This document shows positions 1-64,000 of a DNA stretch of 64,000 nucleotides, piece by piece. Numbering within the stretch: position 1 is the stretch's first letter; every line of letters starts with the position of its first letter. Under the pieces are notes generated by a model. The model was not told the DNA's origin and made no database searches. It saw only the letters and a list, made by a program, of their open reading frames with translations. The stretch lies in the IMG/VR virus record IMGVR_UViG_3300025030_000045. One strand, 5' to 3'. The position numbers were made by a program, and so were the translations under genes. This DNA is from a virus.

Positions 1-72
1 CAGCCTGCTTTAATTAGCAGACAACGATTTGGGTGGTCAGAGCACCCAATACAAATTCAAAAGGATTAAGCG

Positions 73-465
73 ATGTCAACACCCAGTCAGGAAAGAGAAA
101 TTGATAAGGAATATCTTGACGAAAATCCGGAGTGTTACTTTGTCTTCGGAGACAATACCATCCGCAAAGGATGTGGTGGTGCAGCAATCCTTCGGTTCCA
201 TAAACAGGCTATCGGATTCATAACGAAGATTCTCCCAACCCATGATGACCGTGCTTATTATCGGCCAGAAAATTACGAAGCGGTTTTTGGGCGCGAATTA
301 TCAAAGATCACCGCAAGAATTATTGCGGAACCCGATAAGACGTTCCTCATCTCTCGCCTCGGCGGCGGATTGGCAAATAAATACGGCATCTATGAGGCGA
401 TCATCAAAGACGGAATCCGCGTCCTCGCCAAATATCCCAATGTCGAATTTCTCTGGGAAGATTAA
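73..465 (+). CDS. Conserved phage protein, possibly macro-domain-like
   Basis: FVFGDN...GxGGAA...AIG motif and a C-terminal LGGGLA; SD-like AGGA upstream. Confidence 0.5.
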   Translation: MSTPSQEREIDKEYLDENPECYFVFGDNTIRKGCGGAAILRFHKQAIGFITKILPTHDDRAYYRPENYEAVFGRELSKITARIIAEPDKTFLISRLGGGLANKYGIYEAIIKDGIRVLAKYPNVEFLWED

Positions 466-472
466 ATAAACA

Positions 473-501
473 TTGACATTCGTGCTTCATCCTTGTATAA
501 T
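473..501 (+). promoter_or_regulatory. sigma70-type early promoter
   Basis: TTGACA-17nt-TATAAT; similar elements recur near 3696, 6058, 11339, 14828, 17984, 19949, 24127, 27399, 31454, 34533, 38683, 51476 and 54571. Confidence 0.8.
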
Positions 502-540
502 ACAAGAATCAAATAACCCAACACAGAAGGAGATCAACAG

Positions 541-777
541 ATGGCAAACGAAGCCCGCCTCATCGGTGGAAACAAATGGGAACGCGTTAATTCGTATCAC
601 ACCGGTGCAGAGCGCGTGAGTCCGCACAAGATCACCGTAAAGAAGTTCTTTGAGACAAACGGTCAGTTCCAATCGGCATGTGAAGTTGCCGGTGTCAAAG
701 TTACTCGGCGCCAGGCAAGCAAGTGGCTCAACGGTAAGGGTTCGGCCTATGCCAACCGCGGATCGGTGGTGCGCTAA
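541..777 (+). CDS. Hypothetical protein
   Basis: AAGGAG SD downstream of a consensus promoter. Confidence 0.6.
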   Translation: MANEARLIGGNKWERVNSYHTGAERVSPHKITVKKFFETNGQFQSACEVAGVKVTRRQASKWLNGKGSAYANRGSVVR

Positions 778-1040
778 TGAGAAAGTTAATCATCGTCGCA
801 CTAATGGCCCTCGCAATTTCCGGTTGCGGTACGATCGAACGAACCTACGATCAAGAAAATTATGAGAGCCTCTCGAACGAAGAAGGTACGCTGCATCTTG
901 TCGGTCCGGGTATGACGGATTATAAGGTTGTGCCCAATGCCAAGATCATTTACTCCAATGCAGATTCGATGGCGGTATTCTATAAAGTCGCCGGGAAGAA
1001 ATTTTATTGGCAGGGATTCGTCTGGATGGAAATTGATTAA
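777..1040 (+). CDS. Putative lipoprotein
   Basis: MRK, hydrophobic stretch, then ISGC lipobox. Confidence 0.65.
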   Translation: MRKLIIVALMALAISGCGTIERTYDQENYESLSNEEGTLHLVGPGMTDYKVVPNAKIIYSNADSMAVFYKVAGKKFYWQGFVWMEID

Positions 1041-1048
1041 TTCCTTCT

Positions 1049-1123
1049 GCCCGGTTGGGTGATCGGTTGAGCCACCGGACTCTAAATCCGGCAAGATGGG
1101 TTCGATTCCCATACCGGGCACCA
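1049..1123 (+). tRNA. Amber suppressor tRNA, anticodon CUA
   Basis: Cloverleaf with acceptor GCCCGGT/ACCGGGC, anticodon arm CCGGA-CTCTAAA-TCCGG, T arm ATGGG-TTCGATT-CCCAT, A73 and encoded CCA. Confidence 0.88.
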
Positions 1124-1134
1124 AAGGAAATAAT

Positions 1135-1329
1135 ATGACGAACGGCGCATTCAACCAAATTTCAACATATCATGAAATGTTTGTTGCTATGATGAACATT
1201 AGAAATGATTACCAAGAAACATGGTCATCAATGTCACCACACGATTTCTGTTGTATTATTATGAAAGAAACGCGTGGACATCTGAATCCGAACGTGGTGA
1301 TGGAATTCATCGTGGGTATGAATAAATAA
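1135..1329 (+). CDS. Small hypothetical protein with weak resemblance to the GatB/YqeY C-terminus
   Basis: AAGGA SD; IMKETRGHLNPNVV. Confidence 0.45.
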   Translation: MTNGAFNQISTYHEMFVAMMNIRNDYQETWSSMSPHDFCCIIMKETRGHLNPNVVMEFIVGMNK

Positions 1330-1353
1330 TATTCCAAAAAGAAAGGACGGTGA

Positions 1354-1401
1354 ATGACTATGCGCAATCTCTAGGTGAATCCTTATAGCAACCCGCCTTG
1401 A
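1354..1401 (+). other. Mini-ORF with in-frame amber: MTMRNL(TAG)VNPYSNPP(TGA)
   Basis: GAAAGGA SD upstream; TAG at 1372-1374, TGA at 1399-1401. Confidence 0.4.
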
Positions 1402-1474
1402 CAAGTTTACTTTATTGGCCCGTTTGATTTTTTCTATAAACTACCACTATTAAGTAAACCCAAGGAGATAAGCT

Positions 1475-1864
1475 ATGAGCGAAAACAAATTTTTCTTTCA
1501 AGATAAATCACAGTATGAAAATTTCATCGGTTCATGGAAAACGGCAACGAATTCCGAAATGAAACACAGATTAACGGTTGAACATTTTGTTCTCTATAAA
1601 ATGTTCAAGGGGCAAGATTGGACGAAGTGTTTTTGTCCTGCCACGAATCTCATTAAAATGCGATCACAAGGCAAGTCTTCCCCATATCACGCAGCCAACG
1701 AAGCAATGAGGAACATTGAATATGCGCAGACGCACAAATGGATCGCCGAAAACATGCTCAAACCCTTTGGAGGGAGTCTTACCTTTGAAGAGTTTCAGTC
1801 TCTTACAATCCCTACCAATCCTGAAGAACATTTCGGGTGCCATGCGGCGGTGGCAAATGCGTAA
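1475..1864 (+). CDS. Hypothetical protein
   Basis: AAGGAG SD; overlaps the next gene. Confidence 0.65.
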   Translation: MSENKFFFQDKSQYENFIGSWKTATNSEMKHRLTVEHFVLYKMFKGQDWTKCFCPATNLIKMRSQGKSSPYHAANEAMRNIEYAQTHKWIAENMLKPFGGSLTFEEFQSLTIPTNPEEHFGCHAAVANA

Positions 1865-2195
1865 TATTCCTTATACATATTGCTTCCTACGTGAAGACCT
1901 CAGCCAAGCTGCTTCCATTATCCAGGCGGCTCACGCTAACTTTGAACTCGGCCTGCGTTTGACCGACGAGGAAAAGCCGACAAGGACCGCTCATATGGTT
2001 CTTCTGGGTGTGTCGGGGGAAAAAGAGTTGATCCGAATCCACGAACAATTGAAGGAAGACGGCATCAAGTCCCACATTTTCTTCGAACCCGATTATGACC
2101 TCGGCTACACAGCACTTGCAACCCAACCGCTTTATGGAAAGAATCGGAACAGGTTCAAGAATTTTCAGCTGTGGACCGCGCCTGTGAATACCTAA
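1857..2195 (+). CDS. Peptidyl-tRNA hydrolase (Pth2-like)
   Basis: LREDL...QAAHA...VLL...F.EPD...TALA motif pattern. Confidence 0.7.
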   Translation: MRNIPYTYCFLREDLSQAASIIQAAHANFELGLRLTDEEKPTRTAHMVLLGVSGEKELIRIHEQLKEDGIKSHIFFEPDYDLGYTALATQPLYGKNRNRFKNFQLWTAPVNT

Positions 2196-2217
2196 CAAAT
2201 TCAAATACTTTCCCTTT

Positions 2218-2254
2218 AAAATGCTCGGGCAGAAATGCTCGGGCATTTTTTTTT
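2218..2254 (+). terminator. Intrinsic terminator
   Basis: ATGCTCGGGCA-GAAA-TGCTCGGGCAT stem with G:U pairs, followed by a T-run. Confidence 0.7.
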
Positions 2255-2353
2255 CTAATTTATTTACTTTTTCCTATTGACATACAACCAGCCTATGTTA
2301 AATTATAATTACACAATGATTAAAAAGGAAAAATTAAAAAAAGATTGTTAAAG

Positions 2354-2509
2354 AAAATAAAAAATGATTATTTAGAAAAAAATGATTGACATTCTCAAAA
2401 AGCTATATACAATATAATCAACACGATGATTCAACGGCACAAAATAAAAAAATGATTATTTGGAAAAAAGTTGTTTGACTTGTAAAAACATAGTATACAA
2501 TATAATCAA
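2354..2509 (+). repeat. Tandem duplicated A-tract-rich promoter-like unit
   Basis: Two imperfect copies of AAAATAAAAAATGATTATTT.GAAAAAA...TTGAC...TATACAATATAATCAA about 88 nt apart. Confidence 0.65.
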
Positions 2510-2586
2510 GATTAACAAAAAATGATTCATCCGCGCTGGGCGGTATTGAACATTCCAACGAACCAACAAACGAAAGGAGCTAGGCC

Positions 2587-3342
2587 ATGATTAAGAAAGA
2601 AATTTTGATTGCTGAAGCGGAGATTATTTCCAAACTGATGGGCAAAGGACAGTCCATTGCGGTTAGCCCGATCGAAAAGGGGCATTGGATGGTTCAGCTG
2701 CTCCGCGGTACGAAACCGATCCGCACCTTGAAAGACGATCTTCGCAACCGCGCCGAATGCAAAATTTTCCTTGACGGCATCCACACCCACATCGCACTGG
2801 GCTTCGCCAAGCCGCTCATCGAACTGACGAAAGCCGGCCTGACCGCCGACACCAAACACAAGCAGGACGAACTCCTCGCCAAGGAACGCGGCAAGGAAGC
2901 TCCCGAAAAGGCGCCCCGCTTGATGAAGGCTCCCCACGGTCTCAAGCTCAACAACGAACCGAAGAAAAAGCCCGGTCCGTTGCCCCTCGTCGGCAACCGC
3001 GCGCCTGATGCCAATGCTCCCTGGGGTTACAAGGCCGACGGCGTTACGCCGCGAGTGAAACCCGGCCCGAACAAAAACAAAGAGCCGAAGGTTGCTAAAC
3101 CCGTGAAAGAAAAGGTTGAAAAGGTTGCCGCGGCCGCCAAACCGGCAAAGGAACCTCGTGCCAAGAAGGCAAAGGTCTTGACCGAAGCCGATCTTATGGC
3201 AACCCACCTTCCGGGAGCCCTTGCCAACCACAAGATCGGATGCAAATGCGGCGCCTGCGTCGTGGTCCGCAAGCGGATGCTCGCGGGGCAGCCTTACCCC
3301 GCGCCGAAGACCCCTGCTCGTCAGGTGGCCGCCACCCGCTAA
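2587..3342 (+). CDS. Lys/Pro/Ala-rich basic protein, probably early and nucleic-acid binding
   Basis: AAAGGAG SD, GC-rich codons, histone-H1-like KPAK stretch, C-terminal HxxxCxCxxC. Confidence 0.7.
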   Translation: MIKKEILIAEAEIISKLMGKGQSIAVSPIEKGHWMVQLLRGTKPIRTLKDDLRNRAECKIFLDGIHTHIALGFAKPLIELTKAGLTADTKHKQDELLAKERGKEAPEKAPRLMKAPHGLKLNNEPKKKPGPLPLVGNRAPDANAPWGYKADGVTPRVKPGPNKNKEPKVAKPVKEKVEKVAAAAKPAKEPRAKKAKVLTEADLMATHLPGALANHKIGCKCGACVVVRKRMLAGQPYPAPKTPARQVAATR

Positions 3343-3365
3343 ACCAACACAAACCACAATCACAC

Positions 3366-3410
3366 AGGGAAAAGGCGATCTTCGGGTCGCCTTTTCCCTT
3401 TTCTTTTCTC
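3366..3410 (+). terminator. Intrinsic terminator
   Basis: AGGGAAAAGGCGATC-TTCG-GGTCGCCTTTTCCCT followed by a T-rich tail. Confidence 0.85.
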
Positions 3411-3451
3411 TTGTGCAATAAATAATTGATAAAACTAAGGAGGTTACAAGA

Positions 3452-3673
3452 ATGCTAAAATTCGTAAATTCAGTCGGTGGTCTATGTACAATGTGTATAG
3501 CAGCATTATTGATGCTGTGGATGCTTTTGGGAGGCATTCCGTGGTATGTCAATTGGTTATCCGATTCGTCAATTCGGAGAGCCGAAAATGAGGCTATAAG
3601 GATCAGAGTTATCGGTGAGGCTCTTAAGCAAAACAAAGAGTACGTCGATTATCTTCATGCAAAGAATTTATAA
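3452..3673 (+). CDS. Small membrane protein
   Basis: AAGGAGG SD; one N-terminal TM helix. Confidence 0.6.
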   Translation: MLKFVNSVGGLCTMCIAALLMLWMLLGGIPWYVNWLSDSSIRRAENEAIRIRVIGEALKQNKEYVDYLHAKNL

Positions 3674-3777
3674 TTAACAACCAACAAATTTTCTATTGAC
3701 ATTTTCTTCCGTTTAGGTTAAAATAAAGCTTGCCTTTGCGGAAAATAGAATATAGAAAAACAAGAAAGGATTTTACG

Positions 3778-4104
3778 ATGATCGCTTTCCTTAAAGCAAT
3801 TAAAACCCGCATGGGCACTGGCCAATTCAATCTACTGTTCTCTGTTTTTGCAATTGCATTTACCATGGCTGCGGGTGCATTCGGTGGTAATATTAATATT
3901 GCTTCGCTGTGGGGCCTCTTCGCCGCAATGCTTAATAATGTGGCCCTTTACATGGTTATTATTTTCACTCTTCAATACTTTCAGTTTGGTAGTCAACGTG
4001 ATGTCAACGAAAGTATCTTCAAAGAAGGTAATGTTGCGGCTGGTGTATTCCAAGGCTGCATCGTAATCGGTATTGCAATCGTGATGTCGAGAGCAATGCT
4101 TTAA
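3778..4104 (+). CDS. Putative holin
   Basis: About three TM helices; immediately upstream of the endolysin. Confidence 0.6.
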   Translation: MIAFLKAIKTRMGTGQFNLLFSVFAIAFTMAAGAFGGNINIASLWGLFAAMLNNVALYMVIIFTLQYFQFGSQRDVNESIFKEGNVAAGVFQGCIVIGIAIVMSRAML

Positions 4105-4121
4105 ACAACAAAGGAAAATAT

Positions 4122-4790
4122 ATGAGAGTGTTCACAGTAGCAATTTTACTGTGGGCTCTTTTAATAAATGGATTTAAAGAAACAGCGTATGCTGTAGAAA
4201 AAACTACTAAAGAGCCCACCTACGTTAACTTCCCAAGCTTAGCCGTAAAGACAGCTGAATCATATCTGTATGTAAGAGAAAAAGGCGGGGCGAATCGTGG
4301 AAAGGAAGTTGATAAATTCCACAACTTCGCTGGCCTTCCCTACGGCAATCCTTGGTGTCTGATGTTTATCAATTATATTTGGCATGAATCAAGTCAGCCG
4401 TATCTCCTAAACTTTCCCCAACATCGTGGTGCAAGAGTTTCACGCTTTCTTCAGCATGCAATCAATCGCCCTTATGAATATAAGGTCATAACATCGAAGT
4501 CACTTGTTTACGGTGTCAACAAACTTGAGGCCGGGGATATGCCTATCTGGGTCAAGGGTGCGAATAAGACGATGCTAGACAACTTCAACGGGCATGTTGG
4601 TATTGTCACCAAACAACTTTCGTCTACTGCTTTTGAATCAATCGAGGGAAACACCAGTAGCGGCGCAGGAGGAAATCAGCGCGACGGTGACGGTGTTTAT
4701 CGCCGTGTTCGTATTATTGAAATGGGCTCGGATTTTCGCGTAGAGGCTTTCGTAAGACACATCTTTCCGAAGAAGGAAATCAAACAATGA
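4122..4790 (+). CDS. Endolysin, CHAP-type amidase/peptidase with N-terminal signal
   Basis: PWC...GHVGIV...SIEGNT motifs; hydrophobic N-terminus. Confidence 0.8.
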   Translation: MRVFTVAILLWALLINGFKETAYAVEKTTKEPTYVNFPSLAVKTAESYLYVREKGGANRGKEVDKFHNFAGLPYGNPWCLMFINYIWHESSQPYLLNFPQHRGARVSRFLQHAINRPYEYKVITSKSLVYGVNKLEAGDMPIWVKGANKTMLDNFNGHVGIVTKQLSSTAFESIEGNTSSGAGGNQRDGDGVYRRVRIIEMGSDFRVEAFVRHIFPKKEIKQ

Positions 4791-5161
4791 GCAAAAATGT
4801 ATCAATAGGAATATTCATTCTCGTAGTTGTTTTGTTTTTAACATCTGCCTTTTCAATCAATTCATATTTCGGTTTAAAAAGGCAGATCGACATTATGGTA
4901 TCAGAAAAGGATAAACAACAAAAGATCGCCGATGCGGAAAAGGATGCAGCTGTTATGGCGGAAAGAACAAGACTCGGCAAAGAACTTGAAGCAAAGACAG
5001 CAGAACTTGAGGTTGCAAATGATCGCATAAAGCAATTGATTAGAGAAATCCCAACACCGAATAGGAAGGAAATAGAAGCCAATGTTAAGAAACTTAGCGG
5101 TACTGCCGTTGCTGATAATTTTAACAATCTCGATTATGGTGCCGAACTTATCATACGCTGA
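4787..5161 (+). CDS. Putative inner-membrane spanin (Rz-like)
   Basis: N-terminal TM plus coiled coil, directly after the endolysin. Confidence 0.6.
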   Translation: MSKNVSIGIFILVVVLFLTSAFSINSYFGLKRQIDIMVSEKDKQQKIADAEKDAAVMAERTRLGKELEAKTAELEVANDRIKQLIREIPTPNRKEIEANVKKLSGTAVADNFNNLDYGAELIIR

Positions 5162-5504
5162 AGAAGGCGTATTCTTTAAAATAGACCAAGCAAAGAAGCT
5201 GTTGGCAGATCTTCAGTATTATAAAGAAGATTCGAAAGCTAAGCAGACCCTGATATCGCTTCTCCGTGTTGAGGTTTCTAATGACGAGAAAATCATCGAT
5301 AAACAAAAAACGATGATTAGTTTGTTGGAAGATAACACAGCTGATCTTCAAAGACAATCAGCTAATTTTAAATTACTGTATGAAGAGGAGAATGGTAAGG
5401 TTCAAAAATTAATCAAAGACCAACCGTCGAGGATGACCTGGTTTAGTTATGGTGCAGGTTCTGCGGGGACCGTCTTTCTTCTACTGGCAATAGCATTGTT
5501 ATAA
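5082..5504 (+). CDS. Putative second spanin component
   Basis: Overlaps the Rz-like gene; signal peptide, coiled coil and hydrophobic C-terminus. Confidence 0.5.
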   Translation: MLRNLAVLPLLIILTISIMVPNLSYAEEGVFFKIDQAKKLLADLQYYKEDSKAKQTLISLLRVEVSNDEKIIDKQKTMISLLEDNTADLQRQSANFKLLYEEENGKVQKLIKDQPSRMTWFSYGAGSAGTVFLLLAIALL

Positions 5505-5507
5505 ATA
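5500..5507 (+). promoter_or_regulatory. T4-type late promoter TATAAATA
   Basis: Exact consensus; also at 21557, 52262, 53205, 59240, 60462, 63020 and on the minus strand at 30059-30066. Confidence 0.7.
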
Positions 5508-5550
5508 ATTTTTTTAAATAAACCAAACAGAAATTGAAGGAGGTTACACA

Positions 5551-5754
5551 ATGAAAGAAAGTACTTTCAATCGTTTTTTCACACAGGCAAAAACAGGCAA
5601 GCAGACACTTAAGGTTTTTCTCGAGGGAGAATCTCGCGATGCCAAGAAGACAATGTTGACGGGTGTCATTACTGATTTTGATGAAGAAGATATCGTTTTG
5701 GGTGAGTGCTTGATTCCGCGTAATCGGATCATCTCAGCAACACCTTTTAGATAA
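5551..5754 (+). CDS. Hfq/Sm-like small protein
   Basis: N-terminal helix then LKVFL...LTGVITDFDEEDIVL...LIPRNRIIS, matching the Hfq Sm1/Sm2 pattern. Confidence 0.55.
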   Translation: MKESTFNRFFTQAKTGKQTLKVFLEGESRDAKKTMLTGVITDFDEEDIVLGECLIPRNRIISATPFR

Positions 5755-5777
5755 TCATCATTTAAGGAGATACAAGT

Positions 5778-6026
5778 ATGAAGCAGACAAGAACAGACCC
5801 TAATGCCGAATTTACTACGGTCCTTCAGGCTGAAGTAACAGGTACGACCGCCGACACTCTTATTGCCGTCACGGGCATGGAAGCAACGGATGTTATCGTT
5901 TCTGTTTATGGTGCAACTGCCGGCCCAGCACTAACAGATTACACACCAACTGCTTTTGCTGGTGGTTTCAAATGTACCGAAGATACATCAACCATTGCTC
6001 TATTGGTTACATACAAAAAACAGTAA
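5778..6026 (+). CDS. Small Thr/Ala-rich, probably structural protein
   Basis: AAGGAG SD; beta-rich composition; downstream of a late promoter. Confidence 0.5.
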   Translation: MKQTRTDPNAEFTTVLQAEVTGTTADTLIAVTGMEATDVIVSVYGATAGPALTDYTPTAFAGGFKCTEDTSTIALLVTYKKQ

Positions 6027-6123
6027 AGAATATTTTCATAAAAAATCATTATTCTTGTTGACATGGCCTTCTCCTATTGTTATATTCAATCCAACTACGG
6101 ATTAATAACAATAGGAGAAGGCC

Positions 6124-7332
6124 ATGTCAGTTTATACCGGGCGAATTCTTAAAGAGAACATCGGGTGGTTTGAAACCAAGATTGAACGCTTAAACAAGAA
6201 AGCGAAGAAGCTTGGCTGTCCGCCGATCGTGGTTGTCTTTAATGGGGAAGAGTTTGCCCCCGCCACGATGTATTATGATAATGCTCGTTTCGGTGAAATG
6301 GTTACACTCGTCAATGTTTCCGTTAGCGGCGAAAGCCCGAAGATCAACGGTTGGGAGTTGGCCGCGGTCGTCGTCCCGGTTAACACGGAAGATGGAAATA
6401 AGAACATCATCTTAACTGTTCCTGATTTCATCATTCCCGAAAGATTCCGCGCCAATGATACTTTCTGCGAACATTGCAATTCTCAACGTCGCAGAAACAA
6501 TGTATTCGTCCTCCATAATATCAACACCGATGAATTCAAACAAGTCGGTCGTTCTTGCATTGCTGATTTCCTCGGTCATGCTTCTCCTGAAAGTTTTATG
6601 TTTTCCGCGGGATGGCCGAGACAGTTCCAAGAAATGTTTGAGGAAGGCCTTGAATTTAAATGTGGTTATGTTGCTGAATACGGAACAAAGAATTTCTTGG
6701 CATACACCGCGGCGGTCATTGATGTCTGTGGATGGGTAAGTCGCGGTGCTGCTGCCGACAACCCCAATCTTGCGGCAACGGCCGATCGTGTTCTCCTCAA
6801 CATGTTTCCTCCTACCTCTTTAGATGAACCGATCACACCTGAACCCAAACACCACAAAGAAGCCGCCGATGTCATTTCATACTTCCGCAATCTCAAAGAT
6901 GTGAAGAATGACTACGTTCTAAACTGCATCGGTGCTGCTCATAAAGAGACTGTTAACCTCAGAACGATCGGACTTACGGCATCTTTGATATCTGCTTACC
7001 GCCGGGAAACGATAAAGATTGAAGAAAAGCAGAAACCCACTGTTGTAAGTCAACACATCGGTGAGGTCGGTAAGTTGATCGAGGTGAAGGCGACGTTTGT
7101 CTCTGCCCACATCTTTGAAGGTGAATTTGGTATGACCGGGTATCACAAGTTCATCGATGACTGTGGGAACAACATCGTTTGGAAAACAAAGGTCCTCGGC
7201 CTGGAGAAAGATGATCGCGTTATCCTTTCTGGTCGCGTTAAGTCTCATAATGAATTCCGCGGCATTAAGGAAACACAGATCACCAGAGCAAAAATCATTA
7301 GCACCCAAAATTCAAACGGTAAGTGGGATTGA
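6124..7332 (+). CDS. Conserved phage protein with Zn-binding motif and C-terminal OB-like domain
   Basis: CEHC...QVGRSC; C-terminal G.VKSH.EFRGIKETQITR. Confidence 0.6.
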   Translation: MSVYTGRILKENIGWFETKIERLNKKAKKLGCPPIVVVFNGEEFAPATMYYDNARFGEMVTLVNVSVSGESPKINGWELAAVVVPVNTEDGNKNIILTVPDFIIPERFRANDTFCEHCNSQRRRNNVFVLHNINTDEFKQVGRSCIADFLGHASPESFMFSAGWPRQFQEMFEEGLEFKCGYVAEYGTKNFLAYTAAVIDVCGWVSRGAAADNPNLAATADRVLLNMFPPTSLDEPITPEPKHHKEAADVISYFRNLKDVKNDYVLNCIGAAHKETVNLRTIGLTASLISAYRRETIKIEEKQKPTVVSQHIGEVGKLIEVKATFVSAHIFEGEFGMTGYHKFIDDCGNNIVWKTKVLGLEKDDRVILSGRVKSHNEFRGIKETQITRAKIISTQNSNGKWD

Positions 7333-7568
7333 TACAAATAAGGAGCATCAAATGAAAAAGAATATCATATACGGTTCCTGCACCTGTGGAAAATGGGGTT
7401 GGCCACCAGAAGGCTTTGATGAGAGAAAACACTTTATGAAATGTCCTTGTGGAAAAACCGCCTTTCTTCTTCATTCTGACCCCGAGGAAGCCGGTGATAC
7501 AGAACGCTATAGGGTCGAGCTTACATTGACGGCACAGAAGTAATATAACGAAGGTGGAGAAATAAAAC

Positions 7569-7940
7569 ATGGTTCAATTAACGAGTAATAATGAGGGCAT
7601 CGTTCGTGAAGCAATTAATGTTTTACGTGAACTTGCCATTGGAATCGGCATAAAAGAAACAAAGTACGGGCTATGCTACAATCTCTTCACAACACTGCGC
7701 ATACAAGAATTTCCCCGACCAGTCATTAACGAAGTCGGTAATATGATTAAAGTGGCCTTTATGGAATGGCCCCTCTGTTCTGGTGACAGAGCTTATCCAG
7801 TACCCGGTGGGAAAGCTCGATATTTTAATACAGCGGATAAATGGGTCGGCGAGAATGGGAACCGGCGTAAGGAACTCTGTGTGTTCTGCGCTGATTATCT
7901 TGAGAAGTTATTAGCGGAGGAAAATCATGCCACGATTTAA
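7569..7940 (+). CDS. Hypothetical protein
   Basis: GGAG SD; operon context. Confidence 0.55.
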   Translation: MVQLTSNNEGIVREAINVLRELAIGIGIKETKYGLCYNLFTTLRIQEFPRPVINEVGNMIKVAFMEWPLCSGDRAYPVPGGKARYFNTADKWVGENGNRRKELCVFCADYLEKLLAEENHATI

Positions 7941-8172
7941 AGGAAGTTTGTTAAGAAGTGATCTTGAGACATTAGAGGTAGAACCCGGTCGATGCGGTGA
8001 AGGTCTTTCTGTAAATGTTGAGGAAATTCCTGAAGGTTCAGTTAGAATCTTTGCCGAACCGGTATCCACTCACACTGGCGGCCAACAGGGTAAGCTCAAT
8101 ATAATTTCTTTTTCGCTCGGCCAATTTATCGGAAAAGAAGTAGATGTTATTATCATCCCAAGGGAGAAATGA
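7927..8172 (+). CDS. Hypothetical protein
   Basis: GGAGG SD; overlaps neighbours. Confidence 0.55.
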   Translation: MPRFKGSLLRSDLETLEVEPGRCGEGLSVNVEEIPEGSVRIFAEPVSTHTGGQQGKLNIISFSLGQFIGKEVDVIIIPREK

Positions 8173-8507
8173 AAATGAATTGTGCACGTTGTATAATCGA
8201 CTCCGATGATTTTGAAATGCCACCAAAGAGTGATCTTTTCGGCGATACTAAAAAACACTGCGGTGATAAATGTTGTCCGTCGTTTCAATCAGCTCTTTAT
8301 TATGCAGTCGTCATATCCGTTGGAAGATATAAGGGTTATGCCGCCACATACGTCGGTATTGGTAAAATGACCTTTTTTAATGAAGCGACAGACGATACAT
8401 TTATCACCGATCACAATTTAATCAAACAGGGACAGAATAATGAACCCTGTTGGATGGAGTTGTGTTGGAATGATTTCCTGGAATATATTGAAATGAAAGG
8501 TCTATAA
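8169..8507 (+). CDS. Hypothetical protein
   Basis: ATGA overlap with the upstream gene. Confidence 0.5.
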   Translation: MKMNCARCIIDSDDFEMPPKSDLFGDTKKHCGDKCCPSFQSALYYAVVISVGRYKGYAATYVGIGKMTFFNEATDDTFITDHNLIKQGQNNEPCWMELCWNDFLEYIEMKGL

Positions 8508-8513
8508 TATAAG

Positions 8514-9641
8514 ATGAGTGTAACGATTCCGAAAAAACTCTGGCGCATTCACAATGAAAGAGAAGGACAAGAAAATCTTGTCTATATGACAAATCATGCC
8601 ACCGACTCCGCCTTCGAAAAACGAAAAGCAACCGGTTTACATTGGGCTCGACGTTGTATCGCCGATGATATGTTCAAACTCCCAGAGGTAACTTTCGAGA
8701 ATGAACCGCTCCCCGGCTTCAAGCTCCTAAAGAACGTCACTCGTTGGTCAACGTCAAATGTTGTGTGGCGAGTACAGGACCCACGTGGATTCGAGCTTGA
8801 GATTTACAGCGGCAATCTCATGGAAATTCTTCAGTGCTCAAAGATTGAGAACGGCGTCATCATGGACGCGTGTGTATGGGGTCGAGAAGATGGAAAGAAC
8901 ATTCTTCTACCGTTGTCATCTGAACCCTATGTTGCTGCCTTTAAGAACACCACCATGATCAACAACCCAATATCATGGGATATGGTGTGGGCCGGGGACA
9001 AGATAGAACTAACCAACGGTGTCATTGGAATTTACATCGGTAAGTACTATGTTGGGTATGTTGATTTTTACGAGCCAGGAAAGGTCGAGATGCTGTCAAG
9101 CAAACAACACATCTTGGAGATAGAAGAAGGTAAATATCTCCGAGGTGATAAGTTGATGCCGTTTAAAATTCTACGACCCAATAATCATACGAGCGCCGAA
9201 TCACTTTACGATATCGTCAACATTGCCCTCACCAAAGAAAAAGTGGTTTTTGACGGGGGTGCTAGGGGTGGTTATCGTAGTCGTCCATTCTTATCAACGA
9301 AAAAAGACGCACCCAATTTGATTTGGAATGCGTCTGAATTAGATGTATCGGATTCATCTATGTTACGATATGATGGAGTGTTTGTCATCAAGGACGAGAC
9401 AACTGACACATTTCACGTGAAGTTTGACTTGAACCAAAATGAAATCCACGGCATAATTCCAAAGGGTAACTGTAATGATTTAGAAAATTTTAGGGATGTT
9501 CTTGAAAGTGGCAAGGCGCCGAAGTTTTCTCCGTATCGCCACCAATATTCATATTATAACAGTGATGTAAGGACCCCACGAAAATTCATCATGGGCAATC
9601 GTAAAATCTATAAGATCGGTGTAACGGTAAACGGTATCTAA
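8514..9641 (+). CDS. Conserved phage hypothetical protein
   Basis: 375 aa ORF with WRVQDPRGFELEI motif. Confidence 0.65.
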   Translation: MSVTIPKKLWRIHNEREGQENLVYMTNHATDSAFEKRKATGLHWARRCIADDMFKLPEVTFENEPLPGFKLLKNVTRWSTSNVVWRVQDPRGFELEIYSGNLMEILQCSKIENGVIMDACVWGREDGKNILLPLSSEPYVAAFKNTTMINNPISWDMVWAGDKIELTNGVIGIYIGKYYVGYVDFYEPGKVEMLSSKQHILEIEEGKYLRGDKLMPFKILRPNNHTSAESLYDIVNIALTKEKVVFDGGARGGYRSRPFLSTKKDAPNLIWNASELDVSDSSMLRYDGVFVIKDETTDTFHVKFDLNQNEIHGIIPKGNCNDLENFRDVLESGKAPKFSPYRHQYSYYNSDVRTPRKFIMGNRKIYKIGVTVNGI

Positions 9642-10393
9642 CCGACCTTAAACAGTGTCACGGCAAAGATGTCATTTGGTGCATAAAGTTCAAGGAGCCT
9701 CATTGATTCAGCGATTGTGTTTCCACTCGTGACATAATCATCTACAATAAGAATGTTCTTCCCTTCTATCTTCTTTACTAGTTTTTCATCGAGTTCGAGG
9801 AAGTCAACTAAAAACTGCCGGTCTTGAGGACGTAACTTTTTAATCTCAAGACCGGCAGTTTTTCCAGTCTTAACATTATCGATGACTCGTTGAATATCTT
9901 TCCTCATCTTTTCATTCGGAACATCATCAGATACTTTTACTTTATCAATTGCTGCTTTAGTGATTGCTGCGGGAAAGAAGACTTGATTATTGATTCTTCT
10001 TGTAAACTGTTCGGCAAATCTTTTAGTCAGATTAGAACTTGATTTGATTGTGACGACTAGATCAATACTCTTTCCCTTCAGGACGGTCGCCAATAAGTGT
10101 TGTGTTGTTCTATTGAGAAAATGATCAAGGTCTTCTTCTCCAACAACTAAATCAGGATGTTTGCCCTTTAGTGCAACCATGATGTCTTTGGCCCCAGGAA
10201 TCTTTGTATCGACGACATAGCTGCTGAAGACTTCGTGACCATCGAACATTCGCCCACCCGTCTTAAACGGCATACGATTCCGCTTACCCATCTTAAGACC
10301 GACAACATCTCCATCGTTATTCTTATAATCAATACTGACTCTGTTACCAGCCAGCGCAATTCCTTCTGATATGAAGTCTTTGAATCGTATCAT
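9638..10393 (-). CDS. Type I phosphoribosyltransferase-fold protein
   Basis: PRPP-binding loop ILIVDDYVTSGNT; GGAG SD and GATAAATA upstream on the minus strand. Confidence 0.75.
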   Translation of the reverse strand: MIRFKDFISEGIALAGNRVSIDYKNNDGDVVGLKMGKRNRMPFKTGGRMFDGHEVFSSYVVDTKIPGAKDIMVALKGKHPDLVVGEEDLDHFLNRTTQHLLATVLKGKSIDLVVTIKSSSNLTKRFAEQFTRRINNQVFFPAAITKAAIDKVKVSDDVPNEKMRKDIQRVIDNVKTGKTAGLEIKKLRPQDRQFLVDFLELDEKLVKKIEGKNILIVDDYVTSGNTIAESMRLLELYAPNDIFAVTLFKVG

Positions 10394-10494
10394 AAATTTC
10401 TCCAAGTAATATTTTTTTATTATTTATCATTTTTCTATTTACATCTACTATGAAGTTTGATAATTTAAAACAAAATAATCTTTAACCAATCTGA

Positions 10495-10974
10495 ATGGAG
10501 ATAGAAATGTTTTGGTGTGATACTGTACGAATCGGTATTGTTGGTTCACGAAAACGCGATAGCGCAGCTGATAAAGAAGCGACACGTAAAGTTCTACTAG
10601 AACTACTGGGTGAACTGAATGCCAACATTAAAGTTGTGATCGTCTCTGGTGGGTGCGTTGTATATGATCGAAAGTTAAGGAAAAGAGTGCCTTGTGGCGG
10701 TGATCGTTTTGCCGAAGAGTTTGCTGAAGAGTACGGCTGGGAAAAAGAAATTTTCTTACCAAAGTGGGAAGACGTTGATCCGGAAAAGAACCAGCGATTT
10801 GAGGCGGCCCGTGTTCTTCTTGAACGCAACACACCGATTGCGGTGACATCTGATTATCTGATTGCGGTCGTTACTGAAGATCGCACGGGTGGCACAGAAG
10901 ATACCGTCCGCAAGTTCAAGAAACATAAGGGTAGACACAGTGATGATCGGCTTCGCCTTGTTCCACAAATTTAA
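10495..10974 (+). CDS. SLOG/DprA-like (YspA-type) protein
   Basis: IGIVGSR...VSGG...GGD.FAE...RN..IA...GGT. Confidence 0.7.
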   Translation: MEIEMFWCDTVRIGIVGSRKRDSAADKEATRKVLLELLGELNANIKVVIVSGGCVVYDRKLRKRVPCGGDRFAEEFAEEYGWEKEIFLPKWEDVDPEKNQRFEAARVLLERNTPIAVTSDYLIAVVTEDRTGGTEDTVRKFKKHKGRHSDDRLRLVPQI

Positions 10975-10999
10975 CCAATTGCCTTAAGGAGATCAACTG

Positions 11000-11326
11000 A
11001 TGTCAATCTTTGATGAAACTAAAATCGCTGCTCTTCAAGAAACCTTGGAGAAGGCTCTTTCTAAGAATGACTTCAGAACTGCGGCCGATGCCTTTAGTGA
11101 TCTCTCGAAAGCACAGGGCCGCATCCAGGCCCTGTTGTCAGCAACGCACGGTGTTATGGAAATCACGGGAACTATGCGAGAGGTACAACGTAGCACCGAT
11201 CCCGATCCCTTCGACGAAGAGACGATCTTTGATAAGAAGGCAAAGAAATATATTACAGGCGAAGGATATCCTTGTGATGTCATAAAAAGAGCATTTCCGA
11301 AATTCAAAATGAATATTTCTTATTAA
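11000..11326 (+). CDS. Hypothetical protein
   Basis: AAGGAG SD. Confidence 0.6.
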   Translation: MSIFDETKIAALQETLEKALSKNDFRTAADAFSDLSKAQGRIQALLSATHGVMEITGTMREVQRSTDPDPFDEETIFDKKAKKYITGEGYPCDVIKRAFPKFKMNISY

Positions 11327-11395
11327 TGAATATTTTTATTGACATCATCTTCTGATGTTGTATAATCGTCTCAAATAAAACAAACGGAGAACATC

Positions 11396-12247
11396 ATGGC
11401 CAAGAAAACCGATGCAGAAAAACTCGAAGCTCAACGCAAACTTAACGAGAAGCGGGAAGCCGAGAATCATGTGAGATATCTTGATGACCTTCGCCGCGCC
11501 TATATCAACGATCCCACGGTTCTTTATGTTGTTGGAAATCGTGTTCAACATGGTGCTATTTACGAATCCATTGTCGTCGCCGTTCTTGATGGTGGAAAGA
11601 TTCTTGAGCTTAAAGAGCGGATCAATCCCGGCCGAGATGACAAACCCGCCGCAGATGGTTTTATGCATCGTCTCATGTATGTTCCCTGGCACAGTGTTGA
11701 ACCGTATCGCACCCTTAATGAAAAGATGGCGATTCAAGAATTTCATGTCAAAGATGACATTTATGTCGAAGCAACATCTCGTTGCATTGACGGTATTGTC
11801 GGTATGCATTGGCATTTCGGGGTTGACTTTGATCCTGATTATCAGCGCGGTAACGTGTGGACCCTCGAAGATAAAGTTGCCCTCATTCACTCCATCTTCA
11901 ACAATATTGACATCGGTAAGTTTGTCTTCATCAAGTTGCCATACAAGGATAACTCCCACTCCTATGAAATTCTCGATGGAAAACAGCGCCTGACCGCACT
12001 GATCGAATTCATGGAAGGCCGATTCACCTATCGTGGTAAGACTTTCTTTGAACTTCATCCCTATGATCAGAATCACCTCGAGAACTATTCTGTTGCCGTT
12101 GGTCAGATTACCGGCGTTGTTACGGCCGAGCAGAAGTACCGTTACTTCCTCAAGCTCAACGTTTCCGGGCATGCACAGGACCCGAAGCACATCGCTTATG
12201 TCGAAGAACTTCATCGTAAGGCTCTTGAAGCAATCGGGAAGAAATAA
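11396..12247 (+). CDS. DUF262 (ParB-like/GmrS-type) domain protein
   Basis: PDYQRGNVW...LIHSI...EILDGKQRLTA...LN. Confidence 0.85.
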   Translation: MAKKTDAEKLEAQRKLNEKREAENHVRYLDDLRRAYINDPTVLYVVGNRVQHGAIYESIVVAVLDGGKILELKERINPGRDDKPAADGFMHRLMYVPWHSVEPYRTLNEKMAIQEFHVKDDIYVEATSRCIDGIVGMHWHFGVDFDPDYQRGNVWTLEDKVALIHSIFNNIDIGKFVFIKLPYKDNSHSYEILDGKQRLTALIEFMEGRFTYRGKTFFELHPYDQNHLENYSVAVGQITGVVTAEQKYRYFLKLNVSGHAQDPKHIAYVEELHRKALEAIGKK

Positions 12248-12249
12248 TC

Positions 12250-12522
12250 ATGGCCTGTTTATTAGACTTCGAATACACAACAAAGATTGATGATGAAGAA
12301 GTTACATTCGATGTTGAATTCAGTCTCACAACCGGTTTGCCGGGGTTTCGTGAAAAGAAGACGAATCTTCCACTCAGCCCCGATGATGAAGACGAAATTG
12401 AAGTAATCAAGATTACTGACTGTGAAGGCGAGGATGTTACCGAAAGCATCAAGCAGTCTCACGGTAATAAAATTATCGAGGCAGCCTGGGAATATCTTGA
12501 AAAGCAAAAGAACTCTTGGTAA
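12250..12522 (+). CDS. Small acidic hypothetical protein
   Basis: Operon context. Confidence 0.5.
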   Translation: MACLLDFEYTTKIDDEEVTFDVEFSLTTGLPGFREKKTNLPLSPDDEDEIEVIKITDCEGEDVTESIKQSHGNKIIEAAWEYLEKQKNSW

Positions 12523-12543
12523 ACACCAATAGGGAGATCGGTA

Positions 12544-12885
12544 ATGACAAAGAAAGTTCTACACTTCTTCAACCCCGGTCGATTTAAAGCCATCAAGTTA
12601 GTTCTTGAACACTGTCTGAATAATCAGCCGTTGGTTGGCCCGGACCGTCTTCTTGTTTCTGATCTGATCGACGAAGTCTCTTTGGAGATCGAATGTCAAA
12701 CACGCCAAGATCAAATCGTTGCCCCGGCTCCAATTTTCATTGTCCGTTGGCGTTACACCGGTGCACCACAATCTCATTGGCGCATTGGTAATACACCGGA
12801 AGAAGTGAAAAAATTCAAGAAACAACTAGAAGAGGTCGGCACTCTCGCCGCCTTCACTGTCTATACTGCGGAGGAATCAGAATGA
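12544..12885 (+). CDS. Hypothetical protein
   Basis: GGGAG SD. Confidence 0.55.
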   Translation: MTKKVLHFFNPGRFKAIKLVLEHCLNNQPLVGPDRLLVSDLIDEVSLEIECQTRQDQIVAPAPIFIVRWRYTGAPQSHWRIGNTPEEVKKFKKQLEEVGTLAAFTVYTAEESE

Positions 12886-13088
12886 GTGGAAAAGAGAAAC
12901 GAATCATTGATCTGTCGGGACCGGAGGGTAATGTGTTTTTCCTTTTCGGTATTGCCAAGCAACTCGCTGAGAAAACCGGGAAGAACGGCGACGATATCGT
13001 CAGGCGGATGAAGCAAGGAAATTATCGCAATGCAGTTGCTGTATTCAAGGAGGAGTTCGGCGATCACGTTGAACTTATCAACGAATGA
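12882..13088 (+). CDS. Conserved small phage protein
   Basis: IIDLSGPEGNVFFL motif. Confidence 0.65.
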   Translation: MSGKEKRIIDLSGPEGNVFFLFGIAKQLAEKTGKNGDDIVRRMKQGNYRNAVAVFKEEFGDHVELINE

Positions 13089-13861
13089 AGAATGAAAAAT
13101 TAAAAGGTCTCCGGGTCATCACAAATTTGCACTGTAACTATAACTGCTCCATGTGCTACCAGGTTGACAAGTCACGGAAGATTTTGACAACATGGACACT
13201 TGACGACGCTATTGCCGCCTATCCGAATAAGCACTTTGAATATGCGACAATCATGGGTGGAGAATCAACACTTCTTCCGGACCTCATCGATTACATTCGC
13301 ATAGCAGCAGCGAAATCTAAAGCAACGCGCCTGACGACGAACGGTTCGCTCCTCACCGATGCTGATATGCAGCAATTCAAGAAATACGGTCTAACCGGCC
13401 TCAATATTTCAATTCCGTCATTCCGTCATTATCATCCACTAACCGGTGGAGGGAGCCTCAAGCACGTCATTAGCAATCTTCTGATTGCCGCGGAAATCTT
13501 CGGTGATGAAAATGTCCGGGTCAACATTGCACTCTGTAAGGAAAATGTCGAGGGGCCCAACCCCGAGCTAAAAGAGCTGCTTGCCTGGTTTGTTGGACTG
13601 ATGCATTTCAATGTCACATTATGCGAAGACATCCTCGGCACATATTCCTTTTACGGTAAGTTCGACGAGATCGGTTGTACCGTCGAAGAAGAAACGAATT
13701 ACGGTCTGATCCTTCTCAAATATGCCGGCCATCAGATCGGTTATTACACACATCGCAACTCGGCATATAATGACACCGATCTTGTCGTAACGCCGAACGG
13801 AACATTCACCAATTGGGACGGCTATTGCGAATCGGTTGGTCATAATGTCAGGAAGGATTAA
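13085..13861 (+). CDS. Radical SAM protein
   Basis: CNYNCSMC, GGE, TTNG. Confidence 0.85.
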   Translation: MKNEKLKGLRVITNLHCNYNCSMCYQVDKSRKILTTWTLDDAIAAYPNKHFEYATIMGGESTLLPDLIDYIRIAAAKSKATRLTTNGSLLTDADMQQFKKYGLTGLNISIPSFRHYHPLTGGGSLKHVISNLLIAAEIFGDENVRVNIALCKENVEGPNPELKELLAWFVGLMHFNVTLCEDILGTYSFYGKFDEIGCTVEEETNYGLILLKYAGHQIGYYTHRNSAYNDTDLVVTPNGTFTNWDGYCESVGHNVRKD

Positions 13862-14391
13862 TATGGCATCATCGTCACCCACAAAGAGATTAAAGACAAT
13901 ACGGAGGCAGCCCACTTACGAAAACAAGATAGGGCTCATTTATCAATGGGTTACTGCCGGAGCAATAGCATTCAAGGAATACAAGAAGCTTCTTAAGGAA
14001 GCGCATAGTTACTCTGGGAATGAAGACCCGGAAAATATAATGGGGTGATGTAATGTCAGGGAGGACTGATCTATGTTAGAGCGTGCATCGGTGATGAGGT
14101 TGTTAAGAAAGAAGCGCCGTTATTTCGGCCACCAAAGTCGAGGCATCATCTCTGATCATTTTGGTCATGTTGGACCAAAGATCGAGGTCGGCTTCCTTAT
14201 GTATCATATCCTGAAGTTTTTTTCGTATCGTACATCTGTTGAAGAAATCAAGTATGACGATGACAATCAATCTTGATACACATGATATGAAAAACGAGCA
14301 CAAAGAAAATTGTCATTGTGTCCGTTGTCGGCCTCTTGAACGTCCATGCGGATGTGAACATTGCGAAGAATATAAATCAATGAAGAAATAA

Positions 14392-14817
14392 ATGAAGATT
14401 GACTTTGGTTCGGGACATGCTCCGGCCGTCGGTTACAGAACCTGTGACATGACGGCCGCACCATTTTTAGATTACTACTTTGATGCCAACGAGTATGCAA
14501 TCTTGGATTGTGGTGATGCAAGTGTTGATGTGATCCGCTGTAGGAATGTCTTACATCATGTTAAAGATATTCGCCAACTGTTAATTGAATTCCGTCGTGT
14601 ACTGAAACCTAACGGCAGAATCATAATCATCGAGGCATCCAAAGATTGTTATCGTATCAATGTCTTCCTTGACATTCTTTGGTACAGATATGTAACTTCT
14701 CGCCCCGACATCTGGGTGTCTCCTGTCTATAGAGATTATAAAGAAGATTTTATATCTATCTTCGGTAATGATTTTTCTTTCATTTCTCGTCGTGAAAAAG
14801 AATATCTTATAATGTGA
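14392..14817 (+). CDS. Class I SAM-dependent methyltransferase
   Basis: IDFGSG...SVDVI...VLHHV...RVLKPNG. Confidence 0.8.
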   Translation: MKIDFGSGHAPAVGYRTCDMTAAPFLDYYFDANEYAILDCGDASVDVIRCRNVLHHVKDIRQLLIEFRRVLKPNGRIIIIEASKDCYRINVFLDILWYRYVTSRPDIWVSPVYRDYKEDFISIFGNDFSFISRREKEYLIM

Positions 14818-14885
14818 AAAAATAGTTTGACATCATCTGTATATTTGTTATAATCAACTCAAATCAAATTGCCAAGGAGATCAAG

Positions 14886-16724
14886 ATGTCGGTCATCGAA
14901 AGAAAGAAGAAAATCAAAATGTGGAATCGTTCATATCGCGAAGGAAATCCCGCTGTCACCGATCTTCGTTATGACGATGAACTCGAACTTCTTCGCCTTG
15001 AAATTTCTCATGAGGAATACGAGGACTTCATCAAGGAACTCATGGAAGTCGGTGGTGACATCGTCCACGATTACGTCATCGGTTCCCTTCGCAAATGCAA
15101 GTACGGCGAAGCCGATCAACCCCTCACCAAATTCCTTACCAAGTTTCACATCAACAAACTTCTCGCCCAAGTAAAACTCGACGGGATGTGCTTCGTTGCA
15201 AAATACTCCTTCGGTAATTATATGTCGGCCGCAACTCGTGGCGACGGAACATCCGGTGAAGATATCACTGAGGCCTGCCGATTTGTTCTCCCGGCCACGA
15301 TTGATAGTAAAGAGGAACTCACCGAGGTTCGCGGTGAACTTACCCTAACGGGAGATTCCCACATCGTTCTCGGCTACAAGAACCGCCGCAATGGCACGGT
15401 TGGGATCATCAAGAAAGAAAAGATCATTCCTACTCGCCTTGCCCACGTCAAAGCATACTGTTACCAAATTCTCGGTTCAAGGAACACCCGGGTCGGTCAG
15501 TTGCTCAAACTAGAGGAGCTCGGATTCCTTATTCCTGATTACGACATCATCTCGATTACGCCTGACATGGAAGAAATCCTGAAGGCGCATCTCGAGGCGG
15601 TCAAGGTTGTCGTTCCTTATGACATCGATGGGTTGGTCATTTGCGATATCAATTACGGCGCCGAGAATGTAACTCATCCCGAAGGAATGGTTGCTTTCAA
15701 GGTTGATACCCCGGCCGTGCAGACGAAGGTCACCGGGCTTCGGTTGAGAATTTCCAAAGGCGGATTGCTGAAACCGACCGTTTTGCTTGAACCGCAAGAA
15801 CTCTGTGGTACGACGGTTGCCAAAGCAACCGGGTACAACATGCGGTACATTCTCAACAACCGCATCTGGGAAGGTGCAATCGTCCGGGTTACCAAAGGCG
15901 GAGACATTATCCCGAAGATTGTTGAGACGATGGAACCGGGTAAAGGTGGCGCCCCGTGGTCGGTTTGTCCGTCTTGTGGTGGAGATCTTGAATGGAATAT
16001 TGTTAATAAGAATCTCGTTCCTGTCGATCTGAAATGTAACAACGATGCTTGCCCCGCTCAAGGAATGCGTCAGCTTGAATACTTCATCCGCTGCTGTAAT
16101 GTTGAGGGTGCATCGGGAACTTCCTTTGAGAAGTGGGGAATCAATTGCATTGAGGACCTTCTCACCTGGTCGCCGAACGGTCAAGGTCGTATGGCTGAAA
16201 AGTTCTATGACAACCTTCAGGCGATCTTCAAGATGTCGAAGGCCGATCTTATGGGTGCCATGCCTTTTAACGGTGGCGGCAAGAACACCGTCGGTAAGAT
16301 CATCGAGTTCTACGGTTCCTGCATGCTGAAGCAAGGCCTCTGTAAAACGGAAGGCGAAATCGGCGGACCGTATCCCGAAGGAATGGGAGAGAAATCCCTC
16401 CTCAAAATTTTCGTGGCATGGAAAGCAAATCTTGAAATTGTTGACAAGATCGTAGACGACCCCCGCTACAAAGAGGAAAAGAAAGTTGAAGCTCCTAAGG
16501 CAAGCGACAAATTCGCTGGGAAAACGTTCTGCATCACCGGGACACTCTCCAAGCCTCGGAAACATTTCGAGCAGATGGTTGTTGCCAATGGCGGCGAACT
16601 TGCAAGCGTCTCGAAGAATCTGAATTATCTGCTCGTCGGCGAAGATGCAGGTGGTAAACTAGCCAAAGCCGAAAAGCTCGGCATCACGATTCTTAACGAA
16701 CAGGCATTCATGAAAATGATCTGA
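14886..16724 (+). CDS. ligA: NAD-dependent DNA ligase
   Basis: KLDG, TRGDG, EVRGE, DGLV, GDIIPKI, Zn finger and C-terminal BRCT. Confidence 0.93.
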   Translation: MSVIERKKKIKMWNRSYREGNPAVTDLRYDDELELLRLEISHEEYEDFIKELMEVGGDIVHDYVIGSLRKCKYGEADQPLTKFLTKFHINKLLAQVKLDGMCFVAKYSFGNYMSAATRGDGTSGEDITEACRFVLPATIDSKEELTEVRGELTLTGDSHIVLGYKNRRNGTVGIIKKEKIIPTRLAHVKAYCYQILGSRNTRVGQLLKLEELGFLIPDYDIISITPDMEEILKAHLEAVKVVVPYDIDGLVICDINYGAENVTHPEGMVAFKVDTPAVQTKVTGLRLRISKGGLLKPTVLLEPQELCGTTVAKATGYNMRYILNNRIWEGAIVRVTKGGDIIPKIVETMEPGKGGAPWSVCPSCGGDLEWNIVNKNLVPVDLKCNNDACPAQGMRQLEYFIRCCNVEGASGTSFEKWGINCIEDLLTWSPNGQGRMAEKFYDNLQAIFKMSKADLMGAMPFNGGGKNTVGKIIEFYGSCMLKQGLCKTEGEIGGPYPEGMGEKSLLKIFVAWKANLEIVDKIVDDPRYKEEKKVEAPKASDKFAGKTFCITGTLSKPRKHFEQMVVANGGELASVSKNLNYLLVGEDAGGKLAKAEKLGITILNEQAFMKMI

Positions 16725-16835
16725 TAGATTGTATAGCTCAATTGCCGACGGTCCTCTAGAATCACTTAGAGGACCGTTAGAGTGTCAGCAACGTTCCACT
16801 TGATAAATATTTCTAAACTATCAAGTGGAGGAACT

Positions 16836-17453
16836 ATGATTACTGTAGGCATTGACCTCTCAATGAGATCAACGGGTTTGGTCGCTCTTAACGACGAAAG
16901 AAAAATCATTTCAAAAATGCTCATCATGCCTTCTGCTAAAGAGTATAATGATGAGCATTTGCTTTTTCATGTTAGTGAAAATATTTCACGCTTTCTTTGT
17001 AAACTTGTAGAGAAAGACGAGGTCAGGGTAGTGATCGAGGGTCTCTCGCTTGGCTCTGCATCGGGCTCAAAGGATATCCTTTACGGTAACTATTGGATGG
17101 CTCGATGCGCGGTCAAAAGCGTTGAAGAAACGATCGACATTTTCTCCGTGCCGGTCACTCGGTGGAGAAAGTATATTGTCAACAAAGATGATCGTGATCG
17201 TATCAAAGAGGAGGACCTCAAAGATGGCCTCAAGATTGTCGCCGTTGAAAAATTACCGGAGAATGTCAAAGAAGAACTTCAGTTATATGTGAAGGTAACA
17301 CCGGGGGCAAAGCCGGCTTCTTTATACGATCTCACTGATGCATATTGGCTCGCGGATTATGCTTTCGAGCATAAAGCAATCGACGATGAATCTGATCGCA
17401 TTGAGTATGAGAAGAAAGCTGCAAAGAAGGCTGAAAAGAAAAAGAAGAAATAA
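16836..17453 (+). CDS. RuvC-like Holliday junction resolvase
   Basis: VGIDLS..STG, VVIEG, DLTDAY. Confidence 0.75.
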   Translation: MITVGIDLSMRSTGLVALNDERKIISKMLIMPSAKEYNDEHLLFHVSENISRFLCKLVEKDEVRVVIEGLSLGSASGSKDILYGNYWMARCAVKSVEETIDIFSVPVTRWRKYIVNKDDRDRIKEEDLKDGLKIVAVEKLPENVKEELQLYVKVTPGAKPASLYDLTDAYWLADYAFEHKAIDDESDRIEYEKKAAKKAEKKKKK

Positions 17454-17545
17454 GTAAAATTTCTATTTACATTAAACATCATATGAATTATAATGGCTAA
17501 GTTATGAAAGTTAAAAATACTTCAATATCATTCGGAGAAAAGAAA

Positions 17546-17683
17546 ATGAATGACAAAAAGAAGAACACCAAGACGGTTCAACAGATTGCTTCGTTCCGTT
17601 GCATCCTCCCTCCTAACAATGCCTTCAAGAACAAACGGAAGGACGCGGACCGAAAGTTCTGCCGCAGGAAGGTTGAATATTGA
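17546..17683 (+). CDS. 45-aa basic protein (not in the ORF track)
   Basis: GGAG SD; stop overlaps the pilin start (TGATG). Confidence 0.45.
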   Translation: MNDKKKNTKTVQQIASFRCILPPNNAFKNKRKDADRKFCRRKVEY

Positions 17684-17961
17684 TGCGGAGAATAAATGGT
17701 TTCACCCTAATTGAATTGATGATCGTCATATCCATCGTCGGTATCATTGCATCCATTGCCATTCCGCAATTTGCAGCTTATCGAAATCGTGGCCTTCAAA
17801 AAAGCGGGCCCGTTGTGGTTAAAGAGGTACAGCGTGAAAACGGCGGGATTAAATCAATATCAGTGAGGCGAGAATGTATTGATGGGTTTGCATTCACTGC
17901 TCTCGGTGGAGAAGTTATCCAGGTTCGTAATGAAAAAGGCGGCGGGGTTCCTTGTAAATAA
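17683..17961 (+). CDS. Type IV pilin-like protein
   Basis: Class III signal peptide G/FTLIELMIVISIVGIIASIAIPQF; C-terminal Cys pair. Confidence 0.85.
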   Translation: MRRINGFTLIELMIVISIVGIIASIAIPQFAAYRNRGLQKSGPVVVKEVQRENGGIKSISVRRECIDGFAFTALGGEVIQVRNEKGGGVPCK

Positions 17962-18070
17962 TCATCGCCACACAACATTGCTATTGACATTCAAAGGTGG
18001 TTGGGATATAATCTCCCAACCATTTTTATTTGACAGTGAAGTGAATTCATTGATAACGGAGTAATGAAAT

Positions 18071-19948
18071 ATGACAGCACCATTAAGAAAGAATGACATC
18101 GTAGAACTAACAGACGTTGAACATGTTATCAAGCGTCCGGGTATTTACATCGGTTCCGTTAAAGAGTCGGTAGTTCCTATCAGGATGTATGAAGATGACA
18201 AGATGGTCATCCGTGAAACAGCATTCCTTCCCGGGCTCCAAAAGATCATTGAAGAAGTCATTGATAACTGCATTGATGAAAGTATCAAGACGGGTTTTAA
18301 GTACGGCACGACAATCGAAGTCAAGTATGACAACGGCATTATCACGGTAAGAGATGATGGTCGTGGATTACCGATCGAGAAAAATGGGGATGATAAGTGG
18401 ATTCCAGAAATCATCTTTACCAAGCTGCGTTCCGGTTCAAATTTCGACGATGATAAGCTCGAAGAACAGAAGGGCCAGAATGGTGTCGGTGTATCACTCA
18501 CAAACATCTTCTCCAAGTGGTTCAGGGTTCGGACGGCCAACGGCGCACTGTTCTATGAACAGACATATCGGAACTCTACGATGGTCAAAGAAAAACCGAC
18601 CGTCAGAAAATCAACAGAGAATTTCACCGAGATTTCGTTTGAACCGAACTATGATTACTTTAAGATCAGTCAAGACGGAATGAACATCTTGCCACAATTG
18701 ATCTTCCGCTATCTCAAGAACTCCGCCTTCTGTTATCCAGAGATTTGCTTCAAATTCAATGGGAAGAAGATCACCGCCACTCGGCTGAAAATCTTCCTTC
18801 AGGGAATCAGCGAAAACTTTGAATACTTCGAAGGTCAGAAGGCTAGGATCGGCGTTTTCTATTCAGACACCGACTTTGATCATCTATCATTCGTCAACGG
18901 CTTAGAGACACGGCGGGGTGGATCGCATATTGATTACCTTTCATGGAAGATATGCGATAACATTCGGGAGTTCATCAAAAGAAAACATAAGCTTGACGTC
19001 AAGCCCGCCGACATCAAAAGTAAGTTGTTCATCATGTTCTCAATGAGGATGCCTGGAGCAAGATTCAACGGTCAGACAAAAGAAGAGTTGATGAATAGCG
19101 TCACCGATTTTAAAGATATCATTGAGGAAGTTCTTAATGATAAATTCCTCGGTGCCATCTGTCGGAATGCAGATATCATTGATCCGATCGTCGAGACATA
19201 TAAGCTGAAAGAACAGGTCAAAGAAAATCTTGCACTGAAGAACGCAAGCAAGACGACAAAGAAAATCCGCGTTGAGAAATATCTTCCAGCAACAAAGGAA
19301 CATAAGTATCTCGTTCTTGCTGAAGGTGATTCGGCCGTTGGTGGTATCTCCGCCGTACTTGGTCGGGAACAGTTTGGATTCTTTCCTCTCAAAGGTAAAC
19401 CCCTCAATGCCTTTGAGGCGGCGACAAGGAAGATCGTTGAGAATGACGAAATCAAATCTATTCGTGATATCCTTAACCTAAATCTAGTCAAAGATAAACA
19501 AGACGAACTTCGTTATCAAAATGTTCTCCTCACCACCGACCAAGATGCAGACGGTATACACATTCGTTCGCTGCTTCTAGGTTTCTTCCATCGCTTCTCT
19601 CCTTCCCTCGTCAAGTCTAACCGCATCAAGTACATGCGAACGCCCCTCATTGCCCTTAAAAAGAAAGACAAGATCGTTCACTACTTCTTTGACTTCAATG
19701 CATATAATGATTGGCTATCAAAGAACTCCACGAACGGCTTTGAAATCAAGTACTATAAAGGGTTGGGTAGCTTCCGTGGACCAGAATTGAAGGAGTTGAT
19801 TGTCCGCGAAGGCATTGACCATTTCATCCAGGACTTTGAGTTTGATGATGATGCTGCTACATCAATAAAGAATTGGTTAAGCGCTACGACCGTCGATGAG
19901 AGGAAGAAAGTACTCAGAGGAAATGCCTTCGTTATCGACGCAATGTAA
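18071..19948 (+). CDS. Type II topoisomerase large subunit (gp39+gp60 fused)
   Basis: EHVIKRPGIYIGS, DNCIDE, GQNGVG, AEGDSA, PLKGK, DQDADG, YYKGLG. Confidence 0.95.
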   Translation: MTAPLRKNDIVELTDVEHVIKRPGIYIGSVKESVVPIRMYEDDKMVIRETAFLPGLQKIIEEVIDNCIDESIKTGFKYGTTIEVKYDNGIITVRDDGRGLPIEKNGDDKWIPEIIFTKLRSGSNFDDDKLEEQKGQNGVGVSLTNIFSKWFRVRTANGALFYEQTYRNSTMVKEKPTVRKSTENFTEISFEPNYDYFKISQDGMNILPQLIFRYLKNSAFCYPEICFKFNGKKITATRLKIFLQGISENFEYFEGQKARIGVFYSDTDFDHLSFVNGLETRRGGSHIDYLSWKICDNIREFIKRKHKLDVKPADIKSKLFIMFSMRMPGARFNGQTKEELMNSVTDFKDIIEEVLNDKFLGAICRNADIIDPIVETYKLKEQVKENLALKNASKTTKKIRVEKYLPATKEHKYLVLAEGDSAVGGISAVLGREQFGFFPLKGKPLNAFEAATRKIVENDEIKSIRDILNLNLVKDKQDELRYQNVLLTTDQDADGIHIRSLLLGFFHRFSPSLVKSNRIKYMRTPLIALKKKDKIVHYFFDFNAYNDWLSKNSTNGFEIKYYKGLGSFRGPELKELIVREGIDHFIQDFEFDDDAATSIKNWLSATTVDERKKVLRGNAFVIDAM

Positions 19949-20288
19949 TTGACATCTCTCCAACTCTTTGATATAATAGGAGTCTTGATGAAACAAAGAT
20001 TAACTGAAGAAATGGCCAGGAGAGTTTATGATGAACTGATCGATGCTGCTGGAGCAAATCCTGTAGACAAAGATTATTTCATCTGGGCACTCAGTAATAA
20101 AGACCCGTTTTCACGATGGGTAATCATGAATAGCCGATTCGGTAAGTCTGTTAATTTTTGGAATGTCAATCATCGATTGTATGTTACAGTCGGTCATCTA
20201 TCTGTCAGTGAAGCAAACGAGAAAATACTCCATGAACTAAATGAACGACTACAATTAATCAACGATAAAAGAAACGGAGAAAAAGAAA

Positions 20289-20840
20289 ATGGCAAAACTT
20301 ACAATGGATGCAAAGAAGATAGCAGTCAATCGTTTAACCGCGGCGGTGTTTGCTGAACGCACGGCGGCACTTGATAAAATTAAGATTGAATTTTCGCATC
20401 GACTGTATGCGATCCTTACCGAGAATAAATCACAGGAAGTTCTTACCAAAGATATACCACTATCCTTCCGTAGCACATCTTGCACTTTTGATTGTCATCT
20501 TGAGGGCAGGAGTGTTAGTGGAAATATGGGAGATGAACGCGTCATCGTACCCCGCGATAACCGATTCAACACGGGATCAATTCCATTAGAGCAACAGCAG
20601 GCATTAGTGGTCGAGTATGTTGATATCACCGCTGACTATAAGAGCATCAGCAAAGACATGGATAGTTTTCGGTGGTCGCTCAATAATGCCATCAGAAATA
20701 AAACCACTCACAAGTCTGTAGTCGATGATTACCCGCAACTCGAACAGTACCTTCCATCAGACAACCTTCCAGCGAAATCATGCGGAACTGTAATTGATCT
20801 TCCGACCATGATTGAAGAGATGCAAAATAAACGTCCTTAA
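20289..20840 (+). CDS. Hypothetical protein
   Basis: GGAG SD; 183 aa. Confidence 0.55.
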   Translation: MAKLTMDAKKIAVNRLTAAVFAERTAALDKIKIEFSHRLYAILTENKSQEVLTKDIPLSFRSTSCTFDCHLEGRSVSGNMGDERVIVPRDNRFNTGSIPLEQQQALVVEYVDITADYKSISKDMDSFRWSLNNAIRNKTTHKSVVDDYPQLEQYLPSDNLPAKSCGTVIDLPTMIEEMQNKRP

Positions 20841-20849
20841 GGAGAACAC

Positions 20850-21059
20850 ATGAAACAAAAACTTAAAGCGGTAAAGGAATTCTTTTCTTTTCTGATTGAC
20901 ATGATGACACTACCGTTTCGATATGCATTTGATATCGGCGGGGAAAGATCGAACGACGGATGGGGTTTCGTGGGAATGATGGCGTTTTGTATCTTCATCA
21001 TTGAGGTGCTCGATGTCATTGTGCTTGTTTTACTCTATAAATTGTATTTTGGGAGTTAA
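20850..21059 (+). CDS. Small membrane protein
   Basis: AAGGAG SD; C-terminal TM. Confidence 0.55.
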   Translation: MKQKLKAVKEFFSFLIDMMTLPFRYAFDIGGERSNDGWGFVGMMAFCIFIIEVLDVIVLVLLYKLYFGS

Positions 21060-21062
21060 CGT

Positions 21063-21533
21063 TTGAAAATCACCGACTTCTTTACAAATGAACATTCTCA
21101 GTTTTCACAGTATGATCTTTATCGGTCAGTTGCTTGTTATGTAGATGGCCTAAAACCTTCCTCCAGAAAGGTGATCCATACGGTACTGCGGAACAATATT
21201 ACTTCACCGATTAAAGTCAGCCAGTTGATGTCTAAGGTTGCTGAATGTCTACACCCAGATACGCTGATTAACATTGAAGGCGAACTTATAACCGTCAAAG
21301 AATTGATTGGTAAAAATTTTGATATTCAATCATTTAATGAAAACTCTAAACAGTGGGAATTAGATGAATGTTTGGATGTATTTGTTACCAAACAGAGCGA
21401 CGAATTTATTGAGATCGAGTTGGTGAACGGTGAAACATTCAAGGTGACGCCGAATCATCCGATAAGAACGATTTCTGGTTGGAAGCGGGCCGATGCTCTT
21501 ACAGCGGACGATGAAATAGTTTCGTTAGTGTAA
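21063..21533 (+). CDS. Topoisomerase II gp52 N-extein (61 aa) fused to the N-half of a split intein (95 aa)
   Basis: DGLKPSSRK...KVSQL...AE then CLHPDT (block A, nt 21246) and VTPNHP (block B), then a stop. Confidence 0.92.
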   Translation: MKITDFFTNEHSQFSQYDLYRSVACYVDGLKPSSRKVIHTVLRNNITSPIKVSQLMSKVAECLHPDTLINIEGELITVKELIGKNFDIQSFNENSKQWELDECLDVFVTKQSDEFIEIELVNGETFKVTPNHPIRTISGWKRADALTADDEIVSLV

Positions 21534-21544
21534 TTTACGATTTT

Positions 21545-21592
21545 TCACCATGAAGATATAAATACCTTTAAACGGAGGTATCTTCATGGTGA
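21545..21592 (+). promoter_or_regulatory. Start-codon-sequestering hairpin with embedded late promoter
   Basis: Perfect 14-bp IR TCACCATGAAGATA/TATCTTCATGGTGA; TATAAATA at 21557. Confidence 0.8.
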
Positions 21593-22371
21593 TACAAGAT
21601 AAACCACATTCGTATTTAATTACACATTTACAGACAGGCGATCGTTATGTTGGAATAGTATTAAAAAGAGGGAAGACATTATTTGACAGATTTGAAGAAC
21701 ATATGACGAGAAGAGGCGCCCTTGGTTTTATTCCTTATCTTGAAGATGGTTTTTCGAATGACGATTTTTCCATATCTCTAATCAGTTATTATGATTCTAG
21801 GTATGAGGCTGGTAAAGATGAAACGAGATTAATCAAATCGTTAAAACCAGAAATTAATAACAACTGTGGTGGTAGTTATGACTGGGTGCACTACAAACTT
21901 CGCGGTTTTTGTTGGTTATCTTTTAGCGGACTTCGCCGCAAAATAAACAGCACACCAATTCAACGTAGAATAGATTCTTTATCTTTTACTCAATACGAGA
22001 ATGATTTTGATTATGATGGTCGTCATAACCGTGGTGGAGAATATGTAATTCTGTTAAACAGATTCGGTAGGGACCACACAAAAATTTTAAGTAATGATAA
22101 TTGGAAGAATGGTAGAAAAAAATATAAACAAAGAATGAACAAAAAAGAATTTACTGATGCTGAAAAATTGTCATATAGTAAAAGAGATGCAATGGTTAAG
22201 AATATATGGGAAGGCCGCGACGAAACCACCAGAAAAACAATAGCAGCGAATGGTTTATCAATAATGAATGCAAAAATTTGGGCCTGTGAACATTGTGGGT
22301 TCATAACAACAAAAGGTAACTACGGGAGATGGCATGGAGATAAATGCAAGCATAAAAATAAAGTCAATTAA
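21586..22371 (+). mobile_element. Free-standing homing endonuclease (GIY-YIG-like) between the intein halves
   Basis: SYLI...YVG...R..EH; C-terminal CEHC...RWHGDKC. Confidence 0.75.
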
Positions 22372-23611
22372 AAGAATAAAGTTAGAAAAACCAATTGACG
22401 TATATGATCTTCATGTGAAGAAAAATCATAATTTTCCTATTGGTAAATCTGGAATTTGTGTTCACAATTGCACACAATACTTACACGGTGAGCAGAGTCT
22501 CGGTGGCGTCATCTGTGGATTGGCCCAAGATTTCGTCGGAACGAATAACATTACGCTGATGATTCCCGATGGAACGTTCGGCTCTCGTTTGAAACCGGCC
22601 CCGTCTGCAACTCGTTACATCTTCACCTACAAGGCTCCTGTCTTTAATCAAATTTTCAATAAGGATGACATCCCGCTTCTCACCGAGCAGGTTTTCGAGG
22701 GAGATGTCATTGAGCCGAGATTCTTTGTTCCGACCTTGCCACTCATTCTCATCAACGGCTCAGAAGGTATCGGTTCTGGTTGGTCACAGAAGATTCTTCC
22801 TCGCGATTCTAAGGAGGTTACCAAACACATTCGTAATTATCTGAAGAATGGAAAATTGCCACAACGGATTGCTCCTTATTATAAGGGCTTTAACGGTGTG
22901 ATTGAATACGAAGCAGAGAAGAACCGTTGGTTGATTAAAGGTGACTTTGAGAAAGTCAATCGGACCACACTTCGTATTACAGAACTACCGATCGGATATG
23001 ACCTCGATAAGTATGTCAAAGTGTTGACAGAACTTGAAGAGAAAAAGGTCATCCGGGATTTTGATGACCTTTCTAATCCAGGAAATAGTAAGTTTGAATT
23101 CATCGTTAAGGTTACAAGCGAATTCATTGATCGTGATAAAGAGATCGTGCTCAATGATCTCAAACTCATCAAACGAGTAACAGAGAACTTCACATGTCTT
23201 GACGAGAACAACATGGTCCGCGAGTTCAAGTCTGATATTGAGATTCTTGAAGACTATTGCAAAATTCGTCTTCGGTATTATCAGCTCCGTAAAGACTCAA
23301 TTCTTGATAAACTTACGAATCAGATTACAGTTGCCCAAGCAAAGTATCAATTCATCGGTGACGTTCTTGATAAGGCGATCATCCTCGAACGCCGCAGGAA
23401 AGACGAAATCATTACACAGATCCAAGCTCGGGGATATGACGAGGTAGAAGGATCATACGCTTATCTCATCAACATGCCACTGCACTCTCTATCAGAAGAT
23501 ACGATGTCTGAATTAAAGAAAAAGTGGCTTGAGCATTCTGAAGAATATAAAGTAGTTGCCGATACGTCTCCTGGTCAATTCTGGGAAGACGATCTCAAGG
23601 AAATAAAATGA
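22334..23611 (+). CDS. Split intein C-half (45 aa) fused to topoisomerase II gp52 C-extein
   Basis: VYDLHV..NHNF...VHN/C then YLHGEQSL, FGSR, catalytic TRYIFT and LINGSEGIG. Confidence 0.92.
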   Translation: MEINASIKIKSIKRIKLEKPIDVYDLHVKKNHNFPIGKSGICVHNCTQYLHGEQSLGGVICGLAQDFVGTNNITLMIPDGTFGSRLKPAPSATRYIFTYKAPVFNQIFNKDDIPLLTEQVFEGDVIEPRFFVPTLPLILINGSEGIGSGWSQKILPRDSKEVTKHIRNYLKNGKLPQRIAPYYKGFNGVIEYEAEKNRWLIKGDFEKVNRTTLRITELPIGYDLDKYVKVLTELEEKKVIRDFDDLSNPGNSKFEFIVKVTSEFIDRDKEIVLNDLKLIKRVTENFTCLDENNMVREFKSDIEILEDYCKIRLRYYQLRKDSILDKLTNQITVAQAKYQFIGDVLDKAIILERRRKDEIITQIQARGYDEVEGSYAYLINMPLHSLSEDTMSELKKKWLEHSEEYKVVADTSPGQFWEDDLKEIK

Positions 23612-23811
23612 AGATGATTTTTGGCCTCAAAGATAAAGTTGGGCGATCAATCACCGCCGAGTTAACAGATGAAGGTAAACTCTCGGTGTTAATTGAATAT
23701 AGAGGTGTGATGAACGAAACGGATGTTCGCGACACATTTCAACGTCTTGGTTGGGTACTTGAAACAGAGTGTACCGATAAACTTTTAACCCTTCACTAGG
23801 AGAACATTTAA

Positions 23812-24120
23812 ATGACAGAAGCACAAGTTGTTTCACCGAAAAGAGAATTGAGCGCCGAAGAGCGTTATGAACAAATTTTGGCCGATCTGATGGCACAAGG
23901 AATGACGCCCCGCAAAGCAAAGCGTTATCTCGCCGCTCATACCAGGCGTGTCATTAAGAAGATTCATCGGCGTGTTGATAAAGTGAAGGCTACCGCAAAG
24001 AAGGCCGGTTATAAAGAACCGACCCGTGAAGAATTGCTCGGCGAAGAGAATGTCGAACTTGCAGAAGATGTTCCGCTATTGACCGACGATGTTCTTGAAA
24101 CACAACAGGGACCCCTGTAA
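23812..24120 (+). CDS. Hypothetical protein
   Basis: AGGAG SD. Confidence 0.55.
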   Translation: MTEAQVVSPKRELSAEERYEQILADLMAQGMTPRKAKRYLAAHTRRVIKKIHRRVDKVKATAKKAGYKEPTREELLGEENVELAEDVPLLTDDVLETQQGPL

Positions 24121-24182
24121 TTTCCATTGACATTGTCTCGCTGATTTGTTAAAATAGACGAATCAAATGACGGAGAATCTTT

Positions 24183-24470
24183 ATGCCTGTTGGACCCGGA
24201 TTATTTTTAGAAGTCAATAGATCTCATCTGCTTCACGGTATTGACTATATCGATAGCATGCTTAAGATGGCTGCTAAAAGCAAGAATATCGATTATATGT
24301 CAGTAAATAAAGTCAAAATCCCATTAAGAGATTTTTTTAATATGGGAGAGTTGAACGAGATCATATTTGCATATGAGAAGGCTGGGTGGTCAAAGGTCGA
24401 ATATGAATCCGGTCATAAATTTCTACCCGAAGGTTTTTACGGTCAGCTTGTATTCTCGGCTAAGAAATGA
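24183..24470 (+). CDS. Hypothetical protein, paralog of 24896..25168
   Basis: MPVGP...Y..AGWSKVE shared. Confidence 0.6.
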   Translation: MPVGPGLFLEVNRSHLLHGIDYIDSMLKMAAKSKNIDYMSVNKVKIPLRDFFNMGELNEIIFAYEKAGWSKVEYESGHKFLPEGFYGQLVFSAKK

Positions 24471-24482
24471 GATAGTGTTAAA

Positions 24483-24905
24483 ATGAAAAAATCAGATCAT
24501 CTATTAGATACAGCAAATGCGGAACTCGATGCAATGGTCAAGGAAGTAACAAACGAATTCTTGACCGATAAATTTCTTGGTCGATGTTGGCACGATTGGC
24601 AAGATTTACATAAATGTAAGGGTGGACAAGAAGAGTATAATGTCTATCTTTATAAGTGTTCTAAATGTGGTGAAGTTGGAGAGGATCATGAGTATGGGCA
24701 TTCATGTTTCAATGACTCGCCCGACCTCTTCACCTGGGATGGTTTTGGTCTGCTCTGGGATAAAGTACAAGGAAAGAAATGGTTCCCCGATTTCTGGACA
24801 GCTAATATGGAAATGGCATGGAGTAAACCACACTCTATTATCAATCGCCTCACCTTTCCAACGATCTTAATGAACTACATAAAGAAGGAGAACCTATGCC
24901 CGTAG
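24483..24905 (+). CDS. Hypothetical Zn-ribbon protein
   Basis: CWHDW...CSKCG. Confidence 0.55.
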   Translation: MKKSDHLLDTANAELDAMVKEVTNEFLTDKFLGRCWHDWQDLHKCKGGQEEYNVYLYKCSKCGEVGEDHEYGHSCFNDSPDLFTWDGFGLLWDKVQGKKWFPDFWTANMEMAWSKPHSIINRLTFPTILMNYIKKENLCP

Positions 24906-25168
24906 GACCTGAAATATTTGAGCGCCTTCGTGAGCCGATCCTTGGAAACACACTGAGGATTATTGACGGTAAGTTGAAGGATTGTGCAAGAAACAATCAA
25001 CTCATCGGAGAGTCCGTTGACATCATTCTCCCCGACAACCTAAACATGACCGAGCGTAAAGAGGTTGTTAGATTATACGTTGATGCCGGTTGGTCGAAAG
25101 TTGAATGTAAAACATGGGCGGACACGCAACTCCGCTCTGGTACTATTATGTTCACATTTTGGAAATAA
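24896..25168 (+). CDS. Hypothetical protein, paralog of 24183..24470
   Basis: Shared motifs; AAGGAG SD. Confidence 0.6.
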   Translation: MPVGPEIFERLREPILGNTLRIIDGKLKDCARNNQLIGESVDIILPDNLNMTERKEVVRLYVDAGWSKVECKTWADTQLRSGTIMFTFWK

Positions 25169-25171
25169 ACA

Positions 25172-25420
25172 ATGCAAATACTTTTATCACCAGAAGAATA
25201 TGCGGCACTAGTTCCAAAGGAGAAGTTTGATAAACTCCAAGTTGCTAACGATGAACTCCGAAAGAAGTTTCTCGAAGCAAAGAACTTCATCTGCATCCAT
25301 GAATTTTCTTCGTCACATACTTATTGTACCCAATGCCCGCTTTATCCGACTGAACTTAATTCCCTCAGTATCGAAATGCTTGGTTATCTCTGCCCCTTCA
25401 ATAAGCAACTCCCGAAGTAA
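25172..25420 (+). CDS. Hypothetical Cys-rich protein
   Basis: CIH...CTQCP...CP. Confidence 0.5.
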   Translation: MQILLSPEEYAALVPKEKFDKLQVANDELRKKFLEAKNFICIHEFSSSHTYCTQCPLYPTELNSLSIEMLGYLCPFNKQLPK

Positions 25421-25504
25421 ATCAAATTCCGTTAACATCATAATGTAATGTGTAGCCTTCTTAACTGAGGGCTACTATACACTCGTCTCTTTTGGAGGTA
25501 TGCC

Positions 25505-26467
25505 ATGGACATGTTCAATATGGCAAAGCAAAATCGTATTCTTGAAATTCAGGTTGGTTCACGTCTCTACGGAACGTCGAATGATGATCCGACCAAAGGC
25601 AAGTTGTCTGACACGGATTACTCTGGTGTGTTCGTAGCCGATCTCTCTTGTTACATTGGATTTAACCATGTAGAGGAGGTTGACTTTTCGAAGATCAGTA
25701 AACTCGAGAATGGTCAGAACGCCCCAGATGCAATTGATAAGAAGTTGTATGAAGTGAAGAAGTTCCTTCGTTTGGCGATGGATAACAACCCAAACATCAT
25801 TGAGCATGTTTTCGTCAATGAAAAGAACATTGTCTATTCAAATCATTGGGGCAAAGAGATTCTTCGTTATGCAAAATTATTTCCGCATAAAGGATGTTTT
25901 GAGAAATTCATCGGTTATGCAACCTCACAGAAGCACAAGATGATTATCAAACGTGATAACATGGAGTTCATTGAGGCGGCAATCGAGTTCTTTTCTAAAC
26001 AAGACCCCAAATCTCTAATGGCAGAACACAAACAAATGTTCGGTTTGTGTAAGTTTAAATTCAACAACAACCATGTTACGATTGGCGACATGGCGATTCA
26101 ATTGAACATCAATGTCAAGCGGGCATTGGAACAATTGAATGAACGTAAAGACAAATTTGGTAGTCGCCATGAGCTCGTATCAAAGCATGGTTACGATACG
26201 AAATTTGCATCGCATCTTATTCGTTTATTGAAGGAAGGAGAAGACCTTCTCAAGTATGGTGAATTGACGTTCCCACTGCCACAGGCCGAGCTTATTCTTG
26301 ACATCAAGCAGGGTAAATACTCTGTAGAAGAAGTTATGCATATGGCAACAATGACCGAGGATGACATGCGATGCGCGCTGAACGAATCAAAGCTACCAAG
26401 TGGTCCTCGTGTATGGAACATCGAACAATTATTGCTTCAGATCATTCGTGGACATCATAATTTTTAA
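25505..26467 (+). CDS. Pol-beta-superfamily nucleotidyltransferase (RlaP-like)
   Basis: GSRLYGT...SDTDYSGVF, NPNIIE, YDTKFASHLIRL. Confidence 0.85.
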   Translation: MDMFNMAKQNRILEIQVGSRLYGTSNDDPTKGKLSDTDYSGVFVADLSCYIGFNHVEEVDFSKISKLENGQNAPDAIDKKLYEVKKFLRLAMDNNPNIIEHVFVNEKNIVYSNHWGKEILRYAKLFPHKGCFEKFIGYATSQKHKMIIKRDNMEFIEAAIEFFSKQDPKSLMAEHKQMFGLCKFKFNNNHVTIGDMAIQLNINVKRALEQLNERKDKFGSRHELVSKHGYDTKFASHLIRLLKEGEDLLKYGELTFPLPQAELILDIKQGKYSVEEVMHMATMTEDDMRCALNESKLPSGPRVWNIEQLLLQIIRGHHNF

Positions 26468-26477
26468 GGAGGATTGT

Positions 26478-26729
26478 ATGATAACTATTATTTTTATCGT
26501 AAACGGTGTTGATGTCCACATTGAGGCCGACGGAAATCAACCGCTATCGGTAGCCAGGAACCTTGCTCTCACTGAGTCAAATAATACCGGGCGACCGATG
26601 GATGAATGGGAAGTTCATAATGACGAAGGTGTCTTACTTGATCCCTTGAAGACGCCAATTGAGCTTAACATACAAAACGCTGATAGATTATTTCTAAATC
26701 TCAGCGTCGGGTGCGGCGGACATAACTGA
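26478..26729 (+). CDS. Ubiquitin-like protein (DUF2604/BilA-like)
   Basis: IVNG...EA..NQPL...AL..SNNTGRP..EWE....G.LLD...LFLNL.VG.GG; AAGGAGG SD. Confidence 0.75.
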   Translation: MITIIFIVNGVDVHIEADGNQPLSVARNLALTESNNTGRPMDEWEVHNDEGVLLDPLKTPIELNIQNADRLFLNLSVGCGGHN

Positions 26730-26914
26730 TGCCAAAGATTAAATGCTCTGCTAATGATTGTTTACACCACAAACATGGTACGTGTTGGGTAACTGAAGAT
26801 ACCACTATTGATATTTCTCTAGACGATGGCCATGCGGTGTGCCTTGACTATTCTCCCGTCACAAACCGCGAGTATGTGTTAATCACCGGTAAAGAAAGGG
26901 AAACAACAAAATGA
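26729..26914 (+). CDS. Small Cys-rich protein (DUF1540-like)
   Basis: IKCSANDCLHH...C...C..Y. Confidence 0.55.
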   Translation: MPKIKCSANDCLHHKHGTCWVTEDTTIDISLDDGHAVCLDYSPVTNREYVLITGKERETTK

Positions 26915-27396
26915 AACCGAGCATTTACCTAGCAGGACCGATTACTGGGTTACATTATTCAGACTCTATTGGCTGGCGAGATCGTGCGGCCGCTGCCTTC
27001 AAAGATAGTGGTATCGTGTGTTTCTCGCCACTCCGGGCAAAGAGTTATCTACGACCGACAAACGGCGATCCCAACTTAATGCAAGATGTCATAAAGGATA
27101 CATATGAAGAACATGTTCTATCGTCACAGCGCGGAATCTTCGGTCGTGATTATCATGATGCAACGAAACGAGATCTTATTTTTGTTAACCTTCTTGGCGC
27201 CGATCGCATCAGCATAGGCACCGTCATGGAGATGGCATGGGCGTTTCAAGCAAATGTACCAATTGTGCTTGTCATGGAGAAGACCGGATATCCCCACGAA
27301 CACGCTATGCTCCGCGAGACTTCATATTTTCGTACAGATGATTTTGATGAGGGCGTTCATATTGCAAAAACAATTCTTCTACCAGTTCCGCATTAA
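26911..27396 (+). CDS. Nucleoside 2-deoxyribosyltransferase-like protein
   Basis: IYLAGPI...RD...D...SIGTVME. Confidence 0.8.
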   Translation: MKPSIYLAGPITGLHYSDSIGWRDRAAAAFKDSGIVCFSPLRAKSYLRPTNGDPNLMQDVIKDTYEEHVLSSQRGIFGRDYHDATKRDLIFVNLLGADRISIGTVMEMAWAFQANVPIVLVMEKTGYPHEHAMLRETSYFRTDDFDEGVHIAKTILLPVPH

Positions 27397-27470
27397 CTAT
27401 TGACATACATCATCATTTAGTTTAAAATAGCGGTCCAATCAATCAACCACAACTAAAAGGAGCAACACAA

Positions 27471-28145
27471 ATGAAATTTTCTGACACAGAACTCGGCATT
27501 CTCAAAAACTTTGCCGGCATCAATCCTTCAATGGTCATCTATCCTGACCGCCTTGAAGTCATCAACAATACCAAGACGATTGTTGGGAAGTATAAGTTCG
27601 ACAATCCCTACGGATTTGACTCTTTCGGTATTTATGAAGTGACAGAGTTGCTTCAGGCCGTCGGTGCCTTCAAGGATGCGGACATTGATGTTCAGACAAA
27701 ACGTCTTGTCATTAAAGATGGTGGAGCAAAGATCACCTATTACACCACACCGTCTGAACTCTGCCCCAATGTCCCGGACATTGATAAGAAGTTTGCTACT
27801 GTTGATTGCGAGCTTGACTTCTCTTTGCCCGCCGAAAAGCTTGCAACGATCTTCAAGATGGCATCTGTCCTGAAGGCGGAGTTTGTTTTCTTCGAGACCG
27901 ACGAGAAAGACAACGGCATTCGTATCACTGTTGCCAAGGAAAAGGATTCGACAGCAAACGCATTTGACATCGTCATTCGCGAAGGCATCCGTTCCAACAC
28001 TCTCGGTAAAGGTGTCATCAAGATGGCCGTCTCCGAACTCAAGATTCTTCCGGGTGACTATGATGTCAAAATCTCTTCAAAGAAAATCACCAAATGGGGC
28101 TCTTACACCGGCGTTGAGTATTACATCGGATGTAATGTCATTTAA
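27471..28145 (+). CDS. gp45: Sliding clamp
   Basis: LKNFAGINPS, FGIYE, LPGDYDV.IS; synteny with gp44 and gp62. Confidence 0.9.
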   Translation: MKFSDTELGILKNFAGINPSMVIYPDRLEVINNTKTIVGKYKFDNPYGFDSFGIYEVTELLQAVGAFKDADIDVQTKRLVIKDGGAKITYYTTPSELCPNVPDIDKKFATVDCELDFSLPAEKLATIFKMASVLKAEFVFFETDEKDNGIRITVAKEKDSTANAFDIVIREGIRSNTLGKGVIKMAVSELKILPGDYDVKISSKKITKWGSYTGVEYYIGCNVI

Positions 28146-28159
28146 TTTGTAGTGGTAGT

Positions 28160-28206
28160 AATTGAATAGGGCAACCCGAACAAATTAAGGTTGCCCTATT
28201 CAATTC
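28160..28206 (+). terminator. Long stem-loop
   Basis: AATTGAATAGGGCAACC...GGTTGCCCTATTCAATT. Confidence 0.6.
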
Positions 28207-28237
28207 ATAAAAAAATTAATGAAAGAGGACGAGGAAT

Positions 28238-29179
28238 ATGGAGAAGATTGGCACAAGTTCGCTTTGGGTTGAACGTTATCGACCACAGACAATGAATGAT
28301 GTGATTGCACCAGCAACAGTTCATAAATTGTTCAAAGAAATTAAGAAAACCAATGAAGTACCGAACCTAATGTTTTATGGTTCGGCGGGGCTCGGCAAGA
28401 CCTCGTCGGCAAAAGCAATCGCCAACGAAATGGGGATGGACCTGCTCTACATCAACGGTTCTCTTCAAACGCAAGTTGAGGTTATTCGTAATGATGTTAT
28501 GCAATTTGCATCTACGAGTTCGCTGATGGGTGGAAAGAAACTTGTCATCCTTGACGAGATGGATCGTATGTCAGGAAATGCACAAGACTCCATCAAAGTT
28601 CTCATGGAACAGATGGAATCAAATGCTCGTTTTATTATCTGCACAAACAACCTTCAGAAAATCATTGACCCTATCCACTCTCGTTGCCAAATGATTTCTT
28701 TCAACTATGGACCCAAGGTTCAGGATGAAATCATGTTGAACTACTTCAAAAGAGTATGCTTCATTCTCGAGAACGAAAAGGTTGAATATGACAAGCAATC
28801 AGTTGCAACCCTCGTAAAGAACTTCTTCCCTGACTTCCGCAAAACAATCGGCGCACTTCAAAAATTCTCAAGTATGAATGACGGAAAGATCACGGCATCG
28901 GTTCTTGCTGTTAGTGACAATTCCTATATGTCCGAACTGATCCCAGCGATGAAGGCCGGTAAGTTTGCAACCGTTCGTAAGTTGTGTACTGAAATTGATA
29001 CAAGTTCTTTCTATACGACCTTCTATAAGGAAATTGATAGTCATATTAAAGACGTATCGTTGCTAGACATCATTCCAATCCTCGGACAGTATAACTATCA
29101 GCATTGTTCATGTGTTGACTCAGAGGTCAATCTGGTTGCTTGTGTCACCGAGATCATGAAGGTCGCACAATGGAAGTAA
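28238..29179 (+). CDS. gp44: Clamp loader large subunit
   Basis: LWVERYRP, GLGKT, ILDEMD, SRC. Confidence 0.93.
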   Translation: MEKIGTSSLWVERYRPQTMNDVIAPATVHKLFKEIKKTNEVPNLMFYGSAGLGKTSSAKAIANEMGMDLLYINGSLQTQVEVIRNDVMQFASTSSLMGGKKLVILDEMDRMSGNAQDSIKVLMEQMESNARFIICTNNLQKIIDPIHSRCQMISFNYGPKVQDEIMLNYFKRVCFILENEKVEYDKQSVATLVKNFFPDFRKTIGALQKFSSMNDGKITASVLAVSDNSYMSELIPAMKAGKFATVRKLCTEIDTSSFYTTFYKEIDSHIKDVSLLDIIPILGQYNYQHCSCVDSEVNLVACVTEIMKVAQWK

Positions 29180-29180
29180 A

Positions 29181-30029
29181 TTAGATTCGATTAATTTCCC
29201 ACCCCTCACAATTAGCGGTCGATGGATCTTTGAGTTTTCTTTTAAATTTTATGATTCCATGGCCCGCATGTCTAATCATGGTTGTGAATGGTAGTTTGTT
29301 TTCTAAACAGAATGCAGAAAGTTCGCCATGTAATTCAAATGTTTCTCCTGATGGCGATGTTAAAAGAAAGTCTCCCGCCTTTGGATTATTTTTGCCTTTA
29401 GCAAGGCCCTTAATCTTTCTTACTTCTGACATTTTTCTTTTATGTTCATCGCTTTTTGGTCTCTGCATTTTATCAATATGTTCTTTTGATCCAAACACGG
29501 CCCTGTTAGGATTTCTTGCCTGAATACGTATTGTTCTTATTTGTTTTTGTTTTGTTGTTCTTATTTGTTTTGGTGTTCTTGGTTTCTTTATTATAATTGA
29601 ATATCGTTTAATTTGGGCGAGTTTCATGTTTGCTTTGTGTTCTTCTGACCATATTCTTCCCTTATTACTTTTAGACACCTTAGAATATATTTCTGATTTC
29701 ATTGGGTGTTGGGAATTCGTATCTCCTCCATCCCCACCCATAGTCATATTATAACCACAACAATCAGGGAGTCCCAAATATGTGTGATATTTCTGAATAT
29801 AAAAACATTCCATTTCATTGAGCATTTCAACGGGACCTTCATAAAGTGTTTCATATATAAAGTTTTCTCTACCATGTTTTTGTATAGCACGATAAAAAAC
29901 TCTCGTTGGTGAATTTTTTAATGCATTTTGAAAATGACCCTCGATATATGAATCTATATCTTGTTTTGTTTTTCCGATATAAGATTTATTGTTTATCGTA
30001 CACGTTACTTTGTATATAAAACCGTTCAT
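29181..30029 (-). mobile_element. GIY-YIG (Seg-like) homing endonuclease with NUMOD3 repeats
   Basis: GFIY...YIGKT, GYNMTMGGDG, SEEHK; inserted antisense between gp44 and gp62 with its own TATAAATA. Confidence 0.88.
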
Positions 30030-30094
30030 ATAAATTCTCCAAAAATAAATTTTAATTTTATTTATAAAATCATAAAGAAGTAAGGTGAAAAATT

Positions 30095-30490
30095 ATGGCA
30101 GCAAAAGGACTATTCGATTACCTCAATGCAATCAACAAAAAATCCCTCCCAAAAGATGAAGACAAATCGACATTCGTCAAAGGCTTCTCCCCGTTCATAA
30201 TTAATCGTTTTATGTCATGCGAACCTAGCTTCGTATTCTTAGCAAATGCAATGAATATGAACTACGGCTATACACCAGAAATGGTCTTTGACTTTTATTA
30301 TCTCGGTGTCCCAAAGAATAATAAGTTCATAAAGTACAATGCTAAAAAGGAAAAGGCTGAGAAGACAATTCAGTACCTCATGGATTGGTTCAAGGTTAAC
30401 ACTGACACTGCAAAGCAGTATGCGACTGTTATCTCCGAAGAAGAACTTGGAACTATAACTGAGTATTACGAAAATAGAGGAAGAAAATAA
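30095..30490 (+). CDS. gp62: Clamp loader small subunit
   Basis: LFDYLNAIN...PFIINRFMS; synteny. Confidence 0.85.
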   Translation: MAAKGLFDYLNAINKKSLPKDEDKSTFVKGFSPFIINRFMSCEPSFVFLANAMNMNYGYTPEMVFDFYYLGVPKNNKFIKYNAKKEKAEKTIQYLMDWFKVNTDTAKQYATVISEEELGTITEYYENRGRK

Positions 30491-30504
30491 AGGAGAAATG
30501 AAAG

Positions 30505-30948
30505 ATGATTCGTTATTCAAAGGTTAGAGATGTTAAAGATATCGAACGCGGTACCCCAAAGTCAGCAGGATTAGATTTCTTCGTTCCTAATGACGTAATG
30601 ACGATTACACTTGAAGGTGGTGAACGTGCCCTGATTCCTTCAGGCATCCGTGCACAAATTCCCGAAGGCCATGCACTGATCTTCTTCAACAAGTCGGGAG
30701 TCGGTTCAAAATTCGGCCTTGACATTCTTGCATGTGTTGTAGATGAAGATTATCAAGGAGAAATCCACCTCAATGTTGTTAACACCGGCAACGATACGGT
30801 CTACATTGGGCCGGGAATGAAACTCGTACAAGGGGTTCTTATCCCAGTACTTTATTCTAAACCTATGTTAGTTTCTGATGGTGAACTTTTTACTAGCGAA
30901 ACAGAACGCGGGGCGGGTGGTTTCGGTAGCACCAATAAGGAAGGTTAA
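30505..30948 (+). CDS. dut: dUTPase
   Basis: SAGLD, KSG, VDEDYQGE, RGAGGFGST. Confidence 0.93.
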   Translation: MIRYSKVRDVKDIERGTPKSAGLDFFVPNDVMTITLEGGERALIPSGIRAQIPEGHALIFFNKSGVGSKFGLDILACVVDEDYQGEIHLNVVNTGNDTVYIGPGMKLVQGVLIPVLYSKPMLVSDGELFTSETERGAGGFGSTNKEG

Positions 30949-30952
30949 TCAT

Positions 30953-31450
30953 ATGAAGAAAGTCATTGTTATTAATGGCCCAGCGAGGGTTGGAAAAGAT
31001 ACATTTTGCGAAATGTGTATCAAGTATGCCGCCGAGCATTATAATATTCCGGGTTTTAACATCTCTTCTGTTGATCGTGTGAAAGAGGCCGCGATGACTC
31101 TCGGGTGGGATGGGGTGAAGGATGAGATTGGTCGCAAGTTTCTCGCTGATCTCAAAGACCTCTCCACTAAAGCATATGATGGACCAATGAACTATATGCT
31201 GAATGTCCTTCAAACAAACCAACGTGGGATTTTCTTCTTTCATATCAGAGAACCAGAAGAAATTGCTAAGTTTGTTGAAAAAACCGGAGCAACGGCGGTC
31301 TGTGTGAAACGTGATGTTGTTGAACAATTCATGAATCGTGCAGATGCGAATGCATACAATTACAAATATGATGTCACTATAATGAACGGCGGAAAACTTA
31401 AACATCTTGAGAAGGCCGCCGCCCAGTTCGTAGATATGCTGTTTGGTTAA
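30953..31450 (+). CDS. dNMP kinase-like P-loop protein
   Basis: INGPARVGKDT, IREPEE. Confidence 0.75.
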   Translation: MKKVIVINGPARVGKDTFCEMCIKYAAEHYNIPGFNISSVDRVKEAAMTLGWDGVKDEIGRKFLADLKDLSTKAYDGPMNYMLNVLQTNQRGIFFFHIREPEEIAKFVEKTGATAVCVKRDVVEQFMNRADANAYNYKYDVTIMNGGKLKHLEKAAAQFVDMLFG

Positions 31451-31517
31451 TGATTGACATCGGGGAGCTGTTGTGATATAATAACTCCCCAAGTTAATTC
31501 AACACGAGAGGTATTAA

Positions 31518-34028
31518 ATGGCAAAGAGTTATCTGAATGTTACACAAGTCGGTAGAGATGTCATCTATCATCGCTACATTGAAGACGGTGAACGAAAGGA
31601 AGAACGAATCAACTTTCGTCCGTTTCTTGGTGTAGACGCATCTCCGGGTGCAAAAACAAGTTTCACTACGATCCACGGAAAACCAATTGAGCATCGAGTC
31701 TTCGAAAGTATTTCCGAGATGCGAAATTGGAAAAAGGAAAACGGTGATTACATTGATATTCACGGCGACATTAGTCCGCTGTATCAATTCATCGCATTGA
31801 ATTATCCAGGGCAGGTTCTCCCTCAGATGAATCATATGCGTATCTTTAACCTTGACGTGGAGGTACAGTGCACGAAGGGTTTCCCAAAACCCGAAGATGC
31901 AGCTTGGCCGATATCCGCATTGACTGTTGAAGAAATCATCAGTGGAAAAATCACAGCATTCGGCTATAAAGAAAATTACATCCCAACAGAAGATGATGTT
32001 ACTTATATCTTCTGTGAAGACGAAAAGGATTTGATTATCAAGTTCGTTGATTTCTGGTCGTCTGCGTATCCTGATATCTACACCGGGTGGAACACTGAGG
32101 GATTTGACATACCATACATCGTCACTCGTATCAACAAGATTATGCCGACGAATTATGTTCTTCAACTTTCACCGATTCGGAAAGTATCGGCGCATAAGTA
32201 TACCGACAACTTTGGTAACGAGCAGATCGGTTACTCAATTGAGGGCATCGTTCATTATGATTACAAAAACCTCTATGAGAAATTCTGTGTTGAACCAAGA
32301 GAACAGAAGTCTCTGTCATATATTGCAAAAGTTGAATTAGGCGATGACAAGTTAGACTATGACGGGCCACTGAACGAGTTGTATGAAAATGATTTTCAGA
32401 CATACATGTCATACAACATCAAAGACGTTCGGTTGGTGACAGCGATTGATAAGAAGCGTAACTATCTTGCACTTGCTATCACGATGACCTACATGGCGAA
32501 ATGTGATTTCAAGGACGTCTTTGGTACAGTTGGTATCTGGGATGCATATCTCTACAACATTCTGCTGTCAAAAAAGATTCTTGCCCCACCGAAGAAATCA
32601 AACATCAAAGGTCAGTTCCCTGGTGGATTCGTTGAGGACCCAAGACGTGGCCTTAACTACTGGGTTATGGTACGAGATATCGCATCTTCATATCCAAACT
32701 CTATCATCACATATAACATGTCTCCAGAGACAATTGTTGATGAATCAATTCTACCAGATGAACTCAAGAACATCGCCATGCAGTTCGGTAATATTGAAAG
32801 CTGTCTTGACCCCGATGTTCTTATGGAAAGAGTACAACCCGTCTTGGACAGATATGATGTCTGTATGGCACCAAACGGAACATTCTATCGTCGTGACAAG
32901 ATCGGATTCATTCCAGAAATCGTTGCTGAAATTTTCGCTGGTCGTAAAGGTGCAAAGAGATCAATTAAGGAACTTGATGTATTAGAGAAGACACCTGACA
33001 TTAAGAACCAAATTGCTTCACTTGATGCAATTCAGGGAGCATTTAAGGTATTCATGAACAGTCTTTACGGTGCGATGTCAAACGAATGGTTTAGATATTT
33101 TGACCTTCGTATCGCCGCCGCCATTACATCAGCAGGTCAGACATCCGTTCGTGGTGCTGCAAGATACATTGAAAAGAAACTCCCGGATGTCAAAAACATT
33201 TACACAGACACCGACTCCGTTTTCCTTGACATGGTTCCGACTCTTAATAAACGTTTTGGGGATGAACTACCAGACAATGAAACGGTCGTACACTTCCTGT
33301 TGAAATATAGTGACATGGTTCTTGATCCTGTCCTCAAGGAGTTCTTCAACAAGTTGACGGATGGTCTTAACACAAAACAGAAGACTCTGACGATGGAGCA
33401 TGAATCTATCTCAAACGTCTGCTTGTTCCGTGAAAAGAAAATGTATGCCATGCGGTTGCTTGAGAACGAAGGTACATTCTACTTCGACAAAACGAAACTG
33501 AAGATCAAAGGCATCGAAGTGGTGCGGACATCAACACCGCAATTTGTTCGTGATGCCCTTAAACGAACACTTGAGTTAATCTTCGAAACGGCCGATCAGA
33601 AAGCCGTTAAGGATTATCTTGATTCACAACATGTTATCTTCAAGACATTGCCATTTGAGAAGGTTGCATTCCCTCGTGGTGTCAACGAATTCAACAAGTA
33701 CATTGGTCAAACGAAAGGTGTTCCGTTAGCACCAAGAGCCGCCATTGTCTTTAACAAATTCGTTAAGATGATGAATCTTGAAGATAAGTATCAACTGATA
33801 CACGAAGGCGATAAAGTTAAATACTGCTATCTCAAAGAACCAAATCGAGTTGGCTCTAATGCCATTGCTTGTTTAGATAAGTTCCCCGTTGAGTTTGATC
33901 GAATGTGTCCGATTGATTATGACCTTCAGTGGGAGAAGGCTTATATGAATCCAATGGAGAAGATCTTTGAACTGATCGGTTGGTCAATGAATAATAAAGC
34001 AGTCAGTTTAGAAGATTTTTTCTCCTAG
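31518..34028 (+). CDS. gp43: Family B DNA polymerase
   Basis: Exo motifs DVE, GWNTEGFD and YNIKD; Pol motifs DIASSYP, K...NSLYG and YTDTDS; C-terminal SLEDFF. Confidence 0.97.
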   Translation: MAKSYLNVTQVGRDVIYHRYIEDGERKEERINFRPFLGVDASPGAKTSFTTIHGKPIEHRVFESISEMRNWKKENGDYIDIHGDISPLYQFIALNYPGQVLPQMNHMRIFNLDVEVQCTKGFPKPEDAAWPISALTVEEIISGKITAFGYKENYIPTEDDVTYIFCEDEKDLIIKFVDFWSSAYPDIYTGWNTEGFDIPYIVTRINKIMPTNYVLQLSPIRKVSAHKYTDNFGNEQIGYSIEGIVHYDYKNLYEKFCVEPREQKSLSYIAKVELGDDKLDYDGPLNELYENDFQTYMSYNIKDVRLVTAIDKKRNYLALAITMTYMAKCDFKDVFGTVGIWDAYLYNILLSKKILAPPKKSNIKGQFPGGFVEDPRRGLNYWVMVRDIASSYPNSIITYNMSPETIVDESILPDELKNIAMQFGNIESCLDPDVLMERVQPVLDRYDVCMAPNGTFYRRDKIGFIPEIVAEIFAGRKGAKRSIKELDVLEKTPDIKNQIASLDAIQGAFKVFMNSLYGAMSNEWFRYFDLRIAAAITSAGQTSVRGAARYIEKKLPDVKNIYTDTDSVFLDMVPTLNKRFGDELPDNETVVHFLLKYSDMVLDPVLKEFFNKLTDGLNTKQKTLTMEHESISNVCLFREKKMYAMRLLENEGTFYFDKTKLKIKGIEVVRTSTPQFVRDALKRTLELIFETADQKAVKDYLDSQHVIFKTLPFEKVAFPRGVNEFNKYIGQTKGVPLAPRAAIVFNKFVKMMNLEDKYQLIHEGDKVKYCYLKEPNRVGSNAIACLDKFPVEFDRMCPIDYDLQWEKAYMNPMEKIFELIGWSMNNKAVSLEDFFS

Positions 34029-34061
34029 CAGTATTTTTTAATTGACATAGCCTCTTGATGA

Positions 34062-34526
34062 TTGTATTTTGCATCTGCGAATTACAATTCATCAGGAGGC
34101 TTTTTAATGTCACTTGAAAAAACATTTGGTGTTTTGCGTTTTGAGATTAAGCGAGATGATAATGATCAAGATTTTGGTGGGATTTATACTTCTCGTTGCC
34201 ACCATGACGAAGTTCGATCTTATATGTCCAACAGCCCCCATATTTTTGCCCACCCGGAACCATACCGTGATATGCTCAGTGATATGGAAGAAGATGACTT
34301 TTGTGGATTTATTTCACCACAGCAGCTTTTCGATTGGTTCTATCCGAAGGATGTCATGTTCTTTAGTAGAGTCGGTGGGGTTTTTCTTAGTCAATACGAA
34401 ACCGATATTGCTCCGCGGGTTGGGCAGATGCAGACTCTTTTCAAAAAGAATGAATCGACCCTTAAACATCGATGCCAACTAGGATGTATGTTGGGTCAGC
34501 ACCAAAAAGATATGGAAGAGGAATAA
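34062..34526 (+). CDS. Hypothetical protein (start probably about 34107)
   Basis: AGGAGG SD; HPEP..D...CGF motif. Confidence 0.55.
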   Translation: MYFASANYNSSGGFLMSLEKTFGVLRFEIKRDDNDQDFGGIYTSRCHHDEVRSYMSNSPHIFAHPEPYRDMLSDMEEDDFCGFISPQQLFDWFYPKDVMFFSRVGGVFLSQYETDIAPRVGQMQTLFKKNESTLKHRCQLGCMLGQHQKDMEEE

Positions 34527-34577
34527 AGTTGTTGACAAGTGATGATAAATGTTATAAAATAAACACTTTGTCGATGA

Positions 34578-34931
34578 TTGCCTTTAAGGAGAACAATGAA
34601 GAATAAAATTAGAGAATTCTTGAAGACGTTGAGTATTGAGGAAATCAATATGATACCGTCATTGATCACCGAAGGATTAAATGAACGCCTTCTCGCCGAC
34701 CTTCAACCCGGAATGGATGTTATCACTCTCTGTTCTGGTTTCAGTTGTGGTGCGGGTCGCAGGTGTAAATTCATGGGTTTTGTAAAACAAGGGGAACCGA
34801 CTGACCGTGATTCTGTTTGGGGCGATGATTACGCCACATTCGGTGACGGTCATCGTGTTCAGTGGTTAGTAACACCAGATAAATTGAGTTCCAAGATCAA
34901 AATTTATCTCACTAACAAAGAAAAGGAGTAA
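34578..34931 (+). CDS. Hypothetical protein
   Basis: Promoter and AAGGAG SD. Confidence 0.55.
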   Translation: MPLRRTMKNKIREFLKTLSIEEINMIPSLITEGLNERLLADLQPGMDVITLCSGFSCGAGRRCKFMGFVKQGEPTDRDSVWGDDYATFGDGHRVQWLVTPDKLSSKIKIYLTNKEKE

Positions 34932-34939
34932 CATCACGT

Positions 34940-36259
34940 ATGCTGTCAAAACAAATCAGTAGTCCAAAAGTCGGTCTCATCGTACAAGGTCGCAACGGAA
35001 TTCGGGAGGTCGTGCGGGTCTTTGACGGGATTAGCACAAACAGAGTTCCAACCCATTTCATCGATTACAAACAGAACGGCGTTGTCAAGTGCATCAGTCG
35101 CGAGTCATGGCAGGATTGGTGCCGCAAGAACAACGTCAACATCGTTTCCCAAAAGATTTCGGTCAATCCGACGACAATCAAGGAGTTCACCGACCCGGCT
35201 CAGATAAAAACGGCCCCGATTGGTATGGGTACCGGTGCTAAGAAGACGCACATTGCATTCTGTCTTGATGAGAGCGGTTCTGTTGCAACCATTAAGCGTG
35301 CACTTATTGCGGCCTACAACATCAATGTGGTCGGCATCCGCAATGCTGTCATGAATGAGGGACAGGAAGCGACAATGTCGGCATATGCTTTCGGCGATCG
35401 CTATCTCAAGCATCGTACCATTTATGAAGGAGTCCAGGTTCAAACGGTTCGCAGTCTCAATGACAATGATCTTAAACCCTCAGGGATGACCCCTCTGTTC
35501 GATTCCGTTCACCGCGCCATCCGCGCACTCGAGAAACTTGACGACGGTAATCCTGATACTGTTTTCATCATCACAGCCGTAACGGATGGTGATGAAAATG
35601 ATTCGCGTAGTCCCGGTGTCGCCGAGACACAGCGTCTTATTCAAGAAAAGGTCGGCTCTGATCGTTGGACCTTCACCTGGCTGGTTCCCAATAAGTACGT
35701 TAACTCATTTTGCAGTAAATATAAAATCAACCGCGGCAATATTCTTCCCTGGGATGAAACCAGCGATATGGGAACCGAGCAGGCTTTCCAAACAAACACC
35801 GAGGCATATTCCTCATTCTTTTCCGCCCGTTCGGCCGGCGCTAAATCGACCAACACCTTCTATTCCAATGTCGCCAATGTCTCCAAGGAAGAGGTTAAAC
35901 AGAAACTCGTTGATATTACTAGCGAGGTCTGCATCCTTCCGATCAACTCCACCGTCGAGATTGCGCCGTACATCGAAAGCGTTACTCGTAAAGCCTTCGT
36001 CAAAGGCAGTGCATTTTACATGCTCATGAAGGCCGAAAAGGAAGTTCAGGATTACAAAAAGATCGTCATTCGTGATCGTACCACCAAACATGTTTATACC
36101 GGTGGCGGTGCTCGCCAACTCCTCGGACTCCCTGCTTTCGGAACCGTCCGTCTTGTTCCCGGTGACCACGGTGACTTCGATATTTTCATCCAATCGACTT
36201 CGCTGAATCGCAAACTGCTGCCCGGTACCTTCGTCCTTCACTGGCCGACCGTGCGTTAA
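34940..36259 (+). CDS. vWA-domain protein
   Basis: MIDAS motif LDESGS...TPLFD...VTDGDEN. Confidence 0.85.
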   Translation: MLSKQISSPKVGLIVQGRNGIREVVRVFDGISTNRVPTHFIDYKQNGVVKCISRESWQDWCRKNNVNIVSQKISVNPTTIKEFTDPAQIKTAPIGMGTGAKKTHIAFCLDESGSVATIKRALIAAYNINVVGIRNAVMNEGQEATMSAYAFGDRYLKHRTIYEGVQVQTVRSLNDNDLKPSGMTPLFDSVHRAIRALEKLDDGNPDTVFIITAVTDGDENDSRSPGVAETQRLIQEKVGSDRWTFTWLVPNKYVNSFCSKYKINRGNILPWDETSDMGTEQAFQTNTEAYSSFFSARSAGAKSTNTFYSNVANVSKEEVKQKLVDITSEVCILPINSTVEIAPYIESVTRKAFVKGSAFYMLMKAEKEVQDYKKIVIRDRTTKHVYTGGGARQLLGLPAFGTVRLVPGDHGDFDIFIQSTSLNRKLLPGTFVLHWPTVR

Positions 36260-36495
36260 CAAAGAACATTGGCGGTGCTGATATTATCAGCACCGCCAAA
36301 TCATGAAAGGAACTAATTAATGAAAAAAACGTCCAAGGCTAATTTCGTAGTCCTTCTCGGTATTGCAGCAATTATGAGCGGTTGTGGGGCAAGTGCTGCG
36401 GAGAAGCAGCGGGCATTGGTGTTCGTGAAGACGACACCGCCATCACCAAGAACACCAGTCGCTATGTACCCCACCTCTTTCGTTAAGGAGACAAA

Positions 36496-37080
36496 ATGAA
36501 ACACTTTATTCTTTCGGTCATTCTCGTTCTCTCCCTTGTCTCTTCTGCATGGTGCTTGGGAGCAGAAACTGTTAGTTCGGCAGGATTCGGCGACTTAACC
36601 GTCGAGCAGCAGGCCGATGTATTAAAAAACATTGCATCGATGAAGGCTGCTTCTGTTACAGCAAAGACAGAACTATCAACAGCAAAGCAGGCCGAGGAAT
36701 GGGTTGATCTCGGACAGAAAGTTGGTAGTGCTCTCGGTGGCGCAGCAAGAGAACTTGGTGTTGCGGCGAATGATTTTGTGAAGACACCGGTCGGCAAGAT
36801 GGCGATGTTCATCATCATCTGGAAATTTGCGGGTCACAGCGTCGTCATGGTCTGTGCCGGATTTATAATTCTTATCTGTGGCATTTCTGTCATTACTTAC
36901 TGTATGCGGCGATCTAACCCATCCATCGTTGAATATGAAGCAAGTGGCCGAAAAATTTTCGGGTTTGAATTACGGACAGTTAAAAAGAGAAATAAACCAG
37001 CAGTAGATAATATTCTCGGGTGGGTTCTTTTGTATGGGTGTGTTCTCGTTGCATCCGTGATCCTCTTTGCCAACGCATAA
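36496..37080 (+). CDS. Membrane protein with signal peptide
   Basis: Signal peptide, A.ELGVA.NDF..TPVG motif, TM helices. Confidence 0.65.
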   Translation: MKHFILSVILVLSLVSSAWCLGAETVSSAGFGDLTVEQQADVLKNIASMKAASVTAKTELSTAKQAEEWVDLGQKVGSALGGAARELGVAANDFVKTPVGKMAMFIIIWKFAGHSVVMVCAGFIILICGISVITYCMRRSNPSIVEYEASGRKIFGFELRTVKKRNKPAVDNILGWVLLYGCVLVASVILFANA

Positions 37081-37300
37081 TAACCGCTTCACTTTAGATC
37101 GGATGACATCATGACAACATTCATATTCATAATGATGATTGTGTGGACAATGGTTCATCTTTATGTGACACCATCAAATTATGGCCCGATTGAAGGTATT
37201 TTGAACAACCTATTATATCATGGCAGTTTGCTTATTGTTATAATCTGTTGGGTATTATTGATGTTCTTTTACAAATATCTTTAAGAGAGCGAGTGAGATC

Positions 37301-37594
37301 ATGGAATTATCTTCAACAAAAGCAAAAGCAATTATTTGGATGGCAAAAATGAATTTCCAAAAGGCCGTCGATGACTACAGCAAAGTCAGGGAAGAGATTG
37401 CCGGTATTGAAATAAGACGAATGATATATGATGCCAACAACAGAGATGATGGATTTGGTCCGGTGAGCAATCGTCCTGATGTCAGCCAATACCTCAAGGA
37501 CAAAGAAGTTCAAATGCTTGAGAAAAAGAAAGAGGCCGAAGCAATCTACGATTATGCCATCGAAGTCTTTCTCTTGAAACTGGATGACAAATGA
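37301..37594 (+). CDS. Hypothetical protein
   Basis: ATGA overlap with the next gene. Confidence 0.5.
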   Translation: MELSSTKAKAIIWMAKMNFQKAVDDYSKVREEIAGIEIRRMIYDANNRDDGFGPVSNRPDVSQYLKDKEVQMLEKKKEAEAIYDYAIEVFLLKLDDK

Positions 37595-38109
37595 AAAAGC
37601 TTGATACACTAATCCACTTCTTCGATGACCCTTGTGATGATCTTCTCATCAAGGTTAACCCCGTCATTGACTACACCGTCAGGGCGCTATGTGTTGAACC
37701 TTATGAAGCTCATCCCAAGGGTTGTCCGAATGTTGGGAAGTGCGATCGGTGTCCACCAGAAGCACCACTGTTCGATCGTTTCTTTGATACATCAAAGCCG
37801 ATCTATGCAATCGTCAATGAGTTCGATCTTGGTTCACATGTTGAGCGACTGAGAGTGAAGCACCCCGATTGGAGTGAAAGACAACTACGATGTGTTCTCT
37901 ATTGGCAGGGAACAGCAAGGAAACAACTCAGGGAGAAAATCGGATACGCCCTTGCTTCTGAGAAATGTCAAGGATATGTTGCAACATGGTGTCCCGAAGG
38001 AATGGGTGTTAATGTTTCTGAGACTCTCGTTGAGGTTGGTATTCATCTCGAATGGCCCCCAACAAAAATCGCCCGGCAGGTTGCCTTCGTCGGTGAAAGG
38101 GCAAAGTGA
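37591..38109 (+). CDS. DUF2284-like metal-binding protein
   Basis: C...GCPN.G...CPP...PEGMGVNV. Confidence 0.7.
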   Translation: MKKLDTLIHFFDDPCDDLLIKVNPVIDYTVRALCVEPYEAHPKGCPNVGKCDRCPPEAPLFDRFFDTSKPIYAIVNEFDLGSHVERLRVKHPDWSERQLRCVLYWQGTARKQLREKIGYALASEKCQGYVATWCPEGMGVNVSETLVEVGIHLEWPPTKIARQVAFVGERAK

Positions 38110-38441
38110 TGGAATTCTTTACTGATGAACTGATTAAACTGAAAGAGCAAGAACGTGTTATCAAGAGACAACACCTAGACATCGAGGAAAAGATTCGGGC
38201 GATAGAGGATTTAAATTACCTCATAAAGACGTTTGGTATTGTCTGTGATTTCTTACCTCCATCTTTAGAGGACTGGACCCACTTTGAACACATGTTCGAA
38301 CGTTATGACGGAACAACACTTATCATCAATTATGATCGCCGTTGGGTTGGTTTTCATGAGTTAAGCGAATATGACCATATGCAGGAATTTATTTTGCCGC
38401 GATGGTACGAATTTAAAAAGGATGAGGACACAACAAAATGA
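38106..38441 (+). CDS. Hypothetical protein
   Basis: Operon overlaps. Confidence 0.5.
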   Translation: MMEFFTDELIKLKEQERVIKRQHLDIEEKIRAIEDLNYLIKTFGIVCDFLPPSLEDWTHFEHMFERYDGTTLIINYDRRWVGFHELSEYDHMQEFILPRWYEFKKDEDTTK

Positions 38442-38674
38442 GTATGAGCGAGATCGAAGGAAAGGATGTCCACTGCGACATTTGTAAAAGACACGTTGGT
38501 CGCATCCGCGAAGGCAGTAAGTTGATGAAGGGAATGGTTTGCCTTTGCCCAACATGCAATGTCACAGAACAGTCAAGACGGATGCGCGATGATATGACTC
38601 GTAATGGCGTGAAGAAATCAGAACCAGATTTTAGTAGTATTTTCGGTGATGTGTTCAGTGGAAAAAATGATTAA
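38438..38674 (+). CDS. Small Zn-finger protein
   Basis: CDIC...CPTC. Confidence 0.55.
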   Translation: MSMSEIEGKDVHCDICKRHVGRIREGSKLMKGMVCLCPTCNVTEQSRRMRDDMTRNGVKKSEPDFSSIFGDVFSGKND

Positions 38675-38738
38675 TATTTTTGTTGACATGGTCTTCATCT
38701 TGTGTTAAAATTGTTTCAAATCACAAGAGGAGATCAAG

Positions 38739-38972
38739 ATGAAATGCCCGGAATGTGGTAAGAACCATCGTTCAGAAGATTTGAAGTATCACTGCTACAT
38801 CAAGATCGAAAATCTGTGGGTACATTACATCATTCTCTGTTCAAACTTACCCGGCGGTGTTACCGAAGAAAATCTACTGTCGTATACGCAGCCGACCAAC
38901 ATTGAGTTTTACCGGGAAGTCAAGGCGCGCCGGGAAGCGATGGCGCTATATTACAAACCACAGGAAGGCTAA
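38739..38972 (+). CDS. Hypothetical protein
   Basis: Promoter and AGGAG SD; CPEC. Confidence 0.55.
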   Translation: MKCPECGKNHRSEDLKYHCYIKIENLWVHYIILCSNLPGGVTEENLLSYTQPTNIEFYREVKARREAMALYYKPQEG

Positions 38973-39323
38973 GTGATGGAACACGACATTGATTCAATCA
39001 TCGCCCACATCATAGAGCTAACGAACCGGGTAGACAGAAATTTTGATGTATCTCCCGTTGAGATTCTGAATGCTTATACGATGGTGATCACCCATATCAT
39101 CATGACGAACCCTGTCATTGAAGATGGGTTGACTGAGACTGTCCCGAAAGCATTGATGATCATCAACCACAATATTTGGTTGACACGGTGGAAGTACGAA
39201 CAGTCTTTTGATTTTAAGAATCGGCGAATCGGTGATCATAACAAAGCGTATCACATTAGTCAGTTGAACTTTATGTTATCAAAATGCGAAAAGATTAAGA
39301 TTATCGAGGGGTTAAAGAAATGA
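38973..39323 (+). CDS. Hypothetical protein
   Basis: Operon context. Confidence 0.5.
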   Translation: MMEHDIDSIIAHIIELTNRVDRNFDVSPVEILNAYTMVITHIIMTNPVIEDGLTETVPKALMIINHNIWLTRWKYEQSFDFKNRRIGDHNKAYHISQLNFMLSKCEKIKIIEGLKK

Positions 39324-39694
39324 AAACTCGTTTAATAGAAGCATGCATTGATTGCGTTGGTAATGTCTATATCAGGAATCAGAATCGTGGGTGTTTATCA
39401 CGCGTTTGTGTTGACGCTAAACGTATATTTTCTGATATTGTTGACATCATGCAGGTCGGGAAAACTTACACCATCGAGGTTAAGATTTCGAGTCTTCCTG
39501 TACTGTCTAAAACTGATGGTGTAACATTACATCGTGATGGCGCGTTTTGGGGACTCTCGAAAAACAACTATCGTACTAGTCTCACGGGTGCTCATGAAAG
39601 GATTCTTAACATCAGTCTAAAGTATGGTGGGTTTAATCCTTACCATATTTTCAAACGGAGAGTCACCGCAACAGTGATATCGGTAACCGAATGA
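39320..39694 (+). CDS. Hypothetical protein
   Basis: ATGA overlaps. Confidence 0.5.
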   Translation: MKTRLIEACIDCVGNVYIRNQNRGCLSRVCVDAKRIFSDIVDIMQVGKTYTIEVKISSLPVLSKTDGVTLHRDGAFWGLSKNNYRTSLTGAHERILNISLKYGGFNPYHIFKRRVTATVISVTE

Positions 39695-39927
39695 GTACAT
39701 CAGCCTGGCAAAGTTCTATGGATGATGCAAGAGAAGTTAAACAGATTCATGCCAATAAGAAGAACCGATGTTCAAATTGGCGATGTTGGTCAGCCGACGT
39801 CTTCGTTGTCAACATCCTTTTTCACCATTCACTCGTCACCTTTAAATGTTCGTGTTGTGGAAATATTTTCCAACTGAATCGTTTTAAAGCATTGAACAGA
39901 AAACCTTATGTCTGGGAAAAAAGTTAA
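39691..39927 (+). CDS. Hypothetical Zn-ribbon protein
   Basis: CSNWRC...CSCC. Confidence 0.5.
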   Translation: MSTSAWQSSMDDAREVKQIHANKKNRCSNWRCWSADVFVVNILFHHSLVTFKCSCCGNIFQLNRFKALNRKPYVWEKS

Positions 39928-40055
39928 TGCAAAGATTGCTGACGAATTAGATAAGATTTTCTGATCTTATCCCAAAACATAAATAAACACATCAAGGCGG
40001 ACCGAAAGGTTGGATGAATTCGGTCCGCCTACTTTTGTCTTAAGGAGAATGAATT

Positions 40056-40781
40056 ATGTCAACCAAAGATAGTCTCGGAGATCGTATGAAAGGCTTCTAT
40101 GAAGCCAGGTCAAAAACATATTTAGCTCGAAGAACACCGGTCATCCTGCGTCTTGATGGGAAAGCATTCCACACGTTCACTCGTGGTTGTGTGAAACCGT
40201 TTGATGAACGCCTACAAGGTGCAATGGAAGCGACTGCAAGATTTCTTTTAGAAAACATTCAAGGGGTCAAGTTGGCATACACCCAGTCTGACGAGATCAC
40301 CCTGCTGTTGACTGACTATGATCGTCTTGAGACAGACGCCTGGTTTGATTACAATGTGCAGAAGATGTGTTCGATTGCCGCGAGTATGGCGGGCGTTAAG
40401 TTCACGTTAGAGTATGCAGATGATGACACTCATTTGTGTGATGTCGACCCAGCATACTTTGATTGCCGCGCATTCAACATTCCGAAAGAAGAAGTCAGCA
40501 ACTGTTTTTATTGGCGGTGCCTTGACTGGGAACGGAATTCGGTTCAGATGTTGGCACAGGCTCACTATTCGGCTAAACAACTTCATGGCGTATCATGTGC
40601 AATGGCAAAGGACATGTTAATCTGTCAGAAGAATATCAATTGGAATGAATTGGCCGATAAGTGGAAGTATGGTTCATTCATTCAACGTGATGAATTCGGT
40701 GATGTATCAATATCATCGGTTAACCTCAAGAATGATCGTTCATGGATTGACGAACTCGTAAACAGAGGTGAATATGTTTAG
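40056..40781 (+). CDS. Thg1-like tRNAHis guanylyltransferase / 3'-5' polymerase
   Basis: LGDRMKGFYE, RLDGKAFHTF, YTQSDEI, FDCRAF, RNS. Confidence 0.92.
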   Translation: MSTKDSLGDRMKGFYEARSKTYLARRTPVILRLDGKAFHTFTRGCVKPFDERLQGAMEATARFLLENIQGVKLAYTQSDEITLLLTDYDRLETDAWFDYNVQKMCSIAASMAGVKFTLEYADDDTHLCDVDPAYFDCRAFNIPKEEVSNCFYWRCLDWERNSVQMLAQAHYSAKQLHGVSCAMAKDMLICQKNINWNELADKWKYGSFIQRDEFGDVSISSVNLKNDRSWIDELVNRGEYV

Positions 40782-41154
40782 TTGGTGGAAGAAAGAAAAG
40801 AAAGAGGTCGATGAAAAGCCGATCCAACAGAATCATATTGCCATCGTAATTGAGGAGCCGACGCTGTTGGAATTGGCAACCGTCGCCTCTCGTGCTTTTG
40901 AATTTCGACGTGGTGGCTTTACAATAAAACAAAGAGCAAAATCCCAACGCAATTCAGATGAAGCCTGTAAAAAATTCTTTGATGCATTTTATGCGGTCTA
41001 TCCTTGGCCCGGCTACATATATCTGCGCCGCCTTCATTATGGTCAGAAGGCAACATATGTGGCCATTGTCACTAGTGTTTTACCCGAGTCACCAATAAAA
41101 CATGATGGGCGATTGGCGCGTATTGAATGTATCAGCGATACTGAGATAAAATAA
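40768..41154 (+). CDS. Hypothetical protein
   Basis: GAGGTG SD. Confidence 0.5.
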   Translation: MNMFSWWKKEKKEVDEKPIQQNHIAIVIEEPTLLELATVASRAFEFRRGGFTIKQRAKSQRNSDEACKKFFDAFYAVYPWPGYIYLRRLHYGQKATYVAIVTSVLPESPIKHDGRLARIECISDTEIK

Positions 41155-41253
41155 ACTCTATCATTCCTGGTCTTTCCTCTGGATTCATCAAATTCTTTAA
41201 ACATAAATACTATCACAACAAATTTAAAGTCCTAACAGAGGAGGAATTAGAGA

Positions 41254-42666
41254 ATGTCTCTTTTTACACCAACGAATATCCAACCGCTTGATCCAACGAA
41301 AGAAAATGTCGTCTGCTTCATCAATAAGAATGCAGAGAATTTTAGGGATCATTGGGGATTTGCATTTCCGATCATCGATGCGCTGAAGGAAAAGTACAAC
41401 CTGCTTTTTGTTGTGCTCAATGATCGGACATTCCCAACTCTTTATCCTAACTGCTTTGTGTTTAACAACAAAGAGTTAACCCGCATCAATGAAACCGAAT
41501 TTAAGCGAGTAAAGGAATCAGACAATTCTCGTGATCATAATCAATCAATCCTAGAACGGGAGTTCGAACACTCGTTTGGGCAATTCAAAATTCACCGCAT
41601 CATTCTGCTCCAAGATTATATGTTTGCACTTCCGTTGATTCCGTATGTCCCCGCCAAAAAGCACCGAGAACTCCATGATATGCAAAACGAGTACTTTGAT
41701 TATGTTGGTGACGACAACGAACGAATGAATATCATTGATGAGACGAATGCATCAATCGTAGAAAACTTCAACGAACGTGTCAGCGTCATCGCATTCTCAA
41801 TGTGGGATAAGAACCTCTTTTCCAACCTTGTGTTGTGGATGTACAAGAAAAATAAAGAACACTTCAAGATGCTCTATACATCAATCATCGATCCCGGCAT
41901 CTTCTTCGCATTCTTTGAGATGAACGGAATTCCACTCACAAATTATTACTTCGTAGATGACAAACGTGGCACCCGTAATCTTTCGGCATTTCCTTTGGCT
42001 GAACTTCAACATCTTGTCTATGAAGAACCAATAAAGGATGATTTTGATTTCTTCGGAGCATCGCTACCAACTGAAATCGAAAAGGACAAAGATTTCATTT
42101 TCTTCGGTTCGATCTTTTATGAAAAGGGTCCACGTTTGACAATGTGGGACACCTTTCTTCGCGACCTTGATGCATCAAATGCCGAACTCTATATACCGCT
42201 CAAAGCAAACGGTGTGTACTACGGAAAACTTCAACAAGGTTGGCTGGACAAAGCAAAGACGATCGGTGGGCGTGTTTATGATGAAGTTGTCAATCATCCG
42301 TGTTATAAGGGTTACCTCCACCCAGATAATCTTTATGCACAGATTCAACGCTTTAAGTATTCGCTTATCCTACGATGCGTGTCGACATTTGATTCGTTGA
42401 ACTTCCGCCCCGTACTTTATGCCAAGTACAACATCCTTCCTTTCTTTGATGTTGGGTATGATCCTGAATATCTTCAGATTCCAAAGGAGATTCAAGATAA
42501 GCTTATCGTAAAGAATTCCGTTGACATTATGGCGAAAATGGATTATTATAACAGTCACGATGCCGAACGGCTCGCCCTCCTCAAATCCCTCCGCGATCAT
42601 TTCAATGTAGACTTTTGGCTCAATAGACAATGGAGTAATGATGACATCACAAAATACTATTCTTAA
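41254..42666 (+). CDS. Putative GT-B glycosyltransferase (BGT-like C-terminal domain)
   Basis: C-terminal FIFFGS...KYSLIL...LPFFD..YDP parallels 45993..47282. Confidence 0.5.
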   Translation: MSLFTPTNIQPLDPTKENVVCFINKNAENFRDHWGFAFPIIDALKEKYNLLFVVLNDRTFPTLYPNCFVFNNKELTRINETEFKRVKESDNSRDHNQSILEREFEHSFGQFKIHRIILLQDYMFALPLIPYVPAKKHRELHDMQNEYFDYVGDDNERMNIIDETNASIVENFNERVSVIAFSMWDKNLFSNLVLWMYKKNKEHFKMLYTSIIDPGIFFAFFEMNGIPLTNYYFVDDKRGTRNLSAFPLAELQHLVYEEPIKDDFDFFGASLPTEIEKDKDFIFFGSIFYEKGPRLTMWDTFLRDLDASNAELYIPLKANGVYYGKLQQGWLDKAKTIGGRVYDEVVNHPCYKGYLHPDNLYAQIQRFKYSLILRCVSTFDSLNFRPVLYAKYNILPFFDVGYDPEYLQIPKEIQDKLIVKNSVDIMAKMDYYNSHDAERLALLKSLRDHFNVDFWLNRQWSNDDITKYYS

Positions 42667-43288
42667 CCTCTGGGACTTTGACGGTACGCTTTTTGATACC
42701 GAACCAGCCCTCTATAAGGTATACAGTCAGGCCCTCCGAGAAGTCACCGGACATATACTTACACCCGAAGTGTGGCAAAGTATTTTTGGAAAAAGTGCAT
42801 ATGCACTTGAAGAACATTACGGCATCTCGCATGAAACGATGGTGAAGGTCCGTGATCGTAAATACGAACTCTATCCACACACACTGTACGATGGCATTTT
42901 CATGATCAATCATGTCAGGCAATTCTGGGATCACCCATTGGCGCTGAATTATGTTTGTACACATACCAATCCTGATGTTGCCGAGACGATACTCGATAAG
43001 TTCGAGATTCGCCCTTGGTTCAAACGTGTCTATGGGCTCAAGGATGTCGGTCATAAGGCAAAACCAGACCCCGCTATGTATCTCTTGGCGATGGGTGTTG
43101 GTATCATCGAGTCGCATGGAATTATCAAACACATAAATATTTTTGAAGATTCGGACTTTGGTCTGGGGGCTGCGGCGAATACGAAAAATGCATTTGATGA
43201 AGAACTCTACAAAGCATTTCCACCCGAGACTAAACTGACAATTTATAAAGTCACCAATGAAGGTATTAATGAATATGAAGCTCCTTAA
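42638..43288 (+). CDS. HAD-family phosphatase/mutase
   Basis: DFDGTL, KPDP, FEDS..G. Confidence 0.88.
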   Translation: MMTSQNTILNLWDFDGTLFDTEPALYKVYSQALREVTGHILTPEVWQSIFGKSAYALEEHYGISHETMVKVRDRKYELYPHTLYDGIFMINHVRQFWDHPLALNYVCTHTNPDVAETILDKFEIRPWFKRVYGLKDVGHKAKPDPAMYLLAMGVGIIESHGIIKHINIFEDSDFGLGAAANTKNAFDEELYKAFPPETKLTIYKVTNEGINEYEAP

Positions 43289-44249
43289 AGGCGGGTCAGC
43301 CTCATCCGTTTATTTAGATGAAATACATAATGAAATCCTTAAGACCGTTAGAGTTACCGACACTAACGGTTTTAATCATCTTCGTGACCAGCACTGCTGG
43401 ATGGCCTATCACAAAGAAGCCCTCCCTAACTATTTTCCGCATATAGGCGACGACTTCTTCAAAGATGGTCTGTATTGCTATCGGATGGAATTTGTTGAGG
43501 GTAAAACTCTCGACAAGATGCTTGATAATAAATTCATCGCAAGAAATTTACTTGAAGATGTAATGCACACCGTGGTGAGTATATCAGACATTGATTTCAT
43601 TCCAAAAGGAAACACGACATTCACGACATACATTGATCGACTCAAGGGTCACCTCCGCCGTCTGAAGAAAGAGACGATCTTTGTTGATATGTTGATGAAA
43701 AAAGAATTTATCCTCGTAGAGAACGGTGTTGAGAAAGTCATACCAAACATTGACTTTATTAAATTCATTTCTATGTTGACATCAATGACATCGTACATGG
43801 ACAAGCAGTACTCAAACTGCCACGGCGACCTCACTCTTGAAAACATAATCATAAACGAGTATGAAGATTTTGGCTGCAACCGCATCAAGTTCATTGATGA
43901 CAACTTTATCTTCAACGGGTGGAATTCATATCTGCTTGATTATTCAAAAATATTTCAAAGTCTTCATTTTAATTATGAAGAAACATTTTCTGATTCGTCG
44001 TCGTTAATCATTGACGATGGTAAATATTTGTTGACTTATAACACAGAAAATGTTAAAATTAAAGAATACTTATTTGGACATGGTTGTGGATTTTTTACCG
44101 ACGCCGTTCGTGATGCGTCACTCGTACTTGAGGTAACGCATTACATTCGTATGCTTATCTATAAACTCGCCATCAGTCAAAAGGATTTCATCGTTGCATA
44201 TATTCGCACCTGCCAAGCCTATCACGAATTAAAGAAAAGAGGATCATAA
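43275..44249 (+). CDS. APH/choline-kinase-family phosphotransferase
   Basis: LKGGS, MEF..G, HGDLTLENII, FID, D..KI.QS. Confidence 0.82.
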   Translation: MKLLKGGSASSVYLDEIHNEILKTVRVTDTNGFNHLRDQHCWMAYHKEALPNYFPHIGDDFFKDGLYCYRMEFVEGKTLDKMLDNKFIARNLLEDVMHTVVSISDIDFIPKGNTTFTTYIDRLKGHLRRLKKETIFVDMLMKKEFILVENGVEKVIPNIDFIKFISMLTSMTSYMDKQYSNCHGDLTLENIIINEYEDFGCNRIKFIDDNFIFNGWNSYLLDYSKIFQSLHFNYEETFSDSSSLIIDDGKYLLTYNTENVKIKEYLFGHGCGFFTDAVRDASLVLEVTHYIRMLIYKLAISQKDFIVAYIRTCQAYHELKKRGS

Positions 44250-45152
44250 ATGGAAGATATCAAATATCTAATGTTATCACCAACAAGCAGGTGCAACCTT
44301 GCTTGTGAGAAGTGTAACAGAAAAGGTTCGGGAACCGATTTCCCCTGGGATGATTACAAGGCCATTATTTTTTCATCCTTCCCCAACTTGAATTTTGCAA
44401 AACTTCAAGGAATGGGCGAACCATTCATGGCCAAGGACCTCGGTCGGATGGCAAAAGAACTTAAGGATCATTATCCAGGAATCAAGACTCTCACAATCAC
44501 CAACGGAACTCTTAATTACAATGCTCCGGCATTTGATGATGTCTATAAGAATCTTGATATGCTTTATGTCTCGATTGATTCTGTGAACAATATCAGCGAA
44601 ACGATCGGCGCTCATGCCGTTCTTGCAACGCTTTTTGAGAAGTCAAAGGAGTTTGGGTTCCAACTATATGTCAACACTATTCTTTTTCCGTGGAACCTCA
44701 AGTGCATTGCCGATGTGAAGAGGCTTGTTCAAGAGTATCCTGGTGTGAAGATGCGTGTCCAACATCAACAATGTTGGAATGATGTATCAAACATCGAATC
44801 AGTGGACATCGAAGTCTTCAATAAATTCGTTGCACCGTTGTTTGATGATGTTATGGAATACATCGGCCGTGATGATTTTTATTATACCGAATGTGATTGG
44901 AATACTAAGCGGATTCAGATTGACGAGCTCGGTAACATCCGTCTCTGTTGTCTGAAAACTGATAACTCTATCATCGGTCAAATCACCGATCTTGGACTAT
45001 ATAAAGCTGTTGCTGAACGGATCAAAGCAAGAATATCTGTTGATGCGTGGCCGATGGTGATTCGTCCACATTTTGGTCTTTGTGAGACATGCACATTCGT
45101 TCAGCTGAACCCAATTAACAAACAGATCTTGAAGATTTTGGAGGAAAGATGA
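44250..45152 (+). CDS. Radical SAM protein with SPASM/Twitch-like C-terminus
   Basis: CNLACEKC, GMGEP, TNG, C...G...CC...CETC. Confidence 0.85.
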   Translation: MEDIKYLMLSPTSRCNLACEKCNRKGSGTDFPWDDYKAIIFSSFPNLNFAKLQGMGEPFMAKDLGRMAKELKDHYPGIKTLTITNGTLNYNAPAFDDVYKNLDMLYVSIDSVNNISETIGAHAVLATLFEKSKEFGFQLYVNTILFPWNLKCIADVKRLVQEYPGVKMRVQHQQCWNDVSNIESVDIEVFNKFVAPLFDDVMEYIGRDDFYYTECDWNTKRIQIDELGNIRLCCLKTDNSIIGQITDLGLYKAVAERIKARISVDAWPMVIRPHFGLCETCTFVQLNPINKQILKILEER

Positions 45153-45856
45153 TTCCAAAGGCTGCTCTTATTCTTGCGGCGGGCGCGTCAACCCGCTTCG
45201 GAAAAAATAAACTTCTTACTAAGATCGGCGACAGAACTCTTCCACAGCAATGTGTTGAGTTTGCGATCAATAACGGTATGGATGACGTCTATGTCACGAT
45301 CAGTAAAAGAGATTTCTTTTTCCTCAACGATCATAAGACATTGACACATCCAATAATCGAATCATTGTCTCCATATGATTGCCTTATTAACCTTCACTAC
45401 CAATTCCAGAATGAAGAGGAGAAGGGGCCGGGAGCCGCTATCAAGGTTTGGCAAGGTATCATAAATAAACCTTTCGTTTGTCTGTTCGGTGATAACTATT
45501 ATTCGGGTTCTCTTCCTTACATGGATTTCAATGAATATGATTGCTTTGTGAGTTATCGTGAACTTGAAAAGAATTCGCGGAACTTACAACTTGCATATCT
45601 TGACGGTAACATCGTCATCGAGAAGCCCCATGCATTCACCGAAGGAAAGTTCTTCTGCGGCTATACGGCATTCAGCGAAAAGGTGTTTGACCAACTCAAT
45701 AACTGCCTCATATCTGGACGCGGCGAATATGAAATCACTGATCTGATTAACTTTATGGATCGGAGATGTTTCCTTTTCAATAGTCTCGTGTGGGGTGACA
45801 TTACTTTTGCTGGAGATGAAGCAAAAATCGTTGATATGATTGGAGGAAAGAAATGA
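45149..45856 (+). CDS. Sugar-phosphate nucleotidyltransferase (RmlA-like)
   Basis: LAAGASTRF..NK, LFGDN, EKP, SGRGEYEITD. Confidence 0.85.
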   Translation: MIPKAALILAAGASTRFGKNKLLTKIGDRTLPQQCVEFAINNGMDDVYVTISKRDFFFLNDHKTLTHPIIESLSPYDCLINLHYQFQNEEEKGPGAAIKVWQGIINKPFVCLFGDNYYSGSLPYMDFNEYDCFVSYRELEKNSRNLQLAYLDGNIVIEKPHAFTEGKFFCGYTAFSEKVFDQLNNCLISGRGEYEITDLINFMDRRCFLFNSLVWGDITFAGDEAKIVDMIGGKK

Positions 45857-45992
45857 ATTTTTGGCAATTTTTAAATCTGAGACCTGTACTATCATTCTTT
45901 ATTATTTTTATCTTTTGTGCAACCATTATTGATGTCGTGCATTCACTTTCTACGAAAACAGTAGAATGCAAGCATGGATGGGTGGTGCCCAA

Positions 45993-47282
45993 GTGAAAGT
46001 TGGATATGGGAAAATAGGCAAGAGCATTCTTTTTAATGAATCGCTGTGGGCAGCGATCGGCGGAGACTGTGAGGCGCCGGCCGTCATCACCTCTGTTGCT
46101 CGCTATAACCCCGATGACACTTTCTATCTGATCGGTAAGTCTGACTTCTCTCGATTGTCAGATGCTAAACGAAAAGAGGTTGCACCGAATAACAACATCA
46201 TTGATGTTTGGGGTGATTTCCGCCGTGGAGATAATGTCACTGACTTTGTCGTCAATTGGTTTGAGAAGAATAATGTCAAACTTGACACCGCATTCTTTTA
46301 TGGTGGCCCAGCCGGTAATGCAAACATGCCTGATAAGATCAAGACGGTAAAGGGAGATCGGATTGCTAAGGTTCTTGAGTGCTTTGAGAACTATGTCGGT
46401 CCTATCGCTCACTATCTGAACGTATCTGGGATTGACTATTTTACTCTAACGCCGGACCCGCGATATCATCCTATTCGTGCACGAGACCTCTACAATATCT
46501 CGAAGTTTGCACTGTCTCAATTCAATTCAAAGGACATGCAAGTCAAGCATATCGTCAACTATGAGGATCAGTCATATCTGTTCTCTAAGGTGCCGACATT
46601 CTATACCGCGCTTGAAACGGTGTTCCTCATTGATAAAAAGAAACCCGACCTTCTTGAACTTGCCAAACATAAAAAGAAGAAGTTCATGGTGGTGTTGAAT
46701 GAGGGCGGCAACGGTGGATTGAGCCGCGGTCCTGAGCTTAAGCGCTGGGTACTCAATCACCTTGAGGACGTTGACATTTACGGTAAGTGGTCTGACGAGT
46801 GGATGAAGGATACTCGATTCAAAGGATCGGTGAAATTCCAAACTCTTCAGGATATGTTGCCTGATGTTAAATACACCTTCATCATACCGATTCAGCGTGG
46901 TTGGGCAACGATGAAGTTCTGGGAAGTATTACAATATGGCATCATTCCGTTTATGCATCCTTGGTACGACGAGCAGATGAATCTTGATGTTCCAGAATTC
47001 ATTCGTGTGGAAACTCCCGAAGAACTATTTGAAAAAATTGAGTTTTTGGAGAACAACCCGGCTGAATACACCGCCCTTCTCGAGAAACTTAACCAAGTTC
47101 TCAAGAATAAATATTACACCGGTGAACATATCAACAACCTCATCATGAAGTCGTGCTACAGGGTTGCCGGAAAAGATGCCAGTTTATATGAATTAACCTC
47201 CGAGAAAATGTTGCAGATTGATTCTGGTCTATCGGTGAAGATGAAAGCCGAAGGAACCGATCTGTCTGACTTCTTCTCCTAA
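45993..47282 (+). CDS. Phage glycosyltransferase (putative DNA-modifying, BGT-like)
   Basis: DPRY, IYGKW, KYT..IP...T.KFWE...G.IPF.HP.YD; C-terminal LSDFFS. Confidence 0.65.
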   Translation: MKVGYGKIGKSILFNESLWAAIGGDCEAPAVITSVARYNPDDTFYLIGKSDFSRLSDAKRKEVAPNNNIIDVWGDFRRGDNVTDFVVNWFEKNNVKLDTAFFYGGPAGNANMPDKIKTVKGDRIAKVLECFENYVGPIAHYLNVSGIDYFTLTPDPRYHPIRARDLYNISKFALSQFNSKDMQVKHIVNYEDQSYLFSKVPTFYTALETVFLIDKKKPDLLELAKHKKKKFMVVLNEGGNGGLSRGPELKRWVLNHLEDVDIYGKWSDEWMKDTRFKGSVKFQTLQDMLPDVKYTFIIPIQRGWATMKFWEVLQYGIIPFMHPWYDEQMNLDVPEFIRVETPEELFEKIEFLENNPAEYTALLEKLNQVLKNKYYTGEHINNLIMKSCYRVAGKDASLYELTSEKMLQIDSGLSVKMKAEGTDLSDFFS

Positions 47283-47905
47283 TGAAAGGATGCTCAATGT
47301 CAAAAATTTTTACAGATGCATATGGCCAGGAAATTTCGATTGGTGATCTCATTTTCCATTCACCAAGAACAAAATACGGCCGGGCACGTATTGGTGTTGT
47401 CATTAGTACTAATATGCACGGTGTACGATATGTTAAAGCCAACGTAATTCAAGAACCGGGCTTACCCGACAACTTTAGTATTTCTTCTTGTAAGAGATCA
47501 CGTAACTGTATTGTGATGAAATTCGACAGTATTTCAAATCAGAACAGCAAAGAGATGACAACACTTGCTGGGTTAGTTGAACATGCTGTTGGGTTGATTA
47601 ACAAAAGAGAAAAGTTCAATCACAAAGACCAACTCGGACAAGACATTAATGTCGGTGACTTCGTTGTTTATGGGGCGAGTGCTTTTGGTGGTGGAGCGGT
47701 GACCCGTTGTGGCATCGTTACAAAGCTTAACCAAACATCCATTACTTACTTGACGATGATGCTCAAGTGGACCGGAAGAGAGTATAAAAATAAACCCAAA
47801 CTCACCTGTGCTTTTGCCCCCGGGCAAGCCGTCATCATCAAGAATAAAGAGTATGACACCCCAGAATTAAGGGCCCTCAAGGAGGCATTCAAAAATGTCA
47901 AGTAA
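47282..47905 (+). CDS. Hypothetical protein with two SH3/KOW-like repeats
   Basis: DAYGQEISIGD and DQLGQDINVGD. Confidence 0.55.
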   Translation: MKGCSMSKIFTDAYGQEISIGDLIFHSPRTKYGRARIGVVISTNMHGVRYVKANVIQEPGLPDNFSISSCKRSRNCIVMKFDSISNQNSKEMTTLAGLVEHAVGLINKREKFNHKDQLGQDINVGDFVVYGASAFGGGAVTRCGIVTKLNQTSITYLTMMLKWTGREYKNKPKLTCAFAPGQAVIIKNKEYDTPELRALKEAFKNVK

Positions 47906-49142
47906 AAAGAAGAATATCAAATGGGCGTCGATCATCCCTCTCGCCGGCGGTATGTCAATCGGTATGGAACAGGCAATCGGTCACAAACCAGAATTCATCA
48001 TTAGCTTCCCGGGTTTCCAGGCTAATGATGCTCACCTTCGTAACTATTGGCCGGATGTCCCTTATCATATCATCGACGAGAACTTCGACAAGGGTGCGGT
48101 ATTCAAACCGGGCAGTATTGACATCGTAAACTCCGTGTGTCCCTGTGCAGGACTTTCGATGTTGAACACAGGTGGCAACAAAAATTCTGGTAAAGCTCGT
48201 GGATCAGATGCCGTCCAAAATCAGCATATGTACAATTCATCTCGCTATGTTCTTGAGCATATCCAACCGAAAGTTCTGTTCGGTGAAAACGCCCCGGGAC
48301 TTATCACCAAGATCGGTGAAGGCGTTCAGGCTGAACTCTACAAGATTGCTGAAGAATTCGGTTATTCATTCTCGATTGTCAAGACGAGCACCAAGTATCA
48401 TGGCATTCCCCAGAATCGTATTCGTACATTCTTCTTTTTCTGGAAAGCGGACTCTGCACCGATCCTCAATTACTACGATCGCACGAAAGAGACCAAGAAC
48501 ATCGTTGATTATCTCAAGGACATCCCTGCAGATGCTTCTTATCAGGACACCAATGATGTCCTTCGTGAAAAGATGTTCAAGAACTACACCTTCCTATTCA
48601 TGCGGGACAAGTACGGCGCCGACAATTGGCGAGAAGTCATGTGGAAAGAGAACAGCAAAACAGTCTGGGCTCATGTCTGTAAGAACAATCTCGTCGAAGA
48701 ACTGAAGGAATTCTCCTACAAGATCAATGACCGTCGTGGTATCAAAGAGACCGAACATGCGATCAAAAAGTTTGCTGCTGGACTCGGTATCTGGGATGGT
48801 TCTGTTCATCTGTTCAAAGACGAGATCAATGCTGTCGTCGGTCGTAACATGGCTGACTCTATTCACCCGACAGAAGATCGTTATATGAATGCCCGTGAAT
48901 ATCTCCACCTCATGGGACACCCTCATGACTATGAACTCACTGACATCAAGTGGCAACACCACCTCACACAAAATGTCCCCACCTGCACATCAAGAGATTG
49001 GACATATGAGGTTATTAAATTTATCGAAGGTAAACTTCCTTTCTCTGGTGTCAGGGACCTTCGTCAGGATAACATCAAGCAGTGCATCAACACAAAAGGT
49101 GTCAATGTCGAGAACGAGTTCTCATCTGACTTTTTTGCTTAA
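47895..49142 (+). CDS. C5-cytosine DNA methyltransferase
   Basis: PLAGG (motif I variant), CPCAGLS (IV), ENAPG (VI), PQNRIR (VIII), QNVP (X). Confidence 0.85.
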   Translation: MSSKKKNIKWASIIPLAGGMSIGMEQAIGHKPEFIISFPGFQANDAHLRNYWPDVPYHIIDENFDKGAVFKPGSIDIVNSVCPCAGLSMLNTGGNKNSGKARGSDAVQNQHMYNSSRYVLEHIQPKVLFGENAPGLITKIGEGVQAELYKIAEEFGYSFSIVKTSTKYHGIPQNRIRTFFFFWKADSAPILNYYDRTKETKNIVDYLKDIPADASYQDTNDVLREKMFKNYTFLFMRDKYGADNWREVMWKENSKTVWAHVCKNNLVEELKEFSYKINDRRGIKETEHAIKKFAAGLGIWDGSVHLFKDEINAVVGRNMADSIHPTEDRYMNAREYLHLMGHPHDYELTDIKWQHHLTQNVPTCTSRDWTYEVIKFIEGKLPFSGVRDLRQDNIKQCINTKGVNVENEFSSDFFA

Positions 49143-49443
49143 ATCAAAATCGGCGATGGTCTATGATTAGACCATCGCCGAGAAAGATGTAACATTATGT
49201 TTAAACGCGGAACAATGATAATAAAATGCAAATTTGGTCTAACATGTTCAATCAAGAGATCATCTGATGGGAAGTGGGCACATGATGGAGAAACTGTTAG
49301 ATTTTTCAAGATCATTCCTTATAGCAAAGGGAAACCGCCCCACGATAATAAATGGATAGCAGGTCTGATCTGTTGGGAAATAGCAATTATGATTGCGGGT
49401 TATACTAAAGACTAAATGTTTATCAATGAAAGCGAGGTAATGC

Positions 49444-49719
49444 ATGGATATCGAGCATGAATTTGTTGATGTTATGAAAGTACCACGTCTTAAGCGGCGC
49501 CATCACCGCGATCGCTTGAAACGTAAACGGCGCTATCATTGGGGACACGACAGAGATCTGTCTCTTGAACCAGAGATACTTGCAAGGGCGGTCAATACAC
49601 CAACACCCTGTTCTTGTTGGATGTGTCGTAATAATCGTGAAAAGACTCGTAAGGAACGTGAATCGGAACTACTTCTTATTGAAGGACTTGAACTATTAAA
49701 GGATGGTGACAACGAATGA
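49444..49719 (+). CDS. Small basic protein
   Basis: TPTPCSCWMCRN; GAGGT SD. Confidence 0.6.
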   Translation: MDIEHEFVDVMKVPRLKRRHHRDRLKRKRRYHWGHDRDLSLEPEILARAVNTPTPCSCWMCRNNREKTRKERESELLLIEGLELLKDGDNE

Positions 49720-49857
49720 CTCTAAGACAATTGATTAAAAGATCGACACAACGGAGAAATGATGTTAACAATTTCAGACTCTTCGGAAATAACATACGTG
49801 AGGCAAAAGAAATCATTTTAGATTTCATTAAACTAATCAAACGGAGGATGAAAAAGA

Positions 49858-50544
49858 ATGAACAGAATAAAGGTTAATCTGATAGCGCATTCTGACCCAA
49901 CGGCTGTCATCAATGCAATGGGCAAGCCGTATAAAAATGAAAAGGTCACAACGGAACTCATCAAGAGAATCTGTCTCGGTGAGAAGCTTGCAGAACGACA
50001 TGGTTCTGTTCTTGAACATATTACTCTAACATGGGAGGTTCTCGGTTCATCTCGTCTTGAACTCCAAGAACACATGCGACACCGCATTGCATCTCCGACC
50101 GTCGAGAGCACTCGTTATGTTCTTGATAAGATGATGCTGCAGTATGAAAATCGCGGTTGGGCATTTGCTCCGGTCAAAGATTACTTCGTGTTTCCTGACC
50201 TATCAAACACCGATTGGTCAGACGAGAAGAAGGCTAAGTTCGATGAGATGTATGCCGAGAAGTGTCGGGCTAATCTCGACAGCATTTATGCTTTCTTCAA
50301 AACATTTTACACCACGAAGAAAGATAACGACACGATCAAGTATGTCCTTCCTGAAAACCTCCGGACGAACTTCACATTTACTTTGAATTTTAGATCATTT
50401 ATCAACTTCATTCGGCTGCGCAACTCTTCAGCCGCACACTTTGAAATACGATACATAGCCAGATTGATGTTAGAAGAACTTAAACAGACATGGTTGTGGG
50501 AATTGATCGAAGATCAGTTTGACGAGGATCTTTGTCCCAAATAA
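49858..50544 (+). CDS. thyX: Flavin-dependent thymidylate synthase
   Basis: HGSVLEH, RHR-x7-STRY, N.RS..NF..LR, AHFEIR. Confidence 0.92.
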   Translation: MNRIKVNLIAHSDPTAVINAMGKPYKNEKVTTELIKRICLGEKLAERHGSVLEHITLTWEVLGSSRLELQEHMRHRIASPTVESTRYVLDKMMLQYENRGWAFAPVKDYFVFPDLSNTDWSDEKKAKFDEMYAEKCRANLDSIYAFFKTFYTTKKDNDTIKYVLPENLRTNFTFTLNFRSFINFIRLRNSSAAHFEIRYIARLMLEELKQTWLWELIEDQFDEDLCPK

Positions 50545-51409
50545 ACCACCCGACTGTGTTATGACCTTCCTGACTAATTCGAGTTGCTTTATCTGACAGA
50601 GAAATTTTACCTTTGTTTAAATTTGATTTTAGCATGGTCATAGATAGATTATTATTTTTCACAAAATCAGAAAAGCCATAGTGTACTATATGAAATTCTG
50701 AATTCGGGTCTATTAGATACCATGTTTTCTTTTTACCCGAATTCATTTTCATTTTATCACGACATTCCCCGGTTCTCTTTTTACCTTTGTTCGCGGCAGC
50801 AAGTTTCATTTTTGTTTCATCTGTATGATGTTTGCCGCTCATTGGGTTGTTGATTAACATCCTATTTCGCATATCATCAATTGCTCGCGGGTTCTCGTTT
50901 AGAAATTTCTTTCTACTGTCCGATTGTTTTATTTTTGTTTCTAAACTTCGGTGTTGGCCTCGACGTTTTTCAGCGGCAACTTTCCATGACTGTTTGTCAC
51001 GTAATGCGGTGGTACACTTGATTCTCTTAATGATGTCGTCTCTATTTGGATGATTGCTGATTGTGTCTCCACCATCGCCACCTTCGGTTATATTGAGGAG
51101 AGGACCATTATCACAAATTCTTCCTATATGTAATATCATAAATTTTTCATACTCTAGTGCAAGCTTTGATGAATTTCTATTTAATATGACCACATATGAA
51201 AGTGGGTCATATTTTTCTTTTATAATTTTCTTTATTTTTGCACGTTTCTTTGAATTTGGAAAACTGTCTACATATAGCGTATGATGTTTCCATCTGTTTG
51301 CCGTACCTTTACCAACGTAAAATGGTTCGAATAAAAATGACACATCAAGGCCATCATAATCGAATTTTCCCGGGCGTCTTGGGTCCACATAAACATAATT
51401 GTAATTCAT
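50480..51409 (-). mobile_element. GIY-YIG-like homing endonuclease with NUMOD3 repeats
   Basis: YVYVDPR...PFYVGKG...R...L.N.T.GGDGG; H(T/S).ETK repeats; converges on and overlaps the thyX end. Confidence 0.8.
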
Positions 51410-51537
51410 AAAAACTCCTTTATTTTATTTATTTTCAACTTTTGAATTATCTTAAATTCTTGTGTAAATAATTAGTTGACATTGTTGGACATCTTTGTTA
51501 AAATAATACCAACAAAGATGTCCAACCTTAACTAGGA

Positions 51538-51855
51538 GTGATCGTGATGGTACACGACTTCGGAACAAACAACGGATTTGATAAAGATCATTTGGTGCAC
51601 ATCGCTGTTACCATTATGATCGAAATCAGCAAAGCGGTCGAATCAAAAATCATCTCCAATGTCAGGTCTGACACAGGTATCATATGGACACTTGAAAACG
51701 GTGTCATCGTTGCATTTCCATTTCCTGACAACGGTGAACCAATTGATTTCTATGTCACCGATGAGATTAGTAATCTCGAGTGGCTTCTTTCATACACCGA
51801 CCATGCAAAGAACAACATGGAAGAACTCGTCGACATAATCAAAAAATTTGCATAG
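51538..51855 (+). CDS. Hypothetical protein
   Basis: Promoter and GGAG SD. Confidence 0.5.
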   Translation: MIVMVHDFGTNNGFDKDHLVHIAVTIMIEISKAVESKIISNVRSDTGIIWTLENGVIVAFPFPDNGEPIDFYVTDEISNLEWLLSYTDHAKNNMEELVDIIKKFA

Positions 51856-51870
51856 GAGTACACTAAAGTT

Positions 51871-52125
51871 ATGTCAGAACAAAAACAGAAGTGCGGGTGC
51901 TCCCATTATATTCTGAAATGGTACGAGCAGTTAAGTGTTATCTTTTTAGTTTTTATGATGTTGGCCACGGCTCTTTACGGTGGTCTTGAAGCTAAAACTG
52001 CATATATAAGTATTAAATATTTTCTGTGTGCGGGTTGTATCTATGCAATTCTTATGTATTATCTTTTAGTACACCTGAAGACGAAGGACGTTTGTCTCGG
52101 GCATGAGGAAGAGGAATATTGGTAA
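51871..52125 (+). CDS. Small two-TM membrane protein
   Basis: AGGAG SD; two hydrophobic segments. Confidence 0.55.
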   Translation: MSEQKQKCGCSHYILKWYEQLSVIFLVFMMLATALYGGLEAKTAYISIKYFLCAGCIYAILMYYLLVHLKTKDVCLGHEEEEYW

Positions 52126-52216
52126 GTACAGCAGGAGGTGATTCATATGAGAGTTTCATCGCACCGCCGACCCAATGGTGATGGGTAGTTCAATTTAATT
52201 CGACACGATAATAAAC

Positions 52217-52250
52217 AAAAGGGCGACTCGTAAGGGTTCGCCCTTTTTGC
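52217..52250 (+). terminator. Intrinsic terminator
   Basis: AAAAGGGCGA...TCGCCCTTTTT. Confidence 0.75.
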
Positions 52251-52303
52251 TTTTGAAAGAATATAAATAAAATAAACTCATTCAACATAGGAGTAACCAA
52301 CAT

Positions 52304-52945
52304 ATGCAAGAGGAACTCTTTCAATCATTCAAAAAATTCCGAGTTGGCCAAGTCAACGAAGATTATTATGACAGAGATGAAGAAGAATCAGAAGAGTCAA
52401 CAGCTCAGACTCTGAAGGAGGTCATCGAAATTATTCTTGAAGATGCTTCTGATGACGATGAACTTAGCTTCGGTTTGATTCTTATTGCTGAATATGCTGA
52501 TCGTTTACCGTCAGATGTTGCTGAAGAGATTCTTGACGAGCTTCTAGACTTCTATGATGTCTACGATGATGACGACGACGATGAGGGTGCTGATCTTGAT
52601 CATGATGAAATAGAATCGCTTCAAAGTGAAAGCATCTCAGAAGAGACCGATCGTAAGATGAAGAAGATGCGATTCATCAAGAACAAGCGTAAGCGTGAAC
52701 TTGGTAAACGAGCCGATTCCCTTGAGTTCAAACGTACATATAAGTTTGACACCAAGAAGAAAAAGTTTGTTCGTCGTGAAAAGAAAGTCTCTATGGCTAT
52801 CATCCGCAAGAAGCGTCGTGTCTTAAAGAAAATTGCTCGTAGATCATCGACCAAGATCAAAGCACAACGCACTAAGAGACGTTTGCAGCATGTCAAGGAC
52901 CCGTATGCTCATCCTGAACCACACAAAGCAGAGGGGAGCAAATAA
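52304..52945 (+). CDS. Late acidic/basic bipartite protein, possibly prohead core
   Basis: TATAAATA upstream; D/E-rich N-half and K/R-rich C-half. Confidence 0.5.
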   Translation: MQEELFQSFKKFRVGQVNEDYYDRDEEESEESTAQTLKEVIEIILEDASDDDELSFGLILIAEYADRLPSDVAEEILDELLDFYDVYDDDDDDEGADLDHDEIESLQSESISEETDRKMKKMRFIKNKRKRELGKRADSLEFKRTYKFDTKKKKFVRREKKVSMAIIRKKRRVLKKIARRSSTKIKAQRTKRRLQHVKDPYAHPEPHKAEGSK

Positions 52946-53172
52946 TGAAAAACTTTATCCAATATCTTGAAGAAAATGCCACATTCTCGAAGCTCGTCAA
53001 AGGTAAGTATTACCTATATGACACTTCAAAGAAAATCGTAACCGATGGTCCGTTCAACGCCGAAGACGATCCTAAGTTGATGAAGATTTTAACAAAGGCG
53101 TCTGACTCGGTCGTTCCTATTACAGCAGTTGATGCAGTGAAGGAAAGCGGCGGGAAATACAGCATTAAGTAA
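52945..53172 (+). CDS. Putative internal head protein
   Basis: N-terminus MKNFIQYLEE resembles the T4 capsid-targeting sequence. Confidence 0.55.
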   Translation: MKNFIQYLEENATFSKLVKGKYYLYDTSKKIVTDGPFNAEDDPKLMKILTKASDSVVPITAVDAVKESGGKYSIK

Positions 53173-53239
53173 AACCTAAAAACTACACAAAAACCTCCAT
53201 TCGTTATAAATAGCTAAAACGAACGAATGGAGGTTTTTT

Positions 53240-54574
53240 ATGGCTTTTACAAGAACATACGACGACGTCATCTCTCTTACCAACTGCACCATCCTCAAGC
53301 AATTCATTGATACATTCTACAATCTCATCCCAGACCAATCGGTATTTTTCGGCGACGCAAATGCCATCCCTTCTCGATTAAAAATCTTCACGATCAAAAC
53401 ATCAAAAGATAATTACCTTGCTGCCATTCCGGCTCTCAAGTCGAAGTATGACGTGATAGCAGTTGGATCGGAGTATACGAATTTCTCTGTTGGTGATTTT
53501 AAGATTAAAATTTTGATTACACGGAAGACGAAGGCAATATCTTCGCAGGATGCGATGACAACGAAGAAGCAAGAAGAAGCTTCGCTGTTTGCAATCGAGA
53601 TGGGGCTGAAGAACATCCCATTTACAATAGACGACATCAAGCAAATTCATCCTGAGTGTTCATCCAGCTGGTACCAATGTTATATCCAACAGTCTCAGGC
53701 GATAAAGTCCTTTTGGGGACATTTTTCGGGTAAGTATGTTTTCAATCATACTGGTGGGTTCATGGATTTTATCTCTAACAAGGCCCGCGAACTTGGTTAC
53801 AGACAGAAGGATGCATGGAACCCAGCCGATGTTTGGATCATAAGGAAAGACGACGAGACTTTAATCAAGGCAACGATTGACGGCATGGAGAACATTGGTG
53901 AGCTCAACGATTATCTAATCACGCTATTGAATGAAAGAAAGCTTGTTGGTATTTCTCTAAAGAAGACCGGCCTCAATGCAAGAGTTGAGGTGTCAAACAT
54001 CATCAAGAATCAGCAGCATAAGAGTTTTAGTTTTGATCGAATGGTGTGTTCCTTTGAACTTGACTCTGTAAATAAATTGAAGACTGCACAGGGTATGTTC
54101 TTTATCGACGACTACCGATTACAGTGTCGCCAGTTTCCATTCAAGTCAAACTCAAATACACAGTTAGAAATTGCGAGTAGGAAGGCCGAGTCTCGTCTAG
54201 GCAAAGTTCCGAAAGATGGTGTACGGGCCGTTCTTGAACAACACAAATTTACCGTACCGACATGGAGAGTCATCCCAAAGGATAAGCCGGAATTTATGCG
54301 TGACGCCGATCATTGGCTCCGTATATTCAAGACAGTGAATATTGTCGCGGAGACAGGAATAACGAATGATGAATTTATTCCAACAATGCTTCAACTTTTT
54401 GACCACGACGAGCTGTACGTCATGTCCTATGTTAACTGTAAATTACAGGCACTAATGTATGCATATGCATTCGCATTCATATCGCCAGATTCACGCGATG
54501 ATGTGGCAACAAAACTTGTGTACCTTGCAAAAAAGGAAGACATAAATGCTGGGCCGTTCGTAAAGATTTATTGA
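53240..54574 (+). CDS. Late-controlled protein, putative PD-(D/E)xK-like nuclease
   Basis: KDAWNPADVW...GISLK; SD-sequestering hairpin with TATAAATA upstream. Confidence 0.5.
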   Translation: MAFTRTYDDVISLTNCTILKQFIDTFYNLIPDQSVFFGDANAIPSRLKIFTIKTSKDNYLAAIPALKSKYDVIAVGSEYTNFSVGDFKIKILITRKTKAISSQDAMTTKKQEEASLFAIEMGLKNIPFTIDDIKQIHPECSSSWYQCYIQQSQAIKSFWGHFSGKYVFNHTGGFMDFISNKARELGYRQKDAWNPADVWIIRKDDETLIKATIDGMENIGELNDYLITLLNERKLVGISLKKTGLNARVEVSNIIKNQQHKSFSFDRMVCSFELDSVNKLKTAQGMFFIDDYRLQCRQFPFKSNSNTQLEIASRKAESRLGKVPKDGVRAVLEQHKFTVPTWRVIPKDKPEFMRDADHWLRIFKTVNIVAETGITNDEFIPTMLQLFDHDELYVMSYVNCKLQALMYAYAFAFISPDSRDDVATKLVYLAKKEDINAGPFVKIY

Positions 54575-54637
54575 CATTAACACCCCGTTGTGTTATAATA
54601 CTTCACCAAGAATAAATTAACCAAGGAGCAAAATAAA

Positions 54638-55336
54638 ATGATATGTTGGAGTACTAACCTCGAAGGTGTCCTCAAGAACCCAGATTTTGATTGTCAGTTG
54701 TCCTGCTATGATCCGCATGATCCCGTAGAAGATTATTTTACCTACATCACGAAACATAGCTTCCCAAAAAATGTTAAGGTCGTCCACGCGCCGATCAAAC
54801 TAAATGTTAAAGATATACCAACATTTCTCGGTGTTGCGGTTCGTCATTGTAATGCCGTCAATGGTAAGATCGTGTTTCATCCAAATCGCCCGATTCTAAA
54901 TTACTTTGATAATGATTTCATCGGTACTCCCGAAACGAGAGCATTATTTTGTTTTGAGAATTTCCCGGCAAGCAACCGCAAACCTCTTAGAACGCCGCTT
55001 GACATTCTTGCATGGACAAAGGAACGTGGGTTCGGTATATGTTTTGACTATGCGCACGTTGAACCCGAGACAGAACAAATTTGGCGTTCTCCTGCATTCC
55101 TCAAGGATTATCTCCGTTATGTCGATGTCGTGCATTTCTCCGGCAATCGTCACACTCTTATGACAGCCGAGGATTGGACGGCATGGGATGATATAATTTT
55201 CAATGCGCCTAAGGCTGCAACCAATCCGCAATTTTATGTTCTTGAACACAAATCAAAGGAAGATAAAATAAAGGACGGTGATTTGCTTATGAAGAAGTTC
55301 ATCAAGCTTTCTCAGCGGGTAGGTAATAAAGTATGA
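54638..55336 (+). CDS. AP endonuclease 2/xylose isomerase-like TIM barrel
   Basis: VHAP, FHP, FEN, CFDYAH, VHFS, LE metal ligands. Confidence 0.65.
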   Translation: MICWSTNLEGVLKNPDFDCQLSCYDPHDPVEDYFTYITKHSFPKNVKVVHAPIKLNVKDIPTFLGVAVRHCNAVNGKIVFHPNRPILNYFDNDFIGTPETRALFCFENFPASNRKPLRTPLDILAWTKERGFGICFDYAHVEPETEQIWRSPAFLKDYLRYVDVVHFSGNRHTLMTAEDWTAWDDIIFNAPKAATNPQFYVLEHKSKEDKIKDGDLLMKKFIKLSQRVGNKV

Positions 55337-55839
55337 GACAACCAATCACAATCATCATGGGAAAATTCTATCCACCGACGATGGCTCATGTAAGAATCGT
55401 CAAGAAGGCCGTGATAACACACTGGCTCCCGGTTTGTGTTGTTATCATAAAACCAAAACAAGAAGATCGTATTCCGTTTGAGATGACAAAGGAAATTTTC
55501 AGCGAATCACTTGATATTGCCCAAGTGAATGTTATGTTCATGGAACAGAAGAATGGCTTCATTGGAAACATTGTCGAAGCACTCAGAGAAATGAATTTTG
55601 AGCCAAAATTTCTCTACTGCGGCTCAGACAGAAAAGTAACTTATACAAGCCAGATAAATAGATATAAAGATCGGTTGAACCTAGACATAACATTGAAGGA
55701 AATTCCACGTAGGACGCGATGTATATCGGCGACCCGCGTAAGGAATGCCCTCAAGGAAAATGACATCAAAGAATTCAAAAGATGCATGCATAGGTCTCAA
55801 TGGAAAAAATTTGACGAATTGAAAAGGGTCATGGGATGA
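55333..55839 (+). CDS. Cytidylyltransferase-like (HxGH-type) protein
   Basis: GKFYPPTMAH, GSDR, ISATRVR. Confidence 0.8.
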   Translation: MRQPITIIMGKFYPPTMAHVRIVKKAVITHWLPVCVVIIKPKQEDRIPFEMTKEIFSESLDIAQVNVMFMEQKNGFIGNIVEALREMNFEPKFLYCGSDRKVTYTSQINRYKDRLNLDITLKEIPRRTRCISATRVRNALKENDIKEFKRCMHRSQWKKFDELKRVMG

Positions 55840-56120
55840 ATATTAAGGCCAAATTAGCGGGTCATTATAAAAGCAGGTTTAGAACAACCGCTATGATGGA
55901 CGATGATATTAAAAACATCAAAAGGTTAAATGCATTGTTTGCAAAGTTTGAGAAAAATGACAAGGAAATTTATGTCATGGAGATTCTCAATGTTTTGAAG
56001 ACGTTGAATAATATTCTTTATCTTGAAAGAATCATATTGATTATGTATGAGCTTATTGAGATTAAGTATCACCCAATGTTAGACTGCCTTATTCCAAGAG
56101 TGATAGGACGTGATATATGA
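55836..56120 (+). CDS. Conserved T4-like phage protein
   Basis: DDIK.IK.L..LF...ILN....LNN pattern; operon context. Confidence 0.55.
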   Translation: MNIKAKLAGHYKSRFRTTAMMDDDIKNIKRLNALFAKFEKNDKEIYVMEILNVLKTLNNILYLERIILIMYELIEIKYHPMLDCLIPRVIGRDI

Positions 56121-56632
56121 AGTATCTTTTCAATGAATCTATCGGTGATACCGTCATCGTCTATGCAGTACTGCGGCGACTAGTCAAACCTTGGATCGAG
56201 TGGCCGGCGTATACTGCTGGTATAATTGATGAAAACGGCAAAAAGATCAAGGACCCTGTTAGTTTGAAGGAACGAGAGGCTTGGACCGTTCTTGATCGGT
56301 TTACATACAACATGAAGAAGGTTCTGGAGAAGTTTGTTGGTGGAAGTAAACTTGGTGCATACCTAACAGCCGCATTTCTACTTAAGGAACAATTCAACGG
56401 TGTTATCACCAAACATTTGTTGGAGAATGTTTTTGCTGATGAATTATCAGAAATGACTTTGACAAAACAAAAGAATCTTCATTATATGATGAAGACATTC
56501 CCGTTGAATGTAATACAAGAAAACAAATGTTCTGCTGAGGAAACTATCAACAGTTATAACGAAGCCGTCGAGAAATTCATAAACGAAAACACTGCAGATG
56601 TTGCCGATTTATTTGATTACTCGGAGGATTAA
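56117..56632 (+). CDS. Conserved T4-like phage protein
   Basis: PW.EWPAY.AGIIDENGK motif. Confidence 0.65.
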   Translation: MKYLFNESIGDTVIVYAVLRRLVKPWIEWPAYTAGIIDENGKKIKDPVSLKEREAWTVLDRFTYNMKKVLEKFVGGSKLGAYLTAAFLLKEQFNGVITKHLLENVFADELSEMTLTKQKNLHYMMKTFPLNVIQENKCSAEETINSYNEAVEKFINENTADVADLFDYSED

Positions 56633-56923
56633 ATGTCAGATCACATTAAAGAAAATGATGCAGCGTCAATGGCACCAACTGATACTATAATCGGTACCCA
56701 ACGTCGTGCGATAAAACCTGATAGCGAATTCAATGGTCACCCATGTTTTAATATTGATTGCCCACATGAGTATACATCATTTAATAAAGGTGTAAAGGGT
56801 TTTCTCAGATGGTCACAGCATACGAAATCAGAAAAGGTTAGACAGTGGGCAAACACTAACCCAAACAAGAATTTCTATGTAACACATAATGATAACTATA
56901 CGATGATCAATCGTAAGAAGTAA
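56633..56923 (+). CDS. Hypothetical late protein
   Basis: GGAGG SD; resembles the next ORF. Confidence 0.55.
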   Translation: MSDHIKENDAASMAPTDTIIGTQRRAIKPDSEFNGHPCFNIDCPHEYTSFNKGVKGFLRWSQHTKSEKVRQWANTNPNKNFYVTHNDNYTMINRKK

Positions 56924-56946
56924 ACAACACACAAGGAGTTTTAACC

Positions 56947-57150
56947 ATGATTACTACAGTTGACGGCGATATAATGACACTTGAACTCGAAGATCACGAT
57001 GCATTTCAAACATATCGTGCTGGGATCGAGGACAGACGGCAATGGCAGCGCCATCCGGAAACAAAAGAAATGGCTGATACGATTTCCAGCAATAATCGCA
57101 CCTCTAAAATTTTTGTTAAACACGGAGATTTTAATCGGAGGGTTCGATAA
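56947..57150 (+). CDS. Hypothetical protein
   Basis: AAGGAG SD. Confidence 0.55.
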   Translation: MITTVDGDIMTLELEDHDAFQTYRAGIEDRRQWQRHPETKEMADTISSNNRTSKIFVKHGDFNRRVR

Positions 57151-57165
57151 AGAAGAGAGTTATTA

Positions 57166-57909
57166 ATGAACGAATATAGATTCGCACCGTATAGTTTTTC
57201 AAAGATCGCTACACATATTGGTTGTCCAAGAAAATTTAAGTTCGTCTATATTGATAAAGTTCGCGTCAGTATAGACGAACGTTTTTTTGAAAAAGGCAAG
57301 TTCTATCACTGGTTGATAGAACACTTCCCAACACCCCCTCCTGATAAATTCACCTTTACCTTTGCATGCGAATCTGAGCAGAACGATTTCCTGGAGACAG
57401 TGAAGAGATTCATACAGACACCACATGTGAATGACCTGTTAAAAAAATATTCATTGCGTAGAGAATTACCTTTTTTCATATTGCCAGATTTTTCTATTGG
57501 CAAGCAAAGAGAGGGTTCTCTTTTCACGGGATACATTGACTATGTTGGTCAGGAAGAACCCGGATCAGTATTAGTCATCGATTGGAAGAGTAAGAAACAC
57601 GAGAAATTTCCTAACACAGAAGACCAACTCATGGCATATGCTCTGTGGATATTTCTTGCATCCCCGGATATCAATGTCATTGATGCCAGTTTCTATTATA
57701 TCGAGACACCCGAAGAAATCAAATATCGCTACACACGAGAAAATGATATGAATCGGTTGAAAGATTCGCTTATAAATAAAATACAAGTTATCGAAAATGA
57801 TTTTGAATTCCAAAGAAAAATAACCAAGAACTGTAATCGCTGTGAATATTTTAATCAGTGCGAACCGTTCAAAAACATGACGAAGAGGAGAATAACTAAA
57901 GATGAATAA
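57166..57909 (+). CDS. PD-(D/E)xK Cas4/RecB-like exonuclease
   Basis: SFS...CPRK, GYID...IDWKS, Q...Y, CNRCEYFNQC. Confidence 0.85.
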   Translation: MNEYRFAPYSFSKIATHIGCPRKFKFVYIDKVRVSIDERFFEKGKFYHWLIEHFPTPPPDKFTFTFACESEQNDFLETVKRFIQTPHVNDLLKKYSLRRELPFFILPDFSIGKQREGSLFTGYIDYVGQEEPGSVLVIDWKSKKHEKFPNTEDQLMAYALWIFLASPDINVIDASFYYIETPEEIKYRYTRENDMNRLKDSLINKIQVIENDFEFQRKITKNCNRCEYFNQCEPFKNMTKRRITKDE

Positions 57910-58423
57910 ATTTCAAGTAGTTGCACCAAACGGAATCGATGTTAACGTTAAGATTGGCAGTAAGCGAATCAATTACAAGCATGGTGATATCATCGAGGAA
58001 AAAGAGGGAGTCACTGACATCTATTTTGCAATTTTTCGACCCTGCCCGGCAAATTCGGTACTAACAACCCCGCCAATTCCAGAGTTTACATTTGAACTTG
58101 AAAGCGTAAAGGTTGAAGCAACACGATCATCATTTACATTAGCCGGTTTCGAAGAAACTAAAATTGATGAGCCGAGTGAAAACGAGGAAGAGGTTCCGGG
58201 TGAATCAACTGGAGATGCTGGACTTGATACTCTTGATGAAACGGAACCAGAGAATCTTGATGAATCCACTTTGAACGAGATTCCCGATGCAGCTGAAATC
58301 CTCGAAAAGGAAGTCGTGGAAGAGCTCTTGACAGAAGTTCCTACTGCTGAAGTTGTCATTGAAAAACCTGCTGGAGAGAAACCTTTAGTTGAGAAGAAGA
58401 AGGCCAAACCCGCGAAGAAATAA
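57902..58423 (+). CDS. Acidic hypothetical protein
   Basis: GAGGAG SD; Glu-rich. Confidence 0.55.
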   Translation: MNKFQVVAPNGIDVNVKIGSKRINYKHGDIIEEKEGVTDIYFAIFRPCPANSVLTTPPIPEFTFELESVKVEATRSSFTLAGFEETKIDEPSENEEEVPGESTGDAGLDTLDETEPENLDESTLNEIPDAAEILEKEVVEELLTEVPTAEVVIEKPAGEKPLVEKKKAKPAKK

Positions 58424-58445
58424 TTTTTAAGACAGGAATTTGCCC

Positions 58446-59210
58446 ATGGCTTACAACGGAAGAATTATCAAAACTCGTCAAGACCTACGAGACTACATTT
58501 TAAGACAACTCGGTTTTCCGGTTGTCAACGTTGAACTTGATAGCACCCAACTTGAGGACTGCATAAATGATGCCATTTATGAATTCATTCCTTATGCATA
58601 CAGTGCAAGTGAGCAGAGATACTTTATACTTGAAGTTGCCCCGGGCGACAACTCCTTTGAGTTTGATTTTCCTGTCTTGGCGGTCACAAATGCAAAGGCT
58701 CAAAATTCAATCGAGAGTCCTTCGGCATCGGGGGACTTATTCACGATGAATCAATTCGTTGCTATTGATATTATGCGTGGTGGCATGGGAAAGATTGATT
58801 TATTAACATATGAATTGACCATGCAGATGGTTGAGACGATGAAGTTTTATTTTGATAGCGTTCTTGCATTTGACTATAACACAATCAGTAACACAATTCA
58901 TCTGTTTAATAAGTTCGATTACCCAACAAAGATAATGATCGAGTACTATCGTCCGATTGATATCACAGAAGATATTGACGAAGGTAAATTCACCGGCATA
59001 TATGATGTGAAATGGATCAAAGCATATGCCACCGCTCTATCACGACGGCAGTGGGCGTACAACATCATGAAGTATGAGGGATCAACACTCCCCCAGGGAC
59101 TGGCCCTGAACTCGTCTGGTTTGCTTGGGGAAGCAAAAGAAGCCATCGAAAAACTGATGGAACAACTACACACGGAATATGAGCTACCAATTGATTTCCA
59201 AATTGGTTAA
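58446..59210 (+). CDS. gp13: Neck protein
   Basis: L.DYILRQLGFPVVNVEL...Q..D.I, WIK.YATAL...QW, LP.G..LN. Confidence 0.92.
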   Translation: MAYNGRIIKTRQDLRDYILRQLGFPVVNVELDSTQLEDCINDAIYEFIPYAYSASEQRYFILEVAPGDNSFEFDFPVLAVTNAKAQNSIESPSASGDLFTMNQFVAIDIMRGGMGKIDLLTYELTMQMVETMKFYFDSVLAFDYNTISNTIHLFNKFDYPTKIMIEYYRPIDITEDIDEGKFTGIYDVKWIKAYATALSRRQWAYNIMKYEGSTLPQGLALNSSGLLGEAKEAIEKLMEQLHTEYELPIDFQIG

Positions 59211-59275
59211 GAAATTTATAGGCAATTCCAACTCGGATTTATAAATAAAATAAACCGAGATTGGAGATAACCAAA

Positions 59276-60424
59276 ATGTTTGACCCTGATTATTTTGTCA
59301 CTAAAAGTGGTCGTGTTGACTCAAATAAAATTACCACACTCCAGCAACACAAAGAGGAGATCTTCACTGCGACGACAAATTGCGAAAGTGAAGATCTCCT
59401 CGAGCGTTTTTATTGGTTCTATCATGGTAAGACTGACTATTCTAAAGATGATTTTTGTATATGCGAATCATGTGGTAAAGAGATACGAAAACCATTTTAT
59501 ACATTCAAATCAGGATATACATTTGCGAGAAAAGATCTCCCAGACGGGTCAAAGAAATTCTGCTCTAATAAATGTCGTGGCAATTCAGAATCTTGGAAAT
59601 CCGCTGTTTCTATTTCAACAAAATTAAGTGGGGAAATGGAAATAATCAATGCAGAGGAAGAGGCGATAAATTACTTCAAATCAAAGATCAGTGCAAAGGG
59701 ATCGATTGACGGTAATGTTATAAAAAGTGTACCACTATCACTCAAATGTAAAATTGATATATGGGTGTCGCCTAATTTAAAAACCAATGACATACACGAA
59801 AAGATTTATTGGTTGATTGTGGGACTACAAGAATATCCTAGAAAATGTAAGGAGTGTGGGGAACCAATAACATTCTTTAAGGGTTTTGGTTATGATGTTA
59901 GAGCGAAATATTGTTCGGTTGGTTGTAGGGGAAAATCAGGTGAAACAAAACAACTAAGATCGGAATCAAACATAAAGAAATATGGATTCAAAAATGCGAT
60001 ACAAAATCCTAATATTCGTCAAAAGGCAGAGAATACATGTCTGATGCGATATGGTGTTGCAAATCCGTCACAGGATGGAGAAATTTTTGATAGGATCATT
60101 CATAATCAAATGAGATGGAAAGAGTTCGTATTACCATCTGGCCGCATCGTGAAAATACAAGGTTACGAAGATAAAGCTCTTGCCAAACTACTGGGAGAAT
60201 ATAGCGAGGATGATATTGTAATCGGTCGGAAGAACATCCCAAAATTTCGATACATCAGCGCTGACGGAAAGCAACACATATATTTTCCAGATTTCTTTAT
60301 CCCAAAAGACAACACTATAGTAGAGGTAAAGAGTGAATGGACGATGAAAATTCAAAAGAACAATGACTTGAAATTTCAAGCTGTTCGTGATGATGGATAT
60401 GAGTTAAGATTGATGATATTCTGA
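59276..60424 (+). mobile_element. Free-standing putative homing endonuclease
   Basis: Two C..C...F(C/Y)CS..C repeats, KKYG..N..Q repeats, C-terminal QGYE...YFPDF...IVEVKS. Confidence 0.75.
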
Positions 60425-60427
60425 ATC

Positions 60428-60458
60428 AAAAGGCCAATCATTTCTGATTGGCCTTTTT
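60428..60458 (+). terminator. Intrinsic terminator
   Basis: AAAAGGCCAATCA-TTTC-TGATTGGCCTTTTT. Confidence 0.75.
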
Positions 60459-60498
60459 CATTATAAATACAACAAACACCAGTTAGAAGGGTCTCATT

Positions 60499-61155
60499 AT
60501 GGCAATTTTCAAAAGACCAAATTCATCTTCGCCGTTTCGTTTTAATAACGAGAACGATGATAGAGATATAGAAACGCTCAAGATAATTTTTGACGAGAGC
60601 GTTAACCTTTTTGGTTCTGATATCTATTACATCAGACAGGAACTTAGTGGTGTTGAACCGATCTTTGGTGAATACCTGACGAAGGTTCTACAGCGAGCAA
60701 TTCCTCTCCGGGCCTTTGTTGAAGAACAACAAGCATGGGGTGGGGTTGGTGACATCTATTCAAAATTTGGTTTGACGAACAGTGAAGACATGACACTTCA
60801 TATGTCGAAGATTGCCTTTGCTGAACTCGGATTTGATCCTAAGGTATCCGACATCATCTATCACGTTACATCAAAAAAATTATTTGAGATTCAGACTCCG
60901 ATTGATGATGGAGAAACTTCATTCATGCCACTTGGTAAACACGTTGCCTTCATTCTTAAGTGCCGTTCCTATCAGTATGATCATTCTGAAGTTAGTCAAG
61001 AGGTCATTGACGAGGCAGAGTTTGATTCGCATATTAGTTCGATTCTTTCAACTATCAACAATGCTCCAACGAAAGATATTACGAATACGAACAATGATGT
61101 AACTGCTGCTAAAGATTCTATAATCGACGACACCGAAACCGACCCATTAGGATAA
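60499..61155 (+). CDS. gp14: Neck protein
   Basis: ES...FG.D.YYI, IFGE, SKFGL, LFEI; synteny. Confidence 0.9.
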   Translation: MAIFKRPNSSSPFRFNNENDDRDIETLKIIFDESVNLFGSDIYYIRQELSGVEPIFGEYLTKVLQRAIPLRAFVEEQQAWGGVGDIYSKFGLTNSEDMTLHMSKIAFAELGFDPKVSDIIYHVTSKKLFEIQTPIDDGETSFMPLGKHVAFILKCRSYQYDHSEVSQEVIDEAEFDSHISSILSTINNAPTKDITNTNNDVTAAKDSIIDDTETDPLG

Positions 61156-61158
61156 TAT

Positions 61159-61992
61159 ATGATCGAATCTTATTTTGCTCATAACAACACAACAAGAAAA
61201 TACTTGGTTGCATTTATGGACCTCTTTGACGAGGTTCAGATTGAGAAGTATCGTAGTGATGCATCAACGTCACTGATAAGCGTCCCAGTCCAATTTGCAA
61301 ACCGTGAGAAATTTTTCAATGTTATCAGATCTGCATCAGCGATTGCCATTCATAATGATGAACCGGGTGGAGCTGATCCTATAACCGGAAATCATATAGA
61401 ATTAGGATCAATTCTTCCGAGGATTTCCGTTAACCTCGTTGGTATGAGTTATGATTCTGTTCGTCATGTTAATAAGAAAAATCGTATCCTAAGTCAGACG
61501 GTGTCTAACGAGGATTTGGCACAACGAGAATCAGTGAATACCCCATCTCCATGGAATCTTGATTTAGAATTGGCTGTTATTGCCAAAACGATCGACGACG
61601 GTTTTCAAATCATGGAGCAGATCATTCCATTCTTTCAACCATCTCGCTCGGTCAACGTTAAAATTCTTGAGGGATATAAATCAGAATCTGTCCCCATCAT
61701 TCTGAACTCAGTACAACCAAATATAGAAGAAGAGATTGCTCTTGAAGATGAAAGAATTTTTACCATTCTTTTCACCTTCACCTTAAAGGGCAATTACTAC
61801 ATGCCGAAGAAAGTTTCGAAGAAGGTTACTAAAGTTGAGTTCAATCTTATCACCGTTGATTCATCGGATGATAGTTACAACCAATTCATGAAGTATGTGC
61901 AGACGGCAGAAAATCTTGAACCCATAGAAGAGAACATTATTGATGAGTCAGTGACAATCGCCATCACCGATGGAATTATAGAAGGAAATTAA
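61159..61992 (+). CDS. gp15: Tail sheath stabilizer/terminator
   Basis: RKY...F.DLF, VPV.FA.REKF, LPRIS, EQI.PFFQP. Confidence 0.92.
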   Translation: MIESYFAHNNTTRKYLVAFMDLFDEVQIEKYRSDASTSLISVPVQFANREKFFNVIRSASAIAIHNDEPGGADPITGNHIELGSILPRISVNLVGMSYDSVRHVNKKNRILSQTVSNEDLAQRESVNTPSPWNLDLELAVIAKTIDDGFQIMEQIIPFFQPSRSVNVKILEGYKSESVPIILNSVQPNIEEEIALEDERIFTILFTFTLKGNYYMPKKVSKKVTKVEFNLITVDSSDDSYNQFMKYVQTAENLEPIEENIIDESVTIAITDGIIEGN

Positions 61993-61993
61993 A

Positions 61994-62545
61994 ATGGCAA
62001 TCCCATCCAAGAAACTACAGAACCTCGAGAAACGGTTTGGTATGATCCAAACGGTCGTTGAGGAAATGTCCGGTGATATTGAAGAACTTCATATCGCCGA
62101 AATCGAGAAACAGGGGGATAATCTACCGGTTAAGGTTGAGGAGGTTGAAATCTTTTCCTTAGACCTCCTCAAACAAGATTTTATGATGGTCCGTCAAAAC
62201 ATTATAAAGGTCATCACTGCAGGTCAGAATATCCTCTCTAAAGCCGCATTGCTTGATCTTGGTGAGATGAAACCGACACAACTAGATGCTCTCTCAAATC
62301 TACAGGGTGTCTTGGGTACAAATATGAAACTCTTGATTGAGCTTTATCGACAGATCGTTGAAATTGAAGAGAAGCGGAAGAAGATCAAGTCCGGAACAGA
62401 ACAGGGTTCGCCAACAGTTATCAATGGAAACCAGGTTAACCAACAAGTATTCATCGGGGGCACCCATGACATACTCAAGCTATTAGATTCAAGAAATCCT
62501 CAAAGAAATGAAGATTTTGAAATTGAGGAATATCAGATAGGATAA
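61994..62545 (+). CDS. gp16: Terminase small subunit
   Basis: DF..VR.N, coiled coil, N.VFIG.T.D.LK; position before gp17. Confidence 0.8.
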   Translation: MAIPSKKLQNLEKRFGMIQTVVEEMSGDIEELHIAEIEKQGDNLPVKVEEVEIFSLDLLKQDFMMVRQNIIKVITAGQNILSKAALLDLGEMKPTQLDALSNLQGVLGTNMKLLIELYRQIVEIEEKRKKIKSGTEQGSPTVINGNQVNQQVFIGGTHDILKLLDSRNPQRNEDFEIEEYQIG

Positions 62546-62548
62546 CAG

Positions 62549-62992
62549 ATGAAATACGGAAATACAGAGTACGAGCAATATAAAGAACTGATTCTTCCAG
62601 AAATCAATGTTGATGCTAATGGCGATGACATAGCATTTGAAAACAACCCAAATCGGAAGAGAGCGGGCGTCCAACTTGCTTATACGATAGAACACATCGA
62701 AGAGATTGAGAGATGTCGAACTGACATCTTTTATTTTGCTGAGAAATATTATCACATTCTTGATCTTGACAAGGGTATGTTAAAGATCAAGCTCCGTGAA
62801 TATCAGAAGGAGATGTTGCGTTCATTTGTTGAGAATAGAAACACGATCGTTAATGCTACACGACAGTGCGTCCGGGGTGATTCTAAAATTCGACTAAGAA
62901 ACAAACGAACGAATGATATCGTCGAAATAAACATCGAAGATTTCTTTGAGATGTTAGCAATCAAAACAGCAGAACGACTTAAGAATAAATAG
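62549..62992 (+). CDS. gp17: Terminase large subunit N-extein (106 aa) plus a short 41-aa split-intein N-fragment
   Basis: C..DIFYFAEKY, LREYQKEM, ATRQ then CVRGDSKI (nt 62867) where the Walker A GKT would follow. Confidence 0.88.
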   Translation: MKYGNTEYEQYKELILPEINVDANGDDIAFENNPNRKRAGVQLAYTIEHIEEIERCRTDIFYFAEKYYHILDLDKGMLKIKLREYQKEMLRSFVENRNTIVNATRQCVRGDSKIRLRNKRTNDIVEINIEDFFEMLAIKTAERLKNK

Positions 62993-63056
62993 CCATATTC
63001 CGCATTCTCGTGTAACTTTTATAAATAAAATTACACGAGAATGGAGATATGCTATT

Positions 63057-64000
63057 ATGAGAACATGCGAAATCTGTGGCATTGATATTTCACATCAACG
63101 TAAAAATTCAAACACATGTTCTAAAGAACATCGTGTAGAATTATATAGAAGAAACAAAGAGTTAGATCATATGAAGAAATATGAAAATAACTCGAGCGCT
63201 GTAGAGTGCAAGATTTGTGGTTACAAGGCAACACGCCTCGAAGGCCATCTCGTAAGACAACATCAACTAAAATTAAAAGATTATTATAACAGATATAATG
63301 TAACAGCGGTAGATTGCTTCTCTAGTAATTACAGGAATAATTTATCAGAGCATATGCTCGGGAAAAAAAATCCTGGATATGCTCATGGCGGAAAGTATTC
63401 TCCTTGGTCCAAAAAATCAGGCATTGATGAAATTAGTCGATTGGCCGCACTTAAGAAAGCCCAAGAAAATAGAAGTTATAATACACAACTGGACTATTGG
63501 GTTTCCCGTTCTGTTTCAACGGAAGAAGCTAATAAAAAATTATTAGAAAGACAAGCAACGTTCACCAAGTTCAAGTGTATAGAAAAGTTTGGCGAAAAGG
63601 AAGGAATTAAAAGATTTCTTAAACGCCAAGAAAAATGGCAAATGACTTTAAACAAAAAATCCCCAGAAGAAATTGAACGAATAAACATCCTTAAGATGTC
63701 TAAAGGTTTCTCCGTATCAAAGGGGGAGACGGCACTCTTCGAAATAGTGTCAAGTATTTACCCAAATGCAATCTCTCAAAAAGCAATTCACACCGGCGAT
63801 AGAACATATGTTTTTGATATATTCGTTCCCGAAGAAAATATGATTATCGAATACAATGGGGATTTCTGGCACTGTAATCCTAAAAAATATAGGAGTGATT
63901 GGAAAAATCCAAGAACGGGGAGAACGACATCAGAACAGCAAATTATTGATATGTGCAAGATTGATTTTGCAAAATCATGTGGGTTCGATGTTTTTGTTGT
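63057..64000 (+). mobile_element. Free-standing Vsr/DUF559-like endonuclease, runs off the window end
   Basis: Open frame MRTCEICG...; FDIF......IIEYNGDFWH; GGAG SD, TATAAATA and hairpin upstream. Confidence 0.8.

Follow-up and report, generated by a model that had tools for sequence, protein, structure and literature searches.

One uncultured T4-like phage carries the gene for gp52, the GyrA-like, DNA-cleaving subunit of its topoisomerase II, in two pieces, which raises the question of whether these pieces are rejoined as protein, joined as RNA, held together without joining or simply dead. The window analysed here is the whole 64,000-nucleotide stretch presented from IMG/VR record IMGVR_UViG_3300025030_000045. 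Both the open reading frame list and the raw sequence reveal three plus-strand frames at the locus, each in a different frame: two genes on one strand, each combining part of gp52 (an extein) with half of an intein, and a free-standing endonuclease gene between them. The interrupted host is a conserved phage enzyme of DNA synthesis or repair. We put the probability at roughly 85% that the locus is a fractured gp52 gene, that is, two genes each bearing one half of a class-1 intein, with a GIY-YIG endonuclease gene in between.

21051 to 21055, plus strand: Shine-Dalgarno sequence GGGAG of the N-half gene, read from the sequence
21063 to 21533, plus strand: N-half reading frame, TTG start at 21063, ending in TAA
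21063 to 21245, plus strand: gp52 N-extein, 61 residues, ending KVAE; Pfam DNA_topoisoIV profile positions 1-47; PHROG 551
21246 to 21533, plus strand: IntN, 95 residues plus TAA, from CLHPDT to SLV; Pfam Intein_splicing E 3.7e-8 (profile 7-93)
21586 to 22371, plus strand: free-standing homing-endonuclease gene, 261 residues, own Shine-Dalgarno sequence and ATG; GIY-YIG domain at about residues 1-93, from HMMER relatives and fold
22324 to 22328, plus strand: Shine-Dalgarno sequence GGGAG of the C-half gene, read from the sequence, within the endonuclease frame
22334 to 23611, plus strand: C-half reading frame, ATG start; IntC, then Cys and the rest of gp52
22334 to 22468, plus strand: IntC, 45 residues, ending ICVHN; Pfam Intein_splicing E 1.7e-4 (profile 122-155)
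22469 to 23611, plus strand: gp52 C-extein, 380 residues plus stop, starting at Cys+1 (CTQYLHGEQSL); Pfam DNA_topoisoIV 211 bits

The IntN, the IntC with its own Shine-Dalgarno sequence inside the endonuclease frame and the HN/C junction, all described in a sequence-only reading of this DNA, are present. The C-half frame opens 38 nt inside the endonuclease frame, and every read-through path across the three frames is blocked by stop codons. RNA folding left the Shine-Dalgarno regions of both half genes unstructured, and the MKI(T/S)DF N-terminus of the N-half gene is where its relatives start too. With three frames and blocking stops, the layout could not have been produced by a single sequencing error. 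As the sequence comes from a metagenome-type assembly, one could suspect that the locus is truly a continuous intein with an embedded endonuclease domain, broken by faulty assembly or sequencing. Such an artefact would need at least two frameshifts plus read-through of a stop, as stops fall at 21531, 21559 and 22304 in the three frames. Identical proteins are also on record from many contigs (23 for the N-half protein, 19 for the endonuclease), the N-halves of two relatives split at the same site (L003 and P0002) end independently at positions matching that of the window, and no intein is known to contain a GIY-YIG domain (PMC2677866). We regard an artefact as very improbable.

Both exteins match Pfam DNA_topoisoIV as well as PHROG 551 (topoisomerase II), where they cover profile positions 10-77 and 74-450, and the RY motif of the catalytic tyrosine lies within the C-extein. 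The C-extein aligned with yeast Top2 (E 4e-54) and with the T4 gp52 structure 8yo3 (E 7e-35), and the best phage gp52 matches were to Vibrio and Campylobacter T4-like phages. When joined, the exteins read KVAE-CTQYLHGEQSL across the junction and align colinearly with yeast Top2 (CTAYHHGEQSL at the corresponding motif) and with intact gp52 of other phages. This bears out the earlier proposal that splicing would restore a conserved topoisomerase II motif; an in-frame insertion whose removal gives back such a motif of the host is one of the marks of a class-1 intein. Alignment with the intact gp52 of Vibrio phage Va1 (KVAE-YTEYLHGD) placed the break exactly after KVAE. The +1 Cys is confined to intein-bearing alleles, the ten intein-less relatives compared having Phe, Leu, Tyr, Glu or Lys. 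Compared by megablast with 50,697 phage records, the locus matched none, and so gave no close relative or sister allele; a degenerate nucleotide pattern encoding AECTQYLHGE without an intein had no match in IMG/VR.

T4 topoisomerase mutants show only a DNA-delay phenotype and the genes are not strictly essential, so splicing here may be under weaker selection than in an essential gene. The same background would allow the insertion to have inactivated gp52, leaving the phage to use host gyrase. Against a dead gene, the exteins remain open and score strongly (the C-extein runs its full length without a stop), a Shine-Dalgarno sequence and start codon are kept for each half, the same split intein persists in the distant phage L003, and the gene for the gp39-like partner is intact. 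We consider inactivation quite unlikely.

18071 to 19948, plus strand: gp39-like large topoisomerase II subunit, the partner of gp52, 625 residues, unsplit; Pfam HATPase_c, DNA_gyraseB, Toprim and TOPRIM_C

The flanking halves carry all the canonical splicing residues of a class-1 intein. Block A of IntN begins with Cys1 (CLHPDT) directly after KVAE, and this Cys is also kept in L003 and P0002, in a fractured terminase with the same intein type (L060) and in a further fractured gp52 locus (L064). Block B is TPNH, a TxxH motif that all the relatives retain and that lines up with TANH in the Ssp DnaB intein. In IntC, block F (VYDLHVKKNHNF) supplies the Asp and block G (VHN) the terminal His-Asn, with ICVHN followed by Cys+1. 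The two halves match separate stretches of the Intein_splicing profile (PF14890), in colinear order; their scores (33.8 bits for IntN, 21.8 for IntC) each fall below the gathering cut-off of 35.8, and their rough sum of 55.6 lies above it. Among known inteins, IntN matched NrdJ-1 (E 2e-6) and, more strongly, 1mi8, the mini-intein of Ssp DnaB (E 1.7e-8), and the intein also resembles the Spl DnaX intein and a PHROG family of helicases with IntN. As sequence comparisons, the intein and extein matches exceed chance. No paralogue of the intein or of the endonuclease was found within the window.

IntN has a net charge of -11 and IntC of +5, and such complementary charges were seen in 5/5 split inteins compared. 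They would favour association of the halves with or without splicing. It is conceivable that the halves assemble but do not splice, or splice poorly, with the intein acting as a tight non-covalent clamp and the enzyme working in three pieces, much like Aeh1 NrdA and T4 gp39/gp60. Phage enzymes split by endonucleases that work without splicing are documented (PMC2677866; preprint 10.1101/2022.08.31.505936). However, the intein of the window has lost none of the residues needed for splicing, and neither has that of L003, which is 45% identical to it. This would not be expected were the chemistry dispensable, and we judge the clamp unlikely. If splicing does occur, the compact 95- and 45-residue pair, oppositely charged and followed natively by CTQ in the C-extein, is a candidate for orthogonal use in trans-splicing.

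The gene between the halves has a GC content of 0.34, compared with 0.43 for the exteins. Its product had been called GIY-YIG-like from the sequence alone, a description now backed by homologues, conserved catalytic residues and a predicted fold. An exhaustive HMMER search gave 158 relatives, among which Y10, Y21-x-G23, R35, H39, E79 and N91 vary little or not at all; these include the GIY...YIG motifs and the catalytic Arg, His, Glu and Asn. The protein itself did not match PF01541 at E 0.1; the family was matched by 11 of 21 HMMER relatives (best E 1.4e-7). An AF2 model built with the alignment reached a pLDDT of 77 overall and 88-97 in the N-domain, compared with 32 for a single-sequence model. 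Foldseek ranks 1-10 were all I-TevI and UvrC GIY-YIG domains (TM 0.52-0.68 on the target, best E 2.4e-3), the best being the I-TevI catalytic domain (1ln0 and 1mk0). Relatives, residues and modelled fold together support a divergent GIY-YIG enzyme. Beyond this domain are a low-confidence linker, a helical region and a C-terminal CxxC...H...C motif; Pfam detected no NUMOD motif in the C-terminal part. Pfam, PHROGs and PDB sequence searches with the endonuclease gave nothing useful, word-index searches, whether the query was the endonuclease or IntC with the junction, returned only the window's own proteins, and a viral-contig locus search with a narrower endonuclease alignment gave one uninformative locus (L063).

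Two features ahead of the endonuclease gene suggest how its expression may be controlled:

21545 to 21592, plus strand: RNA hairpin, pairing the endonuclease Shine-Dalgarno sequence (GGAGG, 21574-21578) and AUG (21586)
21557 to 21564, plus strand: putative T4-type late promoter box TATAAATA, inside the hairpin between its 5' arm and the Shine-Dalgarno sequence

By folding, the ribosome-binding site and AUG are sequestered on read-through RNA, as in control of the I-TevI type. The hairpin has a dG of -23.4 kcal/mol (z -5.6), with 0/200 shuffles as stable; when more flanking sequence is folded with it, the dG is -24.2 (z -5.8). If the RNA begins at 21571, the hairpin is lost and folding is no better than for shuffles (dG -6.6, z -0.2). 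The late promoter box occurs nine times in the window against 2.4 expected, with eight copies on the plus strand, and five others sit 14-35 nt ahead of reading frame starts. The same hairpin and late-promoter logic has been described for I-TevI, segB and mobE (PMC2988022). Because T4 group I introns typically carry GIY-YIG genes controlled in this way (PMC2988022), the insert could be thought an intron with an endonuclease gene, removed by RNA splicing, with the Hint-like flanks fortuitous. But each flank continues the reading frame of its extein and is matched by intein profiles and by inteins of known structure, and no Rfam family of any kind matched positions 20800-23000 even at E 1. An intron is scarcely credible here.

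Taking the locus as a fractured gp52 gene with a split intein, we propose the following. Read-through mRNA of the early or middle phase would serve for translation of both gp52 halves. Their intein parts, IntN acidic and IntC basic, would then associate and trans-splice to give a 441-residue gp52 with the predicted junction peptide KVAECTQYLHGEQ, which would work with the gp39-like subunit. The endonuclease would stay silent on early and middle mRNAs because its Shine-Dalgarno sequence and AUG are paired, and would be made only from late transcripts starting inside the hairpin, following the I-TevI logic. It may then cut the gp52 gene of phages that infect the same cell and lack the intein, after which repair would copy the whole 1.2-kb insert into the cut alleles. 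Loss of the endonuclease would leave a plain split intein, as in L003.

Relatives at the same site are rare, comprising one IMG/VR contig (L003) and one Logan fragment (P0002); metagenome scans with the IntN alignment and with P0003 gave no matches. L003 has the same-site split intein and no endonuclease, and its IntN and IntC are 45% and 46% identical to those of the window (IntC E 8e-8). An IntC match (residues 23-45) to Pseudomonas phage pf16 was rejected as a spurious extension, because pf16 gp52 is intact at 446 residues. The public huge-phage record LR756500.1 (locus L064) contains an unannotated gp52 gene fractured about nine residues further downstream. It shares with the window the host protein family, the layout, the broad intein type and a KIKSIK-type IntC start. 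It differs in its site, YHHGD/SALN (Pfam profile 56/50, against 47/38 in the window), in a Ser at +1, in a 300-residue middle frame that is not GIY-YIG and in a large topoisomerase subunit that is fractured too.

A literature search found no published report of a gp52 split intein. The suggestion that this is a new insertion site in gp52 thus holds against the searchable literature, but gp52 is not uniquely a host in this phage, as L003, P0002 and LR756500.1 are public, if undescribed. On the Pfam profile the KVAE/C site lies about nine residues upstream of the HHGD/S site. We lean slightly towards the view that KVAE/C is a second, undescribed gp52 intein site, that the window and L003 form a split-intein series driven by a homing endonuclease, and that the Cys+1 pair is new and possibly orthogonal. 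If so, the window, with its endonuclease, and L003, lacking one, would record how invasion by a homing endonuclease turned an intein into a stable natural split intein, and the pair could find use in protein ligation. The locus extends the list of enzymes fractured by split inteins to the subunit of phage topoisomerase II that cleaves DNA, and it shows that the short helix-turn region around YxHGE/D, beside the DNA-gate helix, has taken up insertions on at least two occasions, at sites separated by nine residues. Nothing conceptual changes, as the mechanism, the endonuclease type and the late-expression control are textbook for T4-like phages.

The closest precedents are the fractured genes of uncultured marine phages, whose hosts are gp41-1 to gp41-8, NrdJ-1, IMPDH-1, NrdA-2, DnaE, ligase and terminase (PMC2677866), in agreement with the gp41, nrdA/J, ligase and terminase named in the sequence-only reading. 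As here, those described by Dassa et al. 2009 have overlapping reading frames and a hairpin ahead of the endonuclease gene (PMC2677866); their inteins are only distantly similar to that of the window (as with NrdJ-1), and their hosts include no topoisomerase and hence no gp52 (PMC2677866). Alleles with and without the endonuclease at one site illustrate the evolutionary route that these authors proposed. In MGS5, mentioned in passing in a preprint (10.1101/2022.08.31.505936), ORF1 of Topo2L (gp39-like) is interrupted by Hint-VSR-HintC. This too is a phage topoisomerase II interrupted by intein halves around an endonuclease, but in the ATPase/Toprim subunit and with a Vsr-type enzyme.

Cellular GyrA inteins, such as that of Mycobacterium xenopi, likewise sit in a type IIA topoisomerase, in the subunit that cleaves DNA, but are contiguous and lie in cellular genes. 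The mycobacterial GyrA site presumably adjoins the catalytic tyrosine, about 50 residues downstream of the window's site. Fifty GyrA inteins have been counted in bacteria (PMC4760082). I-TevI of the T4 td intron and the T4 seg genes share with the window's endonuclease the GIY-YIG catalytic fold and the hairpin over the ribosome-binding site; in them a late promoter lets late transcripts escape the hairpin (PMC2988022), as the putative late box may do here. I-TevI differs in its group I intron location, in a domain identity of 17-18% and in its C-terminal DNA-binding part. Finally, T4 39/60 (mobA) and Aeh1 nrdA (mobE) are also phage enzyme genes cut by a homing-endonuclease gene, but they have no intein and their pieces associate non-covalently, whereas the two halves of gp52 in this phage each carry half of one.

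Between 21063 and 23611 the window carries three open reading frames (ORFs), all on the plus strand and each in its own frame. The outer two encode the pieces of gp52, the DNA-cleaving subunit of the phage topoisomerase II, together with the halves of a split intein (IntN and IntC).

Features of the gp52 locus
21063-21533, plus strand: N-half ORF; TTG start, Shine-Dalgarno sequence (SD) GGGAG at 21051-21055; 61 gp52 residues, then the 95-residue IntN
21545-21592, plus strand: interrupted hairpin of 19 bp; -23.4 kcal/mol, z -5.6, no shuffle as stable
21557-21564, plus strand: T4 late-promoter consensus TATAAATA, between the 5' arm of the hairpin and the SD of the endonuclease
21586-22371, plus strand: endonuclease ORF, 261 residues
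22334-23611, plus strand: C-half ORF; ATG start, 38 nt within the endonuclease ORF, GGGAG five bases upstream

Residues 1-61 of the N-half correspond to the start of a phage topoisomerase II medium subunit (Pfam DNA_topoisoIV, profile 1-47; PHROG 551), and the IntN that follows starts CLHPDT and closes at a TAA. The C-half opens with a 45-residue IntC closing ICVHN, followed by CTQYLHGEQSL and 369 more gp52 residues, and its extein scores 211 bits against DNA_topoisoIV. The residue counts that the sequence-only reading had given for the two intein halves agree exactly with the ORF list and the raw sequence. An assembly artefact is very unlikely as the source of this layout, since a single ORF running across the stops at 21531, 21559 and 22304 would take at least two frameshifts and one read-through, and identical proteins are recorded on many contigs, 23 for the N-half and 19 for the endonuclease. 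The GC content of the endonuclease gene (0.34) and of IntC (0.26) is low against 0.43 in the exteins and the gp39-like gene, a mark of foreign DNA. Three small ORFs of 135, 183 and 69 aa (19949-21059) lie between the gp39-like gene, encoding the partner large subunit, and gp52; a match was found for the 183-aa product alone, to PHROG 1965, a family without assigned function.

Both intein halves match the Pfam Intein_splicing profile, IntN with E 3.7e-8 (profile 7-93) and IntC with E 1.7e-4 (profile end, 122-155). Neither half alone reaches the gathering score; the two occupy colinear stretches of the profile, and the approximate total of their scores lies above it. Among solved inteins IntN matches the Ssp DnaB mini-intein (1mi8, E 1.7e-8), NrdJ-1 (8ubs, 2e-6) and Spl DnaX, and the weak matches of IntC are nearly all to the C-terminal strands of Hint domains. 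The class-1 splicing residues are complete, comprising Cys1, TPNH in block B, VYDL...HNF in block F, the terminal His-Asn and Cys +1. In an alignment with intact gp52 of two phages, Vibrio phage Va1 and Campylobacter phage F207, the last column of the N-extein directly adjoins the first column of the C-extein (KVSQIASKVAE/YTEYLHGD in intact gp52, KVSQLMSKVAE/CTQYLHGE in the window); yeast Top2 reads CTAYHHGEQSL at this position. In the T4 gp52 structure 8yo3, the residue aligned to C-extein residue 4 is number 73, which places the insertion at about residues 69/70 of T4 gp52, some 50 residues upstream of the catalytic tyrosine motif (RY in SATRYIFT). The predicted spliced protein has 441 residues, and the T4 chain in 8yo3 has 442. 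An Rfam search of 20800-23000 returned no family, group I introns included, even at E 1. The element is an intein with a clean break at KVAE/C, and the earlier proposal of a fractured gp52 gene is supported. The net charge is -11 for IntN (acidic) and +5 for IntC (basic); the five related split inteins that were compared all show this polarity. We infer that the halves would be joined by trans-splicing and that the intein may be orthogonal.

The protein encoded between the halves gave no useful match in Pfam, PHROGs, the PDB sequence search or a word-index search, and its single-sequence fold reached a pLDDT of only 32. An exhaustive HMMER search recovered 158 relatives. Across an alignment of 21 of these, Y10, Y21, G23, R35, F36, H39, F61 and E79 vary little or not at all, and N91 falls within a GLN motif; this is the GIY...YIG-Arg-His-Glu-Asn pattern. 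PF01541 is matched by 11 of the 21. With this alignment the AlphaFold2 model rose to a pLDDT of 77 overall and 88-97 over residues 11-90, and its best Foldseek matches were the I-TevI catalytic domain (1ln0, 1mk0; probability 1.0, TM on the target 0.66-0.68), with UvrC GIY-YIG domains next. A lead from the ESM Atlas agreed with this assignment. The middle gene is therefore a divergent GIY-YIG homing endonuclease, one that would be expected to home. Residues ~165-257, a helical region with a CxxC...RWH...C motif, are common to many phage homing endonucleases, some annotated as such (Synechococcus phage S-B43, T4-like coliphages), and presumably form the DNA-binding part.

The hairpin lies in the 52-nt spacer between N-half and endonuclease and pairs both the SD (21574-21578) and the AUG (21586) of the latter. 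An RNA beginning at 21571 is no more stable than its shuffles (-6.6 kcal/mol, z -0.2), and the start regions of the N-half and C-half are both unstructured. The window contains nine TATAAATA boxes, where 2.4 would be expected; eight are on the plus strand and, apart from the one in the hairpin, five lie 14-35 nt upstream of ORF starts in the structural-gene part. Positions before plus-strand ORFs in the right-hand part of the window are 52262, 53205, 59240, 60462 and 63020 (and 5500), which fits T4-type late promoters of late genes. The arrangement of hairpin and late promoter predicted here is the one described for I-TevI, I-TevII, I-TevIII, segB and Aeh1 mobE (PMC2988022). By this analogy, early or middle read-through RNA would allow translation of both gp52 halves, and the endonuclease would be translated only late.

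Related loci outside the window
L003 (IMG/VR IMGVR_UViG_3300035180_002231), 5986-7900: gp52 locus; N-half 5986-6555, C-half from an ATG at 6602, 46 nt apart
L060 (IMGVR_UViG_3300032116_001500), 4344-7095: fractured large-terminase gene
L052 (IMGVR_UViG_3300042453_004574), 3082-8409: 1775-aa fused topoisomerase II ORF, eukaryote-/giant-virus-type
L064 (LR756500.1), A-subunit gene: 102-aa IntN, 300-aa non-GIY-YIG ORF, 39-aa IntC
L064 (LR756500.1 161844-169353, reverse complement), 3-3474: fractured gp39-like gene

A gp52 relative is present at 56 IMG/VR loci, 55 of them unbroken at the KVAE/C site; only L003 has a split intein there, with no endonuclease gene between its halves. Logan protein P0002, the third N-half to have its intein at this site, shares with the L003 IntN an extra 27-residue C-terminal tail (PVINK.T.ITEMID...) and a matching end point, so the L003 stop is real. 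Compared with the window, L003 shows 45-46% identity across the intein and just 33-38% across the exteins, whereas the intein-less loci L004-L009 are 41-45% identical to the window in the C-extein and 57-64% in the N-extein. The intein distribution thus departs from the host gene, a pattern of identities consistent with horizontal spread or with repeated loss. Cys +1 is confined to intein-bearing alleles; in ten relatives that lack the intein this residue is F, L, Y, E or K. A 118-aa JGI protein (P0003, 1139-bp contig), its gp52 N-terminus 46% identical to that of the window, is normal through ...SKTSE-TTQ and unrelated from three residues beyond the intein site; it may represent another insertion type at the same hot spot.

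The next closest IntN in IMG/VR after those of gp52 is that of L060, where a 220-aa ORF on the opposite strand (5171-5833), without a Pfam match, lies between the terminase halves. L052, unbroken at KVAE/C, has a contiguous intein farther downstream in its gp52 relative; its two contiguous in-frame inteins, at the Toprim DQD...DGSH motif and at GQFG/C...THN/SRLKGG, are at further sites in the topoisomerase II family. Across 50,697 phage records IntN-like sequences lay in helicase, UvsX-like recombinase and terminase genes, with the exception of LR756500.1, an unannotated huge-phage record whose topoisomerase A-subunit gene is fractured at YHHGD/SALN, about nine residues downstream of KVAE/C. 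Unlike in the window, its middle ORF is not GIY-YIG. In this uncultured 462-kb phage the gp39-like large subunit is fractured too: the N part, to 1586, carries a long intein-like extension after ...IFEGL/C, a 373-aa ORF follows (1629-2750), and the C part (2740-3474) has an IntC-like ...ISHN/SALSAV and then Toprim. Both topoisomerase II subunits are thus in pieces.

Our literature search for split inteins or inteins in gp52 or phage topoisomerase II found no gp52 split intein described, although subscription coverage was partial and absence is not proof. The fractured hosts of Dassa et al. 2009 are gp41, IMPDH, DnaE, NrdA, NrdJ, ligase and terminase, with no topoisomerase (PMC2677866). A 2022 preprint mentions a gp39-like ORF broken by Hint-VSR-HintC in one metagenomic sequence (10.1101/2022.08.31.505936), and Novikova et al. 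count 50 contiguous GyrA inteins in bacteria (PMC4760082). The fractured gp52 gene of the window is real, and is another case of an already known fractured-gene layout that adds a second intein site in gp52. Two further points are of interest: the split intein at KVAE/C also occurs in another phage as an endonuclease-free allele, and the GIY-YIG endonuclease is predicted to be under late control of the textbook I-TevI type.

Follow-up and report, generated by a model that had tools for sequence, protein, structure and literature searches.

A gene of a T4-like myovirus encodes a genuine member of the BilA family of bacterial ubiquitin-like proteins (Ubl), of Type II, and is an orphan within the roughly half of the phage genome that was covered; the family is known, the setting, a phage, is new. 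The gene was found in a stretch of 64,000 nucleotides (IMG/VR virus record IMGVR_UViG_3300025030_000045), hereafter called the window, and the features discussed are collected in Table 1. The ORF starts with ATG, ends with TGA and encodes 83 amino acids, the last of which are ...RLFLNLSVGCGG-HN. Direct reading confirmed the ORF, the strong Shine-Dalgarno sequence and the C-terminus as they had been described in the initial annotation, which was made from the sequence alone. Judged by its Pfam match and its homologues (59 with E < 1e-9 among 5.8 billion proteins), the ORF is not a chance frame. The RlaP-type gene upstream has homologues in approximately 1000 phage records that do not have the Ubl. 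The 61-aa ORFan downstream matched only itself among the 5.8 billion proteins, and its Pfam matches to zinc-binding domains were all below threshold.

Table 1. Positions of the Ubl gene, its neighbours and other features (window coordinates unless a contig is named)
Feature	Position	Strand	Evidence
BilA-type ubiquitin-like gene, orphan; 83 aa, one beta-grasp, GCGG-HN end	26478..26729	+	ORF, Pfam, PDB, AF2/Foldseek
Shine-Dalgarno AAGGAGG, ATG 5 nt downstream	26466..26472	+	read from sequence
Codons of Gly80-Gly81 (family-invariant conjugation end) and His-Asn cap	26715..26726	+	alignment with 22 homologues
RlaP-type nucleotidyltransferase, upstream neighbour; context, no shown partner	25505..26467	+	Pfam RlaP 2.2e-15; phrog_388 3.6e-57
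61-aa Cys/His-rich ORFan, downstream of Ubl	26729..26914	+	overlaps both neighbours (TGATG with the Ubl stop, ATGA)
Nucleoside 2-deoxyribosyltransferase-like gene that closes the unit; context	26911..27396	+	PF05014 3.4e-07, 30.8 bits vs cut-off 28.8
Near-consensus sigma-70-type promoter, head of the 8-gene unit with Ubl	24127..24155	+	TTGACA-17-TAAAAT, upstream TG, 11/12 matches
Next promoter of this type, upstream of the sliding-clamp gene; sets the downstream boundary of the unit	27400..27428	+	pattern match
14 promoter sites (473-54599)	473, 2386, 3696, 11339, 14827, 17984, 19949, 24127, 27400, 31454, 34532, 38683, 51476, 54571	+	exact match
Homing endonuclease genes, window	29181-30029, 50480-51409	-	
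Homing endonuclease genes, neighbouring contigs	L028:66-908, L028:3165-3890, L030:8373-9140		

The assignment to the BilA family was obtained from sequence and from structure. Residues 2-81 match PF10790 (DUF2604) with an E-value of 3.5e-18 (66.2 bits, gathering score 25), thus the DUF2604 resemblance, which the initial annotation had put forward, is real. A profile made of the phage Ubl and 21 homologues matches the Ubl (BilA) of Ensifer aridi, whose structure is solved (8TYX/8TYY, 8TYZ/8TZ0), with an E-value of approximately 1e-25, and it also matches the three-domain BilA of Methylobacterium brachiatum. The AlphaFold2 model (pLDDT 91.6, pTM 0.80) has a beta-grasp fold, as the initial annotation would lead one to expect, and its top Foldseek matches are the BilA chains 8tyz_B and 8tyx_A (TM 0.86-0.90, 41% identity), with SUMO and ubiquitin next. 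Because both the profile and the structural matches lead to solved BilA, DUF2604 can be equated with the Type II BilA family; Chambers et al. renamed the CEHH/6C operons Type II BilABCD (PMC10557695). According to the same work, all BilA proteins share a conserved C-terminal Gly, behind which stand 0-9 residues that are not conserved. The phage Ubl, with its conserved Gly and the HN that follows it, satisfies this rule, and in the alignment of 22 homologues G80 and G81 are invariant. PHROGs and PADLOC gave no match for the protein.

Compared with the Type II BilA of E. aridi (PMC10557695), the phage protein has the same domain (DUF2604), the same single beta-grasp architecture and the same arrangement of a conserved C-terminal Gly and, behind it, a short cap that can be removed. 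It differs in being encoded by a phage without BilB, BilC and BilD, in having one lysine instead of about six, in having Ser at the position equivalent to Lys92, and in lacking the Lys-rich N-terminal extension. The Type I BilA of Collimonas sp. OK412 is likewise a ubiquitin-like tag ending in Gly, and its operon encodes E1, E2 and JAB; Type I BilA proteins, however, consist of two fused beta-grasp domains and form a separate sequence group (PMC10557695), whereas the phage Ubl is a one-domain molecule that groups with Type II. The link to Bil systems proposed in the initial annotation stands therefore for the BilA family but has to be modified for the type: it is Type II, of CEHH/6C operons, and not Type I, for which the tagging of tail fibres was shown. 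The Type I system of Collimonas sp. OK412 tags the central tail fibre; for no other Bil system has an antiphage mechanism been shown (10.1101/2023.09.04.556158). For Type II Bil an antiphage role has not been demonstrated, and its biological role and targets are stated to be unknown (PMC11601603).

The closest relatives of the phage Ubl are bacterial proteins with 65-70% identity, and they are encoded in operons that also contain genes of a JAB peptidase, a Y4jH-like (CEHH) E2 and a Prok-E2_C/ThiF (BilD) E1. This four-gene arrangement with DUF2604 was seen in every bacterial locus that had enough flanking sequence. Named genomes with such loci belong to Alphaproteobacteria, Nitrospirota, Gallionella, Burkholderiales, Sulfuricaulis, Terriglobia and Planctomycetota, and related Bil operons were found in MAGs of several phyla including Gallionella and in a metagenome contig (L033). 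Such a patchy distribution is as expected for a mobile defence system. Two further observations concern the bacterial loci. In six close-clade Type II Bil operons (L001, L002, L003, L004, L005 and L031) the E1 gene is followed by the same convergent pair on the opposite strand, an AAA_15/AAA_21 ATPase (~460-495 aa) and an unannotated protein (~200-310 aa), which may be a linked second defence module. In two MAG contigs (L001:8264-8925 and L002:8902-10422, the latter = L020) BilB or BilD is split into two or three overlapping frames, either by decay of the operon or by assembly error.

None of the Bil enzymes accompanies the phage gene. To look for them we built HMMs from 8-9 bacterial sequences each for BilC, BilB and BilD, and searched 1546 six-frame ORFs, among which the Ubl HMM, used as positive control, recovered the Ubl gene at 6e-38. 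In approximately 86 kb of the ~170-kb genome no BilB (CEHH-type E2, Y4jH-like) was found with Pfam and the HMM from nine bacterial BilB sequences; the best HMM E-value was 0.98 for BilC (JAB/JAMM peptidase) and 0.43 for BilD (BilD_N/Prok-E2_C/ThiF E1), thus neither is present in these ~86 kb of phage loci. The ThiF, JAB and E2 families are absent from the precomputed Pfam annotation (window -13.8 kb to +17 kb, 16.5-36.7 kb and 52-72.5 kb), direct Pfam scans of the 34-53 kb interval (20 ORFs, each 110 aa or longer) detected no Bil enzyme family, and tblastn for E1, E2 and JAB found none across the window and the flanking loci. The claim that there is no E1, E2 or JAB gene nearby holds by each of these approaches, including the Pfam annotation of the 10 kb on either side of the gene. 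For the genome as a whole, where the initial annotation had suggested a check, it holds over the ~86 kb covered. An indirect whole-genome test gave the same picture: genes of this phage are recognised by a contig signature (occurrence on 17-24 contigs, the longest 170,495 bp), and none of the best 120 BilD E1 homologues (at least 44% identity) in the 5.8-billion-protein collection has this signature. The orphan status of the Ubl gene is thus well supported but not complete, direct reading having covered ~86 kb of ~170 kb.

The phage copy has kept most of what is conserved in the bacterial proteins: it agrees with them in 35 of 39 columns whose conservation is 90% or more, among them the NNTGRP-DEWE surface motif and the invariant Gly80-Gly81. 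What it has lost are lysines. It contains a single one (Lys58) versus a mean of 6.1 in close homologues (n=58), and the lysine content of the phage's own proteins averages 8.4% with a minimum of 4.3% (65 ORFs). The lysine columns 24, 29, 59 and 76 are Ser, Leu, Thr and Ser in the phage Ubl, and the Lys-rich N-terminal extension of the close relatives is missing. Ser76 aligns with E. aridi Lys92, the mapped site of the BilA-on-BilA isopeptide bond. In the sequence comparison the lysine loss is striking within the close clade, but alone it does not point to a non-canonical role: of 204 representatives of the wider family, 38 have at most one lysine, at least one of them in a full operon. As complete operons contain lysine-poor BilA proteins, the idea that lysine depletion proves non-function was rejected.

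The initial annotation had also proposed that the Cys before the Gly-Gly and the HN extension could make the protein a trap. We found no support for this suggestion. Cys79 is unique to this copy, it does not occur in the other phage copies, and it occupies a tolerant position, which aligns with Val95 of E. aridi, where the V95K replacement did not disrupt conjugation. The two-residue HN cap is normal for a family whose members extend 0-9 residues beyond the conserved Gly; the JAB protease cuts E. aridi BilA after Gly97, the equivalent of this Gly (PMC10557695).

The window is part of a T4-like myovirus with replication genes for a sliding clamp, a clamp loader and a B-family polymerase; the structural genes of the phage include the T4 neck proteins gp13, gp14 and gp15, tail sheath, tail tube and terminase. 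The identical Ubl occurs on at least 22 groundwater-metagenome contigs, the longest of which is 170,495 bp. The phage is distant from all cultured phages (~30% identity in the sliding clamp), which makes a comparison of synteny with cultured relatives impossible. All contigs of this phage are identical in the Ubl region, thus the population is clonal and offers no variation from which selection within it could be judged.

Some other features of this genome deserve mention. The gene of the topoisomerase II large subunit (window 21063-23611) is broken up: the first piece, of 156 aa, has an intein N-half at its end (Pfam Intein_splicing), it is followed by a free-standing 261-aa ORF, and then by a 425-aa piece that has an intein C-half-like start (...VHNC) and continues with the DNA_topoisoIV domain. 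From its sequence, this resembles a split intein into which an endonuclease gene has been inserted. There are many free-standing homing endonuclease genes of the GIY-YIG/NUMOD3 and HNH types, one of them between clamp-loader genes. Genes of nucleic-acid-modification type are dense in window 11396-12247, 13085-13861 and 40056-50544 and in L028/L030 upstream of the window. They include several radical SAM genes, a GmrSD_N-like, a Thg1-like guanylyltransferase and two glycosyltransferase-like genes, as well as genes of a HAD hydrolase, an NTP transferase, a C5 cytosine methylase and ThyX, a set that may represent a DNA hypermodification pathway.

The Ubl gene belongs to a group of eight co-directional genes bracketed by two promoters of the same type (Table 1). 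Exact matches to TTGACA-N16-18-TANAAT occur 14 times in the window, all on the + strand, versus 0.31 expected by chance. In T4 near-consensus sigma-70 promoters drive the early genes. By analogy, the 14 sites are probably the early promoters of this phage, and they could serve to map its early transcription units. Since the unit that contains the Ubl gene is headed by such a promoter, as in T4, the gene is likely to be transcribed early in infection.

What could an orphan BilA do in a phage? We propose, tentatively and with a confidence that falls a little short of an even chance, that it interferes competitively with the Type II Bil system of the host. A Type II BilA would have been captured from bacteria by a virulent T4-like phage, which did not keep the E1, E2 and DUB. 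The phage Ubl, made early, would compete with the host BilA for the putative Type II Bil enzymes of the host. With its conserved core, surface motifs and Gly-Gly tail all kept, it is predicted to fit the adenylation site of BilD and the protease BilC. The retention of the tail and of these surfaces argues that the protein still meets E1, E2 or DUB enzymes, and as the phage appears to encode none, such enzymes would be those of the host. Inhibition could take two routes. The uncleaved GG-HN precursor might occupy the E1 adenylation site unproductively; in the complex with the E. aridi E1, ATP binding is blocked when a residue remains uncleaved behind the Gly (PMC10557695), which is a precedent for inhibition by a precursor. 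Alternatively, the processed phage Ubl would use up the thioester capacity of E1 and E2, and, with hardly any lysine left and no Lys-rich extension at its N-terminus, it would itself accept further Ubl units poorly. The analysis shows the identity and fold of the protein, its orphan status over about half of the genome, the lysine loss and the recurrence in other phages; that it binds host enzymes, is expressed early and inhibits Bil in some way is what we infer from these features.

The phage Ubl is not a solitary case. Three further orphan copies were found on unrelated phage-like contigs, L016, L017 and L037, and no Bil enzymes were found on these contigs. P0006, which has one lysine, lies on the 9.3-kb contig L016 with several PHROG matches; P0053, also with one lysine, lies on the 2.4-kb contig L017 between ORFs matching phrog_14808 (9e-32) and phrog_36680 (2e-20). 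Besides the Ubl, L016 and L017 have no gene in common with the T4-like phage. Both copies have the Asn18-to-Asp and Lys59-to-Ser changes and no N-terminal extension. In all three small phage copies (these two and that of the window, P0001) residue 18 is Asp versus Asn in 95% of the bacterial copies, and position 59 is Ser or Thr versus Lys in 93%. The tree joins P0001 and P0006 as sisters (98/96) and places P0053 elsewhere on a long branch. A constraint tree uniting the three was not rejected (p-AU 0.354), thus independent capture of the small copies is not established, and from the sequences their shared changes could be either convergent or inherited. Searches of other collections gave no further examples: among 50,697 records of cultured phages there was no match by megablast with the region or by tblastn with the protein, there was no phage BilA-like protein in BFVD, INPHARED or GenBank phages, and scans of IMG/VR with patterns from the protein and the family alignment detected no relative (a 30-mer from the same phage was also absent there). 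It is possible, although we consider it rather doubtful, that phage-borne BilA proteins constitute a recurrent class of anti-Bil inhibitors characterised by few lysines, the Asn18-to-Asp change, the missing N-terminal extension and the kept GG.

The diverged phage copies bear on the question whether the gene has a Bil-related function at all. It could be a passenger gene, or encode a beta-grasp protein with a role outside Bil, for example an adaptor; the early regions of T4-like phages are rich in dispensable small genes, and the clonality of the population would agree with a passenger. However, the three small copies, although only 54-65% identical to one another, all keep the GG tail and 32-35 of the 39 family-conserved positions, which argues for continued selection on the surfaces facing E1, E2 and DUB. 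The G+C content of the Ubl gene (44.0%) is also near that of the phage (41.5%), which speaks against a passenger. On this evidence we regard such a role as unlikely.

A conjugation-competent GG end would fit use as a tag as well as a decoy. The Bil E1 and E2 of the host could load the phage Ubl and attach it to host or phage proteins to the benefit of the phage, for example by turning Bil on competing phages or host factors. For such use the GG end and the conserved surfaces are intact, and the cap, being of normal length, should be removable by the JAB protease. The copy on the phage contig L037 (L037:5971-6537, also present on L036) points in the same direction: its DUF2604 domain (8e-16) ends in GAGG and continues with ~100 more residues containing Cys pairs, a fusion that implies processing by a DUB. 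To judge from its sequence, this protein, whose gene adjoins a Peptidase_M50-like gene, may be a Ubl-fusion precursor whose release depends on a DUB. Nevertheless, we think it unlikely that the phage uses its Ubl as a tag: neither a target nor a benefit can be named, Bil would have to be present in the host and is sparsely distributed, and the lysine loss would be unnecessary for this role. That the phage has activating and conjugating enzymes of its own elsewhere in its genome, or uses enzymes unrelated to Bil, appears very improbable, for although the direct search covered ~86 kb of ~170 kb, the partners adjoin the Ubl gene in every bacterial locus with enough flank whereas the phage neighbours are unrelated, no E1 among the best 120 homologues (at least 44% identity) shows the contig signature of the phage, and L016, L017 and L037 also lack the enzymes. 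Competitive interference with the host Type II Bil remains the reading that we prefer.

There is a parallel in eukaryotic viruses that have captured ubiquitin. Baculoviruses (v-ubi), pestiviruses (as inserts) and giant viruses carry a conjugatable host tag without the full enzyme set, as this phage does, and v-ubi was proposed to interfere with chain building in the host. The difference is that the viral ubiquitins are true ubiquitin and belong to viruses of eukaryotes. They are the nearest folds to the phage Ubl among viral proteins (BFVD), with 12-23% identity. In a full-text search of the literature we found no description of a phage-encoded BilA and no phage countermeasure to Bil; the sole anti-Bil idea was a speculation on tail assembly proteins that contain DUB domains.

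Tagging with ubiquitin-like proteins has recently been recognised as a bacterial defence, and the presence of a conjugation-ready, enzyme-less and lysine-stripped copy of the tag in a phage ties Type II Bil directly to phage infection. The phage Ubl is also a ready-made 83-aa reagent to probe Bil conjugation or defence. In fusions such as that of L037, if they are what they may be, cleavage by the host BilC might free a phage effector only in hosts that carry Bil. A recurrent class of phage BilA proteins, if true, would be the first evidence of phage counter-selection on Type II Bil, and would thereby imply that Type II Bil is an antiphage system.

Follow-up and report, generated by a model that had tools for sequence, protein, structure and literature searches.

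The stretch of DNA analysed here (the window) comprises 64,000 nucleotides of the virus record IMGVR_UViG_3300025030_000045. Checking of open reading frames (ORFs) at 41254-49142 showed nine co-directional genes whose ends overlap or abut, forming an operon-like cluster (Table 1). Annotation against Pfam, PHROGs, and NCBIfam established that the tightly packed run of two glycosyltransferases (GT1 and GT2), HAD phosphatase, kinase, radical SAM enzyme, nucleotidyltransferase, and C5-methyltransferase described in a previous sequence-only reading is real. All of the genes named there stand, but two ORFs had been omitted. One, of 47 aa, is also predicted by gene finders in L001-L004; the other, of 207 aa, has a faint DUF7205 match, is represented by two separate ORFs in the sibling contig L002, and does not keep its position in relatives.

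Table 1. Genes of the cluster and replication-related genes elsewhere in the window.
Feature	Position	Strand	Basis or remark
gp45-type sliding clamp	27471..28145	+	phrog_223 DNA polymerase processivity factor, 2.9e-38
Clamp loader	28238-29179		directly downstream of the sliding clamp
Trimeric-type dUTPase	30505-30948
Family B DNA polymerase	31518..34028	+	Pfam DNA_pol_B
GT1, 470-aa GT-B-type glycosyltransferase	41254..42666	+	weak Glyco_trans_1_2 match
HAD-family sugar-phosphate phosphatase	42638..43288	+	HAD_2 1.5e-15
APH/choline-kinase-like (protein-kinase-fold) sugar kinase	43257..44249	+	phrog_21938; kinase motif; ESM Atlas
Radical SAM enzyme, C-terminal auxiliary Fe-S (SPASM/twitch-type) domain	44250..45152	+	Pfam Radical_SAM
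Sugar-1-phosphate nucleotidyltransferase	45149..45856	+	NTP_transf_3, NTP_transferase
47-aa ORF between nucleotidyltransferase and GT2	45853..45996	+	gene finders
GT2, 429-aa distant T4 DNA beta-glucosyltransferase homologue	45993..47282	+	fold, family profile; start as given by gene callers
207-aa ORF, two similar halves	47282..47905	+	small PHROG families of unknown function only
C5-cytosine DNA methyltransferase family enzyme	47895..49142	+	DNA_methylase 73 bits

In Pfam, GT2 matches Glyco_trans_1_2 only (22 bits, below the cut-off) and does not exceed the cut-off of PF09198, the T4 DNA beta-glucosyltransferase (BGT) family, GT63. Its AF2 model (pLDDT 92) has T4 BGT as the first-ranking Foldseek match; the comparison with T4 BGT (VIA) gives a Z of 22.9 and an rmsd of 3.4 over 312 aligned residues, the next GT-B enzyme has a Z of 19.7, and GT4-type enzymes score close behind. 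The sole PDB match of the GT2 family profile is again BGT (E 1e-3, 21 bits). Since GT2 lies below the PF09198 cut-off and its profile reaches BGT only at this E-value, it is best regarded as a distant homologue rather than as a member of the family defined by the curated model. The invariant GT2 residues R245, K308, and E311 align with BGT R195, R269, and E272, respectively, donor-site residues that are conserved for UDP-sugar binding in BGT. Thus GT2 is BGT-like in its predicted fold and family profile, as had been proposed, and DNA is likely to be the target of its glycosylation.

The same proposal for GT1 gained support from a C-terminal donor domain shared with GT2: the two families align by hhalign with 96% probability over the C-terminal 131 columns, and the ESM Atlas neighbours of GT1 are viral clusters that include PF09198 (T4-Gluco-transf). 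GT1 belongs to a virus-only family with 76 metagenomic homologues and is rare at the 82 GT2 loci that were fetched from relatives (three at E<=1e-5). Its probable role is to attach an extra sugar or a different one.

With regard to sugar supply, the HAD protein carries a DFDGT motif (DxDGT type), shows weak similarity to beta-phosphoglucomutase-family and sugar phosphatases, and has counterparts at the equivalent position in L087, L099, and L007. The kinase ORF has no Pfam match but contains an HGDLTLEN...IDD motif (the HGDxxxxN...IDD kinase signature). Its ESM Atlas features lead to APH clusters with APH-like domains as neighbours, the structure in the Atlas resembles APH domains that occur in fusions with NTP_transferase and/or HAD (TM by query 0.76-0.85), and a homologue is present in L007 (2e-23). 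The nucleotidyltransferase matches NTP_transf_3 (2.7e-8) and NTP_transferase (1.2e-4), with weak rmlA_long/Arch_glmU similarity and an AAGxSTRF motif; its earlier description as RmlA-like holds, but it resembles MobA/MurU/LicC to an equal degree. All three activities are found fused elsewhere, and neither the kinase nor the nucleotidyltransferase of the window shows detectable orthology (E<=1e-5) to the common nucleotidyltransferase-kinase (NT-kinase) fusion.

The combination of a HAD phosphatase, an APH-like kinase, a nucleotidyltransferase, and a BGT-like transferase has been demonstrated experimentally (bioRxiv 2023.12.21.572611; PMC13326640). In contig 53, a HAD-APH fusion, a cytidylyltransferase, and a BGT-like GT-B enzyme yield heptosyl-5-hydroxymethylcytosine (heptosyl-5hmC), and DNA heptosylation requires all three sugar enzymes (bioRxiv 2023.12.21.572611), while UDP-arabinose synthesis in RB69/DLP3/HY126 is a further precedent (PMC13326640). 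The sugar cassette matches both the RB69/HY126 arabinosylation pathway and contig 53. These precedents favour the earlier suggestion that the phage makes its own NDP-sugar within a DNA-glycosylation system. Its novelty is more limited than had been claimed, the four-enzyme design being already known; what is new is the radical SAM enzyme, which recurs in the sugar cassette and resembles sugar-tailoring enzymes.

This enzyme barely passes the Pfam Radical_SAM cut-off (29.8 bits against 29.5). The CxxxCxxC motif (C15/C19/C22) and four auxiliary cysteines (C215/C233/C278/C281), all invariant in 21 sequences, recall the sugar tailors BlsE, DesII, and BtrN, which likewise combine CxxxCxxC with a four-Cys auxiliary site. 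The SPASM assignment made previously is backed by these cysteines and by Pfam SPASM matches in homologues, but SPASM is not called on the window protein itself. In its AF2 model (pLDDT 89.6) the best folds are tied (Z 17.9 for BlsE, 17.9 for SkfB, 17.6 for DesII, 17.5 for MoaA, with BtrN at 14.2), at 13-17% identity to BlsE, DesII, and BtrN, so that fold matches do not separate sugar enzymes from RiPP peptide maturases and MoaA. The family is rare: a search of 1.8 billion representatives yielded only three clusters below 1e-30. Three phages (the window phage, L087, and L099) have the enzyme in this cassette. Homologues are fused to APH, SDR, or DegT domains, and a bacterial cluster groups one with DegT, GT, and HAD genes. 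Of the two roles offered earlier for this enzyme, that of sugar tailor is favoured by its position within the sugar genes, and we infer that it tailors the sugar.

Neither a TET nor a ThyA homologue was found among the scanned ORFs of the 64-kb window, as previously noted, but a search of the same genome located a gp42-like dCMP hydroxymethylase gene about 50 kb downstream of the cluster. It lies on L093, which overlaps the scaffold_103 locus L092 over 11,921 nt with 0 mismatches; positions 6583-7467 encode a 294-aa ThyA homologue (motif RSNDIWFGVTYD), and the genes on its two sides specify a dCMP deaminase and a Tmk-like kinase. Its PDB matches are MilA (1.9e-24), T4 dCMP hydroxymethylase (2e-21), and thymidylate synthases (8.5e-12 or weaker). 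Being closest to dCMP/CMP hydroxymethylases and having Asp where E. coli ThyA has N177, it is predicted to be of the T-even type. Asp at that position is found in all 40 distinct ThyA homologues that neighbour GT2 (one beside GT2 in each of 40 of 40 distinct relatives). With such an enzyme in the same genome, the modified base can be accounted for by a known route. The idea that the pathway has no conventional means of activating cytosine, so that the methyltransferase or the radical SAM enzyme would have to do so, is not supported, given that a dCMP-specific ThyA homologue is encoded together with a Tmk-like kinase and a dCMP deaminase.

A post-replicative route is accordingly quite improbable. 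In it, the C5 group used by the transferases would be made reactive, by hydroxylation or otherwise, through the C5-methyltransferase, possibly helped by the radical SAM enzyme standing in for TET without oxygen. Such a route would fit known clusters of a methyltransferase, a 5mYOX (TET-type) oxidase, and a GT, notably contig 53, which share with the window the C5-methyltransferase, HAD, APH-like kinase, nucleotidyltransferase, and BGT-like GT-B genes, and it would suit a habitat of groundwater and sediment. No TET appeared among the window ORFs scanned, and PF12851 (TET) gave no match in the records of five relatives, two of them complete genomes, in a search run without a positive control and with the window phage's own genome read only in part. 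On the other hand, the 5hmC of the window phage, in contrast to that of such clusters, is most likely made before replication by the ThyA homologue, and the radical SAM enzyme is an addition that is missing from most phages carrying GT2 and the methyltransferase. Where this enzyme occurs, it travels with the HAD, kinase, and nucleotidyltransferase genes, including in the bacterial sugar cluster, which has no DNA context. In addition, Enterococcus phage Planchet has the ThyA homologue with Asp, the NT-kinase fusion, and GT2 but no methyltransferase.

It is also improbable that the glycosylated base is other than 5hmC, either because dCMP deaminase converts 5-hydroxymethyl-dCMP to 5-hydroxymethyl-dUMP (giving hmU and leaving C free) or because 5-hydroxy-dCMP is made as in RB69. 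The deaminase gene adjoins that of the ThyA homologue in the window phage's own genome and at 41 loci, MilA is also the best match of RB69-type enzymes, and free cytosine would explain why a C5-methyltransferase is retained. However, T4, an hmC phage, likewise carries cd beside its hmC pathway, and the presence of ThyX in the window phage means that dTMP is still made. Synthesis of 5-hydroxycytosine needs O2, whereas the window phage carries two radical SAM enzymes. D169N is diagnostic of 5-hydroxy-dCMP synthases (PMC13326640), whereas Asp169 (RS-N-D motif) is kept in the window phage's own enzyme and in all 40 relatives. As for a dCTPase, which in a T-even-type pathway would keep dCTP out of the DNA, the window has the trimeric-type dUTPase, and a recognisable dCTPase is present in some relatives but not in one complete one: MazG- or dUTPase_2-type matches were found in two of five relatives and none in the complete genome G001.

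The methyltransferase matches DNA_methylase (PF00145) at 73 bits against a cut-off of 22. All 53 family members compared share its PC, ENA, QxRxR, and QNVP motifs without change, including catalytic motifs IV, VI, and VIII (VCPCAGLS, GENAP, and Q.R.RTF). Motif I is IIPLAGG rather than the canonical SAM-binding FxGxGG; this unusual form is conserved family-wide as I[VI]PLxGG, which could also speak for the post-replicative route, as could the position of the gene, adjoining GT2 at 79 of the 82 loci. A dCMP-specific thymidylate-synthase homologue lies beside GT2 at 56 of these loci, and the usual order is polymerase, ThyA homologue, dCMP deaminase, NT-kinase fusion, GT2, methyltransferase, clamp, and clamp loader.

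The C-termini of three window proteins are alike: the polymerase ends in ...SLEDFFS, GT2 in ...DLSDFFS, and the methyltransferase in ...SSDFFA, and these are the only three of 498 window frames of at least 50 aa that end in DFF[SA]. Across phages the tails of the polymerase, GT2, and methyltransferase change together, giving three types: the window has DFF[SA], L005 has K[KQ][FY]F, and L011 and L068 have D(D/Q)W. The tail motif occurs in 36 of 52 methyltransferase family members, against 31 of 667 background ORFs, and in 12 of 57 GT2 family members, the majority of which are without it; no such tails were found on GT1 or on the nucleotide and sugar enzymes. A model of the clamp with the GT2 tail reached an ipSAE of 0.64 (best control 0.00). 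Of 78 solved complexes 51 came up to this mark, as did 2 of 108 mismatched pairs. The RB69 clamp-peptide complex has been solved, however, and the model may owe its score to having learned that structure. The modelled interface consists of GT2 residues 420-429 only, with run agreement of at least 57% and a partner pLDDT of at least 45 yet under 50. GT2 and the methyltransferase therefore appear, as far as tails and model suggest, to ride on the replication clamp. It was reported that T4 alpha-GT co-purifies with gp45, a precedent for transferase-clamp contact, while T4 beta-GT itself does not (PMC13216743); in this respect the tailed BGT-like enzyme of the window differs from its T4 counterpart.

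These tails also bear on a non-DNA acceptor (virion proteins, host envelope glycans, or small molecules), with the methyltransferase as an unrelated anti-restriction gene. GT-B enzymes are promiscuous in their acceptors, the GT4-type scores follow closely on BGT, and about 65% of phage GT contigs in a published survey have no neighbouring base-modification gene. Such an acceptor is nevertheless highly improbable, given that BGT is the best structural and sole PDB sequence match of GT2, that the 82 loci show a fixed synteny of GT2 with the dCMP hydroxymethylase homologue, polymerase, and clamp, and that the GT2 tail co-varies with that of the polymerase.

The window belongs to a T4-like groundwater phage whose cluster most likely produces an activated sugar and joins it to 5hmC in the phage DNA. 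More specifically, the cluster would provide the sugar-related half of a cytosine hypermodification of T-even style, including clamp docking and methylation of leftover cytosine, a reading to which we assign a probability of roughly 0.6. Briefly, homology suggests that the gp42-like dCMP hydroxymethylase and the Tmk-like kinase supply 5-hydroxymethyl-dCTP, so that replicated DNA would carry 5hmC. By precedent, the kinase, HAD phosphatase, and nucleotidyltransferase would turn a sugar phosphate drawn from central metabolism into an NDP-sugar (sugar-nP to sugar-1,n-bisP to sugar-1-P to NDP-sugar, on the pattern of the HY126/RB69 and heptose routes), and the radical SAM enzyme would remodel the sugar independently of oxygen by oxidation, dehydration, decarboxylation, or epimerisation. 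GT2, docked on the sliding clamp through its polymerase-like tail, would then move the sugar onto 5hmC of new DNA, while GT1 may serve a second or alternative sugar. The last step is the least certain: the C5-methyltransferase with its clamp tail would most likely methylate cytosines that had not been replaced. Full replacement of C by 5hmC would leave it without a substrate. The near-obligate pairing of GT2 with this methyltransferase is also new and is left unexplained by the preferred reading. A bolder version, tentative and on balance unlikely, holds that the sugar is one not yet reported on DNA, made without oxygen/NAD chemistry, and that the methyltransferase-like protein is a second replication-coupled writer, producing two C5 marks or acting on 5hmC by non-methyl chemistry. 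On either view, an entire environmental lineage of T4-like phages would modify its DNA at the fork via polymerase-tail mimicry.

Among characterized systems, T-even hmC glucosylation (T4 gp42 dCMP hydroxymethylase, gp1 kinase, and alpha- and beta-glucosyltransferases) is similar in its dCMP-specific ThyA homologue, nucleotide kinase, dCMP deaminase, BGT-fold transferase beside replication genes, and two transferases. T4, however, uses host UDP-glucose and has no C5-methyltransferase, whereas the window phage has one and encodes sugar activation with a radical SAM step. The arabinosyl-5-hydroxycytosine pathway of RB69/DLP3/HY126 (Afh genes; PMC13326640), also in a T4-like phage setting, shares the ThyA homologue, Tmk-like kinase, several GT-B transferases, HAD phosphatase, APH-like kinase, and MurU/LicC-like nucleotidyltransferase, the last three being fused there and in most relatives of the window phage. 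It differs in the D169N substitution and in an arabinose-5-P isomerase that was not seen in the window phage, and it lacks the radical SAM enzyme and the C5-methyltransferase, both of which the window phage has.

The window spans a stretch of a T4-like myovirus that carries replication and early genes, with those for a family B polymerase, a gp44-type clamp loader, topoisomerase II, an NAD-dependent ligase, ThyX, and a gp45-type clamp; a genome walk downstream reached neck, sheath, portal, and capsid genes, all of T4 type. Contigs near-identical to this phage occur in groundwater and sediment metagenomes. Nine abutting, co-directional ORFs encode, in order, a glycosyltransferase-like protein (GT1), a HAD phosphatase, a kinase, a radical SAM enzyme (rSAM), a nucleotidyltransferase, a 47-aa product, a second transferase (GT2), a 207-aa product, and a C5-cytosine methyltransferase (MT); ORF calls and domain searches bore out the gene list of the sequence-only reading with small amendments. 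As a nucleotide query against phages, the cluster gave only a 100-nt match. With a probability of roughly 0.6, we predict a DNA-glycosylation cluster of known design, in which a ThyA-type hydroxymethylase pathway is combined with a phage-made NDP-sugar. The earlier idea of DNA glycosylation with such a sugar is upheld by synteny and by the likeness of GT2 to T4 beta-glucosyltransferase (BGT), whereas the supposed need for an unconventional activation of cytosine gives way to a ThyA homologue of the phage itself. Three features are uncommon: a predicted radical SAM step on the sugar, apparent clamp-tail mimicry on the transferase and MT, and an unexplained but conserved GT2-MT pairing. DNA hypermodifications decide how readable phage DNA is for restriction enzymes, CRISPR nucleases, and sequencing chemistries, and the enzymes that make them can become tools for epigenetic mapping.

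Features of the window and of related records
Feature	Record	Position (strand)	Details
Whole cluster	window	41254-49142 (+)	
GT1	window	41254-42666 (+)	
rSAM	window	44250-45152 (+)	
GT2	window	45993-47282 (+)	429 aa
MT	window	47895-49142 (+)	
tRNA	window	1049-1123 (+)	CTA anticodon, amber suppressor; ARAGORN label tRNA-Pyl
GmrSD_N protein	window	11396-12247 (+)	283 aa; GmrSD_N (DUF262) domain, 2.8e-16
Second radical SAM enzyme	window	13085-13861 (+)	258 aa; MoaA/viperin-like, 59 bits
Intein	window	21063-23611 (+)	interrupts topoisomerase II large-subunit gene; Intein_splicing matches at both junction ORFs
RlaP-type nucleotidyltransferase	window	25505-26467 (+)	
GIY-YIG homing-endonuclease-like gene	window	29181-30029 (-)	between clamp-loader genes, opposite strand
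Thg1-like tRNA-His guanylyltransferase	window	40056-40781 (+)	just upstream of cluster; phrog_4717, 1.4e-83
GIY-YIG homing-endonuclease-like gene	window	50480-51409 (-)	after ThyX, opposite strand
GT2 core of Pseudoalteromonas phage vB_Psh_XG4	L098, PP712099.1	100-6580	unannotated
Extra transferase-like gene	L007 (IMGVR_UViG_3300014204_000174)	3697-4950	GT9 heptosyltransferase-like
Extra transferase-like gene	L007	9044-9988	314 aa, weak GT match
Extra transferase-like gene	L007	16123-17052	GT17-like
PARP-domain protein	L087	2797-3933	378 aa; a few genes upstream; contig shares rSAM cassette
MazG-like pyrophosphatase	G002 (L068 record)	81766-81915	21.7 bits, just below cut-off; directly adjoins GT cluster

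Comparison of both transferases with T4 BGT, proposed earlier as a check, placed GT2 nearest to BGT by fold and profile and tied GT1 to GT2 through a shared C-terminal region. The best PDB match of the GT2 family model (pLDDT 92) is BGT by Foldseek and by VIA-align (Z 22.9, rmsd 3.4, 312 residues; three units over the next GT-B protein). A profile from 30 GT2 homologues matched BGT alone among PDB sequences (E 1e-3), and in the profile alignment the invariant GT2 residues R245, K308, and E311 fall on BGT R195, R269, and E272, which we take to be the UDP ligands of BGT. GT2 stayed under the Pfam threshold, and its matches in a single-sequence PDB search were dismissed as noise; such searches returned no match for GT1 or the kinase. 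GT1 also went unmatched in a single-sequence scan of IMG/VR and in tblastn against cultured phages. Its C-terminal 131 columns align to the GT2 family (hhalign, 96%), and in the ESM Atlas it neighbours viral clusters, T4-Gluco-transf families among them. Given the fold ranking, the profile match, the donor-residue alignment, and these hhalign and Atlas results, GT2 is a distant BGT homologue, and GT1 belongs to the same viral GT-B group at a greater remove.

A gp42-like hydroxymethylase, which was to be sought elsewhere in the genome, was found outside the window when the scaffold was walked via exact-protein look-ups. A locus overlapping the scaffold_103 locus over 11,921 nt with 0 mismatches encodes a Tmk-like kinase, a ThyA homologue (294 aa, motif RSNDIWFGVTYD), and a dCMP deaminase, about 2.5 kb upstream of gp32. 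A ThyA-homologue profile search had returned >6,000 clusters without singling out this gene, and the gp42-like motif, searched as a degenerate DNA pattern, had no match in JGI metagenomes. The best PDB relatives of the protein are MilA CMP hydroxymethylase (1.9e-24) and T4 dCMP hydroxymethylase (2e-21), compared with 8.5e-12 or weaker for thymidylate synthases and 1e-6 for the HY126 5-hydroxy-dCMP synthase. The reported signature of 5-hydroxy-dCMP synthases is D169N (PMC13326640); Asp169 is kept here and in all relatives. The simplest reading of these sequences is that the base route would be pre-replicative 5hmC, as in T4, and that base activation would need neither MT nor rSAM, the requirement for one of them having lapsed with a dCMP-hydroxymethylase-like protein and a Tmk-like kinase encoded by the phage. 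The TET family (PF12851) had no match in five relatives, and control genomes gave none either.

The conservation of the cluster, another point raised earlier, was examined around GT2, whose homologues number hundreds in metagenomes (344 confirmed loci in IMG/VR). Among 82 loci examined, GT2 is adjoined by MT in 79, by a ThyA homologue in 56, and in 49 by a fusion of nucleotidyltransferase and APH kinase; 41 loci have a dCMP deaminase, and the set is flanked by polymerase, clamp, and clamp loader. All 40 distinct ThyA homologues neighbouring GT2 have Asp at the E. coli ThyA N177 position, the dCMP-versus-dUMP determinant, and a single additional copy, which has Asn there, is an ordinary thymidylate synthase. 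Two groups of cultured phages share parts of this core: vB_Psh_XG4 keeps the gene order of ThyA homologue with Asp, fusion, GT2, and MT, and the Enterococcus Denverviruses have all but the methyltransferase. No paper on XG4 or on Denvervirus DNA modification was found in the literature. The cluster points to a widespread, so far unstudied association between BGT-like transferase and C5-methyltransferase genes in hmC-type phages, and cultured XG4 makes the core directly open to testing. Around the same core, L007 carries three extra transferase-like genes, and its glycan is probably longer or different; it also encodes an anaerobic ribonucleotide reductase.

By analogy, the HAD phosphatase, APH-like kinase, and nucleotidyltransferase would form a recognised route. 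In HY126/RB69, a kinase yields arabinose-1,5-bisphosphate, a HAD enzyme strips the distal phosphate, and a transferase forms UDP-arabinose (PMC13326640), while in contig 53 of Pyle et al. a HAD-APH fusion, a cytidylyltransferase, and a BGT-like GT-B enzyme are all needed to place heptose on 5hmC (bioRxiv 2023.12.21.572611). The window kinase had no match in Pfam; it carries an HGDxxxxN signature, and its Atlas model resembles the APH part of phage, bacterial, and giant-virus proteins in which that domain is joined to nucleotidyltransferase and HAD domains. The split kinase and nucleotidyltransferase are shared with L007 and showed no detectable orthology to the common fusion.

The rSAM family is rare: 1.8 billion representatives yielded 3 clusters below 1e-30. 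It is marked by CxxxCxxC and four invariant C-terminal Cys. The two nearest homologues of the window enzyme (43% and 39% identity) belong to other phages, each within this cassette, ordered HAD, kinase, rSAM, nucleotidyltransferase, GT2, MT in L087 and HAD, kinase, nucleotidyltransferase, rSAM in L099; remoter members come as fusions with an APH-like domain, an SDR, or a DegT aminotransferase, and the gene order at one bacterial locus is DegT, rSAM-APH fusion, GT, 236-aa ORF, HAD. The model (pLDDT 89.6) matches BlsE and SkfB (Z 17.9 each), DesII (17.6), and MoaA (17.5), then viperin (16.6), anSME (15.9), and BtrN (14.2), which puts it with the SPASM/twitch enzymes, a class that includes nucleoside-sugar and NDP-sugar tailoring enzymes, the fold leaving the specific reaction unfixed. 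The auxiliary Cys spacing is presumably that of BtrN; a BtrN-like label was dropped because BtrN ranks only 12th by fold. The enzyme had been offered either as a sugar-tailoring or as a base-activating step. The former fits its company in L087 and L099; the latter is disfavoured, since five related records, including two complete genomes, lack the enzyme, and we infer an accessory that alters the sugar. Such a step in making a DNA-bound sugar fits anoxic hosts. The second radical SAM gene of the window is not a close paralogue, and the presence of two enzymes sensitive to oxygen points to an anaerobic host.

In T4 and RB69, gp45 is bound by the polymerase C-terminal tail. In the window, DFF[SA] C-termini occur in 3 of 498 stop-to-stop frames of at least 50 aa, namely polymerase, GT2, and MT. 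These three tails co-vary across relatives: all are of K[KQ][FY]F type in L005, all end in DDW, DW, or QW in L011 and L068, and elsewhere the ends are LEDFF or LEEF variants. A loose tail motif is found in 18/23 polymerases, 36/52 methyltransferases, and 12/57 GT2s, against 31/667 unlabelled ORFs, 0/16 clamp loaders, and 0/34 deaminases. When the clamp trimer was modelled with GT2 residues 350-429, the result passed a mark reached by 51/78 solved complexes and 2/108 mismatched pairs (ipSAE 0.64, best control 0.00; partner pLDDT at least 45, run agreement at least 57%), a score to which memorisation of the solved RB69 complex of clamp and peptide may contribute. Only GT2 residues 420-429 touch the clamp, facing its residues 34-38, 102-111, 185-189, 204-206, and 218-222. 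A clamp-bound transferase has precedent, since gp45 co-purifies with T4 alpha-GT, though not with beta-GT (PMC13216743). Copies of the polymerase tail on a BGT-like enzyme and a C5-methyltransferase appear undescribed and would offer a simple sequence signature of which cluster enzymes act on DNA.

MT, which almost always adjoins GT2, keeps all catalytic motifs, with an odd yet conserved motif I; full hmC substitution would leave it no substrate. A scheme based on hmU instead of hmC would account for its retention, and alternatively MT could perform a non-methyl chemistry on 5hmC. Our working guess stays with hmC, incomplete replacement of C leaving sites for MT. No recognisable dCTPase was found in one complete relative; the MazG-like pyrophosphatase of G002, a complete 205-kb relative, is a candidate for one. 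GT2 does not need MT, because the Enterococcus phages do without it.

As regards the rest of the genome, gene calls for late genes in the walked loci show no obvious in-frame stops, an observation to be set beside the CTA-anticodon tRNA. The Thg1-like and RlaP-type genes together suggest a capacity for tRNA or RNA repair. GmrSD_N forms the N-terminal part of type IV enzymes directed against glucosyl-hmC DNA, and the protein bearing it here could serve to attack competing phages with modified DNA.
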